Shown here: positions 1 through 64,000 of the stretch, piece after piece | Numbering within the stretch: position 1 is the stretch's first letter | How the letters are laid out: each line of letters opens with the position of its first letter | Source: Patescibacteria group bacterium | Lineage (GTDB): Bacteria; Patescibacteriota; Minisyncoccia; Phycocordibacterales; JBHPGB01 | Assembly (NCBI GenBank): GCA_042571085.1 | Contig: JBHPGB010000003.1 | Span: 6,261 to 70,260 of the forward strand | Length of the DNA: 64,000 nucleotides | Direction of reading: 5' to 3' | Notes under the pieces: generated by a model | Told to the model about the DNA's origin: nothing | Database searches by the model: none | Seen by the model: the letters and a program-made list of their open reading frames with translations, nothing else | Translations under genes and position numbers: made by a program

Positions 1-1260
1 GAGTTTATTGGAAAAGATGGTGTCGAAAAATATTATAATGACATTCTTTCTGGAGAAAGAGGGCTTAAAATAATAGAAGTTGATGTGATGGGAGATGTTC
101 AATCAGAGAGCTCCATAGTTCCTAAAATAGACGGTGCAGATATAACCCTTTCTATTGATGCTCGTGTGCAGAACAAATTATATGAGGAAATGGAAGCGCT
201 TTCTTCTGATGTTGGCTTCTCTGGTGGTGCAGGAATTATTATAGACGTAGAGAACGGTGAGATATTAGCAATGACCAGTTTCCCAGAATATAATTCATCA
301 ATACTTTCCGATGGTAGTGATACAAAAGTAATTTCTTCATACGTAACAAATAAAAACACACCATTTTTAAATAGGGTTGTTTCAGGGCTTTACACTCCTG
401 GATCAACAGTAAAACCTTTTTTAGCCTTGGGTGCACTTCACGAAGAAATTATCAGCCCTACAAAGAGTATATTTTCATCTGGAGAAATCTCAATACAAAA
501 CCCATATTTCCCTGATAAAAAATCTGTGTTTAAAGACTGGAAAGCGCATGGTTGGGTTGATGTGTATAAGGCTATAGCAATGTCTTCCAATGTCTATTTT
601 TATGCGATTGGAGGTGGATATGAAGATCAGGAGGGTCTTGGTATAAAAAAGATAGAAGTATACACGCGCATGTTTGGGTTGGGAGAATCTACTGGTGTGG
701 ATTTGCCGGGGGAGGTTGATGGTGTTATTCCAAATCCTGATTGGAAAGAAGATAATTTTGAGGATGGAGAGTGGCGTGTCGGTGACACGTATCACACAGC
801 AATAGGGCAATATGGATTTCAAATAACACCGATTCAGCTTGCGCGTGCGATTGCTGTTTTGGCAAATGGAGGAAAAGAAATTAATCCACATGTGCTTATT
901 GGAATAAATGATACACAAACCCGTGGGGAAAATATTATTTCTGGTATAGTAAAAATAGATGAGGATAATTTCGACATAATAAAAAAAGGAATGCGACAGG
1001 CTGTCACAGAAGGATCAGCCAAGGGTCTTAATTTGTCATATGTGAAAGTTGCAGCAAAAACAGGTACAGCAGAGCTTGGTGTTTCTAAATCCCTCGTTAA
1101 CTCATGGATTACAGGATTCTTTCCATATGAGAACCCTAGGTACGCTTTTGCAGTTGTAATGGAAAAGGGTCCACGAGATAATCTTATCGGAGCATTGTAT
1201 GTGATGCGTCAGTTACTTGATTGGATGAGTGTGGAGACGCCAGAATATTTTGAAAAATAA
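1..1260 (+). CDS. mrdA: Penicillin-binding protein 2-like peptidoglycan D,D-transpeptidase, C-terminal part (5' end lies outside window; frame open from nt 1)
   Basis: ORF 85..1260 continues in-frame back to nt 1 (EFIGKDGVEKYYNDILSGERG...); SSN (MSSNVYFY) and KTGT (AAKTGTAE) transpeptidase motifs. Confidence 0.75.
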   Translation, partial: EFIGKDGVEKYYNDILSGERGLKIIEVDVMGDVQSESSIVPKIDGADITLSIDARVQNKLYEEMEALSSDVGFSGGAGIIIDVENGEILAMTSFPEYNSSILSDGSDTKVISSYVTNKNTPFLNRVVSGLYTPGSTVKPFLALGALHEEIISPTKSIFSSGEISIQNPYFPDKKSVFKDWKAHGWVDVYKAIAMSSNVYFYAIGGGYEDQEGLGIKKIEVYTRMFGLGESTGVDLPGEVDGVIPNPDWKEDNFEDGEWRVGDTYHTAIGQYGFQITPIQLARAIAVLANGGKEINPHVLIGINDTQTRGENIISGIVKIDEDNFDIIKKGMRQAVTEGSAKGLNLSYVKVAAKTGTAELGVSKSLVNSWITGFFPYENPRYAFAVVMEKGPRDNLIGALYVMRQLLDWMSVETPEYFEK

Positions 1261-1406
1261 GGAGTGGTTATAGCAGAATTGACTATAATCTTCATTAAAG
1301 TCAAGCATTGTTTTTAAGCATAAGACACGATATAATGCACAGAATATATAGAGTATATCAGTCATATATCAATTCGCGCAGAACGGTATTAACGTAATAA
1401 AAAATC

Positions 1407-1874
1407 ATGGATAATCAAAAAACATATCTAAGTAAAGAAAAATATAAAGAGCTTTCAAACGAGCTCGATTTTTTGACTACTACAAGACGAAAGGAGATTG
1501 CCGAAAAACTTGAGTACGCAAAATCTCTTGGTGACCTTTCAGAAAATGCTGAGTATCAAGAAGCGCGTGACGATCAAGCTGCTACAGAAAAAAGAATTGC
1601 TGAATTAGAGCTTCTTTTGAAAAATGTTGAAGTTGTGAAAAAACACCACAGCGATGAAGTTGAGATTGGTTCTGCGCTTGTTGTGCAAAGAGTAGGGGAA
1701 AAACAAAAGAGAGATTTCCAAATTGTTGGTTCTGAAGAAGCAGATATGGCTACAGGAAAAATTTCAAACGTTTCTCCACTAGGGAAAGCTTTAATGGGTG
1801 GGAAAAAAGGAGATACCGTATCTTTTGAAAGCCCTGCAGGAGAAGTGAAATATAAAATCGTTAGTATTGAATAA
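1407..1874 (+). CDS. greA: Transcription elongation factor GreA
   Basis: 155 aa; N-terminal coiled coil plus C-terminal FKBP-like region; LGDLSENAEYQEARDDQA signature. Confidence 0.9.
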   Translation: MDNQKTYLSKEKYKELSNELDFLTTTRRKEIAEKLEYAKSLGDLSENAEYQEARDDQAATEKRIAELELLLKNVEVVKKHHSDEVEIGSALVVQRVGEKQKRDFQIVGSEEADMATGKISNVSPLGKALMGGKKGDTVSFESPAGEVKYKIVSIE

Positions 1875-1901
1875 AAATTTAAGTAGTGGCGTGGCGAACA
1901 A

Positions 1902-1947
1902 ACCCGCCAAACTTTTTATGAAAAAATTCATAAAAACTTAGGCGGGT
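1902..1947 (+). terminator. Hairpin after greA: ACCCGCCAAAC-[ttttatgaa aaaa ttcataaaa]-AACTTAGGCGGGT; same conserved arms recur at 12294..12339 with a different core
   Basis: Inverted repeat read directly from the sequence; downstream of the greA stop. Confidence 0.6.
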
Positions 1948-1985
1948 GATGGTTTTAATAGTCGCTCCGCTCCTTTAAAATCATT

Positions 1986-3449
1986 ATGGCATCTATAGAA
2001 GAATTACGCTCTGAGCGTGTAAAAAAATTAGAAAAAATAAAAGAAGCCGGAATGAATCCATACCCGGCTCGTTCATCGCGCACAAATACAATCGATGATG
2101 TTTTGTCGCAATTTAAAGACTTAGAAAAAAGTGGCGAAGAAATTACAATTGCCGGACGTGTTATGGTAGCGCGTGGTCAGGGAGCGATTCGCTTTATTGA
2201 TTTACGTGACGGTACTGGCAAACTGCAAGCTGTTTTGAAAGCAGATGTATTGGATGAAAAATTATTTGAATTATTCGGTGCTGTAATTGATGCCGGGGAC
2301 TTTATTGAGGTGTCAGGAACACTTTTTGTGACTCAAAAAGGACAAGAGAGTATTGAAGTACGTGATTGGAAGATGCTTTCAAAATCCTTATTGCCGCTTC
2401 CAGACAAATGGCACGGGCTTGTTGATGAAGATTCACGACTTAGAAAAAGATATTTAGACATTCTTTTAAATAATGAGTTACAAGATGTGCTGAAAAAACG
2501 TGCGAAGTTTTGGGATGCCACACGTTCGTTTATGAATGAAAAAGGATTTCTTGAAGTTGAAACACCAACACTTGAAACGACAACAGGTGGAGCAGAAGCA
2601 CGCCCTTTCATAACACACCATAATGATATGGACATGGATGTGTTTTTACGTATTTCAGTCGGGGAATTATGGCAAAAGCGCTTGATGGCAGCTGGAATGG
2701 AAAAAACCTTTGAGATTGGAAGAGTATATCGAAACGAAGGCACAAGCCCAAATCACGTACAAGAATTTACAAACATGGAATTTTACTGGGCCTATGCTGA
2801 TTACAAAGATGGAATGAAATTGGCTCAAGAATTATATCAACACATAGCACAAGAAGTATTCGGGACAACAAAGTTTAAAAGTGGTGAACATGAATTCGAT
2901 CTGTCTGGAGAGTGGGGAACAGTTGATTATTATGGCGAGGTTGAGAGACAAACTGGTGTTGATTTAAAATCTGCTTCCGACGATGATATCAAGAAAAAGT
3001 TAGATGAGCTAAAAGTGAAATATGAGGGTGATAATCGGGAGCGTCTTATGGATACACTTTGGAAATATTGCAGAAAGAATATTTCTGGTCCAGTATTTTT
3101 GATAAATCATCCAAAATTAGTTTCACCTTTAGCAAAAGAAGTTGAAGACAATGGAGAATTTACTCAGCGCTTCCAGCCAATTATTGCTGGCGTTGAAATC
3201 GGTAATGGTTATTCTGAGCTTAATGATCCGCTTGAACAGCGCGCTCGGTTTGAAACTCAACAAGAGCTTCTAAAAGGCGGAGACGAAGAAGCAATGATGC
3301 CAGACTGGGAATTCGTAGAAATGCTTGAGCACGGAATGCCACCCACATGTGGATTTGGATTCGGAGAACGTCTATTTGCTGTTTTGCTTGATAAGCCAGT
3401 ACGAGAGACTCAAACGTTTCCATTAGTTAGAGTAAAGGAAGACGCTTAA
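1986..3449 (+). CDS. lysS: Lysyl-tRNA synthetase (class II)
   Basis: 487 aa; N-terminal anticodon-binding OB fold plus class II core; typical LysS N-terminus MASIEELRSERVKKLEKIKEAGMNPYP. Confidence 0.9.
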   Translation: MASIEELRSERVKKLEKIKEAGMNPYPARSSRTNTIDDVLSQFKDLEKSGEEITIAGRVMVARGQGAIRFIDLRDGTGKLQAVLKADVLDEKLFELFGAVIDAGDFIEVSGTLFVTQKGQESIEVRDWKMLSKSLLPLPDKWHGLVDEDSRLRKRYLDILLNNELQDVLKKRAKFWDATRSFMNEKGFLEVETPTLETTTGGAEARPFITHHNDMDMDVFLRISVGELWQKRLMAAGMEKTFEIGRVYRNEGTSPNHVQEFTNMEFYWAYADYKDGMKLAQELYQHIAQEVFGTTKFKSGEHEFDLSGEWGTVDYYGEVERQTGVDLKSASDDDIKKKLDELKVKYEGDNRERLMDTLWKYCRKNISGPVFLINHPKLVSPLAKEVEDNGEFTQRFQPIIAGVEIGNGYSELNDPLEQRARFETQQELLKGGDEEAMMPDWEFVEMLEHGMPPTCGFGFGERLFAVLLDKPVRETQTFPLVRVKEDA

Positions 3450-3472
3450 TTAATCAAAATTTAAAAGAATAA

Positions 3473-3510
3473 ACCGGTGCAGCTCACTTAGTGAGCTGCA
3501 CCGGTTTTAT
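3473..3510. terminator. Bidirectional intrinsic terminator (ACCGGTGCAGCTCAC ttag GTGAGCTGCACCGGT + T-run) shared by lysS and the convergent small ORF
   Basis: 15-bp perfect stem followed by TTTTAT. Confidence 0.8.
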
Positions 3511-3512
3511 AC

Positions 3513-3743
3513 TTAATCAATCATATTTGGTGAATACTTATCATTGGCACACACATCTTCAGTATGATGTTGTGTGTTTGGGATTTCTATTCCGCCACCA
3601 TTAAAAAAAATTGGATTCGTTGGAATAGGCGGCGGTGTATTTGTAGGCGCTGAGGTTCGCCCAACCGTTTGTGTTGGGTCAATTAGTTTTCCACTAAAAG
3701 AATCAGCACAATTACCATTAGTATCAATTTGCACAATGGTCAT
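3513..3743 (-). CDS. Hypothetical small Pro-rich protein (76 aa)
   Basis: ORF has a GGGAG 9 nt upstream of the ATG and ends at the shared terminator. No recognisable domain. Sits in an unusually long 470-bp gap. Confidence 0.3.
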   Translation of the reverse strand: MTIVQIDTNGNCADSFSGKLIDPTQTVGRTSAPTNTPPPIPTNPIFFNGGGIEIPNTQHHTEDVCANDKYSPNMID

Positions 3744-3883
3744 AAGTTTTACTCCCAGTTGTTTTAAAATGATGTTCCGATTAGTCTTTCTAAATTTTAG
3801 ATTAACATCCTATCGCTAATTTGTCAATTTTAATCGGCCCAATACCTATTGAGTTGTTTTTTCCGTTAAAAATAAAGATGGAG

Positions 3884-3960
3884 GTGTGTGGATAAGTGTT
3901 TTGGTGAAGTGGGATGAAGTGGTGTATAATATGTAGCAAGTGGGGTAGAGTGGGATAAGG
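3884..3960 (+). promoter_or_regulatory. dcw-cluster promoter (TTGGTG-18-TATAAT) flanked by GTGG(G) direct repeats phased every 10-11 bp. Candidate MraZ operator
   Basis: GTGG repeats at about 3888, 3909, 3919, 3940 and 3950. TATAAT at 3925..3930. Immediately upstream of mraZ. Confidence 0.5.
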
Positions 3961-3982
3961 ATTTTGTTTACCCAAGCCCGGC

Positions 3983-4435
3983 TTGATAAACAAAATTCTT
4001 ATGCTCATAGGTGAATACATACATACACTAGATCCTAAAAAGCGACTTTCAATGCCGTCTAAATTCCGTAAGGAAATAGGTAAGAAGGTTGTGGTTACAC
4101 GTGGTTTGGATAAGTGTTTGTTTGTATACACTATTGCAGAATGGAAGAGGGTTGCAGAAAAAATTGCAGAGATGTCCATCGGGCAGGCCGATAGCAGGGG
4201 ATTCAATAGGTTTCTTTTGTCGGGTGCGGTTGAAACGGATGTAGATGCTGGTGGTAGAATTTTAATTCCCGATTTTTTAAAAGATTTTGCAGGACTGAAA
4301 AGTAAAGTGATCGTTGCTGGTGTGCACAACAGAATTGAAATATGGGACGAAAAAGCATGGACGCAGTATAAGGGGCAGGTTGAAAAGCAGGCTGACGCAC
4401 TGGCAGAAAAGCTTGGGGAAATTGGGGCATTATAA
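3983..4435 (+). CDS. mraZ: Transcriptional regulator MraZ
   Basis: 150 aa; two MraZ/SpoVT-AbrB-like halves (DPKKRLSMPSKFR ... GGRILIPDFLKDFAG); first gene of the dcw cluster. Confidence 0.85.
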   Translation: MINKILMLIGEYIHTLDPKKRLSMPSKFRKEIGKKVVVTRGLDKCLFVYTIAEWKRVAEKIAEMSIGQADSRGFNRFLLSGAVETDVDAGGRILIPDFLKDFAGLKSKVIVAGVHNRIEIWDEKAWTQYKGQVEKQADALAEKLGEIGAL

Positions 4436-4440
4436 AGATT

Positions 4441-5331
4441 ATGCATAAATCAGTATTACTAAACGAAACGATAGAATTTCTTGATATACAGCCTAACGAT
4501 ATTGTGTTGGACGGTACGCTCGGAGGCGGTGGACATAGCAAAGAAATATGTGCTCGATTAAGTGGCGAAGGAATGCTTATAGGACTTGATCAAGACATTA
4601 AAGCGGTTGCACGAGTGGAGCATGTTTTAGAAGGCACTCAATGTAAGAGAAAGTTGGTACAGGGTAATTTCAGAAATTTAAGTGAAGTACTTGATATTTT
4701 GGAGGTTAAGCAGGTAGATAAGGTATTGTTTGATCTTGGGTTTAGTTCATTTCAAATTGAAGCGTCGGGTAGGGGTTTTTCTTTTCAAAAAAATGAGCCG
4801 CTACTGATGACATATTCTGACACAGTGGAAAAAGATCAGTTGACTGCGTATGAATTAGTAAACACGTGGGATGAAGAAAACATAGCTGATGTGATTTATG
4901 GATTTGGAGATGAACGCTACTCACGAAGAATTGCTCGCGGAATTGTTGAAGCCAGAACAGAAAAGCCAATTAAAAGCACATTTGAGTTGGTGGAGATAAT
5001 TAAAGAAGCTGTTCCTGGTCGCTATAGAAATGGAAAAATACATCCTGCGACTAAAACATTCCAAGCTATACGAATTGCAGTGAACGATGAATTCGGAGCT
5101 TTGGAACAGGGTATCGAAAGCGCAATTGAGCGACTTGCTCAAGGAGGAAGACTTGCGATTATTACATTCCACAGCACAGAAGACAGAATCGTAAAAAGAG
5201 CATTTAGGGACAAAAAAGAAGAAGGGCTTGTAACGATACTTACAAAAAAACCAATCGCCGTCTCACGAGAGGAGATAGAAGATAATCCAAGAGCTAGAAG
5301 TGCGAAATTAAGAGTTATACAAAAAAATTAA
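4441..5331 (+). CDS. rsmH: 16S rRNA (cytosine1402-N4)-methyltransferase RsmH
   Basis: 296 aa; SAM motif DGTLGGGGHS; conserved position after mraZ. Confidence 0.9.
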   Translation: MHKSVLLNETIEFLDIQPNDIVLDGTLGGGGHSKEICARLSGEGMLIGLDQDIKAVARVEHVLEGTQCKRKLVQGNFRNLSEVLDILEVKQVDKVLFDLGFSSFQIEASGRGFSFQKNEPLLMTYSDTVEKDQLTAYELVNTWDEENIADVIYGFGDERYSRRIARGIVEARTEKPIKSTFELVEIIKEAVPGRYRNGKIHPATKTFQAIRIAVNDEFGALEQGIESAIERLAQGGRLAIITFHSTEDRIVKRAFRDKKEEGLVTILTKKPIAVSREEIEDNPRARSAKLRVIQKN

Positions 5332-5335
5332 AAAT

Positions 5336-5665
5336 ATGAAAGCAAAATCAAAAGCATTACAATTAAATATTCACTACACAAAAGTAATTTTTGCTGTCTT
5401 GGGTGCGGCATTGTTTTTGCTACTATTTTTGTATTCATATTTTATAAACGCATCTGTATTAAATATTGTTGAAAGAAAAGAAATTGAGAAAAAATTGGTT
5501 GAAACAAATTCCTATGTTTCAGCTCTTGAATCTGAGTATTTTAAGCAAATAGGTGGTGTAAATCTTGACTTAGCTTTCTCTCTTGGATTTGAAGAGGTAT
5601 CAAATTCTAACTTCGCATATCGCAAATCTTCAGATGCTAGAACTGTTACTTTGAATAGAAATTAA
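5336..5665 (+). CDS. ftsL: Cell division protein FtsL-like (small bitopic membrane protein)
   Basis: 109 aa; single TM then coiled coil; lies between rsmH and ftsI. Confidence 0.5.
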   Translation: MKAKSKALQLNIHYTKVIFAVLGAALFLLLFLYSYFINASVLNIVERKEIEKKLVETNSYVSALESEYFKQIGGVNLDLAFSLGFEEVSNSNFAYRKSSDARTVTLNRN

Positions 5666-5711
5666 TTTTTAATTTCTTAGAGAAAAGTAGTACATACTGT
5701 ATAATTACACC

Positions 5712-7424
5712 ATGAAAGTAGAATCTATACCGCGCATTCGTTTTGTATTTATTATCTTGTTATTTTTTGCGCTTGTCCTCATTGGCAGGCTTTTTTTCAT
5801 ACAGGTTGTGAATGGTGAAGAGTATCGTGATAAAGCAGATGGGCAGTATATAACACCAGCATCAAACGTTTTTGACAGGGGAAGCATATTTTTTTCAAGG
5901 CGCGATAAAATGCCTTTTTCTGCAGCAGGACTCGATTTTGGTTACATAATCGCAATAAATCCTCAGAAAATAAAAGATGCTGAAAATATGTATGAGCAAA
6001 TTTCATCAACCATACAAATAGACAAAGAAGATTTTATTGCGAAGGCAAATAAAGCAAATGACCCGTATGAAGAAATAGTACTCAGGGTACCTGAAAAAGA
6101 TGCTCTTGAAATATCTAATTTGGATTTAGAAGGACTCAGTATTCACAAACACAAATGGCGCTTTTATCCTGCTGGTAGAACAGCCGCACATACACTAGGC
6201 TTTGTGGCGTATAAAGACAATGATCTCATTGGTCGTTATGGATTAGAGCATTACTATGAAGATGTGCTGTCGCGAGCTGAGAACGATTTGTACGTTAATT
6301 TTTTTGCAGAAATATTTTCTAATATAACCGATTCAATACTTGTGTCAGACAATTCACGTGAAGGGGATATTGTTCTTTCCATTGAGCTTGATGTGCAAAC
6401 TGAATTGGAAAATGTACTTAGTGGTATAGAAGACAAATGGTATACATCTGCGACAGGTGGAATAATCATGGACCCACGTGATGGTAGTATTTACGCAATG
6501 GCAGCAACTCCGAATTTTGATCCAAATAATTTTTCTGAAGAGAACGATTCAGCAGTATTTTCAAATCCGCTGGTAGAAAGTGTGTTTGAGATGGGTTCAA
6601 TCGTGAAGCCTCTCACAATGGCAGCCGCGCTTGATTCTGGAGCAGTGACCGCAAAAACAACTTATAATGATAAGGGTTATGTCGTGCTAGATACTGCACG
6701 CATTGAGAATTTTGATGGTAAAGCACGAGGAGTTGTTTCTATGCAAGAGGTGTTAAATCAATCTCTTAACACAGGAATGGTGTTTGTGATGCAGGAAATG
6801 GGCAAAGATGTTTTTAGAGATTATATGTTATCATATGGCATTGGCGATGAGACAGGCGTTGATTTACCAGGAGAAATACATGGTCTTGTGGACAACCTAA
6901 ACAGCACCCGTGATATTGAATATGCCACTGCTGCCTTTGGTCAAGGAATAGCCATGACACCAATTAGTATAACTCGCTCTTTGGCCACATTGGCAAATGG
7001 TGGGCATTTGGTCACACCATATCTTGTGAAGCGTATTAATTACGAAACAGGTCTTGATAAAAAAATATATCCAGATGAAGGCGAGCGTATAATTAGCGGG
7101 AGCGCGTCAGAAGAAATCACACGCATGCTTGTGGAAGTTGTGGATGAAGCTTTGTTGAATGGTGATGTAGCTTTACCACGATACAGTATTGCTGCAAAAA
7201 CAGGTACTGCACAAATTGCAGATATGGAAAATGGTGGCTATTATGAAGATAGGTACCTACACTCATTTTTTGGATACTTCCCAGCATATGACCCGCAATT
7301 TATAATCTTTCTGTATGATGTTAATCCCAAAGGAGCTCGCTATGCTTCCCAAACATTGACTCATCCGTTTATGGATTTAACAAAGTTTTTGATCAATCAT
7401 TACGAGATAGAGCCAGATCGGTAA
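5712..7424 (+). CDS. ftsI: Peptidoglycan D,D-transpeptidase FtsI (PBP3-like)
   Basis: 570 aa; N-terminal TM, PBP dimerisation domain and transpeptidase domain with KTGTAQ; dcw context. Confidence 0.8.
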   Translation: MKVESIPRIRFVFIILLFFALVLIGRLFFIQVVNGEEYRDKADGQYITPASNVFDRGSIFFSRRDKMPFSAAGLDFGYIIAINPQKIKDAENMYEQISSTIQIDKEDFIAKANKANDPYEEIVLRVPEKDALEISNLDLEGLSIHKHKWRFYPAGRTAAHTLGFVAYKDNDLIGRYGLEHYYEDVLSRAENDLYVNFFAEIFSNITDSILVSDNSREGDIVLSIELDVQTELENVLSGIEDKWYTSATGGIIMDPRDGSIYAMAATPNFDPNNFSEENDSAVFSNPLVESVFEMGSIVKPLTMAAALDSGAVTAKTTYNDKGYVVLDTARIENFDGKARGVVSMQEVLNQSLNTGMVFVMQEMGKDVFRDYMLSYGIGDETGVDLPGEIHGLVDNLNSTRDIEYATAAFGQGIAMTPISITRSLATLANGGHLVTPYLVKRINYETGLDKKIYPDEGERIISGSASEEITRMLVEVVDEALLNGDVALPRYSIAAKTGTAQIADMENGGYYEDRYLHSFFGYFPAYDPQFIIFLYDVNPKGARYASQTLTHPFMDLTKFLINHYEIEPDR

Positions 7425-7438
7425 TAGTAATTTTTTAT

Positions 7439-8731
7439 ATGAAATCATTTATAAAAAAAATAATATTTTTCATTTTAACTCTTGAAGCAAGACTTGTTTT
7501 GCGTAAGTATAAGCCGCGTATTATTGCAGTGACCGGAAATGTCGGAAAGACAAGTACCAAAGATGCAATCTACAGCATTTTGAAAAATACACATTACGTA
7601 CGTAAAAGCGAAAAAAGTTTCAATAGTGAGATTGGTGTACCTCTAACGATTCTAGGGTGTGATAGTGGATGGAACAATCCTTTTGTATGGATTTCCAATA
7701 TATTTGAGGGATTAGCACTTATACTTTTAAAAAATCATTACCCAAAGATATTGGTTCTTGAAATTGGTGCGGATAGGCCTGGTGATATTGAGTCTGTAAC
7801 AAGATGGTTAAAGCCAGACATTGCTGTGATAACAAAAATTGGAGACACGCCTGTGCATGTTGAATACTTTTCTTCTGCTTCAGAGCTTGTGAAAGAAAAA
7901 GCCTATCTCGCGACGGCTTTAGGTAGCGATGGCATGCTTATTTTAAATGCAGATGATAAAAACACTCTTTCAATAAAACAAAAGAGCAAAGCACGTACAA
8001 TGACATTTGGCCTAGGAAAGATTGGAGACATTCGCGCTTCAAATGAAAAAATTATTTACAATAAAAAAGGCAAACCAAAAGCAATTAATTTCAAAGTTAA
8101 TTACGGTTCTAATAGTTTACCAGTGGAGCTTAATGGAACTGTTGGTTTTCATTACATATATTCAGTATTAGCTGCGATGGCTGTTGGAATTACTGAAGGT
8201 GTTAATTTAATATCTGCAGCACAGTGGATTGCTGGCTTCAGTGCAACACCAGGGCGCCTTAAAATAATTGAAGGAATTTCCGATTCTACTATTTTGGATG
8301 ATACGTATAATGCAGCTCCAGCAGCCGTGAATGCGGCTATAGACGCCCTCTCTGAGGTAAAAACGGAGGGAAGGAAGATTGCTGTGCTTGGAGACATGAT
8401 GGAGCTAGGAAAGCAGTCTGTAGAAGAACACAGAAAAATAGGGGAGAAGGTGGCTGAGACTTGTGATTTTCTTGTAACGGTAGGCACTCGCTCCGCTGAT
8501 ATTTGGAAAGCCGCGAATAAGAAGAAGATGTATAAGAAAGATATGTTACATTTTGCTTCTTCAGAAGAGGCTGGGGAAAAACTAAAAAAGATTCTGAAAG
8601 AAGGTGATATTGTGTTGGTGAAAGGGTCACAGTCAGCGCGTATGGAGCGCGTGGTGGAGCGTATAATGGCTCATCCTGAAGACAAACAAAAACTCTTGGT
8701 ACGACAAGAGAGCGAGTGGCTTAAGCGATAA
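7439..8731 (+). CDS. murF: UDP-N-acetylmuramoyl-tripeptide--D-alanyl-D-alanine ligase MurF
   Basis: 430 aa; Mur ligase P-loop VTGNVGKTSTKD; MurF-type DDTYNAAPAAVNAAIDAL motif. Confidence 0.75.
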   Translation: MKSFIKKIIFFILTLEARLVLRKYKPRIIAVTGNVGKTSTKDAIYSILKNTHYVRKSEKSFNSEIGVPLTILGCDSGWNNPFVWISNIFEGLALILLKNHYPKILVLEIGADRPGDIESVTRWLKPDIAVITKIGDTPVHVEYFSSASELVKEKAYLATALGSDGMLILNADDKNTLSIKQKSKARTMTFGLGKIGDIRASNEKIIYNKKGKPKAINFKVNYGSNSLPVELNGTVGFHYIYSVLAAMAVGITEGVNLISAAQWIAGFSATPGRLKIIEGISDSTILDDTYNAAPAAVNAAIDALSEVKTEGRKIAVLGDMMELGKQSVEEHRKIGEKVAETCDFLVTVGTRSADIWKAANKKKMYKKDMLHFASSEEAGEKLKKILKEGDIVLVKGSQSARMERVVERIMAHPEDKQKLLVRQESEWLKR

Positions 8732-8740
8732 GGTGGAGTT

Positions 8741-9367
8741 TTAACCCCTGTTTTTTAGAGCATTCTCAAGAGTACTTGCATCTGAGTATTCTAATTCGGT
8801 GCCAGTAGATAGACCACGCCCGAGCGCGCTGATCTTCACACCATATTTCTCCGCAAGCGGAGCCAGGATTTTTTTCACATATTGCGCAGTATTTTCTCCT
8901 TCTGGAGTTGCGCTCGTTGCTAAGATAACTTCTTTCAATCCATTTTTTGAATATTCTTGTGCGCGGTCAAAGAGCTCTCTTGCGCGTATTTTTTTTGCCG
9001 GATTTTGCTCAAGTATTGGTAATGAGCCACCAAGTATAAAATAAAGTCCTTTGTATGCACCTGTCTTGTTAACATTTTCAAGATCAACATCTTTTTCAAC
9101 CACCATCAACACACTTTTATCTGTTTGCGGATTTGCACATATTGCACATAAATTATTTTCTTTCGCACTGCTTACGCTCTTTGTAAAAAAGCGATAACAA
9201 TTCGCGCACTGAGAAATATCTTTTTTTACATCTGCAATTAATTTAGATAAGTCATCAATGAATACTGGATTTTGTGACAACAAAAAATAGACAAAGCGTT
9301 TTGCTTGTCGTGAGCCAATACCCGGAAAAGACTTAAAGATTTCAGTTAATTTATCTATTGAGTTCAT
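8741..9367 (-). CDS. recR: Recombination protein RecR
   Basis: 208 aa; HhH N-terminus (FPGIGSRQAKR), C4 zinc finger CANCYRF..C..C, and Toprim. Confidence 0.9.
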   Translation of the reverse strand: MNSIDKLTEIFKSFPGIGSRQAKRFVYFLLSQNPVFIDDLSKLIADVKKDISQCANCYRFFTKSVSSAKENNLCAICANPQTDKSVLMVVEKDVDLENVNKTGAYKGLYFILGGSLPILEQNPAKKIRARELFDRAQEYSKNGLKEVILATSATPEGENTAQYVKKILAPLAEKYGVKISALGRGLSTGTELEYSDASTLENALKNRG

Positions 9368-9372
9368 AAAGA

Positions 9373-10743
9373 TTAAAATGAATCAAACTCCTTCTCTCCT
9401 GCATGCTCGCTTTTATCTACGCTAAGGAATGTTGATTTTTTATCATCAAAGTATAGGTCTATTTTTCCTGTAGGACCATTACGGTGTTTTTCTACCAATA
9501 TTTCTGTAACGTTACCGCGGCCAGTGTCGCCTTCGTCATCTTTTTCACGATGAATAAACATAACAACATCGGCGTCCTGCTCAATAGAACCAGAGTCTCT
9601 AAGGTCTGATAGGCGAGGCTTACCACCACGGCTTTCTACGGCACGAGAGAGCTGTGAGAGCGCCAAAACGGGCACATCTAGCTCACGGGCTAAGCCTTTC
9701 AAAGAGCGGGAAATTTCCGTAACCTGATTCACCATGGAATCATAATTCTTGTGCGGTGTGATAAGTTGCAAATAGTCTATGATTATAAGCCCAAGACCGT
9801 GCTCACTCTTAAGGCGGCGTGCGGTAGAGCGCATACTCATCAATGTGTTACCTGGTTTGTCGTCTATATAAATCGGAGCTTTAGAGAGTTTACTGATGGA
9901 CTCTTGTAGCTTTTCAAATTCCTCATCAGCGTTTAGCTTACCTGTGCGCAGCTTCCACGCGTCCACACGTGACTCAGCTGCGAGCATACGACTCACGAGC
10001 TGGTGTGATGCCATTTCAAGAGAGAATACCCCAACAGGAACATTAGAATTAAGCGCAGCTTGGCGTGCGATATCAAGAGCAAAAGCTGTCTTACCAACAG
10101 AAGGTCGTGCGGCAAGAATAATCAAATCTGATTTTTGGAATCCTGCTAATAAATTATCCAAATCATTAAATCCGGTTGGTACGCCACGTACTTCATCTTT
10201 TTTATTATGCAGTCGATCAATTTGATCCCATACTTCGCTAAGTGTTTGTTTGATGCCGACAAATTTTTGTCCAACGGGTGCATTAGTTACTTCAAACACT
10301 TTTTTCTCAGCTTGATCCAAAAGTTCTTCAAGCTCTTGTTCTTCTGCATAACCAAGTTCACCAATATGTAATGATGCGTTTATGAGTCCGCGCATTACAG
10401 ATTTTTTTTGCACTATTTTTGCGTAGTGTATTAGGTTTGATGCAGAGGGTACAGAATTCACTAATTCAGACAAAAATGATCCTCCGCCCGCAGCGTCAAA
10501 TTTTTTCTTTTCCTTAAGTTTTGCTGAAAGAGAAACTAAATCAATCGGTTCGCTTTTTGAAAACAAATCCAACATCGATTGGAAAATGATTCGGTGTTTT
10601 TCTGAGTAGAAAGAGTCGGATGAGATGTAATCAATTGCGTCGTTCATTCCCTCTGGCTTGAGCATAATAGAACCGAGAAGAGCTCGCTCTGATTCTAAGT
10701 TTTGTGGCGGTACGCGTAAATTTGTAGGATTGTTAGTTGCCAT
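9373..10743 (-). CDS. dnaB: Replicative DNA helicase DnaB
   Basis: 456 aa; DnaB N-terminal domain plus RecA-like core with Walker A ARPSVGKTAFAL. Confidence 0.9.
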   Translation of the reverse strand: MATNNPTNLRVPPQNLESERALLGSIMLKPEGMNDAIDYISSDSFYSEKHRIIFQSMLDLFSKSEPIDLVSLSAKLKEKKKFDAAGGGSFLSELVNSVPSASNLIHYAKIVQKKSVMRGLINASLHIGELGYAEEQELEELLDQAEKKVFEVTNAPVGQKFVGIKQTLSEVWDQIDRLHNKKDEVRGVPTGFNDLDNLLAGFQKSDLIILAARPSVGKTAFALDIARQAALNSNVPVGVFSLEMASHQLVSRMLAAESRVDAWKLRTGKLNADEEFEKLQESISKLSKAPIYIDDKPGNTLMSMRSTARRLKSEHGLGLIIIDYLQLITPHKNYDSMVNQVTEISRSLKGLARELDVPVLALSQLSRAVESRGGKPRLSDLRDSGSIEQDADVVMFIHREKDDEGDTGRGNVTEILVEKHRNGPTGKIDLYFDDKKSTFLSVDKSEHAGEKEFDSF

Positions 10744-10837
10744 AGTCCCATTAGTTTAGCACAAAGTGCAATTACCTAAAATTGACGATAGGGTATAAAG
10801 CTGGGGAAGAAAAGTGGATAAGATTTTTGCCAAAAAT

Positions 10838-10870
10838 TAATCGGCTCAACTGGGTTGAGCCGATTAATAT
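10838..10870. terminator. Perfect palindromic hairpin ATTAATCGGCTCAAC tgg GTTGAGCCGATTAAT (member of the GGCTCAAC family), downstream of cysS
   Basis: 15-bp perfect stem; a DnaA-box-like AAGTGGATAAG lies just upstream at about 10811. Confidence 0.6.
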
Positions 10871-10886
10871 GTTCAAGAATATGAGT

Positions 10887-12326
10887 CTATAGTTTGTTAA
10901 TTTTGAAGCTATCATCTAAATCCTTCACCTCGTATCCCATTTCAGCTATTTTGTCTCGTAATTCATCAGATTTTTTGAAGTCTTTCTCTTCTCGAGCTTT
11001 TTGGCGCTCTTGGGCCAGTGCTCCAACCTCCTTTGGAATATCTTCTTTGGTAGTTTTTTGAGTGGCGAGATTCAATCCAAGCACATGATCAAAATCTATG
11101 AGTGTGGCATATTTATCTGCCGGAGAAATTTCAGGGTTTTTTATAAGTTCCCACATAAGTGCAATTGCTTTTGGTGTATCTAGGTCATCATTTATCGCCT
11201 CGGTGAATTTTTCTTTGTAATCCTCATTTATTTTTCCAGACGTGTCGTCAATACTTGAAACAAATGTGTAAAGTTTTCCAAGTGCATTTTGTGCGGCCAT
11301 TAGAGAATCAAATGTGAAATTTATTTTTGTACGGTAATGAGCAGTTAATACTAAGTAGCGGTAGGCTAGGGGATCAAATTCTTTATCAGTAAGAGTTTTA
11401 AGTGTAATAAAATTGCCAGCAGATTTCGCCATTTTTTCTCCACTCACATCTACAAAATCACTGTGCATCCAATAATTTACGAAAGGTTTCCCTGTTGCTG
11501 TTTCACTTTGTGCAATTTCATTTGTGTGGTGTATAGGAATCAAATCAATACCACCTGTGTGTACATCAAAATTTTCTCCAAGATACTTCATACTCATTGC
11601 AGAACATTCTAAATGCCAACCAGGGAATCCTTTACCCCAAGGCGAATCCCACCCCATATCTTTGTTAAATTTCCCAGAAAACTTCCAGAGAGCAAAGTCT
11701 ATAGGATTTTTCTTTTCTGGATTTGTTTCCACACGAGCACCAGCTTTCAAATTATCTATATCAAGCTTAGCGAGTTCACCGTAATTGAGAGCTTGTGAAG
11801 TGTCAAAATACACACCGTCTGAAATAGTGTATGTTGCACCTTTTTCTTCCATGCGTTTTATAAGCTCAATTTGTTCTTTGATGTGCTCTGTTGCCTTTGG
11901 AAAAGTTTGAGGACGCTTTATATTAACAGAGTCTAAGTCTTTAAAAAATTCGGCTGCATAAAAATCGGCAACTTCTTTCATTGCTTCTAGTGTGATTGGT
12001 TTACCTTCGCGCTCCAGTGCCTTAGTCATTTTATCAATCCCTTCGTCGGCGTCGCTTGCCAAATGCCCAACGTCAGTAAGGTTCATTACTTGGTTCACTT
12101 CATACCCATTGTACTCAAACATTCTACGTAAAATATCAGCAAAAATATATGCACGAAAATTACCGATATGCGCGTAATCATAAACTGTTGGCCCACAATG
12201 ATACATACCAACCTTATTTGGTTGGAGTGATTTGAACCCTTCTTTTTCTCTGGTTAGAGTGTTGAATAATTGTATTTGCATAATTAACATAGTACCCGCC
12301 AAACTTTTGTTTCGCAAGCTCCACAA
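10887..12326 (-). CDS. cysS: Cysteinyl-tRNA synthetase (true start probably near 12281, at MQIQLFNTLT)
   Basis: HIGN (YAHIGNFRAY) and KMSKS (KMAKSAGN) class I motifs. Confidence 0.9.
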   Translation of the reverse strand: MWSLRNKSLAGTMLIMQIQLFNTLTREKEGFKSLQPNKVGMYHCGPTVYDYAHIGNFRAYIFADILRRMFEYNGYEVNQVMNLTDVGHLASDADEGIDKMTKALEREGKPITLEAMKEVADFYAAEFFKDLDSVNIKRPQTFPKATEHIKEQIELIKRMEEKGATYTISDGVYFDTSQALNYGELAKLDIDNLKAGARVETNPEKKNPIDFALWKFSGKFNKDMGWDSPWGKGFPGWHLECSAMSMKYLGENFDVHTGGIDLIPIHHTNEIAQSETATGKPFVNYWMHSDFVDVSGEKMAKSAGNFITLKTLTDKEFDPLAYRYLVLTAHYRTKINFTFDSLMAAQNALGKLYTFVSSIDDTSGKINEDYKEKFTEAINDDLDTPKAIALMWELIKNPEISPADKYATLIDFDHVLGLNLATQKTTKEDIPKEVGALAQERQKAREEKDFKKSDELRDKIAEMGYEVKDLDDSFKINKL

Positions 12327-12339
12327 AACTTAGGCGGGT
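12294..12339. terminator. Hairpin ACCCGCCAAAC-[variable core]-AACTTAGGCGGGT between corA and cysS
   Basis: Same arms as 1902..1947. Confidence 0.55.
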
Positions 12340-12394
12340 TAAGAAAATATATTCACTCACTTCGCCGCTTCACGACTTATTCGCTCATTATTTT

Positions 12395-13402
12395 CTACAG
12401 CCATTTTTTATATCTAAAGAAGGCAAACATTGCAAAAGTTGCAAGGAGCATTATAAACATAACAATCCAAAAGTCACCTTGTGCACCAACAATAGGCAGT
12501 GATTTTGTGTTCATTCCAAATATTCCCGCAATTAACGAAAGAGGGAATGTGATAAATGCAACAATCGTCAAAATCTTCATTATTTCGTTTTGTTTGGTAG
12601 ATAGAAGAGAGTCGTTTGTTTTACGCAGCTCAATAAGTGTTTCTCTGTGACCCTCAAGAGTGCTTGCTATTTTGTAATATTCGCCAGTGATTGAGTGTAA
12701 GTAATATGAAAATTTTGCACCGAAGAATTGCGCTCCTGAAATCTCCAATGAGTCTAATACATTTTTATGCAGACGTATTGATTGTTTAAAGTTGAGTAAG
12801 TCACGACTTGTATGAGAAAGAGATTTAACCATCTCACGCTCATGTCCAATGAAAATATTTGACTCTATTAACTCCAGTTCATCATCTATGTGATCTAATT
12901 CTTGTACCAATGATTTGTAAAGTTCTCTCATTAGATAATAAAACACAAAACCGGCATGCTCACCGATATGACTTTTATCTGTAATTGAGCTTACCTCAAA
13001 CATTTTTGAGAAATCGTGAAGCGAATCAATCATCTCATAGTGTGTGGTGATAATAAAATCTTTACCAATAATAAAATCAACTTCTTGTATTTTACTGTCG
13101 CCCTTGTGGTTATGTTGGAATGCAGGGAAGTGTAGAATCAGGTATATGTAATTATCATGCTTGTCTACCTTAGGGCGTAGAGTAGGGGAAAGAAGTTCGT
13201 TTGCTGCAAGTGGGTGGATATTGAACTCCTTCATTATCTCACGCACCTCGTCAGATGTGGGTGATTCCAAATCAATCCAAGTAACTTTTTTGTGTGTATG
13301 TCTTGTTAGCATTTTTTTAATTATATCGTGAGAAAGAGTATAAAACAAACGAATTTTAGAAAGTTGGACTATAAAAATTCCAGATATTGACAATACAATC
13401 AA
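12395..13402 (-). CDS. corA: Magnesium/cobalt transporter CorA (start may be internal, near 13312)
   Basis: 335 aa; two C-terminal TM helices with GMN motif (GIFGMNTKSLP). Confidence 0.85.
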   Translation of the reverse strand: MIVLSISGIFIVQLSKIRLFYTLSHDIIKKMLTRHTHKKVTWIDLESPTSDEVREIMKEFNIHPLAANELLSPTLRPKVDKHDNYIYLILHFPAFQHNHKGDSKIQEVDFIIGKDFIITTHYEMIDSLHDFSKMFEVSSITDKSHIGEHAGFVFYYLMRELYKSLVQELDHIDDELELIESNIFIGHEREMVKSLSHTSRDLLNFKQSIRLHKNVLDSLEISGAQFFGAKFSYYLHSITGEYYKIASTLEGHRETLIELRKTNDSLLSTKQNEIMKILTIVAFITFPLSLIAGIFGMNTKSLPIVGAQGDFWIVMFIMLLATFAMFAFFRYKKWL

Positions 13403-13415
13403 AACATGTTAATAT
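13387..13415 (+). promoter_or_regulatory. Consensus sigma70-type promoter TTGACA-17-TAATAT driving the ctpA leader
   Basis: Exact TTGACA, 17-nt spacer, TAATAT. Confidence 0.6.
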
Positions 13416-13505
13416 GACATCGTGCCTGATGCACAATGTTCTTCCCGGCAAAAGGGGATCTACCAATTTTACAGGTTTGAATTTGAATTAAGGTTTAGAT
13501 AAACT

Positions 13506-13540
13506 CACCGAGTGGCTTATACAGCGCTCGGTGTTTTTTT
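13506..13540 (+). terminator. Intrinsic terminator/attenuator inside the ctpA 5' leader (CACCGAG..CTCGGTG + T7), about 40 nt before the ctpA ATG
   Basis: Hairpin plus T-run lying between the promoter and the start codon. Confidence 0.55.
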
Positions 13541-13578
13541 GTTTTTATACTAGAGGCTTTTCATGATATAATCCCATC

Positions 13579-14832
13579 ATGTTTTCATACAAACGAACAA
13601 TTCTATCTGTCTTGATTTTGGTTGCAATTGGTGGGAGTTTTTTCGCGGGTGTGTATGCAGGATATGAAGGACGACCAGAAGTTGAGAAGGTGACAGCTCT
13701 CCTTGGAAAGGAAGATATGAAGCCAGCGATGGTTGATTTTGACGCATTTTGGAAAGCGTGGAATGTGATAAACGAGAAGTACGTTTCAAATAATGGTGCT
13801 ACGGATCAAGAAAAAGTATGGGGTGCAATTGAAGGACTTGCTTCATCTCTTGATGATCCGTATACAGTATTTTTCCCACCAGAGGAACATAAAATGTTTG
13901 AGAGTGATATCAAGGGAGAATTCCAAGGGGTTGGAATGGAAATAGGTATTCGCGATAATATACTTACTGTAATAGCACCACTTAAAGATACGCCGGCAGA
14001 GCGTGCTGGAATGCGACCTGGGGATATGGTTATAAAAATTGACGATACAATCAGCTCTGATTTAACAATTGATGAAGCGGTGCGACTTATAAGAGGACCA
14101 AAAGGAGAAGAGGTGGTACTTACGATCGTTCGCGAAGGTAATGGCGAGCCTATTGAAATTAGAATTGTGCGCGATGTAATAAAAATTCCAACAGCTGCCA
14201 CAACTTATCATGCAAAAGATGGGTCTGTTGCTGAGGATCCGCAAGCAATATCTGATAGTCCTGTATTTACAATAAGTCTATATAATTTCTCTGCTCAATC
14301 TGCAAATATTTTTAGAGAATCTTTACAAGAATTTGTAGATTCTGGTAAAACAAAACTTATACTTGATTTGCGTGGAAACCCAGGGGGATATTTGGAATCT
14401 GCTGTAGATATGGCCAGCTGGTTCCTTCCAGAAGGAAAAGTTATTGTTCGTGAAAGTCTTGGGAATGGCGAAGAGGGGCGTATTTACAGAAGCAAAGGAT
14501 ATGATATATTCAATGATAATCTGGAAGTGGTAATCTTGGTAAATAGTGGATCTGCCTCAGCTTCAGAGATTTTGGCTGGAGCGCTTTCTGAGCATGATGT
14601 TGCCACAATTGTTGGAATACAAACATTTGGTAAGGGTTCCGTACAAGAATTAGTATCAATTACCAAAGACACATCTTTAAAGGTTACTGTAGCTAGATGG
14701 CTCACTCCAAACGGTGTATCAATTTCAAAGGAGGGGATTACGCCTGATGTGGAAGTTAAAATTACCGCAGAAGATTTTGAGGCTGGTAAGGATCCACAAA
14801 TGGCTAAAGCTATAGAATTATTAACAAATTAA
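13579..14832 (+). CDS. ctpA: Carboxyl-terminal processing protease (S41, PDZ-containing)
   Basis: 417 aa; N-terminal TM, PDZ (GMRPGDMVIKIDD), S41 catalytic region (GNPGGYLESAV, SGSASASEILAGAL). Confidence 0.85.
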   Translation: MFSYKRTILSVLILVAIGGSFFAGVYAGYEGRPEVEKVTALLGKEDMKPAMVDFDAFWKAWNVINEKYVSNNGATDQEKVWGAIEGLASSLDDPYTVFFPPEEHKMFESDIKGEFQGVGMEIGIRDNILTVIAPLKDTPAERAGMRPGDMVIKIDDTISSDLTIDEAVRLIRGPKGEEVVLTIVREGNGEPIEIRIVRDVIKIPTAATTYHAKDGSVAEDPQAISDSPVFTISLYNFSAQSANIFRESLQEFVDSGKTKLILDLRGNPGGYLESAVDMASWFLPEGKVIVRESLGNGEEGRIYRSKGYDIFNDNLEVVILVNSGSASASEILAGALSEHDVATIVGIQTFGKGSVQELVSITKDTSLKVTVARWLTPNGVSISKEGITPDVEVKITAEDFEAGKDPQMAKAIELLTN

Positions 14833-14845
14833 GTAGTCATAAATT

Positions 14846-15292
14846 ATGAAAGTAGTATTATTACAAACAGTGCCGAAGGTTGGCAAACAATATGAAGTAA
14901 AGGAAGTGTCTCGCGGTTTTGCACAAAATTTTCTTTTTCCACAAAAATTGGCAGAAATTGCAACAGAAAAAGCAATGAAAGCAATTGAGAAGAAAAAGCA
15001 AAATTCAGATGCAGAGGCAAAGATTCACGAAGATTTGCTTATAAAAAATATTGTAGATATGAGTGGTGTAACAATCGTTATGCAAGAAAAAGCTAATGAG
15101 AAAGGACACTTATTTGCAGGAGTACATAAAGATGAGATTGTGCCTGAAATCAAAAAACAAACACAATTGGATATTGATCCTGAATCCATTCAGCTTGAAG
15201 AACCGATCAAGGAATTAGGAGAGCATGAAATAGAAGTGAGCGCACATGGCAAGAGTGCTAAGTTCACATTGAAGGTTGAAGAAAAAGCTTAA
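14846..15292 (+). CDS. rplI: 50S ribosomal protein L9
   Basis: 148 aa; N-terminus MKVVLLQTVPKVGKQYEVKEVSRGFAQNFLFP. Confidence 0.9.
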   Translation: MKVVLLQTVPKVGKQYEVKEVSRGFAQNFLFPQKLAEIATEKAMKAIEKKKQNSDAEAKIHEDLLIKNIVDMSGVTIVMQEKANEKGHLFAGVHKDEIVPEIKKQTQLDIDPESIQLEEPIKELGEHEIEVSAHGKSAKFTLKVEEKA

Positions 15293-15305
15293 AAAATTAA
15301 ATATA

Positions 15306-15338
15306 AAAACACCACCGACTATATCGGTGGTGTTTTTA
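15306..15338. terminator. Bidirectional intrinsic terminator (AAAACACCACCGAC tata TCGGTGGTGTTTT) between rplI and the convergent methyltransferase
   Basis: Perfect 13-bp stem with A/T runs on both sides. Confidence 0.8.
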
Positions 15339-16055
15339 TATTTTCTGTGCGTACACTGAAATGGTACGGCGTTTGTTGGCGCGGCCTTTTCTGTCACGAT
15401 GACGATGAGATTTTTTTACTCTGTGAATTGTGAAATGCTCTGCTAGCAATTCATCAATTTCTTGCTGAGTAAACACATGTTCAAGCACGCCTATTCTTGG
15501 GTGGATGTATGATCCTGGCTCATCAGCAGGAAAGTCGCGCAAGAGCTGTTTTGCGTTCAAATCTTCGTCCAATAGAAAAGTCTTGAAGAAGAGCCATGCT
15601 CCAGGTTTTAGTACTCTGTTAATTTCTTCAACTAATTGTTTTCTTCCTGCCTCATTAAGGAAATGAGATGTCATCATATCAAGTACAAGATCTTGCGATT
15701 CGTCTTCTGCTGGAATAGGCTCGGTGATGGAGTGTACTTGAAAGGTAAGTGGTAAATTTTTACTTTGTTTTTGTGCTTGTGATATCGCTTCAGATGATAT
15801 GTCATAACCTAAGCCTTTTGCACCAAATTCCTGTGCAAGGTAAATAAGATTGCGTCCATTTCCACAACCAATATCTAATACACTGATATTTTTATTTAGT
15901 GGCTCTATATTTTTTTGCCTTGCTATCCAGCGCACAAACTTTTCCAAGTCTTCACTTGGATTATTTGAAAGAGTTAGATGTTTGCCACTTTTGTATTCGG
16001 TTTCCCAAAAAGCTTTATTGCCAGTTTTTTTCTTTTTCCCAAATTGTCTTTTCAT
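15336..16055 (-). CDS. Class I SAM-dependent methyltransferase
   Basis: 239 aa; motif I VLDIGCGNGRNLIYLA; substrate unknown. Confidence 0.7.
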   Translation of the reverse strand: MKRQFGKKKKTGNKAFWETEYKSGKHLTLSNNPSEDLEKFVRWIARQKNIEPLNKNISVLDIGCGNGRNLIYLAQEFGAKGLGYDISSEAISQAQKQSKNLPLTFQVHSITEPIPAEDESQDLVLDMMTSHFLNEAGRKQLVEEINRVLKPGAWLFFKTFLLDEDLNAKQLLRDFPADEPGSYIHPRIGVLEHVFTQQEIDELLAEHFTIHRVKKSHRHRDRKGRANKRRTISVYAQKI

Positions 16056-16074
16056 GATTTATTTATACCATAAA

Positions 16075-16107
16075 ACAAAAAACTCAGTGACGAGCACTGA
16101 GTTTTTT
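16075..16107 (-). terminator. Intrinsic terminator after rpmA (CTCAGTG acgag CACTGAG with flanking A/T runs)
   Basis: Hairpin plus T-run on the minus strand. Confidence 0.7.
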
Positions 16108-16109
16108 GC

Positions 16110-16382
16110 TTATTTTACGTTTGCTGTTTTCTTCACAACCGTCTTTCCGTTGAAACTAGTTTTTCTTTTTGTGCCGAACTCAACGATACCATCCTTGAGT
16201 GCGTAAAGTGTGTGATCTCTTCCAACGGCAACGTTCTTTCCTGCCATTATTTTAGTGCCACGTTGACGCACAATAATAGAACCGACTCTAGCTTGCTCGC
16301 CAGCGTATAGTTTTGTTCCTAAATATTTAGGATTTGAATCTCGTAGGTTTTTTGCCGAACCGCCGGCTTTCTTATGTGCCAT
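16110..16382 (-). CDS. rpmA: 50S ribosomal protein L27
   Basis: 90 aa; [22 protein letters not shown] signature. Confidence 0.9.
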
Positions 16383-16830
16383 GGTTTCTTATCTGTTATA
16401 TAATAATATAATAAAAATTATGAATGACAGTATAAAAGAAATCCGTCAAAAAATCAAGCGATTTGGACACTTAGTGGAAAGTAAAGACATTTTCATGGTT
16501 ATGGTGATAATACTAGTCGCTTTTGCATCATTTGGGCTTGGGAGGATGTCTAAGATGGGGGACGGTAGAATACCAGTAAAAATAGAGCATCAAGCGTCTC
16601 TGATGCAGGCAAAAAACACCTCAAATTCGGCCCAAAATGGCGAAAATCAGGGACTCTTGCCTGCAAACGATAAAATGTATGTCGCCTCAAAAAATGGCTC
16701 AAAATACCATTTTCCGTGGTGCTCTGGGGCAAAAAGAATGAAGGAATCTAATAAGATTTGGTTTGCCACAGCTGGGGAGGCTAGGGCCGCAGGATATGGG
16801 CCGGCGGGGAATTGTAAGGGCTTGGATTAG
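16381..16830 (+). CDS. Membrane-anchored hypothetical protein with C-terminal KYHxPxC...EAxAAGYxPxxxC motif (true start probably MNDSIKEI near 16420)
   Basis: 149 aa; one TM; C-terminal Cys/His motif recurrent in small secreted proteins of reduced-genome bacteria. Confidence 0.5.
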
Positions 16831-16862
16831 TTAGTTTGTAATCTAAGATTTAAATAAAAAAA

Positions 16863-16884
16863 GGCGCGGATTGGAGTCCGCGCC
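16863..16884. terminator. Bidirectional terminator GGCGCGGA ttggag TCCGCGCC between convergent genes
   Basis: 8-bp GC stem, preceded by an A-run. Confidence 0.65.
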
Positions 16885-16907
16885 ATGGTACTTATTACTA
16901 TCGTAGG

Positions 16908-17141
16908 TTACGTCTCCAGTCCGTAGTAACTTCCCAAAACAGGTTCTTCAGGTATGTGAATACATTTATGGCTTTCTGTCGACCCCGCGGGCTTTTCTGG
17001 AGAAAAGAATCCACGAAGCTCATCATCAGAAAGATGTGCTGCTGATGACGGCATTTTCTTCATTTTCATAATCATGTCACATAACCATGCGCGGTCTTCC
17101 AGTGTCATTAGCCTATCCTCTGTTGCAAAGTATGGGTTCAT
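16908..17141 (-). CDS. Hypothetical protein (77 aa)
   Basis: ORF only. Confidence 0.35.
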   Translation of the reverse strand: MNPYFATEDRLMTLEDRAWLCDMIMKMKKMPSSAAHLSDDELRGFFSPEKPAGSTESHKCIHIPEEPVLGSYYGLET

Positions 17142-17197
17142 TATATAGAAGGGGTGTGTTTTGTAAAGTTGTGAAATAAGTACGGGATTAGAAATTG

Positions 17198-18370
17198 TTA
17201 TTTTTTTGTCTGCTTCAGCATTATAGTAATTTTTGTTTCTTTCGTTTCAAGAATTTTTTCTTGATCTTCTTTTGATAGGGTAGGAATGAGTTTTTCCAGC
17301 TCTTTTTCATCTGGAGTTAAAATTTCATTGTATTTATCCATTGGTTCTAAAATTTCTCTTGCTTTGTCCAAATCAAATTTTGAGCGAGGGATTTCTGTTT
17401 TTGTAATATAACCATTGTCACCAAAAACACGTCCAAGATTTTGATCTTCCATAAATGAAAGTATTGTCTTGCGTAATTCTGCTAATCGCTTTTTATTTTT
17501 TTCTTCCGTTTCTTTAATTTCAAAAAATTCTTGCGTTGCACTCGCTGCTTCTTTTTCTGTTGGCGTTTCTTCTTTACCAACTTTGTATTCGTGTGCAAAC
17601 ATAGGGCAAATCTGCTTGTGTCCGCACCATCCACATAAGGGTCCTGGAGTAGGAGGGAAGTCACCTTTTTCTATATTTTTTTCAATTGCATGGATTATCG
17701 TCAAAATGCGCTCTTTTGCCCGCTCTAGTTTATCATCCGAATATGTAGCTGAAATTTTATCGTTGTGTTTGAGGAAATAAAGTGATGTTTTGATTTTCTC
17801 AGCTGCAACATGTGGCCATCGTGTTCGAAGAGCTAAGCCGTATAAACCAAGCTGAAGATTGTCTTCAAGTGATTCCTCACTCGGCATTTTTTTGCCTGTT
17901 TTATAATCTATGATTTCGTACTCACCAGTTTCTGGGTTGTTGTCCATGCGGTCTATAAAACCAACTAATGTGTGTTTACCATCCTTACTTTCTTTGTCCT
18001 CAAGTTCAAGAATAAAACGTCCTTCAAGCTCTACCGGATTAAAATTCCACGGTGCGTTTTTTTTGTAAAAATTCTTGAGTATTGTAAGACCTTCATCAAA
18101 ATACATTTTTTGCTCTGCGTCTTTCTTGCTCTCGTCGCGCCACATAATTTTTTCAGACGCGGACGCCCATTTGCTCGTATAAAAATCAATTACTTCATCG
18201 AGAGTAGGGTAGAGAGGGTCGCGTTCAAACATATATTTTAGAGCGCTGTGTACTACCGTGCCAAAAACCTGCTCCACACGTTTTGGAGATTTTAGTTTAT
18301 CAATTTGCTCAAACTTATATCTGAGCGGACACGATTCAAATGAATTCAGAGCTGAATAGGATGTATGCAT
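17198..18370 (-). CDS. PD-(D/E)XK nuclease superfamily protein, Cas4/AddB-nuclease-like with Fe-S cysteines, plus about 140 aa C-terminal acidic/lysine-rich extension
   Basis: N-terminal CPLRYKF; DRMD, EIIDYKTGK and QLGLY motifs; C-terminal CGWCGHKQIC cluster. Confidence 0.7.
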   Translation of the reverse strand: MHTSYSALNSFESCPLRYKFEQIDKLKSPKRVEQVFGTVVHSALKYMFERDPLYPTLDEVIDFYTSKWASASEKIMWRDESKKDAEQKMYFDEGLTILKNFYKKNAPWNFNPVELEGRFILELEDKESKDGKHTLVGFIDRMDNNPETGEYEIIDYKTGKKMPSEESLEDNLQLGLYGLALRTRWPHVAAEKIKTSLYFLKHNDKISATYSDDKLERAKERILTIIHAIEKNIEKGDFPPTPGPLCGWCGHKQICPMFAHEYKVGKEETPTEKEAASATQEFFEIKETEEKNKKRLAELRKTILSFMEDQNLGRVFGDNGYITKTEIPRSKFDLDKAREILEPMDKYNEILTPDEKELEKLIPTLSKEDQEKILETKETKITIMLKQTKK

Positions 18371-18467
18371 GGTCTTAAGTATAAGATATTGAGCATAAAG
18401 TACAAAGCCTATTCAAAAAAAAGGCCAACGCATGTGCGTTGGCCTATGTTTGTAATTTATGGACACC

Positions 18468-18740
18468 TTATTCTGCCGGCCATAAAATTCTATCTTTTAT
18501 ACCTATTCTGTCGACTGCGCTTCTGGGTAGATAATATTCTGAACCAGATATTGAAAAAATAAATATCTCAGTTCCGCATTCGTATTCAAAAAGGCTAATA
18601 TCTCCTTTTTTGACATTTACAACCCCGTAAACTGGTTTAGGGAAAGGAATTTTCCATTTCTTTATACCTTCTTCTGTAAGATATAGAGAAAACCTCGCTT
18701 CTTTTAGTTTAAACAATCGTTCACGTACTGGAGCATTCAT
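18468..18740 (-). CDS. Hypothetical protein (90 aa) with canonical Shine-Dalgarno
   Basis: AGGAGGAGG 9 nt upstream of the ATG. Confidence 0.5.
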   Translation of the reverse strand: MNAPVRERLFKLKEARFSLYLTEEGIKKWKIPFPKPVYGVVNVKKGDISLFEYECGTEIFIFSISGSEYYLPRSAVDRIGIKDRILWPAE

Positions 18741-18793
18741 CGGAGACCTCCTCCTTGGATTTTAATTTTAGCTGTATTACACATTAAATCATT

Positions 18794-19462
18794 TTGCTTG
18801 ATTTGTCAAGTTCTATATATTGGCATATAATTGGTGATATGAATGAACGGAAGACATATGCAAAGAGGGTATTGAGCGCACTCAAGAAAGCAGTACCTGA
18901 TGCAGAAATGGCGCTTAACTACTCAAATAATTGGGAGCTTTTGGTTGCTGTGGTTTTATCTGCGCAGTGTACTGATAAGCAGGTGAATGTGGTAACGGAA
19001 AAACTTTTTAAAAAATATAAGACACTCAACGATTATTTGAATGCGACACAAGAAGAATTTGAGCAAGATATTTATTCCACTGGTTTTTATAGAAATAAAG
19101 CAAAAAATATTTTAGCGAGCGCAAAAATTATAAAAGAGCAGTTCGGTGGAGAGATTCCAAAAACTATGCAAGAGATGCTCATATTGCACGGTGTGTCACG
19201 AAAGACTGCTAATGTTGTGCTCGGTAATGCGTATGGAGTCGTGGAAGGTATTGCGGTAGATACACATGTGATACGTCTTGCACAAAGGCTTGGTCTCACA
19301 AAAGAAAAAACTCCTGAAAAAATTGAACGCGATTTAATGGAAATTCTTCCAAAGAAAGAATGGTTTAAATTTACCTACTATATGATTGAATACGGGCGCA
19401 GATACTGCTCTGCAAAGAAGCATGATCATGACAAATGTCCTCTAAAAAGCTTTGATATTTAA
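18794..19462 (+). CDS. nth: Endonuclease III (HhH-GPD DNA glycosylase)
   Basis: 222 aa; HhH-GPD fold, catalytic Lys/Asp region, C-terminal Cys/His cluster. Confidence 0.85.
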   Translation: MLDLSSSIYWHIIGDMNERKTYAKRVLSALKKAVPDAEMALNYSNNWELLVAVVLSAQCTDKQVNVVTEKLFKKYKTLNDYLNATQEEFEQDIYSTGFYRNKAKNILASAKIIKEQFGGEIPKTMQEMLILHGVSRKTANVVLGNAYGVVEGIAVDTHVIRLAQRLGLTKEKTPEKIERDLMEILPKKEWFKFTYYMIEYGRRYCSAKKHDHDKCPLKSFDI

Positions 19463-19487
19463 TTTATTTTCACAAATCTCAAAATGC

Positions 19488-19515
19488 TTGAATAATAATT
19501 TAGAAATGCTATAGT
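19488..19515 (+). promoter_or_regulatory. Promoter TTGAAT-16-TATAGT in the nth-downstream intergenic region
   Basis: Good match to the sigma70 consensus. Confidence 0.4.
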
Positions 19516-19521
19516 GTGCGT

Positions 19522-19672
19522 GTTGAGATTTGTGAGTTTTATTTCATGAATTTTGATGCTTTATGGATGGTAAAAAGACCCTTATATAAAGCCATATATT
19601 GATATTAGCTATTGACAAACACTTGCCAATATGCTAGTATATAAACACTTCCGGTTCGGCCGGATTTTTTTA
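19522..19672 (+). ncRNA. Candidate about 150-nt sRNA/leader, running from the promoter at 19488 to the terminator CCGGTTCGGCCGG + T7
   Basis: Promoter plus intrinsic terminator with no ORF longer than 17 codons between them. A second TTGACA-17-TAGTAT promoter at 19612..19640 lies only about 10 nt before the terminator. Confidence 0.3.
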
Positions 19673-19761
19673 ATGTAGTAATTTGCTGAGTATATTTATT
19701 CGAAAATTAGATTATAAACCGCTCACAGATTACTACACCACCTGCGTAAGCAGGCAAAATC

Positions 19762-20217
19762 ATGTTTACATTTACAATTGGAATTTTATTTTTTCTAACT
19801 AACATAGAGCAGGGAAGCGCAGATTCCTTTATTCTTATACCAAAAGAATCAAAAGGTGTTATCGTAGACAAAAAGGCTCTTGATCCAAATTGGATACACG
19901 TATCCACTGAGGATAAGGTACGTAATTATTTTGAAGACACACCAGTTTTAGCAGAAATTGCATGGTGTGAATCAAAGTTTAAACATTACGATAAAAATGG
20001 AAAGGCTATTAGGGGAGAGGTAACATCTGAAGATATCGGTGTTATGCAGATCAATGAATATTTCCACGGTAAGACAGTTGGTATCCTTGATATCAATATT
20101 CATACTTTAGAAGGAAATCTGGAATATGCACAATGGTTGTATGATCGAGAAGGTACAACTCCTTGGAACTCATCTAAACATTGTTGGGGTGATTACAAAG
20201 CAATTGCCATGAAATAA
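19762..20217 (+). CDS. Secreted lysozyme-like/SLT-domain lytic transglycosylase (small)
   Basis: 151 aa; signal peptide; catalytic-Glu motif AWCESKF followed by GVMQIN (SLT ES...GLMQ pattern). Confidence 0.6.
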   Translation: MFTFTIGILFFLTNIEQGSADSFILIPKESKGVIVDKKALDPNWIHVSTEDKVRNYFEDTPVLAEIAWCESKFKHYDKNGKAIRGEVTSEDIGVMQINEYFHGKTVGILDINIHTLEGNLEYAQWLYDREGTTPWNSSKHCWGDYKAIAMK

Positions 20218-20223
20218 AATAAA

Positions 20224-20252
20224 ACAAAACAGCGCATAATGCGCTGTTTTGT
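20224..20252 (+). terminator. Intrinsic terminator AACAGCGCA taa TGCGCTGTT + T-run
   Basis: Hairpin plus T-run after the stop. Confidence 0.8.
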
Positions 20253-20412
20253 TTTATTTAAGATAAAAAGGTAGTAACCTACGTCTTTATGAGGGAAGAG
20301 GCCTTATGTGGCTTATGTATTAATTATATAAGTGTCGCACAATATAGTTTTTGCGTCCCATACCTTTATTTAAACATGGCAGGAATTCTCCCCTGCTATA
20401 TTATTTTAATTT

Positions 20413-20721
20413 TTACGCAACAGGTTCTGGGGCGTTTAATTCTAGATCGGTTGGTTCACCCTCCTTTATGCGGTCCATGTTATCTATAAACGATTCCCAA
20501 ATTAAATCTATAAAAATATCGTTCCATAAATAAAGAGCCGGTCGCTGTAAATAATTATCCCAAATATTTACAATAAAGTTCCATACATATGATAGATTTT
20601 TTTGTACTGGCTCAGACTCCATAATTGAACGCAAATCAAAGCCAAAGTAACCTAGTATGATAACTGCGATTATTATTATGATGATTGTTTTTATAAGACC
20701 TCCTTGTGTGTTTGTGATCAT
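20413..20721 (-). CDS. Hypothetical small membrane protein (102 aa)
   Basis: ORF with one TM (IIIIIIAVIILGYFGF). Confidence 0.4.
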   Translation of the reverse strand: MITNTQGGLIKTIIIIIIAVIILGYFGFDLRSIMESEPVQKNLSYVWNFIVNIWDNYLQRPALYLWNDIFIDLIWESFIDNMDRIKEGEPTDLELNAPEPVA

Positions 20722-20769
20722 ATATTAATCATAACAGAAGAAATTAGACCGAACAAGAAATTGTTCGGT

Positions 20770-21042
20770 CTAAGGTGTTTTTTTGGGAGCTTCGAAATTG
20801 ATCAGAGATAGATGGTGAAATGCATCACCGCCACATAAACATTCTTCATGACCTCTGATACGTCCCCATATTCTTCCTAATTTATCAAAACCAACACACT
20901 CTATAATTTCCATGTGCCAATAGCCACCACTTGTCGATGTGAACAGGTCACCCTTCTCTATATCAGTCCCGTCTACTTCAGCTGATGCTATTATGACGTG
21001 GTGGCCAGTTCGCGTTTTTACAATATTGATTTTTTTGGACAT
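20770..21042 (-). CDS. Hypothetical Cys/His-containing protein (90 aa)
   Basis: ORF only; HEECLCGGDAFHH. Confidence 0.4.
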   Translation of the reverse strand: MSKKINIVKTRTGHHVIIASAEVDGTDIEKGDLFTSTSGGYWHMEIIECVGFDKLGRIWGRIRGHEECLCGGDAFHHLSLINFEAPKKTP

Positions 21043-21095
21043 TTGCCTGTACCTCCATTGCTATGTCGTATCCTAACTAAATACTATCAATGCCT

Positions 21096-22370
21096 CTAAA
21101 GATAATCAAGCGGATTCATATAAGCATTATATGATGCAACAGGAATACGCGCATTTGCACAGTTGGTTATTTTTTTGATGTCACCTAGGCGAACAATTTG
21201 AACTCCTTGGCTAGCATATACGGTAAAGTGTAAATGTGGACCCGTTGAGTAGCCAGTATTGCCGCTATAGCCAATTACATCGCCTGTAACCACTGTTTGC
21301 CCGGCAGATGCTTTTGTAAGAGATAGATGGGCGTACATAGTACTAAGACCATTATTATGCTTTACGAGCACCCATTTACCATATGAATAGCAGCCAGGAT
21401 ATTGATCTGTGTCCCCTGTTTCGACCACAGTCCCAGACAAGGCTGCTTTTATTGGCGTACCAACAGAAGCACGGAAATCAATCCCGTTGTGTCCGCTGCC
21501 GCTATATGCGCCTGATTTTGCAAATTTAGTGTTACCAAAATATTGTGTGACATATATGGAATCAAGTGGCCATCGCAGTATCCCCTTTCCTACCGGTGGC
21601 AATAAGTTTGGATCAATCGCGATGCGAAGCTCAGACTCCAATGCATTCAACTCTTGTTCAAATTGTTCACGCAGTCTCTTTTTTTCCGCTAAGATTTTTT
21701 CGTATTCCGCTTCCTGGTTTTTTGTTTCTTTGAGCAAAGTATTTTTTTTGTAGCGTTCATTATCTGCAATAGATTTTTGATCAGATAGTTTTGATTTGTA
21801 TGACACTAAATTACTGCGCTCGTCTTCAATTTCTGTTTTTTTGTTTTCAAGTGTTTCTTTCAAACTTTCAAGCTCTTTCACGCTGTCACTCATGCCTTTT
21901 TGGAAACGCTGATATCCTTCTACATCATCCCAGAAGTTGGAAATATTTCTGCTCGATAGCGCTAACTCAGCAAGTGACAATTCTTCTATTTCATTTATGT
22001 TTCTGATTGTATCTTTTATAACATCCACATTCTCTCCTATGTCACGTTTTTTATTACCAATTTCCAATTCTAGTTTTTCAATACTTAAGGACGATGCATA
22101 TATTTCATTTTGAGTTACTTTGATATTTGTTGACAGTTTTCTACGAGTTATGTCTATAGTCTTTACTTCTTTGTTCAAACTTTCTTTCTCTTTTGATGTT
22201 TCGTTTAGTTGTGTTTGATACTCATTTATTTCTTGTTCCAATTTTTCAATTTCTACTTCCCTGCCTGAAATTTTATTTTTCAAATCATCAATAAGGCCCG
22301 CATGCGTAGGAGCAACGGACATTGTAAGTAATACAAATGTTGAAATTAAAATCAGATAAATTTTTTGCAT
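21096..22370 (-). CDS. M23 family metallopeptidase with N-terminal coiled coil (EnvC/NlpD-like murein hydrolase)
   Basis: 424 aa; signal/TM, long coiled coil, M23 motifs HNGIDFRA ... GPHLHF. Confidence 0.8.
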   Translation of the reverse strand: MQKIYLILISTFVLLTMSVAPTHAGLIDDLKNKISGREVEIEKLEQEINEYQTQLNETSKEKESLNKEVKTIDITRRKLSTNIKVTQNEIYASSLSIEKLELEIGNKKRDIGENVDVIKDTIRNINEIEELSLAELALSSRNISNFWDDVEGYQRFQKGMSDSVKELESLKETLENKKTEIEDERSNLVSYKSKLSDQKSIADNERYKKNTLLKETKNQEAEYEKILAEKKRLREQFEQELNALESELRIAIDPNLLPPVGKGILRWPLDSIYVTQYFGNTKFAKSGAYSGSGHNGIDFRASVGTPIKAALSGTVVETGDTDQYPGCYSYGKWVLVKHNNGLSTMYAHLSLTKASAGQTVVTGDVIGYSGNTGYSTGPHLHFTVYASQGVQIVRLGDIKKITNCANARIPVASYNAYMNPLDYL

Positions 22371-22420
22371 GAAAATGTTGTTTTACAATAGTATTTTATC
22401 AATATTTAGCTTTAATTACA

Positions 22421-22460
22421 AAAAAATAAAAAACCCGCTACTGTTTTTATGTGGCGGGAT
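22421..22460 (-). terminator. Intrinsic terminator for gltX (stem CCCGCUAC/GUGGCGGG with G-U pairs, then T-runs on the minus strand)
   Basis: Read on the minus strand: hairpin followed by TTTTTTATTTTTTT. Confidence 0.65.
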
Positions 22461-22479
22461 TTTTATTGTTAAATAAATT

Positions 22480-23790
22480 TTAAGAAACTGATTCAAGACG
22501 TTTGACAGCTTCTTCTTTTCCTAAAATGTAAGCGAGTGTGAATGGGTCTGGAGATTTGTCGCGTCCTGAAAGTGCCATACGCATAGGCCAGAGAACGTTA
22601 CCTCTCCCCTCTTTTTCAGCATAATCCCAAATTGTTTCCTTGATTGTATCTGGGCTTGTGAAGTCTGCATCTTCCAGCAGCTCCGCAACTTTCTTTAGAT
22701 GTGTTTTTGCTTGTTCAAGCGAATCAGTTTTCCAAACAAGTTTTTCAGGATTTATTTCCTGTGCATTAGTGTAATAATCAAACTCACCCTCCCTTTTCAT
22801 TTCTTCTATGTCACTCCATTTTGAAATTCGCTCCATTATAATTGGAGTTATTTTTTTGAGTATATCACTCGGAATTTCTGGCAAATATTTTTTTATGGTT
22901 TGTTCTGTGATGTCTTCGGGGGTATTTGCGAGGTATTGTTTGTTTGTCCAATTAAGCTTATCTTGATTGAATACAGCACCTCCTTTTTGTACTTTTTCTA
23001 GAGTAAATTCTTCAATTAATTCTTCCATAGAAAAGAATTCCCTATCATCTCCAGGGTTCCATCCAATCATTGCGAGAAAGTTTACCAGCGCCTCTGGCAG
23101 GTATCCTTGATTGATATATTCGCTCACCGAAACAGCGCCGTGGCGTTTTGAGAGCTTGCTCTTATCAGTAGCTAGAATGAGTGGAATATGGGCATATTTA
23201 GGCTCTGGAGCGCCTATTGCGCGTTGTATAAGGATTTGTCTAGGGGTATTAGAAATACCATCCTCTCCGCGGATTACATGTGTGACCCCCATTTCAAAAT
23301 CGTCCACAACTACAGCAAGGTGGTATAGTGGTGAGTCCATATCTTTTGCAATTACAAAATCTTTAAGCTCGGTCGTATCAAACTCAATGTCACCACGGAT
23401 TAGATCATTGAACTTTACTTTTTCATTTGGATTTTTGAAACGAATTACTTTTCCAGTACCATCAGCATTTTCTTCTGCTTCGTATGCTGATCCGTCACCA
23501 ATCATTTTTTCTAAATATTTTTTATATACATCTCCCCTCTCAGACTGACGCACAATTTTGTTTTCATTATCCCAGTCTATACCAAGTGATTTTAATCCAT
23601 TCAAAATGTCTTCCTCAAACTCTTTTGTGCTGCGCTCTTTGTCTGTGTCTTCAATTCGCAAAAGAAATTCACCGCCATGTTTGCGTGCGTAAAGAAAATT
23701 GAACAGTGCTGTTCGCGCAGATCCAATATGCAAAAACCCCGTCGGAGACGGTGCAAAACGAGTTATTATTTTTTCTTGACTTTGTGACAT
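22480..23790 (-). CDS. gltX: Glutamyl-tRNA synthetase (short form)
   Basis: 436 aa; HIGS (PSPTGFLHIGSARTALFN) and KLSKRHG (KMSKS-like) motifs. Confidence 0.85.
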   Translation of the reverse strand: MSQSQEKIITRFAPSPTGFLHIGSARTALFNFLYARKHGGEFLLRIEDTDKERSTKEFEEDILNGLKSLGIDWDNENKIVRQSERGDVYKKYLEKMIGDGSAYEAEENADGTGKVIRFKNPNEKVKFNDLIRGDIEFDTTELKDFVIAKDMDSPLYHLAVVVDDFEMGVTHVIRGEDGISNTPRQILIQRAIGAPEPKYAHIPLILATDKSKLSKRHGAVSVSEYINQGYLPEALVNFLAMIGWNPGDDREFFSMEELIEEFTLEKVQKGGAVFNQDKLNWTNKQYLANTPEDITEQTIKKYLPEIPSDILKKITPIIMERISKWSDIEEMKREGEFDYYTNAQEINPEKLVWKTDSLEQAKTHLKKVAELLEDADFTSPDTIKETIWDYAEKEGRGNVLWPMRMALSGRDKSPDPFTLAYILGKEEAVKRLESVS

Positions 23791-23873
23791 ATATGTTTTA
23801 ATCTGAACGTCAGATGTTTCTTTGGCTATAAGCCAATAATCGTAATTGTATCAGAGAACGAAGGAGAAATAAA

Positions 23874-24416
23874 ATGGTAGAAGAACAGAAAGACAGCGGT
23901 GTGTTTTTGGTTGATGAGTTTAATCACTTTACACCTCACAGTGTCTGTATTGACCCAAACCCAACTAGGTTGACGACAGAAATGCTTGGGCGGTTTGCTG
24001 TTACTGGTGGAGACTGGTCCGAAAAAAGGATGCACAGAAATGTTTTAAGCGCATTGTTGTGTCTTGATAAATTTCGTATAGAAATTTCTCTTTCTGTGGA
24101 TTTGGAGCATAAAAAATTAACCCCAAGTGTTGTTTGGGGGACAATTAGTTTTGGCGGGGTCGAAATTCTGCGATTCTGTAAAGATGGTTTATATATGTTA
24201 TCCCAGTGGCCACAGATGATTGGTGTGTACGATCTTGATCCCACACAAATGAGTGTTGATGATTGGCGAGATTTCTTTGCTCAGGGACTACAAAAGGAAA
24301 TTGATAAACGTGCAGCGGTAGCAAGTAAAACAAAAAAGCAGTCAATTGATTTGCTAGACACATTGTTTGGTGCACAGACAGCATTAAAACCAGGCCTTGA
24401 GGAAGAGGAGACCTAG
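23874..24416 (+). CDS. Hypothetical protein (180 aa)
   Basis: ORF only. Confidence 0.4.
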   Translation: MVEEQKDSGVFLVDEFNHFTPHSVCIDPNPTRLTTEMLGRFAVTGGDWSEKRMHRNVLSALLCLDKFRIEISLSVDLEHKKLTPSVVWGTISFGGVEILRFCKDGLYMLSQWPQMIGVYDLDPTQMSVDDWRDFFAQGLQKEIDKRAAVASKTKKQSIDLLDTLFGAQTALKPGLEEEET

Positions 24417-24430
24417 GCACACAGAGTAAT

Positions 24431-24468
24431 ACCAGCAAGACACAGGATTGTGTCTTGCTGGTATTTTG
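24431..24468. terminator. Bidirectional terminator: 15-bp perfect hairpin TACCAGCAAGACACA ggat TGTGTCTTGCTGGTA
   Basis: Between convergent genes; flanked by T-rich tracts. Confidence 0.8.
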
Positions 24469-24483
24469 TTTAATCTCAATTTT

Positions 24484-25611
24484 CTACTTCTCGTGTTTTA
24501 GTGCGAGGTTAAGGATTTCGCGGGCTATTTTTTCTCCGGCATCTGGGCGGGCAAATTCTTTTGCAGCTTGCTTCATTTCTTCTCTTGTATTTTCGTCGTC
24601 CATAAGTCTATCAATTGATGACATGAGCACATGTGGACTAAGATTTTTTTCTTCCACAACTAAACACGCTCCGCTTCTGGCATAAGTAAATGCGTTGCTG
24701 CGTTGATCGTGACTTATCTCCTCTGGGATTGGAATAATAATACTTGGTAAGCCCCAAGTAGCGATTTCAAATATAGAGGATCCGGCACGCGATATTACAA
24801 CATCAGAAATACCAGCAGACATCTTCATTGCAAGGTCGTTTAGATATTCAAAAGGTTTGTATCTATTTTTGTTTGGTGAGTCTTGCAGTATCACTGAAGC
24901 TGTACCAGAAATTTCTTTAAAGTGTTCTTTTCCTGTTTGGTGTATAACTTGATATTTTTTTACTAGCTCAGGCAATACGCCAAGTATTGCCTCATTTATT
25001 CTTTGTGCACCTTGTGATCCGCCGAGTATTAAGATAACAGGAGTTTGTTTTTCTAATTTCAAAAACTCATGAGCACCACTTGTTTGTGGGATTGAAATAT
25101 TTTTACGTATTGGATTTCCTGTGAGCGCGACACGATCTTCTGGGAAATATTGTGCTGCATCCGGATATGAAACCGCAATTCGTTTTGCAAACTTCCCTGC
25201 CCACTTATTTACTTTTCCGGGCTTTGAATCAGATTCATGTATGATTACTGGAATTCCTAAAAAGCGAGCAGCGAAAAGTGTCGGAAAGCTACCGTAACCC
25301 CCTTTGCCGAATACTACGTCAGGGAAGATTCTATACAATTGCCACGTTGCTTTAATGATTCCTGTTGCTGTTTTAAAAATATCAAAGAAGTTTTTGATTG
25401 AGAAATGTTTACGAACTTTACCAGCTGGAGCTTGTTTGAATTCTATACCGTGCTCAAAAAGCTCTTTTTTATCATATGGATTAGGTGCAACAAAATACAT
25501 TTGTGTTTCCAACAAATGTTCTTTTGATGCCAGTTCATTTATTTCTTCAGCTATTGCGATAATTGGATAAAAGTGTCCACCTGTACCGCCACCTGTAAAT
25601 AGAATTTTCAT
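24484..25611 (-). CDS. murG: UDP-GlcNAc:undecaprenyl-PP-MurNAc-pentapeptide GlcNAc transferase MurG
   Basis: 375 aa; GGTGGH N-terminal motif; GT-B fold; follows ftsW. Confidence 0.9.
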   Translation of the reverse strand: MKILFTGGGTGGHFYPIIAIAEEINELASKEHLLETQMYFVAPNPYDKKELFEHGIEFKQAPAGKVRKHFSIKNFFDIFKTATGIIKATWQLYRIFPDVVFGKGGYGSFPTLFAARFLGIPVIIHESDSKPGKVNKWAGKFAKRIAVSYPDAAQYFPEDRVALTGNPIRKNISIPQTSGAHEFLKLEKQTPVILILGGSQGAQRINEAILGVLPELVKKYQVIHQTGKEHFKEISGTASVILQDSPNKNRYKPFEYLNDLAMKMSAGISDVVISRAGSSIFEIATWGLPSIIIPIPEEISHDQRSNAFTYARSGACLVVEEKNLSPHVLMSSIDRLMDDENTREEMKQAAKEFARPDAGEKIAREILNLALKHEK

Positions 25612-25726
25612 CCCGTTAGAGATAGGAAAGATAATTTCCGTATCTGATTATGTGTTGTTAAAAAATTGACCAAAATCTCGCCATGTTCCATTTTGCCACA
25701 AAAGACAGCTTGGATCTCTAACGGGA
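25611..25726 (-). mobile_element. TIR element copy A (116 bp): 13-bp terminal inverted repeats TCCCGTTAGAGAT; TGAA/TTCA 4-bp direct repeats at 25607..25610 and 25727..25730; abuts the murG start codon
   Basis: Both ends read directly from the sequence. The terminal A of the element plus the duplicated TGAA rebuilds the murG ATG. Confidence 0.55.
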
Positions 25727-25734
25727 TTCATAAA

Positions 25735-26838
25735 TTAAAAGTTTGTTTTATGTCTTGAAATATTTAGTACAATTCCTATCATTGCGAGTGTGATCAGCAT
25801 TGCCGTACCGCCGTGACTAATAAATATTAGCGGTAATCCCGTGAGTGGAAATACCCCCAAAATTGAAGCTATGTTGGTAAATGATTGTACTACGATCATT
25901 ATAACAATCCCGGAAGCAAGAAGTCCACTAAAGCTGTCTGGAGCAGATTTGGCGATATGCAGACCGCGTAAGAGGAATAATAAGAAAAGGACGATTATCA
26001 CACTACTTCCCATGAAGCCGAATTCTTCGCTAGCTACTGCAAATACGGAATCCCCTATTGGCTCAGGTAAGAAATTGAATTTTTGTACTGATTGCCCAAA
26101 CCCTTTTCCAAACATTTCTCCAGATCCTATCGCAATTAGCGACTGCTGTATTTGCCACCCTGCTCCTTGCGGGTCACGGCCAGGGTCAACAAATGTTAAC
26201 ATTCTGTCCATTACATATGGCCTGCTAAATGCGAGTGCCGTAAGCATTAAAATACCAACTAAAATTAAAGAAAAAAGATGCTTCCATTTACCGCCAGCTA
26301 TTAGAAAAATAGCACAAGAGGTTGCAGCAATTACAAGAAATGTCCCGGTGTCTGGTTGTGACAAAAGAAGAAATCCATTAATCATTAACACAACACACAG
26401 TGGCATAAATCCCCACTTAATTGTGTGCACCCTGTTTCGTATTGATGCATACCACGCAGACAAATATAGTATCGTACCAAACTTTAAAAATTCTGCTGGC
26501 TGAAAAGAGAATGGTCCAATAGATATCCAACGCTTTGCTCCACCATGTTCAAATCCAAAAAGAGGAATTAGTGTAAGAACAGTAAGTACGATTGATAATA
26601 CAAAAATATGTAAAGCATATTTTTTCCAGTTCCTATAATATATTTTTGAAAAAAAAGTCATCGCACCGAGCCCCAGCACGATGCCAAAAAAAACTTGATT
26701 AAAAACAATTGCAGAGAAGCCAGCGCCTTCACGTGCGTGTAAGCCAAGAGAGGCTGATATAAATATAAAAAAACCGCTACACAGTAGAACCAGAACGATT
26801 ATGAGAAATGTTTTGTCTATGGGATTATATGTATTCAT
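25735..26838 (-). CDS. ftsW: Peptidoglycan glycosyltransferase FtsW (SEDS family)
   Basis: 367 aa; about 10 TM helices; SEDS signature region; context mraY-ftsW-murG. Confidence 0.85.
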   Translation of the reverse strand: MNTYNPIDKTFLIIVLVLLCSGFFIFISASLGLHAREGAGFSAIVFNQVFFGIVLGLGAMTFFSKIYYRNWKKYALHIFVLSIVLTVLTLIPLFGFEHGGAKRWISIGPFSFQPAEFLKFGTILYLSAWYASIRNRVHTIKWGFMPLCVVLMINGFLLLSQPDTGTFLVIAATSCAIFLIAGGKWKHLFSLILVGILMLTALAFSRPYVMDRMLTFVDPGRDPQGAGWQIQQSLIAIGSGEMFGKGFGQSVQKFNFLPEPIGDSVFAVASEEFGFMGSSVIIVLFLLFLLRGLHIAKSAPDSFSGLLASGIVIMIVVQSFTNIASILGVFPLTGLPLIFISHGGTAMLITLAMIGIVLNISRHKTNF

Positions 26839-26859
26839 TTTTAAGATTAGAAGCCCAAC

Positions 26860-27918
26860 TTATCCAACAAGGGCTATTATTACTCCCATGGTTGCGAATA
26901 TTGCTGTGATAATCCAGTACCGCATCGTCACCTTATATCCTGGCCAACCAATGGCTTCAAAGTGATGATGTATTGGAGCAACTTGAAATACTTTCTTACC
27001 GCTACGGAATTTCTTTGAACCTACTTGGATTATGTTTGAGACTACTGTTGCGAAGAGAGGAAATGCAATTATCGGCAAAAGCAAAACATGTCCGGTAAGA
27101 AATGCCACCACTGCGAGCGTCACCGTGAGCGCCATACTTCCAGTTTCTGCCATATAGAATCGCGCAGGCGGTATGTTGAACCACAAGAAAGCAAGTAATC
27201 CTCCAGCTATTGCGAATGAAAATGCAGCAAGGTCAATTTGATTTTGAAAGAATGCAATTATTCCATATGCAGAATATATAAGAGAAAATACTCCACCAGC
27301 GAGGCCGTCTATGCCATCAATTACTCCGCTAGAGTAAAGAGCCAGCATTACAGCAATAAAGAATGGTATAAACCAAATGCCTATAAAAATTTCTCCAACA
27401 AAAGGTACGAGCACTGATGCAACACCAAGTTTTACAAAGAACCACCATGCGCCAATCCCTCCCATCACAAAGACTATTCCCAGACGTTTTTTAAGTGATA
27501 ATCCACCAGCAATATAATCTGCTTTTCCAGACACTTCTAGCCAATCATCTATGAGTCCAACCAATGCCCCGATTGTAAATGTGAAGAGCGGTAGCCATGT
27601 TTGGTTACGGCTTAGAAAATCTAGCTTTGTGCTCAATTCTGTTGGCGCTACTTCTGAAATTATCCATATAACAAACATTGCTATAAAAACACTTGCCCAG
27701 ATAATCACGCCACCCATTTTGGGTGTACCGATTTCTTTTCCTGCGTGGAGCTTGCTAAATATAGGCGTGCCACCACCAGCCATACCAACAGATTTCACAG
27801 TCTTCTTCCACATTTTGTATTTGTATAAATAATGGGTAAGAATTGGCGTGATCGCAATACCTATAAAGAAAGTAAGTGCGAATGGTGCGAGTATTTTTAT
27901 GAGGTTTATTATTTCCAT
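26860..27918 (-). CDS. mraY: Phospho-N-acetylmuramoyl-pentapeptide transferase MraY
   Basis: 352 aa; polytopic; MraY motifs around MAETGSMAL and the DD/HHH region. Confidence 0.9.
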   Translation of the reverse strand: MEIINLIKILAPFALTFFIGIAITPILTHYLYKYKMWKKTVKSVGMAGGGTPIFSKLHAGKEIGTPKMGGVIIWASVFIAMFVIWIISEVAPTELSTKLDFLSRNQTWLPLFTFTIGALVGLIDDWLEVSGKADYIAGGLSLKKRLGIVFVMGGIGAWWFFVKLGVASVLVPFVGEIFIGIWFIPFFIAVMLALYSSGVIDGIDGLAGGVFSLIYSAYGIIAFFQNQIDLAAFSFAIAGGLLAFLWFNIPPARFYMAETGSMALTVTLAVVAFLTGHVLLLPIIAFPLFATVVSNIIQVGSKKFRSGKKVFQVAPIHHHFEAIGWPGYKVTMRYWIITAIFATMGVIIALVG

Positions 27919-27991
27919 TGAGTATAAGTATATAATATTTAGACTTTTCTATCAAAAAAGCGGGCCAATTGGCCCGCTTTGTTTTATGATA

Positions 27992-28918
27992 CTATCTAGC
28001 CACTGTATGCAAACTTGCCCAGAGGAGCTTTTTAGAATCTTCAAATCTTCCATCTACACTTGATCCTAATACTGAAATTGCAATTGGCTTCATGGGACCA
28101 GCCTCGTATACGATTACCAGATTACCTCCGGCAAGATCCGTGAAGCCTGTTTTCGATGCTACGATTCCAGGAAATGTTTCAACATTTTTGTTTGTATTTC
28201 TTGCGTCGTATGTTGCGTGTGAGGAGTACGTATGAACATCCGGGCGCGTGGTGGCTTCAAGCAAGTGTGGGTAATTCGCAACCACATGCCCAAGCAGTAC
28301 CGCCATATCTTTCGCTGATCCGTATGCACCAGCTATTCCCGTGCTTTCGTCTAAGCCGCTTTCATTCAAGAAAAATGTTTGTGTCATGCCGAGCGCACGG
28401 GCTTTATCATTCATTTTCTGTATAAAATATTCTTGTGGATTTTCTGCATCATTATCATCGGCAGATCTTGAAGCGAAGTTTGCTACAGACGCGGCCGCTC
28501 GCGCACCATCGTTTGATGATGAGACGAGTGTAAAATCAAGCATATCTTTTAGTCGCCACAACTCCCCTACCAAAAAACCACTATCACCCTCTGGCTCAAG
28601 TGTGTCATGCGCGATTCTTATTTTTAGCCCACTGTTTGGTGCGAGTTCTGTAGCAATCAGAGCAGTCATTACTTTTGTAACAGACGCGAGTGGAAATTGT
28701 TGGTTTTCATTTTTTGTATATAATACTTCTCCAGAATTTAAATCAAGCACATATGCAGCCTTTGCCTCAATAGAAATATTTTCAAATGGATTTTGTGTTT
28801 CAGTAGCCGCCTGTCTTTTTGGAAGTTCGTCATGTGTCAAAACACGCCAAAAGTGTGGCGTGGTAAAGGCGATTGTTGCCACCAATACAAGCGATAGGAT
28901 TGTTCTCTGATTAGACAT
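27992..28918 (-). CDS. D-alanyl-D-alanine carboxypeptidase (S11, PBP5/6-like)
   Basis: 308 aa; signal/TM; SxxK (ASVTKVMT), SxN (SSSNDGA), KTG (SKTGFT). Confidence 0.75.
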   Translation of the reverse strand: MSNQRTILSLVLVATIAFTTPHFWRVLTHDELPKRQAATETQNPFENISIEAKAAYVLDLNSGEVLYTKNENQQFPLASVTKVMTALIATELAPNSGLKIRIAHDTLEPEGDSGFLVGELWRLKDMLDFTLVSSSNDGARAAASVANFASRSADDNDAENPQEYFIQKMNDKARALGMTQTFFLNESGLDESTGIAGAYGSAKDMAVLLGHVVANYPHLLEATTRPDVHTYSSHATYDARNTNKNVETFPGIVASKTGFTDLAGGNLVIVYEAGPMKPIAISVLGSSVDGRFEDSKKLLWASLHTVAR

Positions 28919-28938
28919 AAATTGATTATTTACAGGCC

Positions 28939-29490
28939 TTAAGCCACTTCCTCTTCTTCCTCTTTTTGTTCTTCAAAACTCTCTATTTCCACTTTCACAT
29001 TTTCATAATCTGGCAGCTCTGTAATATCTGTTATACCAAGATGAGCGAAAAGTTCAAATGTTGGTTTGTATAGAAAGCTTCTTTGGTCTTCAGGGTTGCT
29101 CGTGCGTTCAACAAGTCCGCGCACCATCAAGTTGCGTAGAATGAAGCCTGAGTTTACACCACGAATGTAGTCTACCCTACTTTTTGCAATTGGTCCGAGA
29201 TATAAAACTATAGCAAGTGTTTCCAGACCTGCTTTACCCAAGTCTTTGTTCAGCTCTTCTTTTACGAGCGCTTCAATAATGTCTCCAAATTCAGGAGCAG
29301 TACCAATCATAACCACATCGTCTTTTTTAATTAATCTTATTCCCCTGTCGCTTAGGCTTTCTTTCAATTCAGAAACAGCATTAAGAGCATCTTCTTCTTG
29401 CACGCTCAACATAGCAGCCAAATTTTTTATTTTTGTTGGCCCGTTTTGGTAAAAAAGTATTGCTTCTATTTTTTTTGATAATTCATTCAT
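28939..29490 (-). CDS. scpB: Segregation and condensation protein B
   Basis: 183 aa; two winged-helix repeats; adjacent to scpA. Confidence 0.85.
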   Translation of the reverse strand: MNELSKKIEAILFYQNGPTKIKNLAAMLSVQEEDALNAVSELKESLSDRGIRLIKKDDVVMIGTAPEFGDIIEALVKEELNKDLGKAGLETLAIVLYLGPIAKSRVDYIRGVNSGFILRNLMVRGLVERTSNPEDQRSFLYKPTFELFAHLGITDITELPDYENVKVEIESFEEQKEEEEEVA

Positions 29491-29659
29491 CCCGTTAGAG
29501 ATAGGAAATAAAATTTCCGTATCTGATTATGTATTGTTAAACATTGATCAAAATCTCATTATATTCCATTTTGCCATAAAAGACAGTTTGGACCTGCCCG
29601 CCACTGCCTAATTCGTCCCAAATGTCAGTCAGGCGATGGCAGGCGGGTATCTAACGGGA
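29490..29659 (-). mobile_element. TIR element copy B (170 bp) carrying a nested 57-nt GC-clamped hairpin module; TTCA direct repeats; abuts the scpB start codon
   Basis: Same ends as copy A; insertion CCTGCCCGCCACTGCC...GGCAGGCGGGTA at about 29596..29652. Confidence 0.55.
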
Positions 29660-29672
29660 TTCATGTTGTTTT

Positions 29673-30449
29673 TTATTCGTATTTTGGTGTGCCCACCTCT
29701 TTAGATTCTATATCTATGTCTCCAAATTTCATATCTTGCTTCACATCAATAACATTCTGCTTCACAAGCTCAAGCATTGCAAGGAAACTCACGACCACAT
29801 CTACACGTTCTTTTTTTCCCATTCCGGAAAATTCAGTAAAGCTCATTTTAAAACTATTTTTAATTCGCTCGGCGAGATTGTCCATTCTCTCTTCCAGACT
29901 AATAACTTTCTGCACAACAGCTTGAGGAATAATATCTTTTTTTGGCAACTTCTTTAAAACATCTTTTATTGATGCGAATATGTTTTCTGTATTTGTGTAT
30001 TTATCAGGTGAAAACACCATCTCTGTATTTTTGCGAATTGTTTTTTCAAACATCATATTCTTACCGAAACTTTTTTCAATACCCTCCCCGAGTTCGCGCA
30101 TGCGTTTATATATTTTCAATCTTGTTTCCAAATCCTCCACACTCTCCTTTTCTTCTTCAGTGAGCGATAAAGTCGGTAAAAGAGATTTTGATTTTATAAG
30201 AACAAGGGTTGATGCTACGAGCACAAAATCAGCTGTATTTTTCACAGAAAAATCCTCAAGCCTTTTCGTGTATTCAATATACTCATCTGCAACAGCGGCC
30301 AAAGATATGTCGTTTATAAAAAATTTCCTCTTCTCTATCAAAGAAAGAAGTAGGTCTAAAGGCCCCTCAAACACGTCTGTTTTTATTTCAAATGCACTGC
30401 TCATTTGCATACAATATACCTTAAATTGGCAATAAAATAAACGGCTCAA
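29673..30449 (-). CDS. scpA: Segregation and condensation protein A (kleisin); true start probably an internal M (MQMSSAFEI)
   Basis: 258 aa; ScpA N- and C-terminal winged-helix regions. Confidence 0.8.
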   Translation of the reverse strand: MSRLFYCQFKVYCMQMSSAFEIKTDVFEGPLDLLLSLIEKRKFFINDISLAAVADEYIEYTKRLEDFSVKNTADFVLVASTLVLIKSKSLLPTLSLTEEEKESVEDLETRLKIYKRMRELGEGIEKSFGKNMMFEKTIRKNTEMVFSPDKYTNTENIFASIKDVLKKLPKKDIIPQAVVQKVISLEERMDNLAERIKNSFKMSFTEFSGMGKKERVDVVVSFLAMLELVKQNVIDVKQDMKFGDIDIESKEVGTPKYE

Positions 30450-30463
30450 CGTAAGTTGAGCCG
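30442..30463. repeat. GGCTCAAC-family hairpin: CGGCTCAAC gtaa GTTGAGCCG
   Basis: 9-bp perfect stem; upstream of scpA, downstream of the small ORF. Confidence 0.5.
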
Positions 30464-30485
30464 GTCAATGTGTGTTCACTTGGAT

Positions 30486-30695
30486 TCAAATTTCTCTTGA
30501 TCCGCAAAATAGACAAAAATGCTGTGCGTCATGTGTAATCACACTTGTTTCGTGCTGACAGCCTTTCTGTAGATACTCCAGCATTTTATGTATTTGAGGA
30601 GGGATTTCTGGCTTTTTGTGCTTTTCATCTACAAGCATCACTAGTAGTATTCTTCCGCGTAATTCAACTAATTCGTGTGGCTCCAATCGGCACAT
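30486..30695 (-). CDS. Hypothetical small Cys-containing protein (69 aa) with canonical SD
   Basis: CAGGAGG 6 nt upstream of the ATG; C-terminal CQHE...CLFCG. Confidence 0.45.
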   Translation of the reverse strand: MCRLEPHELVELRGRILLVMLVDEKHKKPEIPPQIHKMLEYLQKGCQHETSVITHDAQHFCLFCGSREI

Positions 30696-30780
30696 AGATA
30701 CCTCCTGTGCATGTACAAAATCTATATATTAAAACTACCAGTAAATGGTAAAAGTTACAAATAAAAATTGATGCTGTCAA

Positions 30781-31455
30781 TTAGATTTTCTCAGCGTTTT
30801 TTACGTCAAAGTCCCCTACTTTTGTGCGACGCAGCTCTTTGATTGTAGCCGGTACGCCGAGCCGACGGCCGATTTCTTCAGCAATAGAACGGATGTATGT
30901 TCCAGATGAAACATCTAATCTTATTTGCAAAACCACCTTATTGTCCACTTGTTTGGTGTCCAGTAGGTCAATACTTTTTATTTCCATTTTTTTAATTGGT
31001 GCTTCCACATCTTCTCCACGGCGAGCTTTTTTATACAGTGCCTCCCCTCCTCTTTTGATTGCTGAATAAATTGGTACAGGTAATTCGAGCACACCAACCA
31101 AACCATTTAGAGTTTCACCAAGCTTGGTAGAGATTGAATTTATATCAACCGACTCCTCTTCAAGAATTTCACCTTCCATATCTCCCATATTAGTTTTTAT
31201 GCCAAGCAACACCTCTGCCTCGTATTCTTTATCTAATCCAATTAAATCTTTTAGTTGTTTTGTCCCTTTTTCTATACCAATGATTAAAAGCCCGCTTGCG
31301 AGCGGATCTAAAGTGCCTGCGTGGCCCATCTTGCGTACGTTAAGTTTTTTACGAAGCCTGCGGATTACATCAAAAGAAGTAATACCTTTAGGCTTGTCTA
31401 TTAGAATTAAGTTTTCTGAATCCATATTTCTAGTGTGCCATGTCGTGTTGTTCAT
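30781..31455 (-). CDS. truB: tRNA pseudouridine(55) synthase TruB
   Basis: 224 aa; catalytic-Asp motif GHAGTLDPLASGLL. Confidence 0.9.
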   Translation of the reverse strand: MNNTTWHTRNMDSENLILIDKPKGITSFDVIRRLRKKLNVRKMGHAGTLDPLASGLLIIGIEKGTKQLKDLIGLDKEYEAEVLLGIKTNMGDMEGEILEEESVDINSISTKLGETLNGLVGVLELPVPIYSAIKRGGEALYKKARRGEDVEAPIKKMEIKSIDLLDTKQVDNKVVLQIRLDVSSGTYIRSIAEEIGRRLGVPATIKELRRTKVGDFDVKNAEKI

Positions 31456-32608
31456 TTATCAGTGTAACAAATAATGTTGCCACTGCAGCAAATATGAAAA
31501 TAAATTTTATGCTAAAGAAAAATGAAATTATAAATGCAATACCAATCATTAATATCCTCCCAATATTTAGTGACATTTCTCGTAATACAGTATATTCGTC
31601 CACATAATGTCCATTATCTGCAGCTTGGTCATATTGTGTTGTATCAACAGATGTGCGATGTATTACTCTACCTACATTGTGGTATGTGTCTGCGATAAAA
31701 ACCTGGAATGCTGTTTCTATGAAAAGTTTAACAATCCATCCTGTGGTGTTAAATATTGATCCAATAACTACCATACGTTTTTGATTCCAGGTATCAAGTA
31801 AATTTCCAATGAAAGTTCGTATTATTATAATTGCAAAAATTGTTAATGAGGATACGATACCTACTGTGAGATATTTTTCATCAAATAGCATGAATATAAA
31901 AATAGGCCATATTATTGCTGATACAATACTTTGAAACCCATCAGCAGTGAATGCTATAAACATACCCCTGTTTTCTTTGTGAAAAAGTTTTTTGAAAGTT
32001 TCCAAGTACCCCCAACTATAATGTTCTCGTGTACTTTCTATAAAAAAAGCTGGAATTATACTGAATAAAAACAAAAAGGCTGAAACAAGGAAAGCTCCAC
32101 TGAAAGTGAAATATGCAATCAGTGCGCCACCGACAAATGGCATTATTGTACCTATTATTTGAGCAATATTACGAAGAAGAGAGATTTGTCGACCACGAAT
32201 GTCTTCGTCGGTAAATTTTGCAAAGTCTACATGATATGGAAGCCAGTATAATAATTTATATATAATAATTGCTAATGTGAATATGACAAGAATAAGATAA
32301 GGGTTATAATCCCAAAAATATAGAGAAAAAATTGATATTAGAGCGAAAGGTACCGCAATTATCATCATTTTTTTTAGGCTAAAGCTGTTTAATATTCTTG
32401 ATGCAATTGGATATAAAAAAAGGACCAAACCAAAATTTATTGCATAGATGATGAGAACTGCTGTGAAAGAATTATCAAATTTTGTAAAAAAGAATATTGG
32501 TAGGAACAATCCAATTACTCCAAACGCAGCCTGTAGTAAAACGCGCCCAGTGTATAGCCAGGCAAGATTTTTTGATATTTTTAAATTTTTGTAATCAAAC
32601 AATTTCAT
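31430..32608 (-). CDS. Polytopic membrane transporter (MFS-like), hypothetical
   Basis: 392 aa; about 12 TM helices. Confidence 0.45.
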   Translation of the reverse strand: MKLFDYKNLKISKNLAWLYTGRVLLQAAFGVIGLFLPIFFFTKFDNSFTAVLIIYAINFGLVLFLYPIASRILNSFSLKKMMIIAVPFALISIFSLYFWDYNPYLILVIFTLAIIIYKLLYWLPYHVDFAKFTDEDIRGRQISLLRNIAQIIGTIMPFVGGALIAYFTFSGAFLVSAFLFLFSIIPAFFIESTREHYSWGYLETFKKLFHKENRGMFIAFTADGFQSIVSAIIWPIFIFMLFDEKYLTVGIVSSLTIFAIIIIRTFIGNLLDTWNQKRMVVIGSIFNTTGWIVKLFIETAFQVFIADTYHNVGRVIHRTSVDTTQYDQAADNGHYVDEYTVLREMSLNIGRILMIGIAFIISFFFSIKFIFIFAAVATLFVTLINEQHDMAH

Positions 32609-32778
32609 CCCGTTAGAGATAGGAAATGTAATTTCCGTATCTTATTAATGGTAAATTGATTATGTATAAATATTTTATCAGTTTCCCGCTTGCCACAAAA
32701 GACAGTTTGGACCTGCCCGCCACTGCCTAATTCGTCCCAAATGTCAGTCAGGCGATGGCAGGCGGGTATCTAACGGGA
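32608..32778 (-). mobile_element. TIR element copy C (171 bp) with the same nested hairpin module as copy B; TTCA direct repeats; abuts the start codon of the transporter gene
   Basis: Nested module 32716..32772 is 100% identical to that in copy B. Confidence 0.55.
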
Positions 32779-32785
32779 TTCATTT

Positions 32786-33058
32786 TTATGCGCAAATAGT
32801 ATTTTTATATCCTGGAAAATAATTTTGTATTTCTTTTAAATTAAACTCACTTAAGATTTGCTCCGCCGCTTCCCTCTCAAGCAGAAACTCAAATGATTTT
32901 TCTATTAATTCTTCCGGTGTTATTTTACCATTTGATAGTTTAGCATAATAATCTTTATCTAGTACGACGGTATGCTTTGTTTTGTCGGAAATCTTTACTT
33001 CAAAAGTGAAATGTTCTTCATTCTCATCAATTTTTTGTATTTGCAGATTGTGAGTCAT
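32786..33058 (-). CDS. Hypothetical protein (90 aa)
   Basis: ORF only. Confidence 0.4.
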   Translation of the reverse strand: MTHNLQIQKIDENEEHFTFEVKISDKTKHTVVLDKDYYAKLSNGKITPEELIEKSFEFLLEREAAEQILSEFNLKEIQNYFPGYKNTICA

Positions 33059-33063
33059 GGCTT

Positions 33064-34059
33064 TTAAATGATACTAAATATCTTTAGTATGAAAAATACA
33101 TACAATACCAAAAACATCATTCCTTCCCAGTGATATATTCGACGTGATATTCCAACTATAATAAACAGGAATGTTGCAAGGGCCATAATCGGTACACCAA
33201 TTGAAAGCGTACTATGGTCTACTGAGAGTGATCCAAATAATCCAGGGAGCCCAACCACAAAGAGGGCGTTGAAGGAGTTTGAACCTAAGATATTACCAAC
33301 CGCCACTTCAGATTTGCCTTGTAAGACAGCACGGCCGGATACAGCCAGCTCTGGTAATGATGTACCAATAGCAATTGCTGAAATTGAAATTAGTCCTGGA
33401 GCGATGTCTAAAAGTGTTGAAAGTTCTATTACAGATTCAATAAGATATTTTGCGCCCAATAATACCGCACAGAGACCGGCCACAAAAAGTATCTGGTCTT
33501 TAAAATGAGCAACTCTGCGTAATACATATATAAGGCCCCAGTATTCCCTCTCTGCAAATTTCTGTAGCTCTTTACTTTTTTCTGCAACAACAGTACTGGC
33601 CTTCTTTTCACCACCCGCAAGAGAATATACAAAATAGATTAGATATGTGATAAACAAGAGAATAGATTCAATTTGTAGCACTTGCCCGTCGTATACAATT
33701 CCCAAAAATAGTACTGTTGAAATTGCAAACAGCGGTAACTCCAAATCAATAAGACTGCGAGTAACTTCCAAGCGCCTTCCCATGATTGCGATAATACCCA
33801 AGATGAGTAGTATGTTTGCAATGTTGGAACCGGTAGCGTTTGCGACAACGACTTCCGGTACTCCTTGAATTATCGCGGCGAATGCGGATACTAATTCTGG
33901 TAGTGATGTACCAATACCAACAATAAGCGCACCAATCACGAATGGCGAGAAACCGAGTCGAATTCCCAGGCGCTCGGCGCCGTGCAAAAACCAGTGAGAA
34001 CCTTTCACTAAAGCAGCGAGAGATACCACGAAAATGAGTATCCATGTAAATATTTCCAT
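33064..34059 (-). CDS. Ca2+/cation antiporter (CaCA family, YrbG-like)
   Basis: 331 aa; two alpha-repeats GTSLPELVSAF and GTSLPELAVSG with GNILGSN. Confidence 0.75.
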   Translation of the reverse strand: MEIFTWILIFVVSLAALVKGSHWFLHGAERLGIRLGFSPFVIGALIVGIGTSLPELVSAFAAIIQGVPEVVVANATGSNIANILLILGIIAIMGRRLEVTRSLIDLELPLFAISTVLFLGIVYDGQVLQIESILLFITYLIYFVYSLAGGEKKASTVVAEKSKELQKFAEREYWGLIYVLRRVAHFKDQILFVAGLCAVLLGAKYLIESVIELSTLLDIAPGLISISAIAIGTSLPELAVSGRAVLQGKSEVAVGNILGSNSFNALFVVGLPGLFGSLSVDHSTLSIGVPIMALATFLFIIVGISRRIYHWEGMMFLVLYVFFILKIFSII

Positions 34060-34163
34060 ACCTGTATTGTAGCAATTTATTATGAGATTTTGTAGGTTTT
34101 GTGCAAAAATTGGTTAATTAAATAATCTACAAGATTAACTCATTATGGTAATATAATGATGTC

Positions 34164-34739
34164 ATGAGAAAAATTATTCTAGATATTGAAACACAAAACT
34201 CTTTTCAGGAGGTGGGCTCAAGCAGCGCTGTTGATTTGGATATTTCCCTGCTCGTTATTTATGATTATGAAGATGGAAAATATAAAACATTTATGGAAAA
34301 AGATTTTCCTGAGCTTTGGAAAATTCTTGAGCAGACCGACCTGATTATTGGTTACAACTCAGATCACTTTGATATTCCACTCTTAAATAAATATTACTCG
34401 GGAGACCTTTCTCAAATTAAGAGCCTGGATTTGCTCGTACCAATCCGTGAATCGCTTGGGCGGCGTGTGAGGCTTGATTCAGTGGCTGCTGGGACCCTCG
34501 GGAAAAACAAAAGTGGTAATGGGCTTGAGGCGATTGAGTGGTGGAAGAATGGCGAAATAGATAAAATTAAAAAATATTGTGAGCAAGATGTGCGTGTGAC
34601 AAAAGAGGTGTATGAATATGCAACGGAGCATAAAAAATTAAAATATAAAGAGATAGGACAAATTATTGAGTTTGATATAGATACTAATGGATGGGATGAA
34701 GGTAGTGGTGGTGGGATGAATTATACATTGCCATTTTAA
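34164..34739 (+). CDS. DEDD-family 3'-5' exonuclease-like protein
   Basis: 191 aa; Exo I LDIET, Exo II YNSDHFDIPLL, Exo III-like YCEQDVRVT. Confidence 0.5.
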   Translation: MRKIILDIETQNSFQEVGSSSAVDLDISLLVIYDYEDGKYKTFMEKDFPELWKILEQTDLIIGYNSDHFDIPLLNKYYSGDLSQIKSLDLLVPIRESLGRRVRLDSVAAGTLGKNKSGNGLEAIEWWKNGEIDKIKKYCEQDVRVTKEVYEYATEHKKLKYKEIGQIIEFDIDTNGWDEGSGGGMNYTLPF

Positions 34740-34741
34740 AT

Positions 34742-35040
34742 ATATAGACGTGAAAAATGCCAGAGCAAGCTCCGACATTCTTCAGTGTAGTCACCTCCCG
34801 GAGGAGATAACTACCCTTTTATTATATTCAATATTGAAATCTGGTCAATACTTTTTGTAGATAATTGTGGATAACTCCCAGTGCCTATTCTTTGTAATCT
34901 GACTATTCCACCAGACGTGAAAAATGCCAGAGCAAGCTCCGACATTCTTCAGTGTAATTATTTTCCCGGAGGAAAACAATTACTCTCCTAATATATCAAT
35001 TTCTGAGATTCGCGCAAGTCCTATTTTCAATAGAGTATAA
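34742..35040 (+). repeat. Family-2 composite repeat, locus 1 (unit1 plus unit2; each unit begins with the invariant 42 nt AGACGTGAAAAATGCCAGAGCAAGCTCCGACATTCTTCAGTG)
   Basis: About 90% identical to 37322..37652; unit2 is also present alone at 39198..39372. Confidence 0.7.
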
Positions 35041-35046
35041 ATATTG

Positions 35047-36717
35047 TTATTTGTCAAATTCAGGTAAAAATAGCCTTGCGATGCGTAACTCTTCAAATGA
35101 GTATTTTTCTTTGAGTGCTTTGTATACTGGTGAGAGTTTTGTGTCTCCAGATTTTAGAAAAGCCTTGTGCATTTCCATGAGCGCTTTTTGTTTTGGTTTA
35201 AATGTACTTAAATCAAGCTTTGGATCTTTCTCTTTTAGTTTTTCAAGATGCCCAAGGATGGTGTTTTCAACCACCCCTCTCTTCTTTGCTAGTTGTTTTA
35301 AATTTAATCCCTTTTCTATCAGAAGTCTTGTCTTTTCATATGTAGAGATTTTCTCTTCAACCTTGTCTACTTTTTTATTCTTATTTTTCTCGATTTCTTT
35401 TTTATTTATAGTACCCCCACATTTAAGCACAAAATCGTTGTGCATTTTTTCCATATCTCCATCAGAAAAACGACCTATTACCTTACTCCACTTTTCAGAT
35501 TCTTTTAGAAGGTGTTCATTGATTTGAGCCACTCTTGGGTGCACTGCGAAAGCCATTTCGTTTATACCAGAAAGAAGAAGACCTCCGAGCGTGCGTAGAC
35601 GCGAGAGAGCCACGTATCCTTGTCCTGGCACGAAAGATTTAGACAAATCAATTTCTGCTGCATCCATACTCAAGCCCTGGCTTTTGTGTATCGTAATTGC
35701 CCACGCAAGCCGCAGTGGCAATTGCTCCACCATGCCTAGCACTTTCCCATCCTCCTCAACAGACCATTCCGAAGGTGAAACATGAATTAGTTCACCGGAA
35801 AAAGTTTTGACTACTGGCATGCCATCTTCAAAACCTTTTACAACACCAAGCGTGCCGTTAACGTATCCTTCCTCAAAATTGTTTTTTATAAACATCACCA
35901 CCGCGTCCTTCTTTAGTTTGAGTGTTTCGGATGTCAAAATACTCTTTTTGAGTGAGCTTATGATAGTGGCCCGCCCTTTTGAAGACATCTCAAATTTATA
36001 CTCTGTGCCTGGTAGCTTATCCAATTCTTTTTGATTTAGCTCGTCTACATCGGCATTGTGAGTATACAGGCGCGTCGGTGTGATGTTTCCTTTTATGCTC
36101 GTCTGCTCAGAAAGAATATTACGCGTTTTGTCGCTCACAGAGCCGCCTCGTATTTCATTCAGGATACTTTCTAAAGTACTGTCACCTTGGCGAAATTGTT
36201 CCTCTAAATAACAGACACGAACATCCATTTCTCTCCACGCCTCTGATGCGATAGCGAATTCTGGCTCAGTGTATCCGCGTACAATTGGCGGCAATTGAAA
36301 GAAGTCACCCGAAAGCACCACCTGCATCCCTCCAAACGGCTCAGGGTTACGTTTCATCGCTTTACACACCCTGTTTACATTATCTAGCAGCTGCGGTGAA
36401 AGCATGGAAACCTCGTCTATTAAAAGTATCTGTGTTTTTTCAAACCTGGTCCACAGGTGCTTCTTTCCCTCCATTGAATCCAAATCCATTTCAGATATGT
36501 GTTCTTTAATACCAATGCCACTCCATGAGTGAATGGTGGTGCCTCCTATATGAGTCGCCGCGATACCCGTTGAGGCTGTCACACCGATACTGACTCCCCT
36601 ATCTTTTAAATATGAAATATACTCATTTAAAACATGAGTTTTACCACTACCGGCGGCCCCTGTCAGATATACGTTTCTACCAGCCTTTAAAATTTTTAAC
36701 GCTTCGGCTTGTTTCAT
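35047..36717 (-). CDS. SF1B DNA helicase (PIF1/RecD-like) with C-terminal HTH-like tail
   Basis: 556 aa; Walker A GAAGSGKTH, Walker B LLIDEVSM, GDFFQLPPI, ITIHKSQGLS. Confidence 0.7.
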   Translation of the reverse strand: MKQAEALKILKAGRNVYLTGAAGSGKTHVLNEYISYLKDRGVSIGVTASTGIAATHIGGTTIHSWSGIGIKEHISEMDLDSMEGKKHLWTRFEKTQILLIDEVSMLSPQLLDNVNRVCKAMKRNPEPFGGMQVVLSGDFFQLPPIVRGYTEPEFAIASEAWREMDVRVCYLEEQFRQGDSTLESILNEIRGGSVSDKTRNILSEQTSIKGNITPTRLYTHNADVDELNQKELDKLPGTEYKFEMSSKGRATIISSLKKSILTSETLKLKKDAVVMFIKNNFEEGYVNGTLGVVKGFEDGMPVVKTFSGELIHVSPSEWSVEEDGKVLGMVEQLPLRLAWAITIHKSQGLSMDAAEIDLSKSFVPGQGYVALSRLRTLGGLLLSGINEMAFAVHPRVAQINEHLLKESEKWSKVIGRFSDGDMEKMHNDFVLKCGGTINKKEIEKNKNKKVDKVEEKISTYEKTRLLIEKGLNLKQLAKKRGVVENTILGHLEKLKEKDPKLDLSTFKPKQKALMEMHKAFLKSGDTKLSPVYKALKEKYSFEELRIARLFLPEFDK

Positions 36718-36725
36718 AGATGAAA

Positions 36726-37295
36726 TTATTCCATTAGGAAATCCAAGATATTATCTGCCCACTTCTTGTTTTTTGCTGAGTATAGGAAATATTTATCCCC
36801 GAATTCTTCCTTCAGTTTTTTTGTAATTACACTTTTTTCTTTCTGATTCAGTTTGTCCGATTTATTTGCAATTACTACATAGTTTATACCGACATCCTCT
36901 AGGATATCTATCATCTCATAATCAAATTCTGTACATCCAATTCTTGAATCAACAATCAGCGCTACTGTACGAATCGGAGCATTAGATTCTGTTAGATACC
37001 AAATAATTAATTTTCTCAGTTTTTCTCTGGCACTTTGTGATATTTTGGCAAAACCATAACCAGGCAGATCAACGAAATATATAGAATCATTCACAAGGAA
37101 GAAATTTATCTCTCGTGTTTTACCAGGAATAGAACTTGTTTTTACTAAATCTTTTTTTCCAAGCAAAGAATTGATAACGCTTGATTTGCCGACATTAGAA
37201 CGGCCAACAAATGCAATGTTTGCTTTGTTGTCATTTAGGATTTCATCAGTTCCCCGTATTCCTTTTATAAATTGTACGGATTTGATAGTTTTCAT
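36726..37295 (-). CDS. engB: Ribosome biogenesis GTP-binding protein EngB/YihA
   Basis: 189 aa; G1 GRSNVGKSS; TREINFF. Confidence 0.9.
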   Translation of the reverse strand: MKTIKSVQFIKGIRGTDEILNDNKANIAFVGRSNVGKSSVINSLLGKKDLVKTSSIPGKTREINFFLVNDSIYFVDLPGYGFAKISQSAREKLRKLIIWYLTESNAPIRTVALIVDSRIGCTEFDYEMIDILEDVGINYVVIANKSDKLNQKEKSVITKKLKEEFGDKYFLYSAKNKKWADNILDFLME

Positions 37296-37321
37296 ATGAC
37301 TCTTATTCTAACATACCTTAC

Positions 37322-37652
37322 CTATAGACGTGAAAAATGCCAGAGCAAGCTCCGACATTCTTCAGTGCAGCTACCTCCCGGAGGAGATAACTACCTTTCT
37401 ATTATATTTAATATTGAAATCTGGTCAATACTTTTCTGTGCATAACTGTGGATAACTACCAATGCCTATTCTTTGTACCCTGACTATTTCACCAGACGTG
37501 AAAAATGCCAGAGCAAGCTCCGACATTCTTCAGTGTAATTATTTTCCCGGAGGAAAACAATTACTCTCCTAATATATCAATTTCTGAGATTCACGCAAGT
37601 CCTATTTTCAATAGAATATAAATATAAAAATATGTCAAATTTAGACAAAATG
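37322..37652 (+). repeat. Family-2 composite repeat, locus 2 (unit1 plus unit2) between engB and pyk
   Basis: Direct copy of locus 1. Confidence 0.7.
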
Positions 37653-37664
37653 GCAAGTTTTAAT

Positions 37665-39092
37665 TTATACCTCAAGAACGAATACCATATTTGTACTACC
37701 TGGTTCTCCGAATGGAATTCCTGCAGATATAATAATCTTGTCCCCTTTTTTAACGGAACGGTTTCCCAAAGCGATTTTCTTTATATCATCAATAACATCA
37801 AGTACATGTGTAAAATCACCAATTAATTCAGAATAACATCCAAACAAAAGCGCTAATTGGTTTCTTACGTGTGGTTTGGGTGTAAGAGCTATGATTGGTT
37901 GTTTTGGCTTAAATCTCGATATCATTTTTGCAGTAGATCCAGATTCAGTAAGTGCAACAATTGCTTTTGCATCAACGTCTCGTGCGGTCAAAACAACAGC
38001 TCGAGTAACAGCATCAACAGTAGTATAAGGTTTTTCAGTAATACAGTTGATTTCTCTCAAGTTTGATACACTGTCTACTTTTTGTGCTATAGAGGTCATC
38101 ATCCGAATTGCTTCAACAGGATACTTACCAAGAGTTGTTTCTTCTGATAGCATCACAGCGTCTGTGCCATCTAAGATAGCATTAGCAACATCACTTACCT
38201 CAGCTCTTGTTGGTGTCGGTATATCAATCATTGATTCAAGCATTTGTGTTGCAACAATAACAGGCTTACCTATCAAATGACACTTTTTAATGATTCTTTT
38301 TTGAAGCATTGGTACATTTTGCGCTGGAACCTCAATCGCCAAATCCCCTCTTGCTACCATTATCCCATCAGCATGCTCAATGATAGAATCTAGATTATCT
38401 ATCGCTTCCATAGTTTCAATTTTTGCGATGATGTTTACATGCTCACTCTTGTGTTTTTTCAGTAATGATCGTAGTGTTTTGATATCTTTTAGATTACGAA
38501 CAAAAGAAAGGGCTACGAAGTCGACACCTTTACTTAATCCAAATGCGAGATCTTTTTTGTCCTTTGCTGTGACGGCGCTGATTTTTAAGTTTGCACCTGG
38601 TATATTAACTCCTCGACGACCTTTTGTTTCGCCACCAACGACCACCTTACACACGATTTCTTCCTTTGTTGTTTTTTCTATTTTTAGTTTCTTTTTACCA
38701 TCATCAAGAAGAATGAACACTCCTTTCTGTACTTGTGATGGAAGTTCTTTGTAATTGATATGTGCATTGTTTTCATCACCAATGATTTTGCGTGTAGTGA
38801 GTGTAAAAGTAGAACCTTTTTTAAGCACCACTTTTTCTTTGTAGAAATCACCTATGCGAATTTTAGGACCGGCAAGATCTTGCAGTACTGCAATCGGTTT
38901 GTTTAATTCCTTAGATATTTTTCTTGCAGTATTAATGCGCCCATTGTGTTCATTATGATTTCCATGAGAGAAATTAAGACGCACAACGTTCATACCTGCT
39001 TCAGCCATTTTTTTCATCGTATTTTCATTTTCGGAGACTGGTCCAATTGTTGCCACTATTTTTACATTCTTTGATAAAAACTTATTTTTCAT
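37665..39092 (-). CDS. pyk: Pyruvate kinase
   Basis: 475 aa; PK barrel and C-terminal domain; MVARGDLAIE motif. Confidence 0.9.
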   Translation of the reverse strand: MKNKFLSKNVKIVATIGPVSENENTMKKMAEAGMNVVRLNFSHGNHNEHNGRINTARKISKELNKPIAVLQDLAGPKIRIGDFYKEKVVLKKGSTFTLTTRKIIGDENNAHINYKELPSQVQKGVFILLDDGKKKLKIEKTTKEEIVCKVVVGGETKGRRGVNIPGANLKISAVTAKDKKDLAFGLSKGVDFVALSFVRNLKDIKTLRSLLKKHKSEHVNIIAKIETMEAIDNLDSIIEHADGIMVARGDLAIEVPAQNVPMLQKRIIKKCHLIGKPVIVATQMLESMIDIPTPTRAEVSDVANAILDGTDAVMLSEETTLGKYPVEAIRMMTSIAQKVDSVSNLREINCITEKPYTTVDAVTRAVVLTARDVDAKAIVALTESGSTAKMISRFKPKQPIIALTPKPHVRNQLALLFGCYSELIGDFTHVLDVIDDIKKIALGNRSVKKGDKIIISAGIPFGEPGSTNMVFVLEV

Positions 39093-39197
39093 AAACTATT
39101 ATTTGTTTGATTAATATAAAAAAATAAAAAGGCGCCATTGGCGTCATTTTTACTCCCCACTTGTTATTTGACTAACCTGGTGTTCATGTGCAAATCC

Positions 39198-39372
39198 GGG
39201 CGTGAAAAATGCCAGAGCAAGCTCCGACATTCTTCAGTGTAATCATTTAATTATTTCCCGGAGGAAACAGTTAAACAATTACTCCCCTAATATATCAATT
39301 TCTGAGATTTGCGCAAGCCCTATTTTCAATTGAGTATAAATATCAAAATATGTCAAATTGAGGTAAGTTTAG
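39198..39372 (+). repeat. Family-2 repeat, locus 3 (unit2 type only)
   Basis: Invariant 42-nt head plus a conserved tail TATATCAATTTCTGAGATT..GCGCAAG.CCTATTTTCAAT.GAGTATAAATAT. Confidence 0.65.
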
Positions 39373-39437
39373 TATAAAAAAATCGCACCAGTGACCCTTA
39401 CGGGTTTGGTGCGAGTATTCTGCTGAGTGTTTATACC

Positions 39438-40103
39438 TCAGCTTGTGACTTCTTGCATAATCATGTTTACAGCTTTTCTGATTACATCTTGAAGCTGATC
39501 AGATGTGATGTATGGTTCGTAATTATGCGGATAGACATCATTGATCGCTATTTGGCCACTAAACCCATCCAGGGTTATTGAGCTGATAACCCTATCACTA
39601 CTAGTATCCTTTATGTCAACACGAAAACAATCTGTGTCATCTTCTAACTTACTAATATACCCTTCCGCGCAGAACCCTTTATGAGACAATTCCTTCATAA
39701 ATTTTGGATTAAGTACTCGGGAAAGTATTTTAGTTGCAGCTTCGTCTCTGTGTTCATCTCTACGTGAAATCAAGCCCGTGGCACCATGCTCAGGCGCCCT
39801 AACCTTTTCCACACCTAGGAGTATTTCCTTGATGTGTTCAGGGTTCGCTGTGCTAAGGCCTCTCACATGATAAGTACGTCTCTGCGCGTCACCCAGATCA
39901 TTTGTATCTATGGCCATTTCCATGGCATCCTTTTCTTCACAGGGGATACAAATATCCGACACGTAATCCATCAAGGTTTTCAAACGCCGGAGGCTCAGTA
40001 CCCCGTTTTCACTCTTTAGCACAAGTGTCACACTTTGTAGTGGATGCAAACGGCCTATGCGAGATACAGTCCTATCAGTTATATTTTTCATACGTTCTCC
40101 CAA
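39438..40103 (-). CDS. Hypothetical protein (221 aa), GC-atypical (about 50% GC versus about 37% in neighbours)
   Basis: ORF; compositional anomaly counted directly (51 of 99 in a sampled stretch); no recognisable domain. Confidence 0.5.
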   Translation of the reverse strand: MGERMKNITDRTVSRIGRLHPLQSVTLVLKSENGVLSLRRLKTLMDYVSDICIPCEEKDAMEMAIDTNDLGDAQRRTYHVRGLSTANPEHIKEILLGVEKVRAPEHGATGLISRRDEHRDEAATKILSRVLNPKFMKELSHKGFCAEGYISKLEDDTDCFRVDIKDTSSDRVISSITLDGFSGQIAINDVYPHNYEPYITSDQLQDVIRKAVNMIMQEVTS

Positions 40104-40335
40104 TATCCAATGTTGTTTAAATTGTACTTTCCGGTGTCAATAATACTTCATAATGAGCCATTCGTCAAGTGTGTTTATCCATAAAACAGACTGTATTTTT
40201 TCAGCTCATTTTTTGATTCTGTGCAATCAGGCAAAATACATTCTACTAAGGCCCAAAAATTGCGTGAATGATTCATTTCTATCAAATGATACAATTCATG
40301 TACGATTATATAGTCTTGTAATTTTTATAAAAAAA

Positions 40336-40362
40336 CCGGCCATGTGGCCGGCTTTACTAGTT
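40336..40362 (-). terminator. Intrinsic terminator CCGGCC atgt GGCCGG with a T-run on the minus strand, after the 92-aa gene
   Basis: Hairpin plus TTTTTTT on the minus strand. Confidence 0.7.
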
Positions 40363-40381
40363 TATAGGTTGTGAGTGAAAT

Positions 40382-40660
40382 TCAGCTGAGTTCAGGTCTT
40401 GTGACATCCCAAGAGTCGATGTAAAGCTTGTCCTCATGTTGGTCAACCTCAAACGGAACACACTCCACAAGGTCCATGTTGATATCCTGCGAACATTTAA
40501 TAAGGTACTTTGATATCTCATCAGCCTCTTCAGGGGACGCTGCTTTAATACAAACCTGGATTTGGTCTATGTTAGTTGCCCGGGTTATTAGGGCGACCAG
40601 TGAATTTTGGGCTGTGTATAAAATGCTATGATATTGCGCTTTAAGCTCTCTTGCATTCAT
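40382..40660 (-). CDS. Hypothetical protein (92 aa), GC-elevated
   Basis: ORF with its own terminator. Confidence 0.45.
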   Translation of the reverse strand: MNARELKAQYHSILYTAQNSLVALITRATNIDQIQVCIKAASPEEADEISKYLIKCSQDINMDLVECVPFEVDQHEDKLYIDSWDVTRPELS

Positions 40661-40738
40661 CGCATACTCCTGATAGTTAGTTTAATTTAATCAAATTTCC
40701 ACTGTGATTCTACAAAACTAACTAGATATTGTCAATGT

Positions 40739-41725
40739 CTAGTCAAATATATAAAGTAGATATTCATCTAGCTCACGTTGAGAGAGGTCGTGGAAATGCT
40801 TCTCTTGATCATGAAGATCAGTGGCGAGTTTTATACCTACAAAACGCCAGTGCCACGGCTCAAATATGTAGTGTCCGTTTTTTTCTGGATAAGAAAGTGT
40901 AAAGCCAAATTTATGAGCATGCTCTTGCATCCATGTGTACGCTGCTGTATTTTCAAATCCGTCTAATCGCCCACCGAGACCTGTTGTAATAAAGTCGAGA
41001 GTTGTGCCTAATTGGTGTTCGGAATATCCTTGGTCTGCAGAGAATTGGTTTGCTGTGCCGGCACCATATGTAATCGTATAGTTTGATTTTAAGGTCTGCT
41101 GCTCTTCAAACGATCGGTATCCTGAAAGTATGTAGAGAACTACACCATCTCGCCCTGATGCAAGAAGGAGTCCTTGTAGGTATGGCCATACATGGGCATG
41201 CACAGAAACATCTCTCTCTTCGTAATATTTATACAGATTAGGGATAGGAAATACTTGTGGTGGTTCATAATTCTCATTTAAGAAAAATACTTTTGAGTAT
41301 TTTTGCAGAAGCTCTGGATCAAGGGTGGTTAATTTTTCAAGTGTGTCAACGGTGATATTTAACTCACCTATCTCCCTTTCTTTTAGTGCGACATTTTCTT
41401 TTTCTTGCACAAGGTGTGCGGTTGTTATTTTTAAGTTTGTTTGATATTTTGCGAGCTCTTTCTCGGTTTTTTTGAGGGTGATGTTTGTTCTGGTGTATCC
41501 TGCGCTTAAGATATTTTTTTCTTCTACCGTCGCCTGGTGTTCCTCTGAAAGTACGCTGTATTGATATGTCAGATTTCCAACACCAACACCAGTGCCGAGT
41601 AGCGCAACAAGTGTAAACAAATGTAACCAGTTTTTATTTATGAATACTCGCATATTAAACTCCCTCACTTCTTCCATAAGCTGAGCATATGATTTCCAAA
41701 TCTTTTCAAATATAGATTTTCTCAC
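40739..41725 (-). CDS. D-Ala-D-Ala carboxypeptidase VanY-like (peptidase M15B) with N-terminal TM and coiled coil
   Basis: 328 aa; SEHQLGTTLDF (SxHxxGxAxD) and the EPWHWR-type C-terminal motif. Confidence 0.7.
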   Translation of the reverse strand: MRKSIFEKIWKSYAQLMEEVREFNMRVFINKNWLHLFTLVALLGTGVGVGNLTYQYSVLSEEHQATVEEKNILSAGYTRTNITLKKTEKELAKYQTNLKITTAHLVQEKENVALKEREIGELNITVDTLEKLTTLDPELLQKYSKVFFLNENYEPPQVFPIPNLYKYYEERDVSVHAHVWPYLQGLLLASGRDGVVLYILSGYRSFEEQQTLKSNYTITYGAGTANQFSADQGYSEHQLGTTLDFITTGLGGRLDGFENTAAYTWMQEHAHKFGFTLSYPEKNGHYIFEPWHWRFVGIKLATDLHDQEKHFHDLSQRELDEYLLYIFD

Positions 41726-41813
41726 TCGTTTATTATAACAGATAATAAAAAACGGTTAACTTAAATCTCTTGCTCATTGCCAATAAATACCCTATACTAC
41801 ATACAAATTTCAT

Positions 41814-41885
41814 GGCCCTATCGTCTAACGGCTAGGACACAGGATTCTCATTCCTGCAATCGGGGTTCGATTCCCCGTAGGGTCA
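41814..41885 (+). tRNA. tRNA-Glu (anticodon CUC); CCA not encoded
   Basis: Acceptor GGCCCUA/UAGGGUC; D-arm GUCUAACGGCUAGGAC; anticodon loop UUCUCAU; T-arm CGGGG-UUCGAUU-CCCCG. Confidence 0.85.
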
Positions 41886-41892
41886 CCGACAA

Positions 41893-41921
41893 ATCTAAAA
41901 ACCGCCTCCTCGGCGGTTTTT
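41893..41921. terminator. Perfect palindromic terminator AAAAACCGCC tcct CGGCGGTTTTT after the tRNA
   Basis: 8-bp GC stem with A/T runs on both sides. Confidence 0.8.
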
Positions 41922-42019
41922 AGATTTTCAAGTGGTCATGTCAAGTAATTATTTGATATATCAAATCATGTGTTGTACAATCGAAACAGCTTAACAGAAC
42001 CTTGCTAAGGAGGTATATT

Positions 42020-42469
42020 GTGAGCAAATTGCACTTGTGGTTTTGTGGTCTGTTATTAATTATGTTTTTGCCAGCTACAGGAATGGCGGCGAACATGTTT
42101 TGTCTCAAAAATAATCCTGAAGGAGCACCTCCTGTTTTTATTCTAAGAAATTTGCCCTATATTATGTATCCCCCCGCTTTTGAAAATGATTATTATGCGT
42201 GTTCATGGAGTATATATGACTTAAAAGAAAGGATACACTCTGAAATTAAAAGAAAGCAGGAATCAAGGAGTGGTAGGTTTGAAGCGGCTCTTGCATTTGC
42301 TCTTGGAGAAGAGTTTGTTACAAATGGTGCGTTTACATCAGATTCAGACAGGATATTGGCACGGCAATATTTAACACACGCCAAAGTCCTGGCTTTGGAA
42401 TATGAGCCATTGCTGGTTAAAAAAATCGAGAGTGCAATCAGTAGATTGTCTACGTATACAGATAGATGA
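42020..42469 (+). CDS. Hypothetical secreted protein; GTG start with strong SD (AAGGAGG 6 nt upstream)
   Basis: Signal peptide VSKLHLWFCGLLLIMFLPATGMAA; the track ORF starts earlier at 42002, but the SD-GTG spacing favours 42020. Confidence 0.5.
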   Translation: MSKLHLWFCGLLLIMFLPATGMAANMFCLKNNPEGAPPVFILRNLPYIMYPPAFENDYYACSWSIYDLKERIHSEIKRKQESRSGRFEAALAFALGEEFVTNGAFTSDSDRILARQYLTHAKVLALEYEPLLVKKIESAISRLSTYTDR

Positions 42470-42491
42470 TTAAAGAAATTTGCCTCACTAA

Positions 42492-42522
42492 AAAACGGAC
42501 ACTGTTGTGTCCGTTTTTTTTA
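42492..42522. terminator. Bidirectional terminator AACGGACAC tgtt GTGTCCGTT with A/T runs
   Basis: Between convergent genes. Confidence 0.8.
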
Positions 42523-42840
42523 TTTTATTGCCGTGATCTTTACTTTTGCGAATGGTTGTCGGTGACCCAGCTTCTTTGAGTAGTTACTTTTTGATTTGAA
42601 TTTTATGATAGTAACTTTCTTATCTCGCCCTTCTTCTTCAAGGACCGCTTCTACTTTTGCTCCTGAAACGTGCGGTGTGCCGATCTTAGTATCTTTTCCA
42701 TCATCAACAAGAAGTACTTCATTAAAAGTAATTTTGGCTCCTACTTTATGTTCCTCTTTCAATTTCTCGATTTTAAGAGTATCACCTTCGGAAACCTTAT
42801 ATTGTTTTCCGCCTGTTTGTATTACTGCTATCTTTGTCAT
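42520..42840 (-). CDS. rplU: 50S ribosomal protein L21
   Basis: 106 aa; MTKIAVIQTGGKQYKVSEGDTLKIEKL. Confidence 0.9.
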   Translation of the reverse strand: MTKIAVIQTGGKQYKVSEGDTLKIEKLKEEHKVGAKITFNEVLLVDDGKDTKIGTPHVSGAKVEAVLEEEGRDKKVTIIKFKSKSNYSKKLGHRQPFAKVKITAIK

Positions 42841-42850
42841 AATGCGTCAT

Positions 42851-42878
42851 ATATTACACGAATTTTGTGAATAATCAA
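42851..42878 (-). promoter_or_regulatory. rplU promoter TTGATT-16-TAATAT (minus strand)
   Basis: Read on the minus strand, about 14 nt upstream of the ATG. Confidence 0.45.
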
Positions 42879-42904
42879 CCCCTCCACAGTCATTTTAAGT
42901 CACA

Positions 42905-42938
42905 TTAATTGGCTCAACTGTGCTGAGCCAATTAATAT
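42905..42938. repeat. GGCTCA-family palindromic hairpin ATTAATTGGCTCA actgtgc TGAGCCAATTAAT
   Basis: 13-bp perfect stem; shares the ATTAAT flanks with 10838..10870. Confidence 0.55.
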
Positions 42939-42965
42939 GGCTTAAAATATAGATATTTTTGAATT

Positions 42966-43155
42966 AAAAAGCCCCTCTCACATCCTGTGGAGGGGCCGCG
43001 CCGCTTTTATATGAGAGAACACCTTGTCGGGGAGTGAACCTCCCATTTAAGTGGCGATGAGGGTTTGGGTGTGATGGCTGGCACTCAAGATCCCTCGTGT
43101 GTCAGCACGATCTATCGCGATGGGCGGCCGCGGAGAGATCGTGGATTAACAATCC
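42966..43155 (-). ncRNA. Candidate about 190-nt GC-rich structured RNA, running from a TTGAAT-17-TATTAT promoter at 43162..43190 to the terminator hairpin GCCCCTC..GAGGGGC + T5 at 42966..42996
   Basis: About 60% GC island in an AT-rich genome; promoter and terminator both on the minus strand; no credible ORF. Confidence 0.4.
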
Positions 43156-43251
43156 ATTGTATAATATCCATATCCAAGACTGATTCAAGCCTTATCTTAC
43201 CATCCTTGTTTCGGGCGCAGGTGAATCCGTGTACTTTATCTGCATTGAATT

Positions 43252-44406
43252 TTAATCTTTCTCACTTGGTTTGTCAATTGCGATTGGTTCAAATTCTGTA
43301 CTTTCGCCTGTGATTTTAAGCATGTCTTTGTCTATCTTACCCAATTCTTTCTGCGCTTTGTCATAATGATTCACTGTTGTAGAAAGAGATTTGCCCACTT
43401 TCTCGAAATATTCATCATATGCCTTAAGGTGCTTTGTGAGTTGTCCGACTTGCTTCCCTATTTGCTTTGCAGACTCCTCAATTTTAAAGGCTTTGAAACC
43501 ATAAAGTACTGATTGGAGATATGCGGAAAATGTCGTCGGGGAAACAATGATTACATTTTTTTCATTGTATGCGTAATCAATGAGAGAGCGCGTGTTAACT
43601 TTAATCGCCCCAACCTCATTTACAATCAAATCATAATAAATACCTTCTGCAGGAATAAACATGAATGCGAACGGAAGTGTGTTTTCTTTCGGACGAATAT
43701 ATTTTGCGGTTTCATCTATGCGCTTTTTTAGATCATTTCTGAATTCTTTTTCAAGTATTGTTTTTTTGTCTTCGTCTGTTTCATTAATAATTCTATTGTA
43801 ATTATCAAGTGAGAATTTTGCGTCCACTGGGATAATTCCTTCTTTTGTTATTATTACAGCATCGACTTGATCACCCCCTTCAAAAAGATATTGCATTTTG
43901 TATGCATCTGGTGGAAGTATATTTTCAAGTGATAATTTTAAACTAGCTTCACCTAAATTACCGCGTTGTTTTTGGTGTTTTAAAACTTTTTCAAGATTAC
44001 TCAGCTGGTCTGCAATTGTAAAAACCTGCTTGCTACTCTCCCCAACCTCAGCAACTTCCTTTTTGACATTTATTAATTGCTCGGTCACCTGTTTATTAAT
44101 ATCTTGTACTAGCTTTTGTGACTCTGAGAATTGTGATTTTACAGCAGATTGCATTTCTTTTTGCGATTCACCAAGTTTTGAGTCCATACTGCGTGCCAAA
44201 TTTTCCAATTGGTTTTGGAGCAACATGAAGCTTTGGTCGTTCTCGTTTCCTTTAGGTTCTTCTTTTTTATTTAACACTCTCCAAAAAGCGATTCCGCCGA
44301 TAATAACGACTGCGAATAGTACCAATATTAATATCAAAAGTAATTGTTCCATGCGTGAATTATAGCGTGCTTGCGCCTTTTGACCAAATAAATTACCCTG
44401 CTGCAA
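43252..44406 (-). CDS. rmuC: DNA recombination protein RmuC
   Basis: 384 aa; N-terminal TM, coiled coil, C-terminal RmuC domain (FAFMFIPAEGIYYDL). Confidence 0.8.
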   Translation of the reverse strand: MQQGNLFGQKAQARYNSRMEQLLLILILVLFAVVIIGGIAFWRVLNKKEEPKGNENDQSFMLLQNQLENLARSMDSKLGESQKEMQSAVKSQFSESQKLVQDINKQVTEQLINVKKEVAEVGESSKQVFTIADQLSNLEKVLKHQKQRGNLGEASLKLSLENILPPDAYKMQYLFEGGDQVDAVIITKEGIIPVDAKFSLDNYNRIINETDEDKKTILEKEFRNDLKKRIDETAKYIRPKENTLPFAFMFIPAEGIYYDLIVNEVGAIKVNTRSLIDYAYNEKNVIIVSPTTFSAYLQSVLYGFKAFKIEESAKQIGKQVGQLTKHLKAYDEYFEKVGKSLSTTVNHYDKAQKELGKIDKDMLKITGESTEFEPIAIDKPSEKD

Positions 44407-44444
44407 GCAGACGGGGTTTTTCCAAGCACGACAATAAAAATATA

Positions 44445-47120
44445 CTAATTTTTCACTGATTTTCTTTCAAAATAGAAGTATTTCACAATTTCAATAATAA
44501 ACACATTTAGTAGTCCGACCAGTAGAACAAATAGCAGGTCTAAAGCTGAGACCGGTGTTAGTGATAGAAGCTTACGCAATATAGGCACAAACACAGCGAG
44601 TAATAGTGCTGCGAAGCTTGTGATAAGGGCAAATATTAAATATTTATTACTAAATATATTTATCCTCCAAAGGGGTTTGTGTAAATCTTTTAATGATAGT
44701 GAGAAGAATATTGAGTCGACTGAAAGGACCATAAACATAAGCGTGCGAATTTTTTCAATAGGTAGATTTGTATTAAGAAGTATGAAATAGATAGCAGTTA
44801 GAAGTATGCCAGTCACTAGGCTCAAAATTAATATAAGGGAACGGAGTTTTGGGGTGAGGATATTTCTCATTTTTGATGAGGATGGATCGCGCTTCATAAC
44901 ATCAGATTCTGCTGGCTCAAATGCAAATGAAAAATTCATAAACCCTTCCTCAACAATATTTGTCCACAAAATTTGTGCTGGTAGGATCGGTAGTGGAGCA
45001 CCAGCAATTAGCGCACCACCCACTACAAATATCTCACTAAAACTCGTTGATAATAAATATGCAACAATTTTTTTCAGGTTATCAAGTATGCGCCTCCCCT
45101 CTTCAATAGCTTTTACAATTACAGTAAAACTATTATCTAGAAGAATCATATCTGAAGCTTCTTTCGCCACTTCTGTACCAGAACCGAGCGCTACACCAAT
45201 ATCTGCTCTACGAAGCGCTGGCGCATCATTAACACCGTCTCCAGTCATTGCTACTACCTCGTCTGCATCTTTGAGTACTTTTACAATGCGCATTTTTTGA
45301 TCTGGTAATACGCGAGCAAAAATACGTACCTTATTGAGTGCATTGAGTAATTCTGCATTAGTATATTCAGCTATATCCGTTCCCGTGAGTACTTGTCCGC
45401 TTACTGGTGCAATACCGGCTTCCACAGCGATGCGATGTGCTGTATTTTCATTATCTCCCGTAACCATAATAACGCGTGCCCCAGCCTTGCGTGCTTTGCT
45501 AATTGATTTCGCAACATCTGGACGCAATGGATCATGGATTACAATAAATCCACCAAACACAATGTCGGTAAAGAGCGTGGACACATCATCACGCATTTCT
45601 TGAGTAAATTTTTCTAAATCAGTTTCTCTGTATGCAATTGCAATAAGGCGCATTCCTTGGCTTGCTTTTTCACTTAGCGTGTCCCCTAGCTCCTTCTTTG
45701 CTTTTTCTGAAAGTTTTACTTTTTTACCATCTTTATAAACATACGTGGAATGTTCAAGCAATAATTCTGGTGAGCCAGAAAAATACATCCTTTGTTTTTT
45801 ACGACTTTCTATATAATTTAGTGATACAGTGAGACGCTTTGCTGATTCAAAAGGTATTGAATCAAATTCAGGATATTCAGCAACCAAAGTATCTCGATTT
45901 AATCCTGACCCAATTCCAGCAAGTAAAATCGCTCGTTCCACTGGCCTACCACGAACAACCCACTCTGATAGCGCATCATCATACCCTTCCACAAATGCAT
46001 CTGATGTAAGCATGGCCATAGCTAATACATCGCGCTCATCAGAGCCGTGTATGAGCGACTCAGTATCAGTACCCTCTTTTTCTTTTTGGATTGAAGAAAG
46101 TGTTAAGATTGCGGCCACGCGCATTTTTGCTTTTGTGAGTGTGCCTGTTTTATCGGTAAGAATTACAGTAGTGGAGCCGAGTGTTTCCGCAGCCAACAAG
46201 TTGCGCACCAATCCTTTTTTCTTGAGTATTGATTCCATTCCAAGCGCCAGGACTACTGTTACTGCCGCAGGCAAACCTTCTGGCATTGCGGCAACAGCAA
46301 TCGCGATTGCAACAAGTAACATATCGTGCGCGGACTGTCCCTGTATCAAACCAATCACAAGGATAAACACAAGAGCAAAAAGAATTACAATGGTAAGATA
46401 TGCCGCTAATTTACGGATACTTTTTTGTAGAGGCGTAATATCTTCTTTGCTACTCAATTCTTTTGCAATTAGTCCAACTTTAGTATCGTCGCCTGTCGCG
46501 ACTACAACAGCTCGCACAAAACCACCAGTTGCGATTGTACCCATCCAGATCATATTTGACTGGTCTGTCATTGGTGCTTTTTTATCGATCTCTCCTGGTT
46601 CTTTGGAAATCTCAGCCCATTCACCTGTTAGGGCAGATTCATTCACAGCAAAGCTGGAAGAGGTAATTACTCGTGCATCAGCTGGTACGAATGAACCAGC
46701 TTCTACAATAACGATATCTCCAACAACTAGGTTCTCAGATAAAATTAGTGTTTTTTTACCGTCTCTCAATACCGTTGTATATTTTTGTTGAGATTTCTTG
46801 AGTTTTTCAAATGCGCTGTCTGCCCTTTTTTCTTGCACGACACCAATTACCATATTAATTAAAAGTGCTATAGCAATAACGATCGCATCAAGATATTCAT
46901 GTAAAAATAGCGTAGCCAAACCTGTCAGAACAAGCACAAAAACCAGAGGGCTTTTGATTTGTGTGAAAAAAATATCGAGGAAAACTTTTCTATCTTCCTC
47001 GGTAAAAATATTTGGCCCTTGTATAGCAAGCCTGCTCCTAGCTTCTTCTTGTGATAAGCCACTTTGCAGATCTGTTTTGAGCTTTTGTTTTATTTCTGTA
47101 AGAGGTGTTGAGTGCCACAT
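44445..47120 (-). CDS. Cation-transporting P-type ATPase (P2-type, Ca2+/Mg2+-ATPase-like)
   Basis: 891 aa; TGES-region, DKTGTLT, MVTGDN, GDGVNDAPAL; 10 TM. Confidence 0.9.
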   Translation of the reverse strand: MWHSTPLTEIKQKLKTDLQSGLSQEEARSRLAIQGPNIFTEEDRKVFLDIFFTQIKSPLVFVLVLTGLATLFLHEYLDAIVIAIALLINMVIGVVQEKRADSAFEKLKKSQQKYTTVLRDGKKTLILSENLVVGDIVIVEAGSFVPADARVITSSSFAVNESALTGEWAEISKEPGEIDKKAPMTDQSNMIWMGTIATGGFVRAVVVATGDDTKVGLIAKELSSKEDITPLQKSIRKLAAYLTIVILFALVFILVIGLIQGQSAHDMLLVAIAIAVAAMPEGLPAAVTVVLALGMESILKKKGLVRNLLAAETLGSTTVILTDKTGTLTKAKMRVAAILTLSSIQKEKEGTDTESLIHGSDERDVLAMAMLTSDAFVEGYDDALSEWVVRGRPVERAILLAGIGSGLNRDTLVAEYPEFDSIPFESAKRLTVSLNYIESRKKQRMYFSGSPELLLEHSTYVYKDGKKVKLSEKAKKELGDTLSEKASQGMRLIAIAYRETDLEKFTQEMRDDVSTLFTDIVFGGFIVIHDPLRPDVAKSISKARKAGARVIMVTGDNENTAHRIAVEAGIAPVSGQVLTGTDIAEYTNAELLNALNKVRIFARVLPDQKMRIVKVLKDADEVVAMTGDGVNDAPALRRADIGVALGSGTEVAKEASDMILLDNSFTVIVKAIEEGRRILDNLKKIVAYLLSTSFSEIFVVGGALIAGAPLPILPAQILWTNIVEEGFMNFSFAFEPAESDVMKRDPSSSKMRNILTPKLRSLILILSLVTGILLTAIYFILLNTNLPIEKIRTLMFMVLSVDSIFFSLSLKDLHKPLWRINIFSNKYLIFALITSFAALLLAVFVPILRKLLSLTPVSALDLLFVLLVGLLNVFIIEIVKYFYFERKSVKN

Positions 47121-47145
47121 TTCAATATCTTATATTAGAAAATTA

Positions 47146-47940
47146 CTATAAAAGTTTTGGCTGTTTTTCGTTTTTCGTTTTAGTGTGTGCTTCTAGGAGT
47201 TTTTTACCAGCAGCTTCTCGGTATCGACAGTAATCACAATCCTCAGTCGCTTCTGGAATCGCCCCATCGTCTAAATACCTCTTTATATCTAAAAGCGTTT
47301 CGTCAATCCAGTCAGCTTTTCCAACATATGGAATGAGGGTAACTTCAAACTCAAGACGCCCGTCAAAAGCTTTTACATCCTTGTCTGCATTTGCATACAC
47401 AAAATAGCCAGTGTCAGAAACTTTAAATCCATTTTGTCGCAAAAGCCACTGGTATATTTCCATTTGCCTTTTGTACCCGATATGCCAATCTTCATCTAGT
47501 GCATCTATCTTACCTTCTTTGCTGGTAGATTTATAATCAACAACAATCAATTCTCCTTGTGGATTCACCCACACATCATCAACTGCGCCAGAAATAGTAA
47601 AACCAGTTGGCTCATGATTACATGTAATGCCTTTGAAATTCTCTCGCCATTCGTCCATTTTGGGATGCTCAAATGGCACAGCATCAATTCCGTACTGCTC
47701 CATGATTGGGTGTTTGTCTCCATTAGCTCGGTGAACATCAAATTCTTTTTTAAATAGGTGGTCTACAGCGCTGTTTAGATTAAAGGGAAATCCTGGAGGA
47801 CGAGCTACGCCGAGCTTATTGTCAACGTAAAAACACCTCTTACAATTCATAAAGAGATCTATTTTTGAACGAGAAAGCCTCCAACGTTCCCCACCATAAT
47901 TCCAGTTTGGATTTCTGTTTGGTTTGTAGTAGTTAGACAT
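47146..47940 (-). CDS. PD-(D/E)XK nuclease superfamily protein, Cas4-like with four Cys (CKRC...CDYC)
   Basis: 264 aa; VVDYKS and QMEIYQW motifs. Confidence 0.6.
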   Translation of the reverse strand: MSNYYKPNRNPNWNYGGERWRLSRSKIDLFMNCKRCFYVDNKLGVARPPGFPFNLNSAVDHLFKKEFDVHRANGDKHPIMEQYGIDAVPFEHPKMDEWRENFKGITCNHEPTGFTISGAVDDVWVNPQGELIVVDYKSTSKEGKIDALDEDWHIGYKRQMEIYQWLLRQNGFKVSDTGYFVYANADKDVKAFDGRLEFEVTLIPYVGKADWIDETLLDIKRYLDDGAIPEATEDCDYCRYREAAGKKLLEAHTKTKNEKQPKLL

Positions 47941-47983
47941 GTGCTAATTGTAACACAGGGCTTATATATTGAGATATGTGTAT

Positions 47984-48020
47984 AAAAAAAGAGGGTATCG
48001 TAATCCATTACGATACCCTC
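47984..48020 (-). terminator. Terminator for the GGDEF gene: 13-bp hairpin GAGGGTATCGTAA tcca TTACGATACCCTC with a T-run on the minus strand
   Basis: Perfect stem; A-run on the plus strand upstream. Confidence 0.75.
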
Positions 48021-48037
48021 GTGGGTTTGTGCGGCTT

Positions 48038-48682
48038 TTAGGTTGCGGAAGAAATTACACGATTTCTACCAGACGTTTTTGCTTCGTACAGATTCTTGTC
48101 TGCTTTTTTGAAAAGCTCGTCTAGTGACAAGTTTCCACTTTTATCAACAAAAACTCCAGCGCTGATACCAACAGAATCATCATTCGGCAACAAGCAACAC
48201 TCATTTACCAGCCTGATAATCCTGTCCACCGCCCTGTTGGCAGTTTTAGCATCATGTATATCTGAGAGAATCATAGCAAACTCCTCTCCGCCCCAACGAA
48301 CCAATTCATCATTGGGGCGTTTCGAGTGCTTAAGCACGTTTGCAACGTCACAAAGGATTTCATCTCCGACATCATGTCCGTAGTCGTCATTCACCTGCTT
48401 GAAGTGATCTATGTCAAACACGACCATGGTTATTTCTTTTGGAAATGATTTGTTTCGTTTATTCATGCGGAGCAGAACATCGTGACAATGATCTATCCGA
48501 TGCCTATTCGCAAGTCCAGTTAATTTGTCATGATGAGCCCTTTTTTCCAGCCTTTTTACATGCGGGAAACAATCGAGAACCCAGTTGAGAAGTCTGTTAT
48601 CAAACAGAATGTTCAATAGTCTAATAAGCATTTTCACGTATCTCCAAAAGAAATGTTCAAATTCACTGGTATATTTATACAC
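48038..48682 (-). CDS. Stand-alone GGDEF-domain diguanylate cyclase (start probably an internal M)
   Basis: 214 aa; GGEEF (RWGGEEFAMIL); the rest of the GGDEF fold (DIDHFKQVND). Confidence 0.75.
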   Translation of the reverse strand: MYKYTSEFEHFFWRYVKMLIRLLNILFDNRLLNWVLDCFPHVKRLEKRAHHDKLTGLANRHRIDHCHDVLLRMNKRNKSFPKEITMVVFDIDHFKQVNDDYGHDVGDEILCDVANVLKHSKRPNDELVRWGGEEFAMILSDIHDAKTANRAVDRIIRLVNECCLLPNDDSVGISAGVFVDKSGNLSLDELFKKADKNLYEAKTSGRNRVISSAT

Positions 48683-48723
48683 TATTTTGGTGTAAATGTC
48701 AATATTTTGTATATGTAAGTAGA

Positions 48724-48759
48724 TGAAATGCCGTTTTTGCTTAGCAAAAACGGCATTTC
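48724..48759. repeat. 16-bp perfect hairpin GAAATGCCGTTTTTGC ttag GCAAAAACGGCATTTC (terminator-like)
   Basis: Between two minus-strand genes. Confidence 0.5.
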
Positions 48760-48786
48760 ATGTTGTATTTATTGGGTTTTTTAGGA

Positions 48787-49317
48787 CTATTTGATTCGAA
48801 TTGCAGAAAAGGTATATTTTACAACACCATTTGACCCTTCAACCAAAACATCTTTCTTGTGATCAAATTCTTTATCTCCGTCATCTTTATACATTACTAC
48901 GTGATATTTAGATCCTTCCGACGTGTTTCTAAGTAGGTCGATTTCTGCGTTTGTGTAATCCCCTACATCAAATCGACTTGCACCTAGTATGTTTCCTAGT
49001 TCACCACCGAGGTCTTCACGTACGGCAACCCATGTTGATGCACTGAATGAAGCTGAATCAAGAACAACTCGTAATCCTGCTGGTTGGCCACCGATTGTTA
49101 TTGTATTTATCCCGCTTGTGATAGTTGATGATGGATCTTGAAGATTGTCTCCAACCATATCATTTTTGTCACCAACTACTTCTTCAGTTTTTTTCTCGTC
49201 ATCAGATGATTGAAATGGTGCCGTGTCCCATACATAGTATGAACCAAATCCGACAATAAGACCTATGATAAATGCGATTATAAGATTTTTCTTTGTGTAA
49301 TATGCTGTTTCTGACAT
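48787..49317 (-). CDS. Hypothetical membrane-anchored protein (176 aa)
   Basis: One N-terminal TM. Confidence 0.4.
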   Translation of the reverse strand: MSETAYYTKKNLIIAFIIGLIVGFGSYYVWDTAPFQSSDDEKKTEEVVGDKNDMVGDNLQDPSSTITSGINTITIGGQPAGLRVVLDSASFSASTWVAVREDLGGELGNILGASRFDVGDYTNAEIDLLRNTSEGSKYHVVMYKDDGDKEFDHKKDVLVEGSNGVVKYTFSAIRIK

Positions 49318-49393
49318 GTTTTTTTAAGGGTTGTGCGCAAATACATTCCTCATTAATTTTTTTAATGGCTATATATTAGCACGATACATTTTA

Positions 49394-50476
49394 CTAAGCA
49401 ATAATTCCGCCTCCAATACAAACATCAGCCTCATAAAGAACCAAAGATTGCCCAGACGGAACATTTTGTGGATGTTCAAAAATAATGCTTGTTTTTTCAT
49501 CGTTTCTTGTAAGTATGCACTTTTCTGGTTGTTGCCTATAGCGTATTTGAGCATCATATTCTTTGCCTACTTTTGGTTTTCCAGATATCCAATTCATATT
49601 TTCTAGAAAGATTTCTTTTTTTGCGTATTCTCTTTCTGCGTATTCATGTGCAACTGTGATTGTGTTTTTTTTGATATTTTTTGCTACGACATAATATGGG
49701 AGGCTCTTATCCCCCTCTTTTCTAGTGTTAAATCCATGTCGTTGCCCAATGGTGAAAAATACCGCTCCGTCATGTGTGCCGATGATTTCACCTCTTTCAT
49801 TCAGCACATCCCCAGGCTTCTCCTCTATGTAGTGCTTTAGAAAGTCTTTCATTTCTACTTCACCGAGAAAACAAATTCCTTGGCTATCTTTTTTCTGCGC
49901 AGTCGGGAGTTTGAATTTTTCGGCAAATTTTCTAATTTCTGGCTTTTCATATTCACCAACAGGAAATAAGCAATTTTTTAGTTGCTTTTGATTTAGTGTC
50001 CACAAAAAATATGATTGATCTTTATTATCATCAATTCCGCGCAAAAGTTTGTATTTATTTTCTATTTTTTCCAAGCGTGTGTAATGTCCTGTTGCAACAT
50101 AATCAGCCCCCATTTCCAAAGCTTTTTTAAGAAATGCACCGAATTTGATTTCTTTGTTGCACATTACATCTGGATTTGGCACACGACCTTTTTTGTACTC
50201 AGTAATGAAGTAATCAGCAACATTCTTTTTGTATTCCTTACTTAAGTCAAAAGTTAAAAACGGGATATTCAAATGAGCCGCCACACGCATTGCGTCACGT
50301 CTCTCTTCGGGCCAGGTACAAGGTAGCCAGTCGGGCTGCCATGTTTTGATGAACACACCAGTTACATCATACCCATCTTTTTTAAGTAGTGTTGCAGCGA
50401 CAGAAGAATCAACTCCCCCGCTCATACCAACAAACACCTTCTTGTCTTTTTTAGTAAATACTTTCATTAGATGCAA
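49394..50476 (-). CDS. mnmA: tRNA-specific 2-thiouridylase MnmA
   Basis: 360 aa; PP-loop VFVGMSGGVDSSVAA; catalytic Cys region. Confidence 0.9.
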   Translation of the reverse strand: MHLMKVFTKKDKKVFVGMSGGVDSSVAATLLKKDGYDVTGVFIKTWQPDWLPCTWPEERRDAMRVAAHLNIPFLTFDLSKEYKKNVADYFITEYKKGRVPNPDVMCNKEIKFGAFLKKALEMGADYVATGHYTRLEKIENKYKLLRGIDDNKDQSYFLWTLNQKQLKNCLFPVGEYEKPEIRKFAEKFKLPTAQKKDSQGICFLGEVEMKDFLKHYIEEKPGDVLNERGEIIGTHDGAVFFTIGQRHGFNTRKEGDKSLPYYVVAKNIKKNTITVAHEYAEREYAKKEIFLENMNWISGKPKVGKEYDAQIRYRQQPEKCILTRNDEKTSIIFEHPQNVPSGQSLVLYEADVCIGGGIIA

Positions 50477-50582
50477 GTATACTGTAATTTGACAAACAAG
50501 TAAAATGCGGTAGAATATGACTGGCTTTGCATTTGCAAAATCGTTCTTAAATTTAATTCTAACTTTATCGGGAGATTAAAGA

Positions 50583-51068
50583 ATGGCTAATAAAAAAGGT
50601 TTGGAGTTTCCAAAAGTGAACCTGTTCACAATCATGATTATGGTGGCCTGTCTGTATGTTGGCAGTAATCTGGTGTTCATATTCACCTTTACGGAAATAC
50701 ATCCTATGTTTGTCGCCAATTTCGTATTTGGTGGCAATGTATTGTCTTACTGTATTTTTGGTTTGTTGTTTGCATGGGCATACAAAAGCTCATGGAGCAC
50801 TTCCGCCTTTATGGTCCTGGTTGCTTTTGGGGGAATTTTACTCAATAGCTATTGGGGATATAATCTCGTTGACATGGTAGGCAGTATTAGCATCGGCAGC
50901 TGGGATAATGCTGCCAGAGTTGTTGACCAGTCTAAAGCTGTTTTGTCAGTCAATGCTCTCATTGGTCTGTTTGGGATTGTTGTATTGAAGAATCTCCCAC
51001 AAAACAATGAGCTTGTTACATTACAAAATGACACACTCTGCCCTGAAAAAGTAGAAGGTTCTGTGTAA
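50583..51068 (+). CDS. Hypothetical membrane protein (161 aa, 4 TM)
   Basis: ORF only. Confidence 0.4.
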   Translation: MANKKGLEFPKVNLFTIMIMVACLYVGSNLVFIFTFTEIHPMFVANFVFGGNVLSYCIFGLLFAWAYKSSWSTSAFMVLVAFGGILLNSYWGYNLVDMVGSISIGSWDNAARVVDQSKAVLSVNALIGLFGIVVLKNLPQNNELVTLQNDTLCPEKVEGSV

Positions 51069-51090
51069 GTAAATAGAGCTGGTAATTATA

Positions 51091-51118
51091 AAAGGCGCTT
51101 GCTTGCGAGCGCCTTTTT
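51091..51118. terminator. Bidirectional terminator GGCGCT tgcttgcg AGCGCC with A/T runs
   Basis: Between convergent genes. Confidence 0.7.
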
Positions 51119-51667
51119 CTATAACTTCACCAACTTTTTGTAAAGCTCATACGTGGTTCTCGCATCTGAGAGCGCTGTGTGAGCTTTTTTATTTTCTATG
51201 CCAAAATATGGTGCAAGTTCAGAGAGTGAGAATCTTGTCACCTTTGGTTCGTTTTGTAATTTCGCCCATGCAATAGATATTGTATCTATGCGGTGATAAT
51301 CCATCGTATCCTTCACGCCAGTTTCTTCAAATGCTTTTTCTAGAAAAGCCCAGTCAAATGGCACATTGTGTCCAACCATTACGCAACCTTTTGTTTTTTC
51401 TGCAACGATTTCCAGTGCGTCTTTGAGTGGTATTGCATCTTTCCAAAGTTCTTCCGAATAACCTATAATTTCAAGTGCTTCAGGATCTGCTGTTTCAAGA
51501 TGAGTCGGCTTTACGTTTATTTCTATTTCTTCAACCGTTTCCAAATCTGGTTGATTTGCAATCACAATGCCGATTTGCATAATTTCTTTGTCCATAAATT
51601 CAAAACCAGTTGTCTCCAGATCTATAAAAGCTAGTGGGGCCTCTTTTAAGTTTACGTATTTTTTCAT
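51119..51667 (-). CDS. DnaQ-like 3'-5' exonuclease (DEDDh; Pol III epsilon/RNase T family)
   Basis: 182 aa; FIDLETTG, HNVPFDWAFL, HTALSDARTTYELY. Confidence 0.75.
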   Translation of the reverse strand: MKKYVNLKEAPLAFIDLETTGFEFMDKEIMQIGIVIANQPDLETVEEIEINVKPTHLETADPEALEIIGYSEELWKDAIPLKDALEIVAEKTKGCVMVGHNVPFDWAFLEKAFEETGVKDTMDYHRIDTISIAWAKLQNEPKVTRFSLSELAPYFGIENKKAHTALSDARTTYELYKKLVKL

Positions 51668-51685
51668 ATTATTTAATTTCTTTTA

Positions 51686-52768
51686 TCAATAAATGTATTT
51701 CGCTTTATTTCTCTTGTGTCCTTCAAATGTTTCTGCGTAGTGTATGTTTCCGTGTTTGTCTGAAAGATAAAATAAATATGCAGATTCTATAGGCTCAAAT
51801 GCCGCAATTATTGATTCAATACCAGGGTTTGCTATTGGGGTTGGGGTTAATCCCCTGTTTGTGTATGTGTTGTATGGTGAATCTTCACGCAATTCTTCGA
51901 TCGTTAACTCAAACGTATTTCTGTTTCTTTCATATATAAATGGTGCATCTACTTGTAGGGGCATTCCTATTTCTATCCGTTTCCACAGCACTCCAGATAC
52001 AAGTTTTTTGTCTTCTGGTGTAATCGCTTCTTTTTCAATAATTGATGCCATTATGATTATTTCTTCAAGTGATTTTTTTTCCGCTCCTTCTATTTGAACT
52101 AATAATTCTTCAATTTTGTTTTTAAATACATTTTCCATTTCTTGCACAACCTGCCCTGGCTCTATATTTGGTAGGAAAAAATATGTATCTGGAAATAGAA
52201 AACCTTCTTTAGCTTCTGCGATGCGTAAAAATTCTTCAACATCAAAATCTGGAATTTTTTCAGATAAAGTGTGAGACATGTCACTTATTGTAGATCCTTC
52301 TACAAACCTGACACGTAGCGGAGTGAGCCCATACACACCTTGGCTAATTCTCCTTGCCACTTTAAGCACGTTTTGAGGGCTTTCAAAAAAGTAATCTCCT
52401 GATAGAGCACCGCCTTGTCCGGCCAACATAACCATGAAACCTTTAAATAATGTTTCTGAGCGTATTACAGATTCTTGTTTCAGTGTGTACGCTATTTCAC
52501 TTAAGTGCGCACCTTTTTCTATTTTAATTAGTGTACCTGATGGGAAATTAAGTGGCGGCAGGATTGCAATGATGAGCATCACAAATACAATACCAGCAGC
52601 GATGGCTCGTTGTCGATTTTGTTTATTTTTAGGGCCGTAGAAATGAGAATTTAATATTTTCTGGACAGAAAGTATTTCTTTTTGTGTGAATTCTTCAATT
52701 TTATTGCTATTCATATTATGACGGCAAGTTAACAGGAGCTTCAGACTTCTTAGATTCCACACGTTCAA
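51686..52768 (-). CDS. mltG: Endolytic murein transglycosylase MltG (YceG-like); true start probably 52714 (MNSNKIEEF)
   Basis: 360 aa; N-terminal TM plus YceG domain. Confidence 0.8.
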   Translation of the reverse strand: MNVWNLRSLKLLLTCRHNMNSNKIEEFTQKEILSVQKILNSHFYGPKNKQNRQRAIAAGIVFVMLIIAILPPLNFPSGTLIKIEKGAHLSEIAYTLKQESVIRSETLFKGFMVMLAGQGGALSGDYFFESPQNVLKVARRISQGVYGLTPLRVRFVEGSTISDMSHTLSEKIPDFDVEEFLRIAEAKEGFLFPDTYFFLPNIEPGQVVQEMENVFKNKIEELLVQIEGAEKKSLEEIIIMASIIEKEAITPEDKKLVSGVLWKRIEIGMPLQVDAPFIYERNRNTFELTIEELREDSPYNTYTNRGLTPTPIANPGIESIIAAFEPIESAYLFYLSDKHGNIHYAETFEGHKRNKAKYIY

Positions 52769-53939
52769 ATGCTGGTGTTTCTGCTACACGTCCTGGGAAG
52801 TGGAATATTGTTGCAAGCTCTTCAGTGTTTAAAATAAATGGCTTACGTGCGTGCGGTGGAGAAAACCACGAGCGACGGATGTATGCGTTGAATAAGTCTG
52901 CTTTTACTTTACTCATACGGAAATTATTATAATCCTGCCACCAGTAGTCAAAACCAGTAACATTCTTAGGTCTAAATCCGTTCAAATCATTTGAACTAAA
53001 TTGTTTCAATGCTCCAATAAGTCCTGGAATATTCATTGGATCAAACTTATCTTTTGCTAAATACATTACTCGTATACCACAATCAAATCCTGGTTTTGAG
53101 ATATTGCGCTCAATTGCTGTGATTTCATTTTCTTGTGCTTTGGTGGCTCTTGCTAAGGCATACTTTTCAGCACCACTTGATTTGATAATTTTCTCTTTCA
53201 AATCTTCCACTTCTTTTTGAGCCTCTTTTTTCCAATCATATGTTTTCCCAAAAATCCCACCGGGAATTCTGTTTGTTTTTGTTGTTGCTCGTACACCAAT
53301 TTGCATCCAAATTTGTTCATCTTTACCAATACTACTTAAAAATTCCATGACGGATGTAATCGGATCTATTTTGAATTCCTCTTTTGGATCTTTATCTAAT
53401 CCATAATCAATATAAGTTTTTATTGGATACGGATCTTTCTTGGTTAGGGTGAACTCACTACCAAACATATTCCATCCGGAGTCTTTTTGTCCGAAAGGTA
53501 CATGCTGAGTATAGTCTGAGGCTTCATATATTTCTATTGTTGGGTATTGTGCATATATTTGTGCTTCTATTGTTGTGCGATAAAAAGGCTCTGTCCATAT
53601 GAAAAATCTTACCTTACCTTCAATTGATACTATTTCTAGAGAGAACCACGTTCTAGTTTTGCCAAGGATATATTTATCATACCATGTGCCTTCACCTGTT
53701 TGATGTAGTGTGCCAAGCATTGTTTCCATTGCAAGTGGGGATTTGTATATATCTCTAGGTAATTTTATTTCAAGTAATACTCGCTGTCTCTTTGAATTAA
53801 AATTTGCTCGCACATAATATACCCACGTGCGCACAAATATTATAAGAAGTATTGGCGGTATCCAATACGGAGCGGTGTCATATGCAAAGAAAAGTACATA
53901 GACGAGCGCTTGTAAGAAAAAGAATGTTATAGATTCCAT
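52716..53939 (-). CDS. Hypothetical membrane protein (407 aa)
   Basis: Two N-terminal TM helices; no recognisable domain. Confidence 0.45.
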   Translation of the reverse strand: MESITFFFLQALVYVLFFAYDTAPYWIPPILLIIFVRTWVYYVRANFNSKRQRVLLEIKLPRDIYKSPLAMETMLGTLHQTGEGTWYDKYILGKTRTWFSLEIVSIEGKVRFFIWTEPFYRTTIEAQIYAQYPTIEIYEASDYTQHVPFGQKDSGWNMFGSEFTLTKKDPYPIKTYIDYGLDKDPKEEFKIDPITSVMEFLSSIGKDEQIWMQIGVRATTKTNRIPGGIFGKTYDWKKEAQKEVEDLKEKIIKSSGAEKYALARATKAQENEITAIERNISKPGFDCGIRVMYLAKDKFDPMNIPGLIGALKQFSSNDLNGFRPKNVTGFDYWWQDYNNFRMSKVKADLFNAYIRRSWFSPPHARKPFILNTEELATIFHFPGRVAETPAFERVESKKSEAPVNLPS

Positions 53940-53940
53940 T

Positions 53941-53985
53941 GAGTTAAGTATAAGGTATCAGGTATAAGGTATCAAGTATAAATAA
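53941..53985 (-). promoter_or_regulatory. Promoter-like region with tandem direct repeat GATACCTTATAC x2 (TTGATACCTTATACctGATACCTTATAC) upstream of the 407-aa gene
   Basis: Read on the minus strand: TTGATA -35-like, TTATAC -10-like; very short leader. Confidence 0.4.
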
Positions 53986-54022
53986 CAAAAAACAGCGACT
54001 TATTACAGTCGCTGTTTTTTAT
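53985..54022. terminator. Terminator AACAGCGACT tattac AGTCGCTGTT + T-run
   Basis: 10-bp perfect stem. Confidence 0.75.
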
Positions 54023-54034
54023 TAATTATTTAGC

Positions 54035-55063
54035 TTACACCATCATGTACCTACCTTTGCTATCTTTCTGGAAATGTTTTGGATTTTGTAAGTTTACCAT
54101 TATTGTGTTTGGTTTTACGTATCGCTCGTTCAACACCTTTTCAATGATCTCATCTTTGTTGAGCGGACCATTTTTATCCAGTATTGCCGCGATTACGTCA
54201 CGTACTACACCACTAGCATATCCCCAGTCTGTAAGTGCGTATAATCCTCTTCCAACTAATACAAAACGAGAATCTTTTATAAGTTCATTGTGACAAGTCG
54301 CAGTGTGTGCTTTTTTGCCAAATGTGTCTTCGATAGATTTTGCAACTTCTGTGAAGTGCATTGGGCTTCCATGACGACGGATTACTAAAAAGGCATAATC
54401 TCGCATACCGCGTGCTTTTATGTTTGGAGATTCAGAAATTCCCCATTCACCAAGAGGGTTTTGTCCGATTTTCTTTGAAACATTCAACCAACGTTTTGCA
54501 ATTTCTTCATTCTTGTATTGTTCAGAAATATTTTTTAGATTTTCAAAAAACTTTGTAATCATGTCTCCTTCAGGAACAATATCTTCATCTGAAAGATTTT
54601 CGTACAATTTCTTAAGAGATGTTTGTACAGATTCAGCAACTTCATTATCTACGATCCAACGATGCTTAAAGTCAGCATCTTCTTTTTTCTTTGTGAATGG
54701 CGCACCAAGAACCAAAAATAGAGCAGCATGATTTTGTGTACTTTTGTCTTTAGAGATTTGCTCCAAAAGATCTTCTTCAGAAACGATACCTCCAAGAGAA
54801 GCGACTAATTCTTTCAACTCATCAAAAGTTCCAGTTTCTTTTTCATAGATATCCGACTTTCTTATGGTGTTGAGTGCGAAATTTTCAATTTGACGCACGC
54901 GCTCACGGGTAATACCGTAAATAGACCCGATTGCTTCGAGGGTCATTTTGTCCTCATTACTGAGGCCAAAACGCTTCGTGATGACGTCACGAGCACGTTC
55001 AGGAAGCACAGCGAGTAATCGCTTTGAGACCTGTTTTGGTTTAAATGAAATTGCTGTTGCCAT
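54035..55063 (-). CDS. Two-HTH protein: N-terminal sigma-70 region-4-like HTH plus C-terminal HARE-HTH-like domain
   Basis: ITRERVRQIENFAL (region 4.2-like) at the N-terminus; C-terminus MHFTEVAKSIE...DSRFVLVGRGLYALTDWGY resembles the RNAP delta N-terminal HARE-HTH. Confidence 0.5.
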   Translation of the reverse strand: MATAISFKPKQVSKRLLAVLPERARDVITKRFGLSNEDKMTLEAIGSIYGITRERVRQIENFALNTIRKSDIYEKETGTFDELKELVASLGGIVSEEDLLEQISKDKSTQNHAALFLVLGAPFTKKKEDADFKHRWIVDNEVAESVQTSLKKLYENLSDEDIVPEGDMITKFFENLKNISEQYKNEEIAKRWLNVSKKIGQNPLGEWGISESPNIKARGMRDYAFLVIRRHGSPMHFTEVAKSIEDTFGKKAHTATCHNELIKDSRFVLVGRGLYALTDWGYASGVVRDVIAAILDKNGPLNKDEIIEKVLNERYVKPNTIMVNLQNPKHFQKDSKGRYMMV

Positions 55064-55182
55064 AATTTTTGGTAATTAGAAGCCAGTATAGGCTTCGGTG
55101 AATAATGCTGAATGTCTTTTTTAATGTATAGTTTGTACAGAATATACTATATAGGTAATTATGTCAAGCCTTTCCAAAACGT

Positions 55183-57564
55183 CTAATTTGTGACGATACT
55201 CACTAGTTTGTTCGGTACACATATCACCTTTTTCACATCCTTTTCTTCGGTCCATTTTTTGACAGATTCAAGCTCTTGTGCCTCTTTTTTAACCATTTCC
55301 TCATTGCTATCTGCCTCGATTTCAAAGGTTCCTCGTATTTTTCCGTTCACTTGTACAGCGATCGTGACTGTCTTATCCATAGTCTTACTTTCATCGTATT
55401 CAGGCCATTCTTCAAGATGGATTGATGTGCTGTTTCCTAATTCCGCCCATAATTCTTCTGTTATGTGTGGTGCGAATGGAGCAAGTAATTTTAGAAAGTT
55501 TTTATATTGTGTTTGATTAATTTCTTGACGCTCAGCTTGATTCACAAAAATCATCATTTGTGCAATTGCTGTATTGAATTTCATTTGCTCAAGATCCTCA
55601 CCAACTTTTTTAATAGTTTGATTTAAAACAGTTTCAGCATTTGCCTCATCGGCATGTTCTGATGTCTTATCCTTCAGCTTCCACACACGTTCCAAAAATC
55701 GATATGTCCCAACAATGTTATCTTCTTTCCACATAACGTCTTCTTCAAGCGGGCCTGCAAACATCATATACATACGCACTGCGTCAGCACCAAATTTTTC
55801 TACCATTGTCTCTGGATTCACAACATTACCTTTAGACTTACTCATTTTCTTTCCTTTCTCATCTAGGACCATTCCTTGGTGTCTTAGTTTCAAAAACGGT
55901 TCGTCAAAATTAAGTACCCCGATTTTATTAAGTGCTTTAGTAATAAATCGTGCATACAAAAGATGCATATATGTATGCTCCGCCCCACCGATATATGTAT
56001 CCACAGGTAGCCAGTGTTTGAGCCTCTCTTTTCCACAAAATTCTTTTTCATTGTGCGGATCAGGATATCTCAAATAATACCAAGATGAACATACAAATGT
56101 ATCTAGAGTATCAACCTCTGGTGTCCACCCTTCACCAAATATTTTTTCAGTGCGATCAAAAAGCTCTTTTGATTTTGCCAGTGGTGCTGTACCTGTTGGC
56201 ACAAAATCAACATCCTCTGGCAAAAGCCACGGCAGATTTTCTTCACCGACAAATTTTGCCTCACCTTCTGGAGAATACACAATCGGAATCGGCGCTCCCC
56301 AATATCTTTGACGTGAAATAGACCAGTCACGAAGGCGGTATGTATTTGTTAATTCCCCGCCTACAAATTCGGTGATTTCTTTTTTGGCTTCAACAACACT
56401 CTTTCCGTCAAATTTGCCAGAATTAATTAGTTCCCCGTCACCAACGTACGCTTCTTTTGATATATCCCCGCCAGAAATAACCTCCGTAATTGGTAAATCA
56501 AACTTCTTTGCAAACTCAAAATCACGTTCATCGTGTGCTGGCACGGCCATAATTGCCCCTGTTCCGTATCCAGCAAGCACGTAATCAGCAATAAAAATTG
56601 GTATTTCTTCTTGATTAGCAGGATTTATTGCTTTCACACCTTTTAATTCAACTCCAGTTTTTTCTTTTCCTTCCATTCTTTCTAGTTCAGTCTTTTTCTG
56701 TACACCTTCAAGATATTTTTCAACCTCACCCCAGTTTTCAATAGTTTCTTTGAGCCCTTGTACTAATTCATGTTCAGGCGCAAGCACACAGTAAGTACAG
56801 CCAAACAAAGTATCTGGTCTTGTAGTAAACACTTCCATTTCTTTGTCAGTATTTGAAACTTTGAATTTTAATTTTGCTCCCTCCGATTTTCCTATCCAGT
56901 TTTTTTGATTTACCTTTGTATGTTCTGGCCAGTCCACCTTACCCAGTCCATCGATTAAGTCATCAGCGAAATCAGTGATTTTGAAAAACCATCCGGGCAC
57001 TTCTTTCATTACCACTTCACTTTTACAGCGCTCGCACGCACCATCTTCCACCTGCTCATTAGCAAGAATTGTTTTACAGGATTCACACCAGTTTGTAAGA
57101 CTAGTTTTTTTGTATGCCAGATTGTTTTCAAAGAGTTGAGCAAATATCCACTGTGTCCATTCATAATACTCAGGGTTTGATGTCACTACCTTCTCATCGA
57201 AATCATAATTAAAGCCAAGAGACCTCATTTGTTTAATATAGTTTTCAATATTTTTTACAGTGGTTTCTTTTGGGTGTACTTTTGTTTTTATCGCATAATT
57301 TTCTGCAGGTAAACCAAAAGAGTCAAAACCTTGCGGATGGAGCACATTAAAGCCATTCATTTTTTTATAGCGGTAATAAATATCACTCGCAGCATAACTT
57401 TCTGTGTGGCCCATATGTAGTCCGTCTCCAGATGGATATGGGAACATATCAAGTAAATAATACTTTTCTTTTGAAGTGTCATCTTTATCGATTTTTGCAA
57501 CAGTATCCTTCTCCCATTCCTTCTGCCACCTTTCCTCTATTTTTTTATGATTATATTCTTTCAT
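55183..57564 (-). CDS. leuS: Leucyl-tRNA synthetase
   Basis: 793 aa; HMGH and KMSKS motifs; CP1 editing domain. Confidence 0.9.
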   Translation of the reverse strand: MKEYNHKKIEERWQKEWEKDTVAKIDKDDTSKEKYYLLDMFPYPSGDGLHMGHTESYAASDIYYRYKKMNGFNVLHPQGFDSFGLPAENYAIKTKVHPKETTVKNIENYIKQMRSLGFNYDFDEKVVTSNPEYYEWTQWIFAQLFENNLAYKKTSLTNWCESCKTILANEQVEDGACERCKSEVVMKEVPGWFFKITDFADDLIDGLGKVDWPEHTKVNQKNWIGKSEGAKLKFKVSNTDKEMEVFTTRPDTLFGCTYCVLAPEHELVQGLKETIENWGEVEKYLEGVQKKTELERMEGKEKTGVELKGVKAINPANQEEIPIFIADYVLAGYGTGAIMAVPAHDERDFEFAKKFDLPITEVISGGDISKEAYVGDGELINSGKFDGKSVVEAKKEITEFVGGELTNTYRLRDWSISRQRYWGAPIPIVYSPEGEAKFVGEENLPWLLPEDVDFVPTGTAPLAKSKELFDRTEKIFGEGWTPEVDTLDTFVCSSWYYLRYPDPHNEKEFCGKERLKHWLPVDTYIGGAEHTYMHLLYARFITKALNKIGVLNFDEPFLKLRHQGMVLDEKGKKMSKSKGNVVNPETMVEKFGADAVRMYMMFAGPLEEDVMWKEDNIVGTYRFLERVWKLKDKTSEHADEANAETVLNQTIKKVGEDLEQMKFNTAIAQMMIFVNQAERQEINQTQYKNFLKLLAPFAPHITEELWAELGNSTSIHLEEWPEYDESKTMDKTVTIAVQVNGKIRGTFEIEADSNEEMVKKEAQELESVKKWTEEKDVKKVICVPNKLVSIVTN

Positions 57565-57680
57565 CCCGTTAGAGATAGGAAATAAAATTTCCGTATCTGA
57601 CTAATTATTAATTCTTTATGTATGGATATTTTACTTAATTCCCGTAGTGTCATAAAAAACAGTCTGGATCTTTAACGGGA
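57564..57680 (-). mobile_element. TIR element copy D (117 bp); TIRs TCCCGTTAGAGAT / ATCTTTAACGGGA; TTCA direct repeats; abuts the leuS start codon
   Basis: Read directly from the sequence. Confidence 0.55.
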
Positions 57681-57705
57681 TTCATTTGTTTAAATAATAC
57701 CACGC

Positions 57706-57733
57706 AAAAGCGCCGTGTTCAAACGGCGCTTTT
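57706..57733. terminator. Bidirectional terminator AAAAGCGCCG tgttcaaa CGGCGCTTTT
   Basis: 10-bp stem including A/T. Confidence 0.8.
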
Positions 57734-57764
57734 GTCTCCTCATATTTATTAATTTAAAAGTTTT

Positions 57765-58355
57765 TTATTTGAACTTTTTAATTCCAATGTATATCAGTGC
57801 TGCCAATGCAATTCCTAGAATAATCACTCTTAAGTAATCGTCCATCGCAGACCAGTAACGCATTGTACCTATGATTAATGATAAGATACCAGCAAATGAC
57901 AATCCTAATGATACTGCTTCATATGCTGCCACAAAGAATGATCCAATTATGAGTATTACACCAAGTATTACCAATATTACAAACACATTTCTTTCATATA
58001 ATTCTCTTGCATCTTGATATTCTTGCCTACAAGTGTAATCAGGGTCACAATACCCTTCACGCTCTGTTTCAATTACAGGAATGTCAACAACACCCTCTCC
58101 ACGAGGAATTCCTCTTTGTATGTATTTATCGTCTGTCCACTGTCCTCCAACTTCCAAACAACTTTCTTTTGTTTCAGGAATTACACGAACTTGCTTTTCT
58201 TCACAAAAACCAGTGTATTCAGGCTCCGGATAAAATACTTGTATTACATAGGCAAAGAAAAGATTTGTCACAATTACAATTCCCAAAATTAGCCCCCATT
58301 TAAGAATTGCGGACGTTCTTTTTTTCTTTTGCACTTCTTCATTTTGATAGTCCAT
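57765..58355 (-). CDS. Hypothetical membrane protein (196 aa)
   Basis: TM helices at both ends. Confidence 0.4.
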   Translation of the reverse strand: MDYQNEEVQKKKRTSAILKWGLILGIVIVTNLFFAYVIQVFYPEPEYTGFCEEKQVRVIPETKESCLEVGGQWTDDKYIQRGIPRGEGVVDIPVIETEREGYCDPDYTCRQEYQDARELYERNVFVILVILGVILIIGSFFVAAYEAVSLGLSFAGILSLIIGTMRYWSAMDDYLRVIILGIALAALIYIGIKKFK

Positions 58356-58399
58356 AATAAATAAAATATTTAACTTATATTGCTTATATTATATAACAT

Positions 58400-58711
58400 T
58401 TGACTAAAATAATAAAAGGGTTAGTATTTGATTGGGTAAAAATTAGGAGATATGTCGTGGACATGATCACAATTAATCTATGGTTAGACTTGGTTCTTGG
58501 GGGTATTCTTTCTATTTATTTAGCCGGAGCCACTTATTGTGGCTTCTGTATACACAAAAGCAAGATGCTTCACCAGGACCAAGGATTCTATCAATGGGTC
58601 CAGTATGCTTTACTGATTGCTACTTGGTGTTTTGCAGTTGTGTCGGTTTTCTTTGCGTACAAAAGCATGAATGCTCTCTTATTACTATTTATACAATCGT
58701 TGTATAACTAA
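58400..58711 (+). CDS. Hypothetical small membrane protein (103 aa)
   Basis: ORF; 2-3 TM. Confidence 0.35.
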   Translation: MTKIIKGLVFDWVKIRRYVVDMITINLWLDLVLGGILSIYLAGATYCGFCIHKSKMLHQDQGFYQWVQYALLIATWCFAVVSVFFAYKSMNALLLLFIQSLYN

Positions 58712-58729
58712 TAAATTTTTCCAGTTTGG

Positions 58730-58760
58730 AAAAAATCGGCCGATTTATCGGCCGATTTTC
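58730..58760. terminator. Bidirectional terminator AATCGGCCGAT ttat CGGCCGATT with A/T runs
   Basis: Perfect palindrome. Confidence 0.8.
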
Positions 58761-58762
58761 TT

Positions 58763-59887
58763 TTAAATTTTAAATTCCACAACATCACCGTCTTTCACTA
58801 TATATTCTTTCCCCTCCGTTCGTATCAGACCCTTATCACGAGCGGCGGAATGTGATCCTGAATCAAGTAGGTCTTGCCAATTGATTATTTCTGCACGTAT
58901 AAACTTATCTTTAAAATCTGTGTGAATTGCCATACCAGCCACTGGAGCAGTTGAATCTTTTTTGATTGTCCACGCACGCGATTCTTCTTGGCCTGTTGTG
59001 AAGTACGTCATGAGTCCAAGAAGGTCGTAACTTGTGCGAATCAAATCATCCACACCGTCAGACCCCTCTTCTGCGCCAAGCTCTTTTCTGAATTCTACTC
59101 GATCGTCTTTTTCTAATCCTGAAAGTTCACCTTCAACTCCAGCATCAACGATAACAAATTTTGAATCTGTTTCTTTGAAAAATTCCATCAGTTTTTGCCA
59201 TTGCTCACCTTGCGTCTCATCTAGGTTTTTTGCTCCAGCTTTTTTATTAAATACATACAAAATGGGTTTCATTGTAAGCAAGTGTAACCCTTTCATAATT
59301 TCAAGCTCTTGTTCAGTATATTCTAGTGAGTTTGCAAGTTTACCAGCATCGAGTGCGATCTCGACTTTTTTCAATACTTCTTTTTCTGCAATCGCTTCTT
59401 TGTCTCCCCTTTTCACATCTTTCTCAATATTTGCTGAGCGTTTTGAAACAGTTTGAAAGTCTGCGAGTATAAGCTCAAGATTAATTACCTCAATATCTCG
59501 CATTGGATCTATACTCCCGTCTACATGTGTAATTTCTCCATCGTCAAAAATACGCACCATTTCAGCAATAGCATCAACTTCTCGCACATTAGATAGAAAT
59601 TTATTCCCAAGACCTTCTCCAGCCGAAGCGCCTTTTACAAGCCCTGCAATATCCACAAATTCAATTGCGGCTGGAATGGTTTTTTCTGAATTAGAAAAGC
59701 TGCTTAGCTTAGTTAGTCGTTCATCAGGCACGGCAACAACGCCCACGGATGGATCAATGGTACAAAATGGGTAATTTTCAGCTGGCACAGACTTTTCTGT
59801 GAGAGCATTGAATAATGTTGATTTGCCTACATTTGGCAGGCCGACAATTCCTATAGATAACATGGCAGTAGTATACCCAGCACTCAA
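58763..59887 (-). CDS. ychF: Ribosome-binding ATPase YchF (true start likely the ATG at about 59863, [11 protein letters not shown]; the track's upstream extension is the translated hairpin)
   Basis: G1 [12 protein letters not shown]; C-terminal TGS domain. Confidence 0.9.
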
Positions 59888-59918
59888 CTATTTTGCAAAG
59901 CAAAATAGTTGAGTGCTG
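59872..59918 (-). promoter_or_regulatory. 22-bp perfect palindrome ACCCAGCACTCAACTATTTTGC aaa GCAAAATAGTTGAGTGCTGGGT immediately upstream of ychF, overlapping a TTGATA-17-TATACC promoter at 59919..59947
   Basis: Perfect inverted repeat read directly from the sequence. Confidence 0.5.
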
Positions 59919-60044
59919 GGTATATGGTATTAAGTATTAGGTATCAAGTGTCACATTGACACATTATCAGAGTTATTATAGTGTAATCATGGAAGTTCAG
60001 AGATGTCAATTTGTTTATAATTATTACACAGAGGGGAATTTGGT

Positions 60045-60164
60045 ATGAGAACAGCATTTGGTTTTGGATGGTTTAAAGGTCATGAAGTCAAATCAGGAAG
60101 AGGGTGGCTTTGGGCAGTTGGTGTTATTGTCGCTGTGATAATTGGCATATGTTTGCCATGGTAA
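60045..60164 (+). CDS. Candidate 39-aa hydrophobic peptide (MRTAFGFGWFKGHEVKSGRGWLWAVGVIVAVIIGICLPW)
   Basis: GAGGGG 8 nt upstream; one TM; below the track's ORF cutoff. Confidence 0.25.
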   Translation: MRTAFGFGWFKGHEVKSGRGWLWAVGVIVAVIIGICLPW

Positions 60165-60179
60165 GTATTTTTTAAACGC

Positions 60180-60521
60180 ATGATTCTTCATGCCTCAAAT
60201 AAAGGGTGTCTGAAAATGGACAAAAAAGCCAGAAGAACCATCCTTGATAATGTTTTGGGTGAACTAGAGGACGCATTTAAAGAACTTTCAATATACAGAG
60301 ATGACTATAAAACGTGTCCAAAAAACGCATTGGTTGGCAAGCAAAATGCTGTCAGGGCGTTTCTACGTATTTTGAAGGGTGTGGACTTTGTAGATACTGA
60401 CAAAAGATACATATCCAAGCGACTCAATGAAATGAAAAAGTTTAACATTGAGTGGACTGGTGTATATACTTTGTTGGTATGTTTAATAGAAGAAATGGAG
60501 GCTTGGCCAGCAGAAGACTAG
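60180..60521 (+). CDS. Hypothetical protein (113 aa; may start at MDKKARR, 60216)
   Basis: ORF followed by a terminator. Confidence 0.4.
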   Translation: MILHASNKGCLKMDKKARRTILDNVLGELEDAFKELSIYRDDYKTCPKNALVGKQNAVRAFLRILKGVDFVDTDKRYISKRLNEMKKFNIEWTGVYTLLVCLIEEMEAWPAED

Positions 60522-60542
60522 TACTCAACTATGTTGATCAAA

Positions 60543-60585
60543 AACCCCTCTCACGAAATGTGGGTGGGGCTTTTTCTTTTTTGGA
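60543..60585 (+). terminator. Terminator AACCCCTCTCAC gaaat GTGGGTGGGG + CTTTTT (stem with G-U pairs)
   Basis: Hairpin plus T-run. Shares a CCCCTCTCAC core with the hairpin at 42966..42996. Confidence 0.6.
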
Positions 60586-60613
60586 TAAGCAACATGTTAT
60601 AATACACTCATGC

Positions 60614-60715
60614 ATCCCGTTAGAAATTTTTGTTTCTTTCTACTCCATCAAGATTTACCATTGGGTTTAACGGGTTCACTTATTAAAAAATTATAAATAT
60701 AAAATTTCTAACGGG
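60614..60715 (+). mobile_element. TIR element copy E (divergent, inverted orientation): 15-bp TIRs TCCCGTTAGAAATTT / AAATTTCTAACGGGA, with an internal TIR-like GGTTTAACGGG; abuts the start codon of the plus-strand BASS-like gene
   Basis: Flanks tgca / tgaa; the terminal A plus TG again rebuilds the ATG. Confidence 0.45.
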
Positions 60716-61648
60716 ATGAAAATTTTAAAAACAATTAGAAAATTTACTGAAAATCATTTCATTATTGTTGGCTTGGCTTTAGTACTCGGTGTTTTATATG
60801 GAAACTATTTAGCTCAATATGCATATTTGAGTACCACATTACTTGCGGCTATTTTCTTTTTGAGTTCACTTAAGATTGATTTGAAGAAAGTGAGACAGTA
60901 TTTAGGAGATAAATTAGTGCTTGCTATAGTAAACATATTCATGCTTTTTATTTTGCCTGTTGCTGTTTATTACGTAACAAATGCAATATATCCGACACTT
61001 GCAATCGCATTTCTTTTGCTTGCAGCAATGCCAGCGGGAATGACAGCACCACTTCTTGCAGAGATTAGTGGAGGTAAACAAAGCTTAGCTCTTGTGCTGA
61101 CAGTTACAACTTCACTCTTAGCACCAATTACTGCACCATTCATAATTAAAACAGTTGCCGGTGCGCAAGTTGATGTAAGTTTTTGGGCAATGTTTACCAC
61201 TTTGGCTATTGTGATTTACATTCCATTTATTTTTGCTCAGATTATCAAACGATTTTGGCAGCGTGCAATTGATAAAGTCGCGATTTCATTCAAACCAATT
61301 TCTGTAATTTTGCTCGGACTTTTAATTATGGTTGTAATTGCAAAACAATCCGACGCAATTATAGATGGATTCAAAAACGGCGATGAATCAATAATATATC
61401 TTGTCGCCCTATTTATTTTCTTTTTGATACTACATGTTCTCGGCCACATAACTTCCTTTTGGAAAAAAAGAGACGAACGCATCACGATCACCGTGTGCCT
61501 CACATATATGAACTTCACACTTGCTATAGAATTGGCCAATAAATTCTTCACAGAGCCTAATATTGTAATACCGGTCGTGTTCTCAGTGATACCGTGGGCG
61601 ATTATGCTTATTCCATATAAACGCATCATGCAAAAAAAGACCAGTTAA
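60716..61648 (+). CDS. BASS-family (bile acid:Na+ symporter-like) membrane transporter
   Basis: 310 aa; about 9-10 TM; size and topology typical of this family. Confidence 0.5.
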   Translation: MKILKTIRKFTENHFIIVGLALVLGVLYGNYLAQYAYLSTTLLAAIFFLSSLKIDLKKVRQYLGDKLVLAIVNIFMLFILPVAVYYVTNAIYPTLAIAFLLLAAMPAGMTAPLLAEISGGKQSLALVLTVTTSLLAPITAPFIIKTVAGAQVDVSFWAMFTTLAIVIYIPFIFAQIIKRFWQRAIDKVAISFKPISVILLGLLIMVVIAKQSDAIIDGFKNGDESIIYLVALFIFFLILHVLGHITSFWKKRDERITITVCLTYMNFTLAIELANKFFTEPNIVIPVVFSVIPWAIMLIPYKRIMQKKTS

Positions 61649-61741
61649 CATTTGTTGGTATTATAATCAAACGTACTTTTCCCTGTATCTGACAATATAT
61701 TTTTTGAAAAATTCTCTTACAAAGATTTGGGTTATCCACAG

Positions 61742-61813
61742 TCCCAAGACCGTCTTGGGAAACCCTTGTTTTTCAACGTAAAATACGGCTCAACTGGGTT
61801 GAGCCGTATTTTA
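61742..61813. terminator. Two tandem hairpins between convergent genes: CCCAAGA ccg TCTTGGG, and GGCTCAAC-family AAATACGGCTCAAC tgg GTTGAGCCGTATTT
   Basis: Read directly from the sequence. Confidence 0.6.
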
Positions 61814-61820
61814 TTTGTTT

Positions 61821-62405
61821 TTATTTCCCCTTTTTACCTAATCCGTACACCTTTTTCTTCCAATAATCTAGTCGTTCTTTTGGCAATTTCTCTACAGGGC
61901 CGAATTTGTATACATATATTGGTGATATTCCAGCAAAGCCCAAAATACTTTTTCGTAGTGCCCTACTACTATCTCCAAATAGTAATCTTGCTTGCCACGG
62001 AGTAGTATTTAAAGTAACAAAGATTGAAGCAGACCGGTCTTTCAAAAGTTTTCTCCAACCAGAACCATCTTTTTTGAATTTAAAAGCAAAGCCAGGTAAA
62101 AACATTCTTTCCCACATACCTTTAAATATTGCCGGCATACCTCCCCACCAATTTGGGTAAAAAATTGCAATGTGATTAGCCCATTTAATTAAATTTTGCA
62201 AACGCAATAGATCTGGCTCTAGTTCCTGAATAATTTTATAGCCATGATGCAAAATTGGATCAAATTGCATTTCAGAAACATTTATCCTTTTTACATTGTG
62301 TCCAGCATCCCTAGCTCCCTTTTCATATTTATCAGCAAGAGCCCCATAGTATGTGGAGCTATCGCCTTGACCGAGAATTATTAATACGTTTTTACTTTTA
62401 TTCAT
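61821..62405 (-). CDS. Flavodoxin-like fold NAD(P)H-dependent quinone/FMN reductase (KefF/KefG/MdaB-like)
   Basis: 194 aa; N-terminal VLIILGQGDSSTYYGALA flavodoxin-like motif. Confidence 0.6.
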   Translation of the reverse strand: MNKSKNVLIILGQGDSSTYYGALADKYEKGARDAGHNVKRINVSEMQFDPILHHGYKIIQELEPDLLRLQNLIKWANHIAIFYPNWWGGMPAIFKGMWERMFLPGFAFKFKKDGSGWRKLLKDRSASIFVTLNTTPWQARLLFGDSSRALRKSILGFAGISPIYVYKFGPVEKLPKERLDYWKKKVYGLGKKGK

Positions 62406-62668
62406 AATATTTTTTTATCCTTATAGTACAAGGACAGACCAAGTACGAGCCACGAACCTATAATACCGACGATAAAACTTAATATGATCGGCAAATCATT
62501 TATGTATACGCCATACAATGTCCATACGAATGTCCCGACACTAAATATTCCATAAGTGAATAGTGATACATCTCTAGCAGACTTTGTTTTCCATATTTTA
62601 TATGCCTGTGGAAAATAACCAACAGACATCAAAACTCCCATAAATGTAACAAATATTTCCAAATGCAT
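62402..62668 (-). CDS. SemiSWEET (PQ-loop) sugar transporter
   Basis: 88 aa, 3 TM; FPQAYKIWKTKSARDVS PQ motif and DLPIIL, closely matching bacterial SemiSWEETs. Confidence 0.75.
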   Translation of the reverse strand: MHLEIFVTFMGVLMSVGYFPQAYKIWKTKSARDVSLFTYGIFSVGTFVWTLYGVYINDLPIILSFIVGIIGSWLVLGLSLYYKDKKIL

Positions 62669-62681
62669 GATATTGATTTGT

Positions 62682-62903
62682 CTAAACTATCCCCTTGAGT
62701 TCATTTTGATATCTTCCCATCACCTCCATTGTAGCAGCCATTTGATCTTTCCCTTTCTTCATTTCTGCTTGAATTTCAACAGCTATTTTTTGAAAGAGTT
62801 CTGGATGCTCTGTCACGATTTTTAAAATTTTTTCTTGCTGGTCTTCCGGCACATCCTTTAGCTGGCTTTTAATCATCTTTTTAAGTAGTAGATTTTTTAA
62901 CAT
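62682..62903 (-). CDS. Hypothetical protein (73 aa)
   Basis: ORF only. Confidence 0.35.
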   Translation of the reverse strand: MLKNLLLKKMIKSQLKDVPEDQQEKILKIVTEHPELFQKIAVEIQAEMKKGKDQMAATMEVMGRYQNELKGIV

Positions 62904-62951
62904 GATATTTTAACTTACATAAACTTATTAAGTTTAAATATTGTACCATAA

Positions 62952-63995
62952 TTATGCTTGTTGGTCTGCATTCACTTTATTCAAATAAAACCCCTGTGAA
63001 ATTTTGTTTACTGCTATTGGTGTGATTATTGTTGTTACGATACTTAAAATAATTACTGCTGTGAGTAAAGAATCATCCACAATACCTATCTCAAAACCTG
63101 CAAAAATAGCAGCCAGAGTTGTTGAAAGCTGCGGTGTTAGTGCCATTCCAATTAGAAAACTGCTTCTTCTTTTAAATTTACAAATTCTTCCAGATATATA
63201 TCCTGTGAGAAGTTTCGTTATAAGTAGACCTGCGATTATTAAAGCAGTGATTGCGAGTGCCCCATGTGCTGTACCAAGTATTTCCATATTCATGCTTGCG
63301 CCTGCAATAATGAAAAAGGTTGGTATAAAAATTCCATAAGAAATTGCGTGCAACTTCTCTTTTATAATATCGCTTTTAATTGAGTCGGATAATACGAATC
63401 CTGCAAAGAACCCAGCAATAATTGCGTGTAGACCAAGTAATTCAAAAAGAATTACTGTACCCAGCATTACTGTAAAAATCAGCCGTGATTCTCTTTCAAA
63501 TACATCTCCTCTGTTTGATAAGTGCCGCAGAAATGTGTGCACCCATGGAATCATTTTTCGTAAAATTATAAGCGAAGCAAGTAGTAGTGCATAAAAAATC
63601 GGTAGTGGCAGCTCCGTGATTGGATTTATTGTTTGCAAGACGATTGACAAAAGAAGCAAGCTCAAAACATCTGTCACAAGAGCTGTTCCAATAATTGTTT
63701 TGCCAACATGGGTTGATAATAGATTATTTGCTGTTAGAGAAGGTATTACAACAGCCACCGAAGAAGAGATAAATATGATTCCCAGCAAAATGGCTGTCAT
63801 CATTTCATATTGGAAATAGTATGCGATACCAAATCCAATTGCAAAAGAAGCGACGGAGATTGTTGTGGCAATGATAGCAACTTTGAATCGTATCCCCTCC
63901 CATTTTGAGAGTTTTGTCTCAAGACCAGCCATAAACATCAAGAAAACAAGGCCTATTTCTCCTATAAAACGAATTGGCTCTGTGGTTGTGATCAA
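62952..63995 (-). CDS. Cation:proton antiporter (CPA family, Kef/NhaP-like); N-terminus probably continues beyond the window end
   Basis: 347 aa seen; multiple TM; Na+/H+ exchanger-like helices. Confidence 0.65.
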   Translation of the reverse strand: MITTTEPIRFIGEIGLVFLMFMAGLETKLSKWEGIRFKVAIIATTISVASFAIGFGIAYYFQYEMMTAILLGIIFISSSVAVVIPSLTANNLLSTHVGKTIIGTALVTDVLSLLLLSIVLQTINPITELPLPIFYALLLASLIILRKMIPWVHTFLRHLSNRGDVFERESRLIFTVMLGTVILFELLGLHAIIAGFFAGFVLSDSIKSDIIKEKLHAISYGIFIPTFFIIAGASMNMEILGTAHGALAITALIIAGLLITKLLTGYISGRICKFKRRSSFLIGMALTPQLSTTLAAIFAGFEIGIVDDSLLTAVIILSIVTTIITPIAVNKISQGFYLNKVNADQQA

Positions 63996-64000
63996 ATCTG

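Follow-up and report, generated by a model that had tools for sequence, protein, structure and literature searches.

The window analysed here, a 64-kb stretch of DNA from a member of the Patescibacteria (CPR), contains five elements of 102–171 nt at the starts of genes; all have 13-nt terminal inverted repeats (TIRs) and are flanked by 4-nt repeats. We consider it likely that they belong, as non-autonomous, MITE-like copies, to a family of small transposons of the Patescibacteria, an explanation that includes an inferred role for a GIY-YIG nuclease encoded by a longer form of the element. A sequence-only reading of the window had proposed insertion inside the initiator codon by a mobile, MITE-like element that has TIRs and makes a 4-bp duplication, and this proposal is supported by matched flanks, empty sites and a full-length partner. 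A literature search found no description of the element family, which is apparently undescribed so far.

Structure of the elements in the window

A search of the window for TCCCGTTAGAGAT with up to two mismatches gave exactly 10 matches, which form five inverted pairs (Table 1). Shuffled versions of the window contained a mean of 0.87 matches, and none of 100 shuffles reached 10. Pfam searches identified the host open reading frames (ORFs) as MurG, ScpB, MFS, LeuS and SBF proteins, and the genes upstream of copies A and B as FtsW and ScpA. The initial description of copy A, with perfect 13-bp TIRs and a 4-bp TGAA repeat between the ftsW stop and the murG start, was confirmed, and copies A–D all have perfect TGAA/TGAA flanks on the gene strand. 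Together with base 25731, the distal duplication of copy A forms a distal ATGAA, 3 nt past the ftsW stop. Perfect TIRs are confined to copy A; there is one mismatch in D and two each in B and C, and E has a variant of its own.

Table 1 Coordinates of the five elements in the window and their landmarks.
Feature	Position	Strand	Description
Copy A	25611–25726	−	116 nt, putatively non-autonomous; junction of ftsW stop and murG start; perfect 13-nt TIRs
Copy A, A of murG ATG	25611		
Copy A, right-end hairpin	25625–25639		
Copy A, distal target duplication	25727–25730	−	TGAA on gene strand
Copy A, proximal target duplication	25607–25610	−	TGAA on gene strand
Copy B	29490–29659	−	170 nt; scpA/scpB junction
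Copy B, A of scpB ATG	29490		
Copy B, flanks	29486–29489, 29660–29663		TGAA
Copy B, hairpin	29504–29518		
Copy B, nested hairpin	~29593–29647		55 nt, GC-rich
Copy C	32608–32778	−	171 nt; start of MFS transporter gene
Copy C, flanks	32604–32607, 32779–32782		TGAA
Copy C, hairpin	32622–32636		
Copy C, nested hairpin	~32712–32766		GC-rich, as in B
Copy D	57564–57680	−	117 nt; leuS start
Copy D, flanks	57560–57563, 57681–57684		TGAA
Copy D, hairpin	57578–57592		
Copy E	60615–60716	+	102 nt; start of SBF transporter gene; variant subfamily, by alignment
Copy E, TIR			TCCCGTTAGAAAT, extendable to ~23 bp
Copy E, flanks	60611–60614, 60717–60720		TGCA, TGAA

Copies A and B are 90% identical, in line with the 85–90% first estimated among the copies; this estimate does not hold for B and C (93%) or for all remaining pairs (79–82%). 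A nested 55-nt GC-rich hairpin beside the distal TIR accounts for the greater length of copies B and C. The best conserved part, as had been recognised, is the gene-proximal ~45 nt with its GGAAAT/ATTTCC hairpin. On the gene strand of copy D, a terminator hairpin is followed by TGGTATTAT, 8 nt and the distal ATG.

Copy E had been placed one base off (60614–60715) and described as an inverted copy. The latter cannot be asserted, since its interior aligns with neither orientation of A–D, and on the basis of this comparison E is assigned to a different subfamily. It lacks the GGAAA/TTTCC hairpin, and TGTTATAAT plus 6 nt stand ahead of its distal ATG. The proposal that the terminal A of the element and a duplicated TGAA form the start codon ATGAA in all five copies is correct as far as the terminal A is concerned, which is the A of the ATG in 5/5; the duplication is not perfect in E, with flanks of TGCA and TGAA. 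An upstream ORF (uORF) of about 27 codons from the distal ATGAA exists only in A, the lengths being 11 codons in B, C and D and 28 in E. In the window as a whole, an element lies ahead of 5 of ~69 genes, essential ones (murG and leuS) included.

Distribution, size classes and target site

The 19-mer of the right end was found in at least 118 genome stretches, almost all from Patescibacteria, and TG directly follows it in 116 of the 124 matches listed. The genome scan was seeded with the exact 19-mer and its counts refer to the matches listed and are lower bounds; the conservation of the right end is thus partly due to ascertainment. The conserved right end is longer than the TIR (ACGGAAAY-loop-RTTTCC-TATCTCTAACGGGA), and the 13-nt TIRs are invariant across 74 aligned short elements. 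Complete elements belong to two main classes, a non-coding one of ~120 nt and one of 275–283 nt. TIR pairs among the matches listed in 1.29 Mb of CPR DNA numbered 96 at ~120 nt, 5 at ~170 nt and 29 at ~280 nt, and no pair of more than 300 nt was present in this DNA with its 147 left and 149 right TIR cores. Besides the five copies in the 64-kb window, up to nine matches per genome occur elsewhere, among the matches listed. No copy of the 19-mer was found in a viral contig collection, so that no phage vector was identified, and PADLOC gave only weak matches to known defence systems.

Insertion takes place between A and TGRR, mostly in the ATGAA of a gene start, and duplicates 4 nt (TGNN). As its last base is an A, the element restores the host ATG at the proximal junction, and the original ATG is preserved at the distal one. 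An ORF of 60 aa or more begins at the proximal ATG in 72 of 77 short copies and 25 of 26 long copies, and in an unbiased sample all four elements were at gene starts. The 4-nt flanks match perfectly in 57/80 short and 20/26 long copies. Matched flanks other than TGAA comprise TGGA (eight cases), TGAG (five), TGTA (two), TTTA, TCAA and CTGA, and the expectation that newly found copies would carry a TGAA-type duplication was borne out by matching 4-nt flanks that include these non-TGAA ones. The orientation bias described below would follow from a cohesive-end "cut and ligate" model, but this model predicts mostly mismatched flanks at non-TGAA sites and is not favoured, since matched flanks predominate.

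The orientation relative to the gene is biased by ~116:3 among the matches listed. Target specificity and selective retention had been offered as explanations for the location of the copies. A sequence preference is real, as TG+AA follows 72% of the elements compared with 29% ATGAA among natural starts, but preference alone is insufficient for the start-only location and single orientation. Both the orientation bias and the restriction to starts could come from selection rather than from the mechanism. For the window alone, the probability that five of five copies lie at starts is only ~0.08, given its 25 start and 15 other intergenic ATGAA sites.

The long form and its GIY-YIG reading frame

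The window has no GIY-YIG gene. The long form (275–283 nt) found in other stretches contains little beyond one ORF for a 94–96-aa GIY-YIG nuclease of the Slx1/UPF0213 type. The sequence-only reading had suggested looking for a full-length element with the same TIRs and a transposase gene, and had mentioned IS5-type and piggyBac elements as makers of 4-bp duplications. A full-length partner with these TIRs was found; it is a 280-bp unit that encodes only the GIY-YIG protein and no known transposase class, and it is not IS5- or piggyBac-like.

The ORF starts at the retained host ATG, its codons 2–6 (NPVRD) are the left TIR and its last six codons (FLSLTG) the right TIR. For its stop codon, TGA, the ORF uses the three leading bases of the proximal duplication, and this stop and the host ATG overlap in the sequence ATGA. 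The ORF is intact in 19 of 26 long copies, and ORFs without an internal Met also occur (5 of 88 database proteins; loci L016, L078 and L097). Among 120 homologues, 103 end with FLSLTG and 90 begin with MxPVR. The Pfam GIY-YIG family PF01541 was matched with an E-value of 1e-17 (64 bits, cut-off 22.6). The dN/dS value of ~0.17, with synonymous sites near saturation and ends that are nonetheless invariant, indicates purifying selection on the protein, as judged from sequence alone.

Residues Y14, Y25, G27, T29, R35, H39, E59 and E71 are invariant in 33 homologues; catalytic roles for the two Tyr, the Arg and the Glu are assigned by analogy, and nuclease activity is inferred. The predicted fold is Slx1/UPF0213-like (model pLDDT 88). 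A profile search gave E-values of 2e-10 for 1ZG2, 5e-4 to 6e-2 for SLX1 and 0.06 for I-TevI, and Foldseek ranked 1ZG2 and six Slx1 chains at the top, with E-values of ~1 for I-TevI and 2.6 for UvrC. By sequence profile and predicted model, the CPR protein groups with Slx1/UPF0213 and not with the UvrC/I-TevI branch.

The combination of TIRs and a fixed-length target-site duplication is characteristic of DDE transposition, and we know of no GIY-YIG nuclease that acts as a DNA transposase. Both classes could instead be moved in trans by a conventional transposase encoded elsewhere, either of the DDE type (IS5, IS1595 or piggyBac-like) or a domesticated single-copy gene as with REP/RAYT, and the GIY-YIG ORF would then be a passenger or an addiction or homing module. 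Some genomes have many short and no long copies among the matches listed (nine in DATDWZ01 and seven in NVSU01), as this explanation would have it, and a gene not flanked by these TIRs cannot be excluded. However, the 1.29 Mb of CPR DNA revealed no larger cargo between TIRs, and the TIRs lie inside an ORF whose protein appears to be under purifying selection. We regard a trans-acting transposase as unlikely, though worth keeping in mind.

Mobile element or regulatory leader

Among related murG starts, 73 of 75 are empty and read ATGAA, as had been predicted for orthologous junctions without the insert. In a gene survey, the numbers of filled and empty sites were 7/63 for murG, 4/24 for ftsW and 1/11 for a gltX-like gene. 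These comparisons are between lineages only, and the nearest MurG is just 63% identical. Element interiors are 93–98% identical ahead of different genes inside single genomes, and two GIY-YIG copies on one contig are 97.6% identical. One widespread GIY-YIG protein (P0059) was always found in the same context. Neither transposition events nor excision products were seen, and no site was found to be filled in one strain and empty in another; exact-protein look-ups for strain-level empty sites yielded one MAG contig of the same organism, with the same sites filled. The elements meet the criteria for MITEs in being small, non-coding and multicopy, with TIRs, a fixed-length duplication and empty sites.

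The sequence-only reading had also considered a conserved cis-regulatory leader, or structured RNA, of these genes that is palindromic at its ends and not mobile. Such a leader would account for the constant position directly 5′ of the ATG in one orientation, for the covariation of the right-end hairpin and for predicted RNA folds that are more stable than those of shuffled sequences (z −3 to −7). Nevertheless, the host genes are unrelated, occupancy is as sporadic at other genes as at murG, and the 4-nt flanks are duplicated even where they are not TGAA. None of the 14 pairs of the terminal stem shows a compensatory change, only the small hairpin covarying, and interiors are specific to a lineage, copies in the same genome being nearly identical. 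There is also no Rfam match: searches at the gathering threshold (whole window) and at a permissive threshold (copy A) returned only tRNA and chance-level matches. We therefore consider a non-mobile leader very improbable, while a secondary, exapted effect of the element on expression is not excluded.

Intron-less homing, in which the element would be copied by homologous repair into empty sites cut by the GIY-YIG protein, can practically be set aside: GIY-YIG enzymes are classical homing endonucleases with free-standing members between phage genes, an arrangement that the stop/start overlap with the next gene resembles, but homing needs flanking homology and returns to one locus with one long target and no duplication, whereas the hosts here are many and unrelated, only the 5-nt target ATGRR is common to them, matched 4-nt flanks vary, and the protein belongs with Slx1/UPF0213 rather than the I-TevI type and has no separate DNA-binding domain.

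Expression context

An outward promoter with a −10-like CATAAT had been suggested within the element. No positioned −10 box was found inside 83 short elements, and TATCTC, 7 nt ahead of the ATG, was rejected as a −10 box for want of the conserved final T. A −10 peak is located 6 nt ahead of natural ATGs and likewise ahead of distal ATGs; the native promoter is directly ahead of the distal ATG. SD-like motifs precede only 12 of 69 window genes. The uORFs have no conserved length or sequence beyond the TIR-encoded MNPVRD, and most of those in the short form end 50–100 nt ahead of the proximal ATG. Coupling of the uORF to the host gene was rejected for the short form, as 45 of the 58 uORFs end early, the other 13 end at a TAA 4 nt before the ATG and none reaches the TGA. 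Special selection on the distal ATG was also rejected, because agreement with the proximal copy is no more frequent at its T and G than at the two duplication positions that follow.

Proposed mechanism and significance

We infer that the GIY-YIG nuclease mobilises both forms of the transposon, which remains to be shown. Being Slx1-like and structure-specific, it probably cuts the base of a TIR stem or cruciform; the same enzyme probably also makes the 4-nt staggered cut in the target, and host repair enzymes would join the ends. A nuclease alone cannot join DNA, a point against GIY-YIG as the engine. Many CPR genes are inferred to be leaderless, with a −10 box 6 nt ahead of the ATG, so the element would be placed at the 5′ end of the mRNA and rely on the initiation signal that the host already has. 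Host genes behind a long form may be translated by termination–reinitiation at the ATGA. For a short form, translation that starts at the distal AUG and runs through the left TIR may melt a 14-bp TIR helix that would otherwise hide the proximal AUG; this expression model is untested.

Whether the 275–283-bp unit is a complete autonomous transposon, with the 94–96-aa Slx1-like GIY-YIG protein as the transposase that also relays the short forms, is in our estimation evenly balanced. If so, it would represent a new enzymatic class of DNA transposon, adding one more transposase chemistry, and to our knowledge by far the smallest autonomous mobile element, lowering the size limit of such elements to ~280 bp. 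Its gene would have no promoter, start or stop of its own and would become a gene only on a host start codon, the target duplication providing both the ATG and the TGA. For host genes behind a short form, expression would be maintained by a start-codon relay, with the TIR helix opened by translation that begins at the duplicated AUG.

CPR genomes are among the smallest and most streamlined of bacteria, yet the window carries five such elements. By landing on a start codon, rebuilding the ATG and borrowing the host initiation signal, the element would be a near-harmless parasite. Thousands of database proteins labelled "GIY-YIG nuclease family protein" or, wrongly, "excinuclease ABC subunit C" would be reinterpreted. 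The elements would also be a systematic source of start-codon mis-annotation in CPR genomes, and probably of contig breaks. As a compact, sequence-defined insertion system, they are a possible tool in the few tractable Saccharibacteria.

Comparison with known systems

Bacterial MITEs such as Correia/NEMIS of Neisseria and RUP of Streptococcus pneumoniae share with the short form a length of ~100–170 nt, the absence of a protein, TIRs, a fixed-length duplication and multiple copies, and also ends like those of a longer coding partner and co-transcription with neighbouring genes. The TIR stem of Correia elements is formed at the mRNA level, where it undergoes processing. The CPR element differs in its 280-bp partner, which encodes only a GIY-YIG protein and not a DDE transposase, and in its insertion in the initiator codon in one orientation, where it rebuilds the ATG and has no detected internal promoter. 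The REP/REPIN and RAYT system likewise combines dispersed short palindromes with a single small gene of nuclease type that has the same repeats on either side, and its structured repeat is conserved with a covarying stem. However, RAYTs are HUH/Y1 enzymes, and REPINs have no target duplication and lie mostly 3′ of genes, not on start codons.

In both sequence and fold, the CPR protein is best matched by the stand-alone Slx1-like proteins of UPF0213 (BH0048 = PDB 1ZG2, EF2693 = 1YWL and E. coli YhbQ), which have a similar length (~90–100 aa) and conserve Tyr, Tyr, Arg and Glu at the same positions. These proteins have been regarded as vertically inherited repair-type nucleases, and selfish GIY-YIG members were placed in another, UvrC-related lineage (PMC1564403). 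In contrast, the CPR proteins are TIR-bounded and multicopy, with a basic C-terminal helix partly encoded by the right TIR.

The seg genes of T4-like phages are also small selfish GIY-YIG genes that lie between host genes and depend on neighbouring expression signals, but the encoded enzymes contain a separate DNA-binding domain and use homology to home to a single locus, with neither TIRs nor target duplications. IS200/IS605 and PATE elements use a HUH transposase and lack TIRs and target duplications; they resemble the CPR element in their very small size, in selective, orientation-specific insertion at a 4–5-nt target and in conserved subterminal hairpins, which point to a single-stranded intermediate.

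Five TIR elements at start codons

A search of the window with TCCCGTTAGAGAT, allowing up to two mismatches, returned exactly 10 sites forming five inverted pairs, against 0.87 sites on average in shuffled sequence. The same family was recovered independently by a repeat finder. All five copies end on the A that begins the ATG of a substantial ORF, which confirms the elements with terminal inverted repeats (TIRs) that a sequence-only reading had placed at start codons. The 4-nt target-site duplication (TSD) TGAA, claimed by that reading for all five, holds on the gene strand for copies A–D and not for copy E, which is flanked by TGCA and TGAA. Only copy A has perfect TIRs. The upstream ORF opened by the distal ATG (far from the gene) spans 27 codons in copy A, 28 in copy E, and 11 in copies B–D, which corrects the length of about 27 codons proposed for all.

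Copies B and C contain a nested 55-nt GC-rich hairpin (CCTGCCCGCCACTGCC...GGCGATGGCAGGCGGG) beside the distal TIR that is absent from the other window copies. Because one type of proximal half is common to A and B, another to C and D, and the hairpin to B and C, the copies look mosaic (recombined). Copy E has its own TIR variant and lacks the right-end hairpin; it therefore belongs to a different subfamily and cannot be called a divergent inverted copy, as had been suggested.

Positions of repeat features in the window and their gene context.
Feature	Position	Context	Basis
Copy A	25611-25726	between FtsW gene and MurG gene start	Pfam for both proteins
Copy B	29490-29659	between ScpA gene and ScpB gene start	Pfam for both proteins
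Copy C	32608-32778	start of MFS transporter gene	Pfam
Copy D	57564-57680	start of LeuS gene	Pfam
Copy E	60615-60716	start of SBF-family transporter gene	Pfam
55-nt hairpin, copy B	~29593-29647	beside distal TIR	
55-nt hairpin, copy C	~32712-32766	beside distal TIR	
Second repeat family	34743-35069, 37323-37650, 39196-39366	intergenic, adjoining PIF1-like helicase, EngB-like GTPase, pyruvate kinase	
Perfect 25-nt palindrome, 3-nt spacer	59872-59924		
Hairpin ACCCGCCAAACTTTT...AAAACTTAGGCGGGT	1902-1947, 12294-12339		

Distribution and size classes

A collection of species-representative genomes was searched with the 19-mer of the gene-proximal (right) end, TTTCCTATCTCTAACGGGA, which is present in at least 118 genome stretches. 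Among the matches listed, all but two are labelled Patescibacteria/CPR (Parcubacteria/Paceibacterota groups, Saccharibacteria, and others), TG directly follows the 19-mer and completes an ATG in 116 of 124 occurrences, and an ORF of ≥60 aa starts from this proximal ATG in 72/77 short and 25/26 long elements. Two distances to the upstream partner TIR are preferred, giving elements of ~117–133 nt (short form) and 275–283 nt (long form). In 1.29 Mb of fetched CPR DNA, TIR pairs were found at ~120 nt (n = 96), ~170 nt (n = 5), and ~280 nt (n = 29), and none in all of this DNA exceeded 300 nt.

In a type IV pilus operon, on a 243-kb contig with 49% GC (CAZSQN010000002.1) that carries the database label Gammaproteobacteria, a typical short element occupies the start of pilC. 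In JAWBXD010000026.1, labelled Bathyarchaeia, no partner TIR accompanies the 19-mer, which is apparently there by chance. A variant subfamily, seen at three loci (L006, L147, and L157), has longer TIRs (TCCCGTTAGAAGC...) and lacks the GGAAA/TTTCC hairpin; the L006 copy is a 58-nt mini-element.

Evidence of movement

The sequence-only reading favoured mobile MITE-like elements and kept a conserved, palindromic cis-regulatory leader as the alternative, with empty orthologous sites and TSDs at further copies to decide between them. In related metagenomic lineages, 73 of 75 murG loci lack an element and continue directly into ATGAAAAT; the other two carry a variant element. Among homologues in the fetched DNA, filled and empty sites number 7/63 for murG, 4/24 for ftsW, 1/11 for gltX-like, and 2/6 for trmD-like genes. 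Occupancy is thus sporadic for every host gene that has homologues there, and the conserved leader is rejected. The 4-nt flanks match perfectly in 57/80 short and 20/26 long elements, including non-TGAA sequences matched on both sides (TGGA ×8, TGAG ×5, TGTA ×2, TTTA, TCAA, and CTGA); two elements flanked by TTCA on both sides are inserted in inverse orientation.

Interiors are 93–98% identical before different genes of one genome (Wolfebacteria NVSU01, Taylorbacteria JAPLZG01, and Nomurabacteria CALRET01), and the best matches between genomes are ~70%. One Saccharibacteria contig has two intact GIY-YIG copies, 97.6% identical, before different genes. Tandem stacks at a single start codon, of two elements or of an element and a decayed one, occur at five loci (L002, L041, L057, L109, and L157), as expected if every insertion regenerates the target. 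At loci picked via murG rather than via the element, 4/4 distinct elements have TGAA flanks and lie at the ATG of an ORF in the same orientation. The murG and ftsW starts are occupied independently in several distant lineages (L004, L058, L114, L147, L157, L169, and the window), by different subfamilies and both size classes.

Target choice and orientation

After TG, AA follows in 72% of the matches listed, and GA and AG make up most of the remainder. Of 819 natural first-ATG ORF starts in the DNA that holds these matches, 29% read ATGAA, and starts with second-codon AT, GC, TT, or C-N (~45%) are almost never targets; the preference for A|TGRR is therefore real. Within the window, ATGAA is occupied at 5/25 gene starts, 0/207 coding sites, and 0/15 other intergenic sites. 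The share of elements at an ATG among the matches listed is far above the 62% that we calculated from the ratio of gene-start to other intergenic sites. Selection against other intergenic sites cannot be excluded as the cause of the restriction to starts. The orientation bias (~116:3 among the matches listed) remains unexplained; it reflects either an inherent direction of insertion or a need for the hairpin end beside the gene.

The long form and its GIY-YIG protein

The sequence-only reading had suggested looking for a full-length element with the same TIRs that encodes a transposase; the long form has these TIRs and encodes only a GIY-YIG nuclease (Pfam domain, E = 1e-17). The link of the short elements to this partner is shown at the sequence level. 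An intact ORF of 94–96 codons is present in 19/26 long copies. It spans the whole element in frame with the retained host ATG: the left TIR forms codons 2–6 (N-P-V-R-D), the right TIR the last six codons (F-L-S-L-T-G), and the stop is the TGA of the proximal TGAA, overlapping the host ATG as ATGA. Most long copies have a Met near codon 10; L016, L078, L097, and 5/88 database proteins do not, leaving the borrowed ATG as their sole candidate start. Of the best 120 database homologues, 90 begin with MxPVR and 103 end with FLSLTG; gene callers mostly place their start at the borrowed ATG, giving 94–95 aa.

The protein is under purifying selection (dN/dS ~0.17), with synonymous sites almost saturated and no nucleotide change at the termini. 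Disorder is predicted for the N-terminus encoded by the TIR, which fits a constraint acting on the DNA rather than the peptide. More than 3,300 homologue clusters exist, with no name more specific than "GIY-YIG nuclease family protein" or "putative endonuclease", or with the erroneous name "excinuclease ABC subunit C". By sequence profile and fold, the nearest solved structures are Slx1, a structure-specific nuclease, and two bacterial UPF0213 proteins, BH0048 and EF2693; I-TevI and UvrC rank far behind. The protein is a member of the Slx1-like branch, which a phylogenomic survey regarded as vertically inherited and repair-related, with selfish GIY-YIG genes placed in the other branch (PMC1564403).

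Conserved parts and probable origin of the short form

Only three features are common to 74 aligned short elements: a 13-nt left TIR, ~45 nt at the right end (ACGGAAAY-loop-RTTTCC-TATCTCTAACGGGA), and an AT-rich interior that differs between lineages. The right-end hairpin covaries. Its first inner pair (T-A 52, C-G 35) is paired in 90/96 cases against 71 expected, and the second (G-C 41, C-G 21) in 70/86 against 39. Since the long form has the same hairpin, made of Gly-Lys-Arg codons and CGTTTCC just 5′ of the right TIR, the short form looks like its internal-deletion derivative. No compensatory changes were found in the 14-bp terminal stem, and this invariance argues for recognition of a specific sequence rather than mere pairing.

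Expression context

Strong -10 boxes peak sharply 6 nt 5′ of the ATG at natural murG starts, and likewise before the distal ATG at occupied sites. No positioned -10 box was found inside short elements, and the outward promoter once proposed there is not borne out. Upstream of copy E lies TGTTATAAT followed by 6 nt; upstream of copy D come a terminator, TGGTATTAT, and 8 nt, in that order. Among 69 window genes, 17 have such a -10 box and only 12 an SD-like motif, a leaderless-type organisation also seen in L119–L198. From the boxes before the distal ATG and the scarcity of SD motifs, the element lies close to, or right at, the 5′ end of an mRNA that is often leaderless.

In predicted folds, the TIRs pair with each other, which hides the proximal AUG. 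Translation of the host gene in the long form would rely on reinitiation where the two genes overlap at ATGA. For the short form, ribosomes that begin at the distal AUG may unwind the TIR helix and so free the proximal AUG; against this, most short uORFs stop 50–100 nt upstream. Flank comparison did not suggest that the distal ATG is specially conserved.

Other repeats in the window

A second, unrelated family consists of a 53-nt core (GACGTGAAAAATGCCAGAGCAAGCTCCGACATTCTTCAGTG...) present five times and a 94-nt unit present three times, without an Rfam match. The 25-nt palindrome and the repeated hairpin are probably terminators or another small repeat. A public MAG (GCA_042577165.1, contig JBHPEC010000029.1, 6131 bp) encodes ScpB and MFS proteins identical to those of the window, with the same sites occupied; for the window MurG and SBF proteins, no record with the same start was found. 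This short contig ends close to both families, which suggests that such repeats fragment CPR assemblies.

Relation to known mobile elements

The mobile-element interpretation is held with high confidence. That the nuclease is the mobilising enzyme is an inference, as are the ways in which DNA ends are joined and host genes remain expressed. No description of such elements was found in the full-text literature, including by TIR and peptide strings; subscription-only literature was outside the scope. The window copies meet the operational definition of MITEs, with which they share TIRs, a TSD, small size, no coding capacity, many copies, and empty sites. Unlike described MITE and IS families, however, they have a partner that encodes only a GIY-YIG nuclease, they insert inside the initiator codon in one orientation, and their target duplication completes the ORF of the partner.

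Follow-up and report, generated by a model that had tools for sequence, protein, structure and literature searches.

A GC-clamped hairpin probably inserted secondarily into a miniature GIY-YIG-type mobile element of a Patescibacteria genome

Patescibacteria genomes are very small and are usually called streamlined. Among the systems with which the locus described below can be compared, homing depends on a homologous empty allele and produces no TSD, and elements of the IS200/IS605-type PATE class display subterminal hairpins, have neither TIR nor TSD, and insert on the 3' side of a fixed sequence of four or five nucleotides. To our knowledge, no GIY-YIG protein acts as a transposase. As for short GC-rich repeats, the GC clusters of yeast mitochondria are GC-rich hairpins residing in an AT-rich genome. 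GC-rich hairpin repeats are also found in the mitochondria of placozoans and sponges, where these small inverted repeats proliferate in AT-rich genomes, occur singly and in tandem, and enter coding and tRNA regions (PMC7813641). Finally, the Rickettsia palindromic elements (RPEs) are short palindromic selfish DNA located both in intergenic regions and in frame within housekeeping genes, the ORF of which is kept (PMC10969869).

The stretch analysed here, hereafter the window, comprises 64 kb of a Patescibacteria genome (64,000 nucleotides of contig JBHPGB010000003.1, assembly GCA_042571085.1). A preliminary description had recognised in it four copies, A to D, of an element with TIRs, two of which would carry the same GC-rich extra block. 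The four copies are real, a fifth and divergent one, copy E, having escaped notice (Table 1), and their alignment does place an extra GC-rich stretch in B and C and none in A and D, the two blocks, referred to below as the module, being identical at 55 of 55 positions. This block had been delimited as 57 nt replacing 2-3 nt of the TIR, which is arithmetically equal to a clean 55-nt insertion accompanied by one adjacent substitution (GGATCTC to GGATATC, in both B and C), the latter being the simplest form. After subtraction of the module, the host parts of B and C measure 114 and 115 nt, to be compared with 115 nt for A and 116 nt for D. The module sits in the inner part of the TIR at the plus-strand right end, which becomes the "left" TIR in the reading direction of the flanking genes. 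Its plus-strand letters are CCTGCCCGCCACTGCC...GGCAGGCGGG in both copies, and the B module reads CCCGCCTGCCATCGCCTGACTG...AGGCAGTGGCGGGCAGG in gene sense (minus strand).

Table 1. Host copies and nested modules in the window (positions counted from its first nucleotide)
Feature	Position	Strand	Description
Host copy A	25612..25726	-	115 nt, without module; TTCAT at 25607-25611 and 25727-25731; left repeat contains the murG start codon (CAT)
Host copy B	29491..29659	-	169 nt, of which 114 host; TTCAT at 29486-29490 and 29660-29664; left repeat contains the scpB start codon (CAT)
Module in copy B	29593..29647	-	55-nt GC-clamped imperfect palindrome, absent from A and D
Host copy C	32609..32778	-	170 nt, of which 115 host; TTCAT at 32604-32608 and 32779-32783; left repeat contains the start codon (CAT) of a gene for an MFS transporter
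Module in copy C	32712..32766	-	55/55 match to the B module, equal TIR position
Host copy D	57565..57680	-	116 nt, without module; TTCAT at 57560-57564 and 57681-57685; left repeat contains the leuS start codon (CAT)
Host copy E	60613..60718	+	divergent; perfect 17-nt TIR CATCCCGTTAGAAATTT; right-hand ATG starts the plus-strand gene 60716-61648

In agreement with the earlier view of the block as an imperfect inverted repeat richer in GC than its host, the module reaches 64% GC (81% in the stems) compared to 31% for the host part of B and 37.8% for the window, and its predicted fold has an energy of -27.3 kcal/mol on the plus strand and -28.4 kcal/mol on the minus strand (z of about -3.1 against shuffles). 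Both composite copies are also present in GCA_042577165.1 (L001), the independent assembly of a strain 99.82% identical, and they are therefore not an assembly artefact; the module of copy C shows there one G-to-A SNP, located in a stem. The module is present at the B and C sites in both strains, with no module-free allele among them. The search for solo copies suggested by the preliminary description yielded none in the window (blastn-short and a regular expression) nor in the approximately 3.8 kb that follow the window end (L245), so that the independence of the module rests on the solo relatives that do occur in other genomes. Matching of the module pattern to viral contigs gave 0 hits.

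The host can be described more exactly than as a generic TIR element: it has TIRs, and it is the miniature of a start-codon-targeting element that encodes a GIY-YIG protein. A census gathered 106 complete copies from more than 100 genomes, 77 of them short, 25 long and 4 intermediate, and the family extends over Patescibacteria, Omnitrophota, Planctomycetota and other groups. The full-length form spans 273-282 nt and its sole product is a GIY-YIG nuclease of 86-95 aa (about 90 aa), matched by Pfam GIY-YIG PF01541 with E = 1e-17 and closest, among solved structures, to the UPF0213 protein BH0048. The host TIRs, (AT)CCCGTTAGAGAT / ATCTCTAACGGG(AT), extend over 12-17 nt across copies and double as coding ends in the full-length form, where they supply the first codons MNPVRD and the last codons FLSLTG-stop. 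Copies A to D consist of 114-116 nt of host sequence with TIRs and no element-spanning ORF, as expected from a MITE, and long forms with the same ends encode the nuclease. No full-length GIY-YIG copy was detected in the window by tblastn, so that any source of the nuclease in this genome is putative; such a protein would be the candidate for mobilising the host. The window protein encoded at 1986-3449 had no matching record.

The host generates a TSD and has moved recently. Insertion takes place at the ATG of a gene with a 5-bp duplication (ATGAA), and the start codon of the gene is retained directly after the element. In the census, the left flank ends in CAT in 83 of the 106 copies, 74 of these 83 starting an ORF of at least 80 aa, and an exact 5-nt direct repeat is present in 63 of the 106 compared to 28.7 expected from shuffled pairing. 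The flanking repeats differ from copy to copy and change together on both sides (ctcat/ctcat, tccat/tccat, tcagt/tcagt, tgaat/tgaat), and are thus target sequence that was duplicated instead of a constant end of the element. Empty sites were found for A at the ftsW-murG junction of L240, with a single ATGAA, for B at the scpA-scpB junction of the relative L242, and for C in the relative L240. Copy D is precisely absent from L245, a 99.8%-identical strain in which AAACAA ATGAA AGAATAT replaces the ATGAA[116 nt]ATGAA of the window, and where 5097 nt of flanking leuS are 100% identical to the window; the short host form must therefore have moved recently. Hence, the TSD is seen against an empty site for D (L245) and for A (L240), and through the co-variation of flanks in the 106 copies. 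Copy E is also found in L245.

Several other identities were considered for the host and set aside. A riboswitch or leader RNA is ruled out by the unrelated downstream genes (murG, scpB, MFS, leuS), the TSD and the strain polymorphism, and an integron attC by the order GTTAGAG...CTCTAAC, the reverse of R''...R', and by the location of the elements at gene starts. A subterminal hairpin GGAAA...TTTCC does recall a PATE of IS200/IS605 type (68 distinct sequences, all with stems of 5-11 bp and many different inner pairs), but the clear TIRs of 12-17 nt and the varying, co-varying flanking repeats speak against it.

Outside the host, the module belongs to a hairpin family made of a conserved clamp CCTGCCCGCCAC...GGCAGGCGGG, which begins with CCTGCCCGCC or CCCGCCTGCC, and of a variable centre. 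More than 120 metagenome matches to this clamp pattern were retrieved, with frequent tandem arrays of the type GGCGGGCAGG-T-GGCGGGCAGG; as the clamp was set by the search pattern, its "invariance" in the wider family partly follows from the search itself. Close relatives of the module occur at L159, L162, L194, L201 and L236. Intergenic members are found at L033, L162 and L150, the last being located between tRNA-Gly and tRNA-Pro and inside neither, which discards a tRNA intron. The solo copy of the Saccharibacteria MAG locus L033 (4451-4504) has equal stems and a different loop. Other members lie in frame in genes of low-GC uncultivated bacteria, namely those for LeuRS (leuS), ArgRS (argS), Pth (pth), HolB (holB), a RarA-like protein and MnmA (mnmA). 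These in-gene members are 39, 42 or 54 nt long, stop-free and in frame, use both orientations and at least three reading frames (ARLP..., PARH..., GLPAT...), and appear as insertions in PDB alignments, keeping in mind that ORF-spanning cases were selected for being in frame and stop-free; the hairpin length is a multiple of 3 in 31 of 48 simple hairpins. Their frame and stop-freeness suggest that in-gene copies would be translated, an example of a predicted peptide being GLPATAYRSNGSVRRWQAG. Insertions of the family take place in either orientation, with no recognisable target duplication.

Insertion polymorphism of this family is directly visible in pth, which is filled in L194 and L248 and empty in L246 at 95% protein identity, the filled allele reading CCGAAAGG[54 nt]GGAAG and the empty one CCGAAAGGGGAG. 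In the list of the 120 nearest Pth homologues, the 18-residue insert is confined to the two proteins of 214 aa, 196 aa being the length of most. The filled L194 is nearer to the empty L246 than to the filled L248, which requires precise loss or recombinational transfer, and insertion events can thus not simply be counted. With hairpins alone at unrelated sites and the filled and empty pth alleles, the earlier reading of an element within an element holds: the host and module families are independent of one another, and we consider it highly probable that an independent hairpin element underwent secondary, nested insertion into a miniature GIY-YIG-type mobile element.

The polarity of this nesting is given by the census. 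The preliminary description had named the one result that would overturn it, i.e. the block being ancestral to the host with A and D as deletion derivatives, a possibility to which the presence of the block in two of the four local copies alone lends some appearance. The GC hairpin is restricted to B and C among the 106 complete copies, and is consequently secondary and not ancestral: not one of the 102 further complete copies has it, the right TIR ATCTCTAACGGG, interrupted solely in B and C, remains intact in almost every copy, the remaining two intermediates (L049, L118) have an enlarged internal loop and no GC hairpin, and the hairpin also exists outside host elements. The ancestral reading, already refuted by this census, can practically be dismissed. 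It seems likewise improbable that the hairpin is no selfish DNA at all and would be a recruited functional RNA, such as a terminator, an attenuator or an mRNA-stabilising stem-loop, even though its stem is strong (-27 to -28 kcal/mol) and intercistronic, a T-rich tail, TCGTTTTTAATTTTT, comes after the solo copy of L033, which lies between two same-strand genes, and G-U pairs favour the gene-sense strand in seven of seven close relatives. An intrinsic terminator is rejected, as a scan of 29300-33100 calls neither the B nor the C module and the nearest U-run lies about 12 nt downstream, with none adjacent. Besides, members reside within ORFs in both orientations, a scan of the whole window at Rfam gathering thresholds is passed by a tRNA alone, and a permissive Rfam scan of 29400-29750 returned chance-level matches only. 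The stems are conserved in sequence with no covariation or compensatory changes, so that nothing here argues for an RNA function of the module.

How the module came to reside in two copies is a separate matter, on which the preliminary description went too far in stating that identity in two copies means that the composite propagated. Such transposition of host and module as a unit, B and C being daughters of one nested master, would agree with the identity of the module and of the adjacent C-to-A change in B and C, with the 97% identity of the two copies over the 32 nt adjoining the junction, and with the demonstrable mobility of the short host form. It should, however, give likeness along the whole length, and B and C share only 67% identity in their variable cores, where B is 84% identical to A and C comes closest to D, at 72%. 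At such divergence, 0 differences in 55 nt would be very unlikely (0.67^55 ~ 3e-10), and the removal of the inner part of one TIR by the module should impair recognition; we therefore regard unit transposition as rather unlikely. The diverged cores fit better with gene conversion or with a second insertion at the same position. The latter supposes site-specific targeting of ...TTAGA(G/T)A|TCC on two independent occasions, which would account for identical junctions in two backbone types, and a target or flank preference is hinted at by TTAG lying 3-4 nt upstream of the clamp in four of the seven members of the 54/55-nt subfamily (window, L033, L162, L236). Nevertheless, TTAG is nearby in only 5 of 100 unique family members and is too weak to be retained as target motif, no motif is common to the pth, leuS, argS and holB sites, and the substitution shared by B and C next to the module is more easily explained by copying of one event. 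Double insertion is on these grounds unlikely, if less so than unit transposition, and gene conversion, to which we give a roughly even chance, appears as the best candidate for having carried the module into the second copy.

According to the gene conversion model, a separate 55-nt palindrome would have inserted at the inner edge of one TIR of a miniature host, after which ectopic gene conversion of the TIR-proximal, module-bearing end would have carried it to a second copy. In B and C, the module stands some 115 nt ahead of the start codons of scpB and of the MFS transporter gene, where it reduces the TIR pairing and contributes a strong hairpin to the intercistronic RNA; the nested copies may be crippled.

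Literature searches, some of them with sequence strings of the two families (FLSLTG, ATCTCTAACGGG, CCCGTTAGAGAT and the clamp), did not turn up a description of either. This locus could thus, albeit tentatively, be the meeting point of two undescribed selfish systems, i.e. a transposon-like element with a GIY-YIG-only product of about 90 aa and active miniatures, and GC-clamped palindromes of 39-55 nt that enter the non-coding DNA and, in frame, essential genes (aminoacyl-tRNA synthetases, Pth, HolB) of ultra-small bacteria. If this is true, the palindrome family would be to bacteria what mitochondrial GC clusters and RPEs are to their own genomes, and the nested copy would represent a second system parasitising the first. 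This locus shows very small selfish DNA stacked in two or more layers in a Patescibacteria genome. As far as found, no earlier element with TIRs and a TSD is tied to a GIY-YIG nuclease alone, and the host family would be the first; its landing on start codons spares the gene, so that a mechanism of transposition or homing lends itself to direct testing with a protein of 90 aa and a substrate of 115 nt. The hairpin family, for its part, would add 13-18 residues to essential proteins (LeuRS, ArgRS, Pth), which matters for annotation, phylogenetic markers, protein evolution and MAG quality checks, where GC-rich islands in AT-rich contigs are met. Both families may also serve as markers at strain level, near-identical genomes differing in the presence of copy D and of the pth insertion.

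Compared with described systems, the host resembles a MITE by its size of about 115 nt, its lack of ORF, its TIRs of 12-14 nt, its 5-bp TSD and its several copies per 64 kb, as well as by its presence or absence between strains and the existence of longer coding relatives with identical ends. It differs in that the coding relative is a nuclease of about 90 aa of GIY-YIG type and not a DDE, serine or tyrosine transposase, that the target is the start codon of a gene, and that the TIRs are coding sequence in the long form. The encoded protein is in turn reminiscent of free-standing GIY-YIG homing endonucleases and of UPF0213 (YhbQ/BH0048), the GIY-YIG domain making up nearly the whole protein and the systems being site-specific and selfish, although it is devoid of the DNA-binding domain of I-TevI, and although the element is set apart from homing genes by its TIRs and 5-bp TSD, its non-coding miniatures and its many targets in unrelated genes. 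The module family shares with RAYT-mobilised REP/REPIN sequences short imperfect palindromes of conserved sequence, sometimes in arrays, but shows no GTAG head and has members within ORFs; the available sequence showed no RAYT gene. Like RPEs, to which it is likened by description, it consists of short palindromes of reduced, AT-rich bacterial genomes found in intergenic DNA and in frame in unrelated genes, the window copies being non-coding. RPEs measure about 100-150 bp with one conserved peptide and frame per family, whereas the module family spans 39-55 nt, uses at least three frames and both orientations, and has a GC clamp in an AT-rich background. Finally, it has in common with mitochondrial GC clusters GC-rich hairpins in AT-rich genomes, both single and in tandem arrays, and is distinguished from them by its location in bacterial chromosomes, by another clamp sequence, and by one copy being nested in a mobile element.

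Comparison of copies A to D of the host, a TIR mini-element of about 115 nt lying in all four cases between minus-strand genes, confirms that B and C contain an additional GC-rich block, the module CCTGCCCGCCACTGCCTAATTCGTCCCAAATGTCAGTCAGGCGATGGCAGGCGGG, which is absent from A and D and identical in the two (55/55). The preliminary description of this block as 57 nt replacing 2-3 nt is arithmetically equivalent, but a clean insertion of 55 nt is its simplest form. After removal of the module, the host measures 114 nt in B and 115 nt in C, compared to 115 nt in A and 116 nt in D, the residual change beside the module in B and C being GGATCTC to GGATATC. The GC content of the module is 64% (81% in its stems), versus 31% in the host part of B and 37.8% in the window, and it folds as an imperfect hairpin of -27.3 kcal/mol on the + strand and -28.4 kcal/mol on the - strand (z about -3.1). 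Since both composite copies are also present, with one SNP in the module of C, in the independent assembly of a strain that is 99.82% identical (GCA_042577165.1, L001), the module is not an assembly artefact.

Positions of host copies, modules and neighbouring features in the window
Feature	Position	Setting	Remarks
Host copy A	25607-25731 (+ strand coordinates)	upstream of murG	without module
Host copy B	29486-29664 (+ strand coordinates)	upstream of scpB	with module
Host copy C	32604-32783 (+ strand coordinates)	upstream of MFS transporter gene	with module
Host copy D	57560-57685 (+ strand coordinates)	upstream of leuS	without module
Divergent host-type copy E	60613-60718		perfect 17-nt TIR (CATCCCGTTAGAAATTT)
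Module in B	29593-29647
Module in C	32712-32766
90-aa ORF	32786-33058	between Na/Ca exchanger gene and element C	no Pfam or NCBIfam match
GC-clamped hairpin	1902-1947	intergenic	no adjacent T-run
GC-clamped hairpin	12294-12339	intergenic	no adjacent T-run
Intergenic repeat	34743-35069
Intergenic repeat	37323-37650
Intergenic repeat	39196-39366

The module is located about 115 nt before the start codons of scpB (ScpB having its closest match in a protein annotated "Patescibacteria group bacterium") and of the MFS gene. Its likely effects are an extra, stable hairpin in two spacers, that of scpA-scpB and the one preceding the MFS gene, and a TIR pairing of about 9 bp instead of about 14, such that B and C may have been immobilised. 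In copies A to D, the downstream gene starts at the CAT of the left TTCAT. Copy E, which has an internal CCCGTTAAAC fragment, provides with its terminal ATG the start codon of a bile-acid/Na symporter-like gene on the + strand.

One genome per species was scanned with the invariant 18-mer CCCGTTAGAGATAGGAAA, which returned at least 118 stretches; the matches listed come from Patescibacteria of many classes, Omnitrophota, Planctomycetota, Nitrospinae, Desulfobacteraceae and others. The 106 complete copies extracted from among them fall into a short (113-132 nt, n=77), an intermediate (169-184 nt, n=4) and a long class (273-282 nt, n=25). Within these 106 copies, the GC hairpin is found, and the right TIR ATCTCTAACGGG interrupted, in B and C only; the other two intermediates (L049 and L118) carry no GC hairpin and owe their size to a larger retained loop in the internal hairpin. 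The module is therefore not a standard part of the host, and the opposite polarity, with A and D as deletion derivatives, which the preliminary description had set as its own refutation, was looked for among the same copies and not found. Together with hairpin relatives outside the host, this supports the element-within-element view.

In the search of fetched loci, a solo relative with identical stems and a different loop was detected between two genes of a Saccharibacteria MAG (L033, 4451-4504), outside any host element. A metagenome scan with the clamp alone, CCCGCCTGCC N15-45 GTGGCGGGCAGG, gave at least 120 stretches; those listed include 39- and 42-nt hairpin classes with the same clamp, and tandem GGCGGGCAGG-T-GGCGGGCAGG arrays on many contigs. 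The consensus CCCGCCTGCCATCGCCTGACTG-n-GAGCGATAGGCAGTGGCGGGCAGG is shared by six close relatives. A large class of these matches (L123, L126, L130, L132, L141, L165, L183 and others) consists of a longer composite repeat, ...cccgcccgcctcgccttgcggactcgca-CCCGCCTGCC...GGCGGGCAGGTGGCGGGCAGG-tcgctcgcaatgaca..., whose flanks are conserved on many same-sample contigs and whose clamp is the feature in common with the module. The stems of the module family show no compensatory changes, and two G-U pairs favour one strand; conservation thus operates at the sequence level, as would be expected of a DNA that is itself recognised or copied, and not of a structured RNA. The module has no Rfam match, and the terminator scan did not call it as a terminator. 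Elsewhere in the window, two GC-clamped hairpins of a different type, ACCCGCCAAACTTTT...AAAACTTAGGCGGGT, have common ends and distinct centres; they contain four of the window's 15 CCCGCC/GGCGGG hexamers, and the two modules another four. A distinct intergenic family of 3-5 copies, with a core AGACGTGAAAAATGCCAGAGCAAGCTCCGACATTCTTCAGTGTA and a second unit of about 94 nt, is found near PIF1-like helicase, GTPase and pyruvate kinase genes and has no Rfam match.

Long ORFs of low-GC contigs contain many of the clamp hairpins, which keep the reading frame, introduce no stop codon, and are found in either orientation and in several frames. Inserts of 42 nt occur in LeuRS (L146 and L169, where removal restores ...CDKC-G-WQAVPEE), MnmA (L219) and four other ORFs (L207, L175, L217, L148), and inserts of 54 nt in ArgRS (L201), Pth (L194), HolB (L159) and a RarA-like ATPase (L236). 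Among the simple clamp hairpins listed, 31 of 48 have a length divisible by 3, which would fit a frame constraint. The Pth and LeuRS segments appear as insertions in alignments to solved structures. The LeuRS of L146 (about 5400-5700) has, besides its hairpin, some 20 further extra residues relative to these structures (IHSRHSAELSRSPSSGQAGEAP), which may be another GC-rich in-frame insertion. As for Pth, the 18 extra residues are found in only two of the best 120 homologues listed (both 214 aa, most others being 196 aa), the longer homologues among those aligned differing by N-terminal extensions only. The filled alleles read CCGAAAGG(CCTGCCCGCC...GGCAGGCGGG)GGAAG and the empty allele CCGAAAGGGGAG, with no clear TSD between them and at most an ambiguous G-run. 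By protein identity, the filled L194 is nearer to the empty L246 (95%) than to the filled L248 (85%), so that these sequences would imply an exact loss, a transfer by recombination, or more than one insertion at a single site.

The preliminary description further held that the composite had propagated, which the backbones do not bear out. With the module removed and the host compared in three segments, the variable 49-nt core is 84% identical between A and B, 72% between C and D, 67% between B and C and 59% between A and C. At this B-C divergence, a composite that had moved as one piece before diverging would very rarely have kept 55 nt without change (0.67^55, about 3e-10), making this reading quite improbable. 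A module identical at every position on such diverged cores indicates that B or C, or both, acquired it long after their backbones had separated. The last 32 nt beside the junction are 97% identical between B and C, shared C-to-A change included. The preferred reading, to which we would give about an even chance, is that ectopic gene conversion between these copies, 3.1 kb apart, homogenised the TIR-proximal end. The chief alternative to gene conversion is that the module inserted a second time, at the same position of the TIR; a weak TTAG-upstream pattern in four of seven close relatives is compatible with it, and it is considered unlikely.

Regarding the host itself, the long form contains on the opposite strand an ORF, e.g. 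M(NPVRD...)MFYTYVLQS...YTGYTNDLRKRFNQHN...YYEACLNEEDARSRE.YLKSGMGKRYLKNRLKRFLSLTG-stop, which matches Pfam GIY-YIG (PF01541, E = 1e-17) and has UPF0213 protein BH0048 as nearest solved structure. Its ends are the conserved TIRs (ATG-AAT-CCC-GTT-AGA-GAT encoding MNPVRD, C-TAT-CTC-TAA-CGG-GAT-GA encoding ...LSLTG-stop), and its TGA stop overlaps the ATG of the host gene. This protein presumably moves the element; no full-length GIY-YIG copy was found within the 64-kb window. The short form retains both TIRs and the base of the internal inverted repeat GGAAAC...GTTTCC, a subterminal hairpin of 5-11 bp that forms in all 68 distinct sequences despite many different inner pairs, and is thus selected as a structure.

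Exact 5-nt direct repeats flank 63 of the 106 complete copies, compared to 28.7 expected under shuffled pairing, and co-vary (ttcat, ctcat, tccat, tcagt, tgaat), an Omnitrophota/Planctomycetota subgroup having taaac or tttac instead. The left flank ends in CAT in 83 of the 106, 74 of which open an ORF of 80 aa or more. Empty sites are available for all four copies. In the syntenic relative L240 (ScpB 76% identical), the ftsW-murG site reads ...TAAAGTT ATGAAAATA, versus ATGAA(115 nt)ATGAAAATT in the window, and the Na/Ca exchanger and MFS genes are joined directly, with a gap of 5 nt lacking both the 90-aa ORF and element C. In L242, another syntenic relative, the scpA-scpB spacer is 15 nt long. 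Copy D is precisely missing from L245, a contig of the near-identical strain GCA_042577165.1 (...TTTAAACAA ATGAA AGAATAT, versus ATGAA(TCCCGTTAAAG...CTCTAACGGG)ATGAA AGAATAT), the adjoining 5097 nt on the leuS side being 100% identical; the miniature thus very recently moved or was precisely lost, with ATGAA as TSD. At this site (L245 10030-10135), identity drops to 89.6% over the 760 nt upstream, which suggests that a recombination boundary coincides with it. Elsewhere, host copies are found in tandem or nested in one another (L004, L005, L009, L034, L043, L086, L094), a tandem copy beginning right after the TTCAT of its predecessor, which fits an element regenerating its own target.

Of more interest than the nesting are the GIY-YIG mini-element, with its start-codon targeting and active miniatures, and the family of clamp hairpins found also in frame in essential genes. 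We infer mechanisms for both families. No description of either was found in the literature, sequence strings included, although such absence is not proof of novelty. The host corresponds structurally to a MITE, but its coding relative has a GIY-YIG nuclease and no known transposase, and its target is start codons. Yeast GC clusters are mitochondrial GC-rich hairpins comparable to the module. In its behaviour, the module resembles both Rickettsia palindromic elements (PMC10969869) and mitochondrial GC-rich hairpins (PMC7813641), from which it differs in size, clamp, hosts and the lack of a conserved peptide frame.

Follow-up and report, generated by a model that had tools for sequence, protein, structure and literature searches.

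Why does a short repeated sequence end exactly on the start codon of a transporter gene, and what kind of element is it? The question arises at an MFS gene within a 64-kb stretch of Patescibacteria group bacterium DNA (contig JBHPGB010000003.1; hereafter "the window"), where a 171-nt element with terminal inverted repeats (TIRs) and TTCA on both flanks occupies positions 32608–32778. We conclude, with a probability of roughly 0.8, that this element, called copy C, is a non-autonomous, internally deleted (MITE-like) member of a very small mobile-element family of CPR/Patescibacteria, and that it later gained a second small palindromic repeat. The family is very widespread in these ultra-small bacteria and apparently undescribed; no account of it was found in a literature search limited to open-access papers and bioRxiv.

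At the left edge of copy C, TTCA (32604–32607) is followed by TCCCGTTAGAGAT (32608–32620); the right edge reads ...ATCTAACGGGA to 32778, then TTCA (32779–32782) and a T at 32783. The minus-strand junctions are ...TAA aa ATGAA^TCCCG...CGGG^ATGAAATTG, with ^ at the element boundaries, and the A of the MFS ATG is the last base of the element. An initial sequence-only reading had described an element with TIRs and a duplicated TTCA target, in which the host ATG is rebuilt from the terminal A of the element plus the duplicated TG. Both points hold: the codon is read at 32608 on the minus strand, and in related copies the two variable flank bases change with the host gene and agree with each other on both sides. 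The TIR pair is TCCCGTTAGAGAT and ATCT(CT)AACGGGA. On the gene strand, the gene-proximal TIR (ATCTCTAACGGGA) codes for ..LSLTG in full-length elements, and in copy C this LSLTG frame is open through the whole element and contains no ATG. All three sense frames yield fragments only. The ancestral ATGAA lies 2 nt past the stop codon of an upstream 90-aa ORF and now starts a short uORF, MNPVRYPPAIA followed by a stop. Copy C meets the criteria for a MITE in being short (less than about 500 bp), lacking a complete coding sequence, and having TIRs and a target duplication with an empty site in relatives.

Positions of copy C, its parts and neighbors, and the other family copies in the window
Feature	Position	Strand	Remarks
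Host gene, MFS transporter, 392 aa, PF07690	31430..32608	-	
Gene-proximal target-duplication copy, 4 bp	32604..32607	+	TTCA; gene strand TGA A = bases 2-5 of MFS ATGAA
Copy C, nuclease-less family member	32608..32778	- (host gene and ancestral nuclease frame)	~115-nt short form plus 56-nt nested palindrome
Gene-proximal TIR TCCCGTTAGAGAT	32608..32620	.	T32608 = A of MFS ATG
Conserved sub-terminal hairpin AGATAGGAAAT-GTA-ATTTCCGTATCT	32617..32642	.	Arms pair across ~140-160 nt of nuclease ORF in full-length elements
Variable internal segment	32643..32711	.	Degenerate remnant of nuclease gene 5' part
Nested GC-rich imperfect palindrome, 56 nt (CCTGCCCGCCACTGCC...GGCGATGGCAGGCGGGT)	32712..32767	.	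Separate repeat family, inserted beside distal TIR
Distal TIR, shortened to ATCTAACGGGA (canonical ATCTCTAACGGGA)	32768..32778	.	
Distal target duplication, TTCA plus T	32779..32783	-	Gene strand: ancestral start codon ATGAA
Copy A, short form, murG start codon	25611..25726	-	
Copy B, scpB start codon, identical nested palindrome 29593-29648	29490..29659	-	
Copy D, short form, start codon of leuS-like gene (793-aa ORF)	57564..57680	-	
Copy E, diverged subfamily, TIR CCCGTTAGAAATTTT, without hairpin, SBF-family transporter start codon	60615..60716	+	

The 13-nt terminal repeat (at most 2 mismatches) matched the window 10 times, compared with 0.87 matches expected, and none of 100 shuffles reached 10. 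These matches resolve into five elements, A–E, with two ends each. The host gene of copy D was called leuS-like from its N-terminal sequence only. Copy E is oriented opposite to A–D and has a TATAAT box 6 nt upstream of its ancestral ATG. When copies A–D are aligned, similarity is bounded exactly by TTCAT pentamers, and copies A–C lie 2–8 nt past an upstream stop codon. For the window, the family accounts for five otherwise puzzling gaps of 100–175 nt inside operons.

The nested secondary module that the sequence-only reading had reported in both B and C was borne out, with 56 of 56 positions identical between the two (29593–29648 and 32712–32767) and no counterpart in A or D. On sequence evidence, the module is an independent palindromic repeat family, found free-standing in L001 and missing from the orthologous element in L184. 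The distal repeat of B and C is shortened and carries 2 mismatches (TCCCGTTAGATAC) because the module directly adjoins it, and from this damage we infer that copy C is probably no longer mobile. A 16-mer of the palindrome matched viral contigs 58 times (hits uninspected), which a rough estimate puts at about chance level. B and C are separated by 3,118 bp instead of the 6 kb first given. The accompanying suggestion that they might mediate deletion or inversion of the intervening segment left no trace in L125 (a 99.8%-identical second assembly), L184 or L185, all of which keep the gene order.

Related loci preserve both empty and filled sites. In L185, an orthologous locus of 66% identity, the MFS site is empty with a single ATGAA, and the scpB site is empty as well; in L184 (74% identity), the MFS site is filled and the nested module absent. 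Comparison of these loci shows that the MFS insertion postdates the split from the L185 lineage and predates that from L184, and that the nested palindrome entered later. At murG, L098 has an empty site, L120 a long form, and the window a short form.

The start-codon position is a rule for the whole family, not a quirk of copy C. Pattern scans recovered the family architecture elsewhere: a specified 25-nt pattern, required exactly, matched 4 CPR MAGs, and an 18-mer scan of metagenomes matched at least 120 contigs; loci L005–L124 come from groundwater samples. Element lengths cluster at about 115–123, 190 and 275–285 nt, and host genes include murG, pheT, rpsS, rplQ, lepA, recR, ssb and metG. 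CAT abuts the repeat in 88 copies; 75 of these lie on the ATG of an ORF of at least 60 aa, 4 run off the contig, and the remainder include rpmJ and junctions between tandem elements. Taking ATGAA pentamers at large, 60 open codons follow in only 25%. All five window copies are on start codons, compared with 30 starts among 115 non-coding-interior ATGA sites (p ~0.001).

Because the flanking repeats differ with the host (TTCAT, TCCAT, CTCAT, CGCAT, TACAT), they are true target duplications. Exact 5-nt flank repeats were present in 61 of 86 copies, and in at least 15 copies non-TT variable bases matched on both sides. A non-ATG class is also flanked by 4-bp duplications (TTTA, TAAA, CTTA, CCTG, TAAG). 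The terminal base pairs covary (T/A in 97, C/G in 21, other in 3), and elements terminated by T/A lie at A^TG(A/G)A, that is, the first codon and a half of the host gene. After insertion, the ancestral ATGAA stays upstream and the terminal A rebuilds ATGA(A) downstream. A richer target motif was rejected, since a logo of 60 reconstructed targets showed nothing beyond ATG(A/G)A and AT-richness, with SD-like motifs in 3 of the 60. Because the target is only ATG(A/G)A in an AT-rich context, and such sites are commoner outside start codons than at them, target sequence alone does not explain the start-codon rule. The open promoter bubble of leaderless genes was discarded as a target too, with correctly spaced -10-like hexamers in 14 of 60 targets and in 23 of 60 genes of the window. 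Within the window, TANNNT occurs 5–8 nt before the ATG of 23 of 60 genes (8.5% background), and an SD-like motif precedes only 10 of 65 genes.

The sequence-only reading did not recognize that copy C is an internally deleted derivative of an element encoding a GIY-YIG nuclease. The full-length element spans about 275–285 bp, has the ends (T/C)CCCGTTAGAGAT...ATCTCTAACGGG(A/G), also written (T/C)CCCGTTAGA...TCTAACGGG(A/G), and is flanked by a 4-bp target duplication. Its sole product is an 86–87-aa GIY-YIG nuclease of the UPF0213/SLX1 type, co-directional with the downstream host gene. The last five nuclease codons (LSLTG) are the gene-proximal inverted repeat itself. The element contributes no stop; that codon is the TGA of the rebuilt host ATGA, overlapping the host ATG, and was supplied by the flank in 18 of 18 T/A long forms. 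Roughly one nuclease gene in three carries the ancestral ATG as an in-frame fusion (MNPVRD...). There are at least 2,525 nuclease protein clusters of 86 or 95 aa; among 120 clusters listed, 100 end in FLSLTG, and 33 of the 42 with at least 93 aa start with M(N/S)PVRD.

The nuclease matches Pfam GIY-YIG (PF01541) at E = 2e-15 and has a median dN/dS of 0.157 (207 pairs). An AF2 model (pLDDT 92.7) gave UPF0213 BH0048 and Slx1 as best PDB matches, then I-TevI; phmmer found 1zg2 at E = 3e-8 and also SLX1, and the top Foldseek matches were 1zg2 and Slx1, the latter with TM up to 0.66. Residues Y3, Y5, Y16, G18, R26, H30 and E50 are among the invariant ones, and we take them to be the catalytic positions of the GIY-YIG active site. 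By predicted structure and sequence, the family ORF satisfies the criterion for the UPF0213/SLX1 type (GIY-YIG fold with catalytic Tyr, Arg, His and Glu, nearest to URI-domain proteins). The nuclease clade covaries with the terminal base (12/12 versus 14/17). A tblastn search with the nuclease found no intact nuclease gene in the 64-kb window.

Short forms (about 118 nt, window copies included) lack the ORF segment that a conserved, covarying stem encloses. Between the stem arms, GGAAAY/RTTTCC, lie 138–160 nt in long forms and 1–6 nt in short forms. The arms have 54 distinct extensions, whose first pair is C:G in 64 cases and T:A in 43, with zero mismatches, and a short form in L037 still reads MFMSCKIQSKRLYIGFTGDLRKRF. 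These comparisons show that short forms such as A–D arose by loss of precisely the stem-enclosed ORF segment, leaving the sub-terminal hairpin. There are 5 copies in 64 kb, more than 120 elsewhere, and longer relatives with the same ends that code for the GIY-YIG nuclease; no long form was seen in the window, and a role of this nuclease as the mobilizing enzyme is only inferred.

That each short copy, including C, might be a full-length element that decayed where it had inserted, so that short forms never move themselves, we regard as highly improbable. The short form does equal the long form minus the stem-enclosed segment, hairpin-mediated slippage could delete that segment repeatedly, some short forms (L037, L046) still read as the nuclease N-terminus, and expressed long forms would simply have passed on their start-codon position. 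However, the non-coding variable part is 84% identical between A and B at different genes and 70% identical between C and D. Subfamilies with a common internal sequence sit at unrelated genes, as with the GGAAATCTTTAGATTTCC group (same hairpin and interior) at rpsS, lepA, an OMP-decarboxylase-like gene and others, and the 194-nt copies in L013 and L039 are near-identical at two different genes. From the A/B identity and the shared-interior subfamilies it follows that short forms multiply as such. In addition, all 9 copies at ATGGA, a site that would deprive a long form of its stop, are short. An ordinary MITE of a conventional transposon located elsewhere in the genomes (DDE, for example, IS1380-like, with CC ends and a 4–5-bp duplication), in which some copies would carry the GIY-YIG ORF as a passenger or addiction gene, is very unlikely in our judgment. 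TIRs with a 4-bp duplication are the anatomy that a DDE transposase produces, and we know of no GIY-YIG enzyme that acts as a transposase. Yet no longer, transposase-bearing element with these ends was seen in about 125 loci, apart from five copies (L053, L055, L065, L102 and L112) that lacked a recognizable right end within 3.5 kb and were left uninspected. The nuclease ORF is an integral part of both ends: one TIR encodes its C-terminus, the target supplies its stop, and its N-terminus is fused with the opposite TIR. The covariation of nuclease clades with the terminal base also speaks against a passenger.

A domesticated, cis-acting role is unlikely. On this view the elements were once mobile, and the short forms are now host-kept 5' leaders or inter-cistronic structures. 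Their TIR stem and hairpin stop exactly at the AUG, and in SD-less, leaderless-type organisms they would govern translational re-initiation or mRNA stability for many housekeeping genes. Ends and hairpin show perfect conservation, and short forms keep to 114–123 nt around a variable interior, although actively transposing MITEs equally predict conserved ends. The same host genes recur in distant lineages with the ends perfectly kept (pheT three times, tpiA three times, murG, recR, ssb, and rpsS twice), which could mean that selection on the host has kept the copies for a long time and that they are not purely selfish; nevertheless, the host genes are functionally unrelated. Although short forms lack an ORF, 86 copies are co-directional with the host gene versus about 7 reversed, and the existence of reversed copies itself counts against a leader. 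The sense RNA folds strongly (z = -4.6), but there is no Rfam match, and a strand-specific G-U signature is not evident, variant right arms giving wobble on either strand (judged by eye, uncounted). The LSLTG frame stays open for at least 30 codons in 14 of 59 short forms, versus 2 and 0 of 59 for the other frames, and is open in window copies A, C and D. Flanking duplications, empty orthologous sites and intragenomic paralogs nonetheless mark insertion and not an ancestral leader, and B and C tolerate a 56-nt insertion within the structure. A riboswitch or other known RNA was rejected for lack of any gathering-score Rfam 15 match in the window except one tRNA (best sub-threshold E ~1 or more), and as for an outward promoter, no sigma-70-like site was found inside copy C.

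The mobile-element reading places copy C near several known systems. Like bacterial MITEs (Neisseria Correia elements, pneumococcal RUP and Rickettsia palindromic elements, or RPEs), the family is short, non-coding and multi-copy, has TIRs and target duplications, gives strongly folding transcripts, and lies next to or inside genes with which it is co-transcribed; like RPEs, it is tolerated where the host ORF stays intact. Unlike them, its full-length relative codes for a GIY-YIG nuclease and not a DDE transposase. Its target is the start codon (A^TGRA), with an element base rebuilding ATG, whereas Correia elements and RUP duplicate TA and RPEs insert in frame within ORFs, and it ranges over many CPR lineages instead of a single genus. 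The TTCAT...TTCAT flanks suggest a PATE of the IS200/IS605 type, which is also small, with a sub-terminal hairpin and an apparently fixed pentanucleotide (TTCAT) at both ends. IS200/IS605 elements have neither TIR nor duplication, however, and insert 3' of a fixed tetra- or pentanucleotide; this reading is rejected, because the family has two variable flank bases that are host-duplicated and true, covarying 13-nt inverted repeats.

Free-standing GIY-YIG homing endonuclease genes (phage T4 seg/mob; I-TevI-type) are likewise small selfish genes whose sole product is a GIY-YIG nuclease, and they lie between host genes, co-oriented, using host expression signals and doing little damage to host genes. 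Homing endonucleases carry an added DNA-binding domain (I-TevI, 245 aa), whereas the family protein is a bare 86-aa catalytic domain, closer to UPF0213/SLX1 than to I-TevI. Homing genes also have no inverted repeats or target duplication and enter the cognate allele only, through double-strand-break repair, in contrast to the TIRs and duplications of the family at hundreds of unrelated genes. Copy C is not such a gene, having lost the nuclease ORF and having TIRs and 4-bp duplications in a family found at many unrelated genes. The structure-specific GIY-YIG nucleases UPF0213 (YhbQ/BH0048) and SLX1 are the best sequence and fold matches to the nuclease. UPF0213 proteins are seen as products of ordinary chromosomal genes whose role is unknown, and SLX1 works with SLX4 in eukaryotic repair; neither has been described inside a TIR/target-duplication element or tied to start codons, unlike the family nuclease.

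How the elements move can only be inferred. The nuclease may act on the termini of the element or on branched DNA that the repeats form, thereby mobilizing long and short forms alike. Hydrolytic nucleases alone do not explain the 4-bp duplication, and a separate, unseen enzyme could move both forms. We further propose, without direct evidence, that in these SD-poor, often leaderless hosts translation begun at the ancestral ATG would open the TIR stem and then pass to the host ATG through termination-reinitiation. By inference, such a relay would leave the start codon as the only site that is both "safe and expressed". It is not universal: at least 30 open LSLTG codons are present in only the 14 of 59 short forms noted above, and a universal small-ORF relay through short forms was rejected on that count. 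The frame of copy C has no ATG.

We see an even chance that the family represents a novel class of transposon in prokaryotes, at ~280 bp perhaps the smallest that is autonomous. Its sole gene, a bare SLX1/UPF0213-like GIY-YIG nuclease, would recognize branched or cruciform DNA of its own inverted repeats. Such an element would have evolved to live on start codons, borrowing the host initiation signal and returning the ribosome through the ATGA stop-start overlap that insertion creates, and would have spawned MITE-like derivatives throughout the Candidate Phyla Radiation; nuclease recognition and the translation relay are inferred. The known transposition catalysts are DDE enzymes, HUH enzymes, serine and tyrosine recombinases, and Cas1. 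If the nuclease does move these elements, a GIY-YIG (SLX1-like) enzyme joins this short list and an autonomous element of less than 300 bp is defined. For genome annotation, thousands of CPR entries named "GIY-YIG nuclease family protein" or "excinuclease ABC subunit C" probably belong to the family element, 95-aa gene calls are the host start codon fused to the nuclease, and gaps of 115–280 bp before many CPR genes are insertions, not promoters. CPR organisms have SD-poor, often leaderless mRNAs and tightly packed operons and are almost entirely uncultured. The start-codon rule is a striking case of a selfish element fitted to the translation system of its host, and the element could serve as a tool for work on re-initiation in these bacteria.

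Reading the plus strand across 32400-33000 gave ...aaacaaTTTCA/TCCCGTTAGAGATAGGAAATGTAATTTCCGTATCT...CCTGCCCGCCACTGCC...GGCGATGGCAGGCGGGTATCTAACGGGA/TTCATttttatgcg, that is, copy C with its flanks. Given the position of the MFS ORF on the minus strand, its ATG is the complement of CAT at 32606-32608, and the element contributes its first base as the A of this codon. Another ATGAA, the ancestral start codon left upstream by the duplication, lies at the other end (complement of 32779-32783), 2 nt past the stop codon of a 90-aa ORF; it opens the peptide MNPVRYPPAIA*, and the LSLTG frame is open over the entire element without an ATG. The predicted fold of the sense RNA contains a terminal inverted repeat (TIR) stem, a palindrome hairpin and a conserved hairpin (-59.5 kcal/mol, z = -4.6). 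The sequence-only reading had already given these coordinates, the TTCA flanks and the ATG formed from the terminal A, all of which were correct; its sole error was to place copies B and C 6 kb apart, when the distance is 3.1 kb.

The 13-nt terminal repeat, allowing up to 2 mismatches, occurred 10 times in the window against 0.87 expected, and none of 100 shuffles reached 10. These ten matches define five elements (copies A-E), and sequence likeness in the A1 alignment begins and ends precisely at the flanking TTCAT. The 90-aa ORF, which lies between the Na/Ca-exchanger gene and copy C, has no Pfam match. Neither syntenic locus (L184, L185) has this ORF; there the exchanger gene directly precedes the MFS gene or its element. 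The ORF is a lineage-specific insertion of unknown nature.

Positions of the elements and associated features (window coordinates unless a locus is named)
Feature	Location	Strand	Remark
Copy A	25611-25726		at murG
Copy B	29490-29659		at scpB
Copy C	32608-32778		at MFS gene
Copy D	57564-57680		start of 793-aa ORF, N-terminus leuS-like in appearance (no family search)
Copy E	60615-60716	reversed	diverged 9-nt-termini subfamily; at SBF-family transporter gene
MFS ORF	31430-32608	minus	392 aa
90-aa ORF	32786-33058	minus	upstream of copy C
Nested palindrome	29593-29648		in copy B
Nested palindrome	32712-32767		in copy C
Nested palindrome	L001 4441-4504		
Nested palindrome	L030 2937-2965		
9-nt-termini subfamily	L184 728-829		at Na/Ca-exchanger ATG
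9-nt-termini subfamily	L099 1905-2000, 2057-2173, 5741-5847		three within 4 kb
9-nt-termini subfamily	L005 1034-1152; L024 3188-3301; L046 1490-1600		
9-nt-termini subfamily			other examples: L069, L091, L101
Tandem/nested arrays	L030 2738-2965; L046 1490-1730; L069 1127-1290		also L025, L092
46-nt palindromes	1902-1947, 12294-12339		intergenic
~330-nt repeat units	34743-35069, 37323-37650, 39196-39366		families D1-D4; between minus-strand genes

Orthologous sites were found both empty and filled, so that presence or absence of the element is directly observed. The closest relatives of the window MFS protein are P0122 (74% identical) and P0123 (66%). Locus L185 (66%) has the gene order of the window (Na/Ca exchanger, MFS, TruB ... 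ScpA, ScpB), and its MFS site is empty: ...gtaTAGagaaaATGAATTTATTT carries one ATGAA 5 nt past the upstream stop codon and no element. Its scpB site is likewise empty. Locus L184 (74%) has a short element exactly at the MFS ATG, with an interior recognisably orthologous to that of copy C (...CCAGACTGTATTTTGTGGCAAAGCGGGG...) and without the nested palindrome. Thus, insertion at the MFS start followed the split from L185, and the palindrome arrived later in the window lineage. At murG, one locus is empty (L098), another carries a 278-nt form (L120) and the window a 116-nt form. Copies B and C are both unchanged in a second assembly (L125, 99.8% identical).

A scan for 25 specified bases from the hairpin end, in which each species was represented by a single genome, recovered four loci, from records titled Candidatus Saccharibacteria, Candidatus Paceibacteria, 'Patescibacteria group bacterium' and 'uncultured bacterium' (one each). 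All four have the same architecture abutting a start codon, and in two of them CTCAT...CTCAT (ATGAG) replaces TTCAT. In loci L001 and L004 the element sits between the pheS stop codon and the ATGAA of pheT. An 18-mer scan of metagenome contigs yielded at least 120 loci, and the lengths of all tabulated copies cluster at about 115-123, 190 and 275-285 nt. Among the matches listed, CAT directly adjoins CCCGTTAG in 88 copies. The ATG opens an ORF of at least 60 aa in 75 of these and 4 more run off the contig, while the rest include the 38-aa rpmJ and tandem-element junctions; of all ATGAA pentamers in these loci, just 25% are followed by 60 open codons. Since loci were sampled by element sequence only, the flanks are unbiased. 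The host genes, identified from their N-termini by eye without family searches, appear to be mutually unrelated housekeeping genes: murG, pheT (three times), rpsS (twice), rplQ, rpmJ, lepA, typA, recR (twice), ssb (twice), prfA, metG, proS and gpmI are among them. In the window, start codons make up only 30 of the 115 ATGA sites outside gene interiors and all five copies are on starts (p ~0.001). The start-codon rule is not accounted for by target sequence alone. Promoter-bubble targeting was not supported as its cause when targets and window genes were compared for TANNNT-type boxes. Several loci contain tandem or nested arrays, in which one element sits at an ATGAA regenerated by another and the 'host ORF' therefore begins MNPVR...

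The flanking repeat is exact over 5 nt in 61 of 86 copies, and its two outer bases vary with the host but are equal on both sides (TTCAT 46, TCCAT 8, CTCAT 4, CGCAT 1, TACAT 1); it is a real target duplication. The base beside CCCG covaries with that after CGGG (T/A 97, C/G 21, other 3), so both are part of the inverted repeat, which leaves a duplication of 4 bp. Reconstructed T/A-class targets (n = 60) read only ATG(A.83/G.13)(A.92/G.08) in AT-rich surroundings, 3 of them with a Shine-Dalgarno (SD)-like motif. Insertion thus demonstrably occurs at A|TGRA with a 4-bp duplication, and the host ATG is regenerated from the terminal A of the element. C/G-terminated copies are flanked by exact 4-bp duplications of other sequences (TTTA five times, TAAA twice, CTTA, CCTG, TAAG); they are not on ATGs and often lie 4-16 nt upstream of a co-directional gene. 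On three distant contigs (L017, L035, L071), the tpiA ATG is preceded at 6-9 nt by a full-length C/G-terminated nuclease element that takes its TAA stop codon from the TTTA/TAAA duplication; this reflects either repeated insertion at this gene or long-lasting retention there.

Copies of 273-284 nt (n = 31) contain an ORF co-directional with the downstream host gene, with the consensus MFYTYxLKSxKxGRxYTGSTNDLRKRFxQHNxGKSTWTKxxGPWxLIYYEACLNExDARSREKYLKSGMGKRYLKNRLKRFLSLTG. The ORF matches Pfam PF01541 (E = 2e-15), its nearest solved relatives by sequence are UPF0213 BH0048 (3e-8) and SLX1, and its AlphaFold model (pLDDT 92.7) has 1zg2 and several Slx1 structures as top matches, ahead of I-TevI and the UvrC N-terminal domain. 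Pairwise dN/dS over 26 copies had a median of 0.157 (maximum 0.38), showing purifying selection. The match, relatives, model and dN/dS are evidence for a putatively functional GIY-YIG nuclease. At 90% identity, at least 2,525 clusters are present in the protein database, and their annotations go no further than 'GIY-YIG nuclease family protein', 'putative endonuclease' or 'excinuclease ABC subunit C'. Of the organisms that NCBI-sourced annotations name, nearly all belong to CPR groups (Giovannoni-, Taylor-, Terry-, Sung-, Davies-, Nomura-, Lloydbacteria and others); a few are labelled just 'bacterium', and the majority of clusters are unnamed.

The ends of this ORF are the repeats themselves, and its stop codon is made by insertion. 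The gene-proximal repeat forms the last codons, CTA TCT CTA ACG GG(A/G), encoding LSLTG, and FLSLTG ends 100 of 120 database proteins among the matches listed. The element lacks a stop codon; TGA or TAA from the flank is the next triplet in 18/18 T/A-terminated long forms, creating an ATGA stop-start overlap with the host gene at start-codon sites, and in 7/12 C/G long forms. At ATGGA sites, where no stop would form, all nine copies are short forms. On the upstream side, the distal repeat AAT CCC GTT AGA GAT (NPVRD) comes after the ancestral ATGAA; it is joined in frame with the nuclease (M[NS]PVRDxxxM...) in 7 long copies and, among the matches listed, in 33 of 42 database proteins of at least 93 aa, mostly of a 95-aa class. 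In the remaining long copies a uORF of 6-7 codons ends a few nucleotides before the nuclease ATG. Nuclease clade covaries with the terminal base, the 'GKV..STK.RGPF' clade occurring in 12/12 C/G elements and the other clade in 14/17 T/A elements.

The sub-terminal hairpin of short forms (AGGAAAY-loop-RTTTCCGT) corresponds to a long-range stem of long forms, GGAAACGCTTTAA...TTAAAGCGTTTCC, both arms of which encode K-R-F there. The stem encloses 138-160 nt of ORF in long forms; the enclosed length falls to about 72-75 nt in copies of the ~190-nt class and to 1-6 nt in short ones. The arms have 54 different extensions, and no copy has a mismatch at the first pair past GGAAA/TTTCC, which is C:G (64 copies), T:A (43), some other Watson-Crick pair (3) or G:T (1). 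In some short forms the N-terminus of the nuclease can still be read, joined to its C-terminus (L037: MFMSCKIQSKRLYIGFTGDLRKRF-). The proposed ORF relay through the LSLTG frame is not universal among short forms (frame open for at least 30 codons in 14/59). Sequence comparison shows the short forms to be deletion derivatives of long forms, and they multiply as such rather than being merely local wrecks. The non-coding interiors of A and B, at different genes, are 84% identical (C and D, 70%); metagenomic subfamilies with a common hairpin and interior are found at unrelated genes, and L013 and L039 carry near-identical 194-nt copies at two different genes. Many more subfamilies have in common only the 9-nt termini (T/C)CCCGTTAGA...TCTAACGGG(A/G). 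Their inner repeats differ yet remain complementary (e.g. GCCGCGATCGC/GCGATCGCGGC), with ATGNN duplications at gene starts.

The nested module described by the sequence-only reading as identical in B and C is a 56-nt GC-rich palindrome, and we confirmed 100% identity, even though the surrounding elements are only 68-79% identical; A and D lack it. The orthologous element of L184 lacks it as well. In L001 it stands alone in an intergenic region, and in L030, an unrelated metagenome contig, it adjoins an element terminus. The palindrome is a small repeat of a second, independent kind that seems to prefer positions beside element termini, and its identity within diverged host elements suggests either gene conversion or a recent insertion with site preference. 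Because of it, B and C have shortened distal repeats and are therefore probably crippled. Two 46-nt palindromes, ACCCGCCAAACTTTT...AAAACTTAGGCGGGT, have GC-rich feet similar to those of the nested module and may be terminators or another small repeat family. The window also contains ~330-nt repeat units, in each of which a 53-nt motif (GACGTGAAAAATGCCAGAGCAAGCTCCGACATTCTTCAGTGTA) occurs once or twice, followed by short hairpins of the CCCGGAGG type; these had no Rfam match.

Copy C resembles a MITE in being short, non-coding, multi-copy and bounded by TIRs and a target-site duplication, and in having an empty site; the exception is that its mobilising enzyme is unproven. Without whole genomes, mobilisation in trans by a conventional transposase is not ruled out, but we regard this as very unlikely. 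Domestication as a host leader, maintained by host-level selection, is also improbable, though somewhat less so: the orientation bias among ORF-less copies (86:7) and the recurrence of the same host genes in distant lineages (pheT, tpiA, murG, recR, ssb, rpsS), with element ends perfectly conserved, leave room for such selection. The family is not a usual homing-endonuclease gene, from which its TIRs and duplications, many unrelated targets and nuclease without a DNA-binding extension set it apart, and its real duplication and inverted-repeat ends exclude an IS200/IS605 derivative.

We infer that the substrates of the SLX1-like nuclease would be the termini of the element, or else branched or cruciform DNA that arises from the 13-nt repeats and internal stem, and that the enzyme would thereby mobilise long and short forms. 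SLX1 cleaves branched DNA. Element expression and host tolerance may hinge on translation. SD-like motifs were found at only 10 of 65 window genes, and a TANNNT hexamer lies 5-8 nt upstream of the ATG in 23 of 60 window genes versus 8.5% of all ATG triplets; such motif counts suggest that this organism relies mainly on leaderless mRNAs and on re-initiation independent of SD sequences. Initiation would be lost if an insertion fell at any point between the ATG and the promoter or preceding stop codon. One on the ATG would retain the initiating ATG in its old context, and the host ATG would then lie at a stop-start overlap or just behind a stem opened by the translating ribosome.

The element family had no match in Rfam, and no description of such an element was found in open-access papers and bioRxiv, although a prior description elsewhere is not excluded. 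We conclude that copy C is a MITE-like non-autonomous element whose parent is a start-codon-specific GIY-YIG mini-element. The large family behind it appears to have gone unrecognised, and there is an even chance that the parent represents a genuinely new class of transposon.
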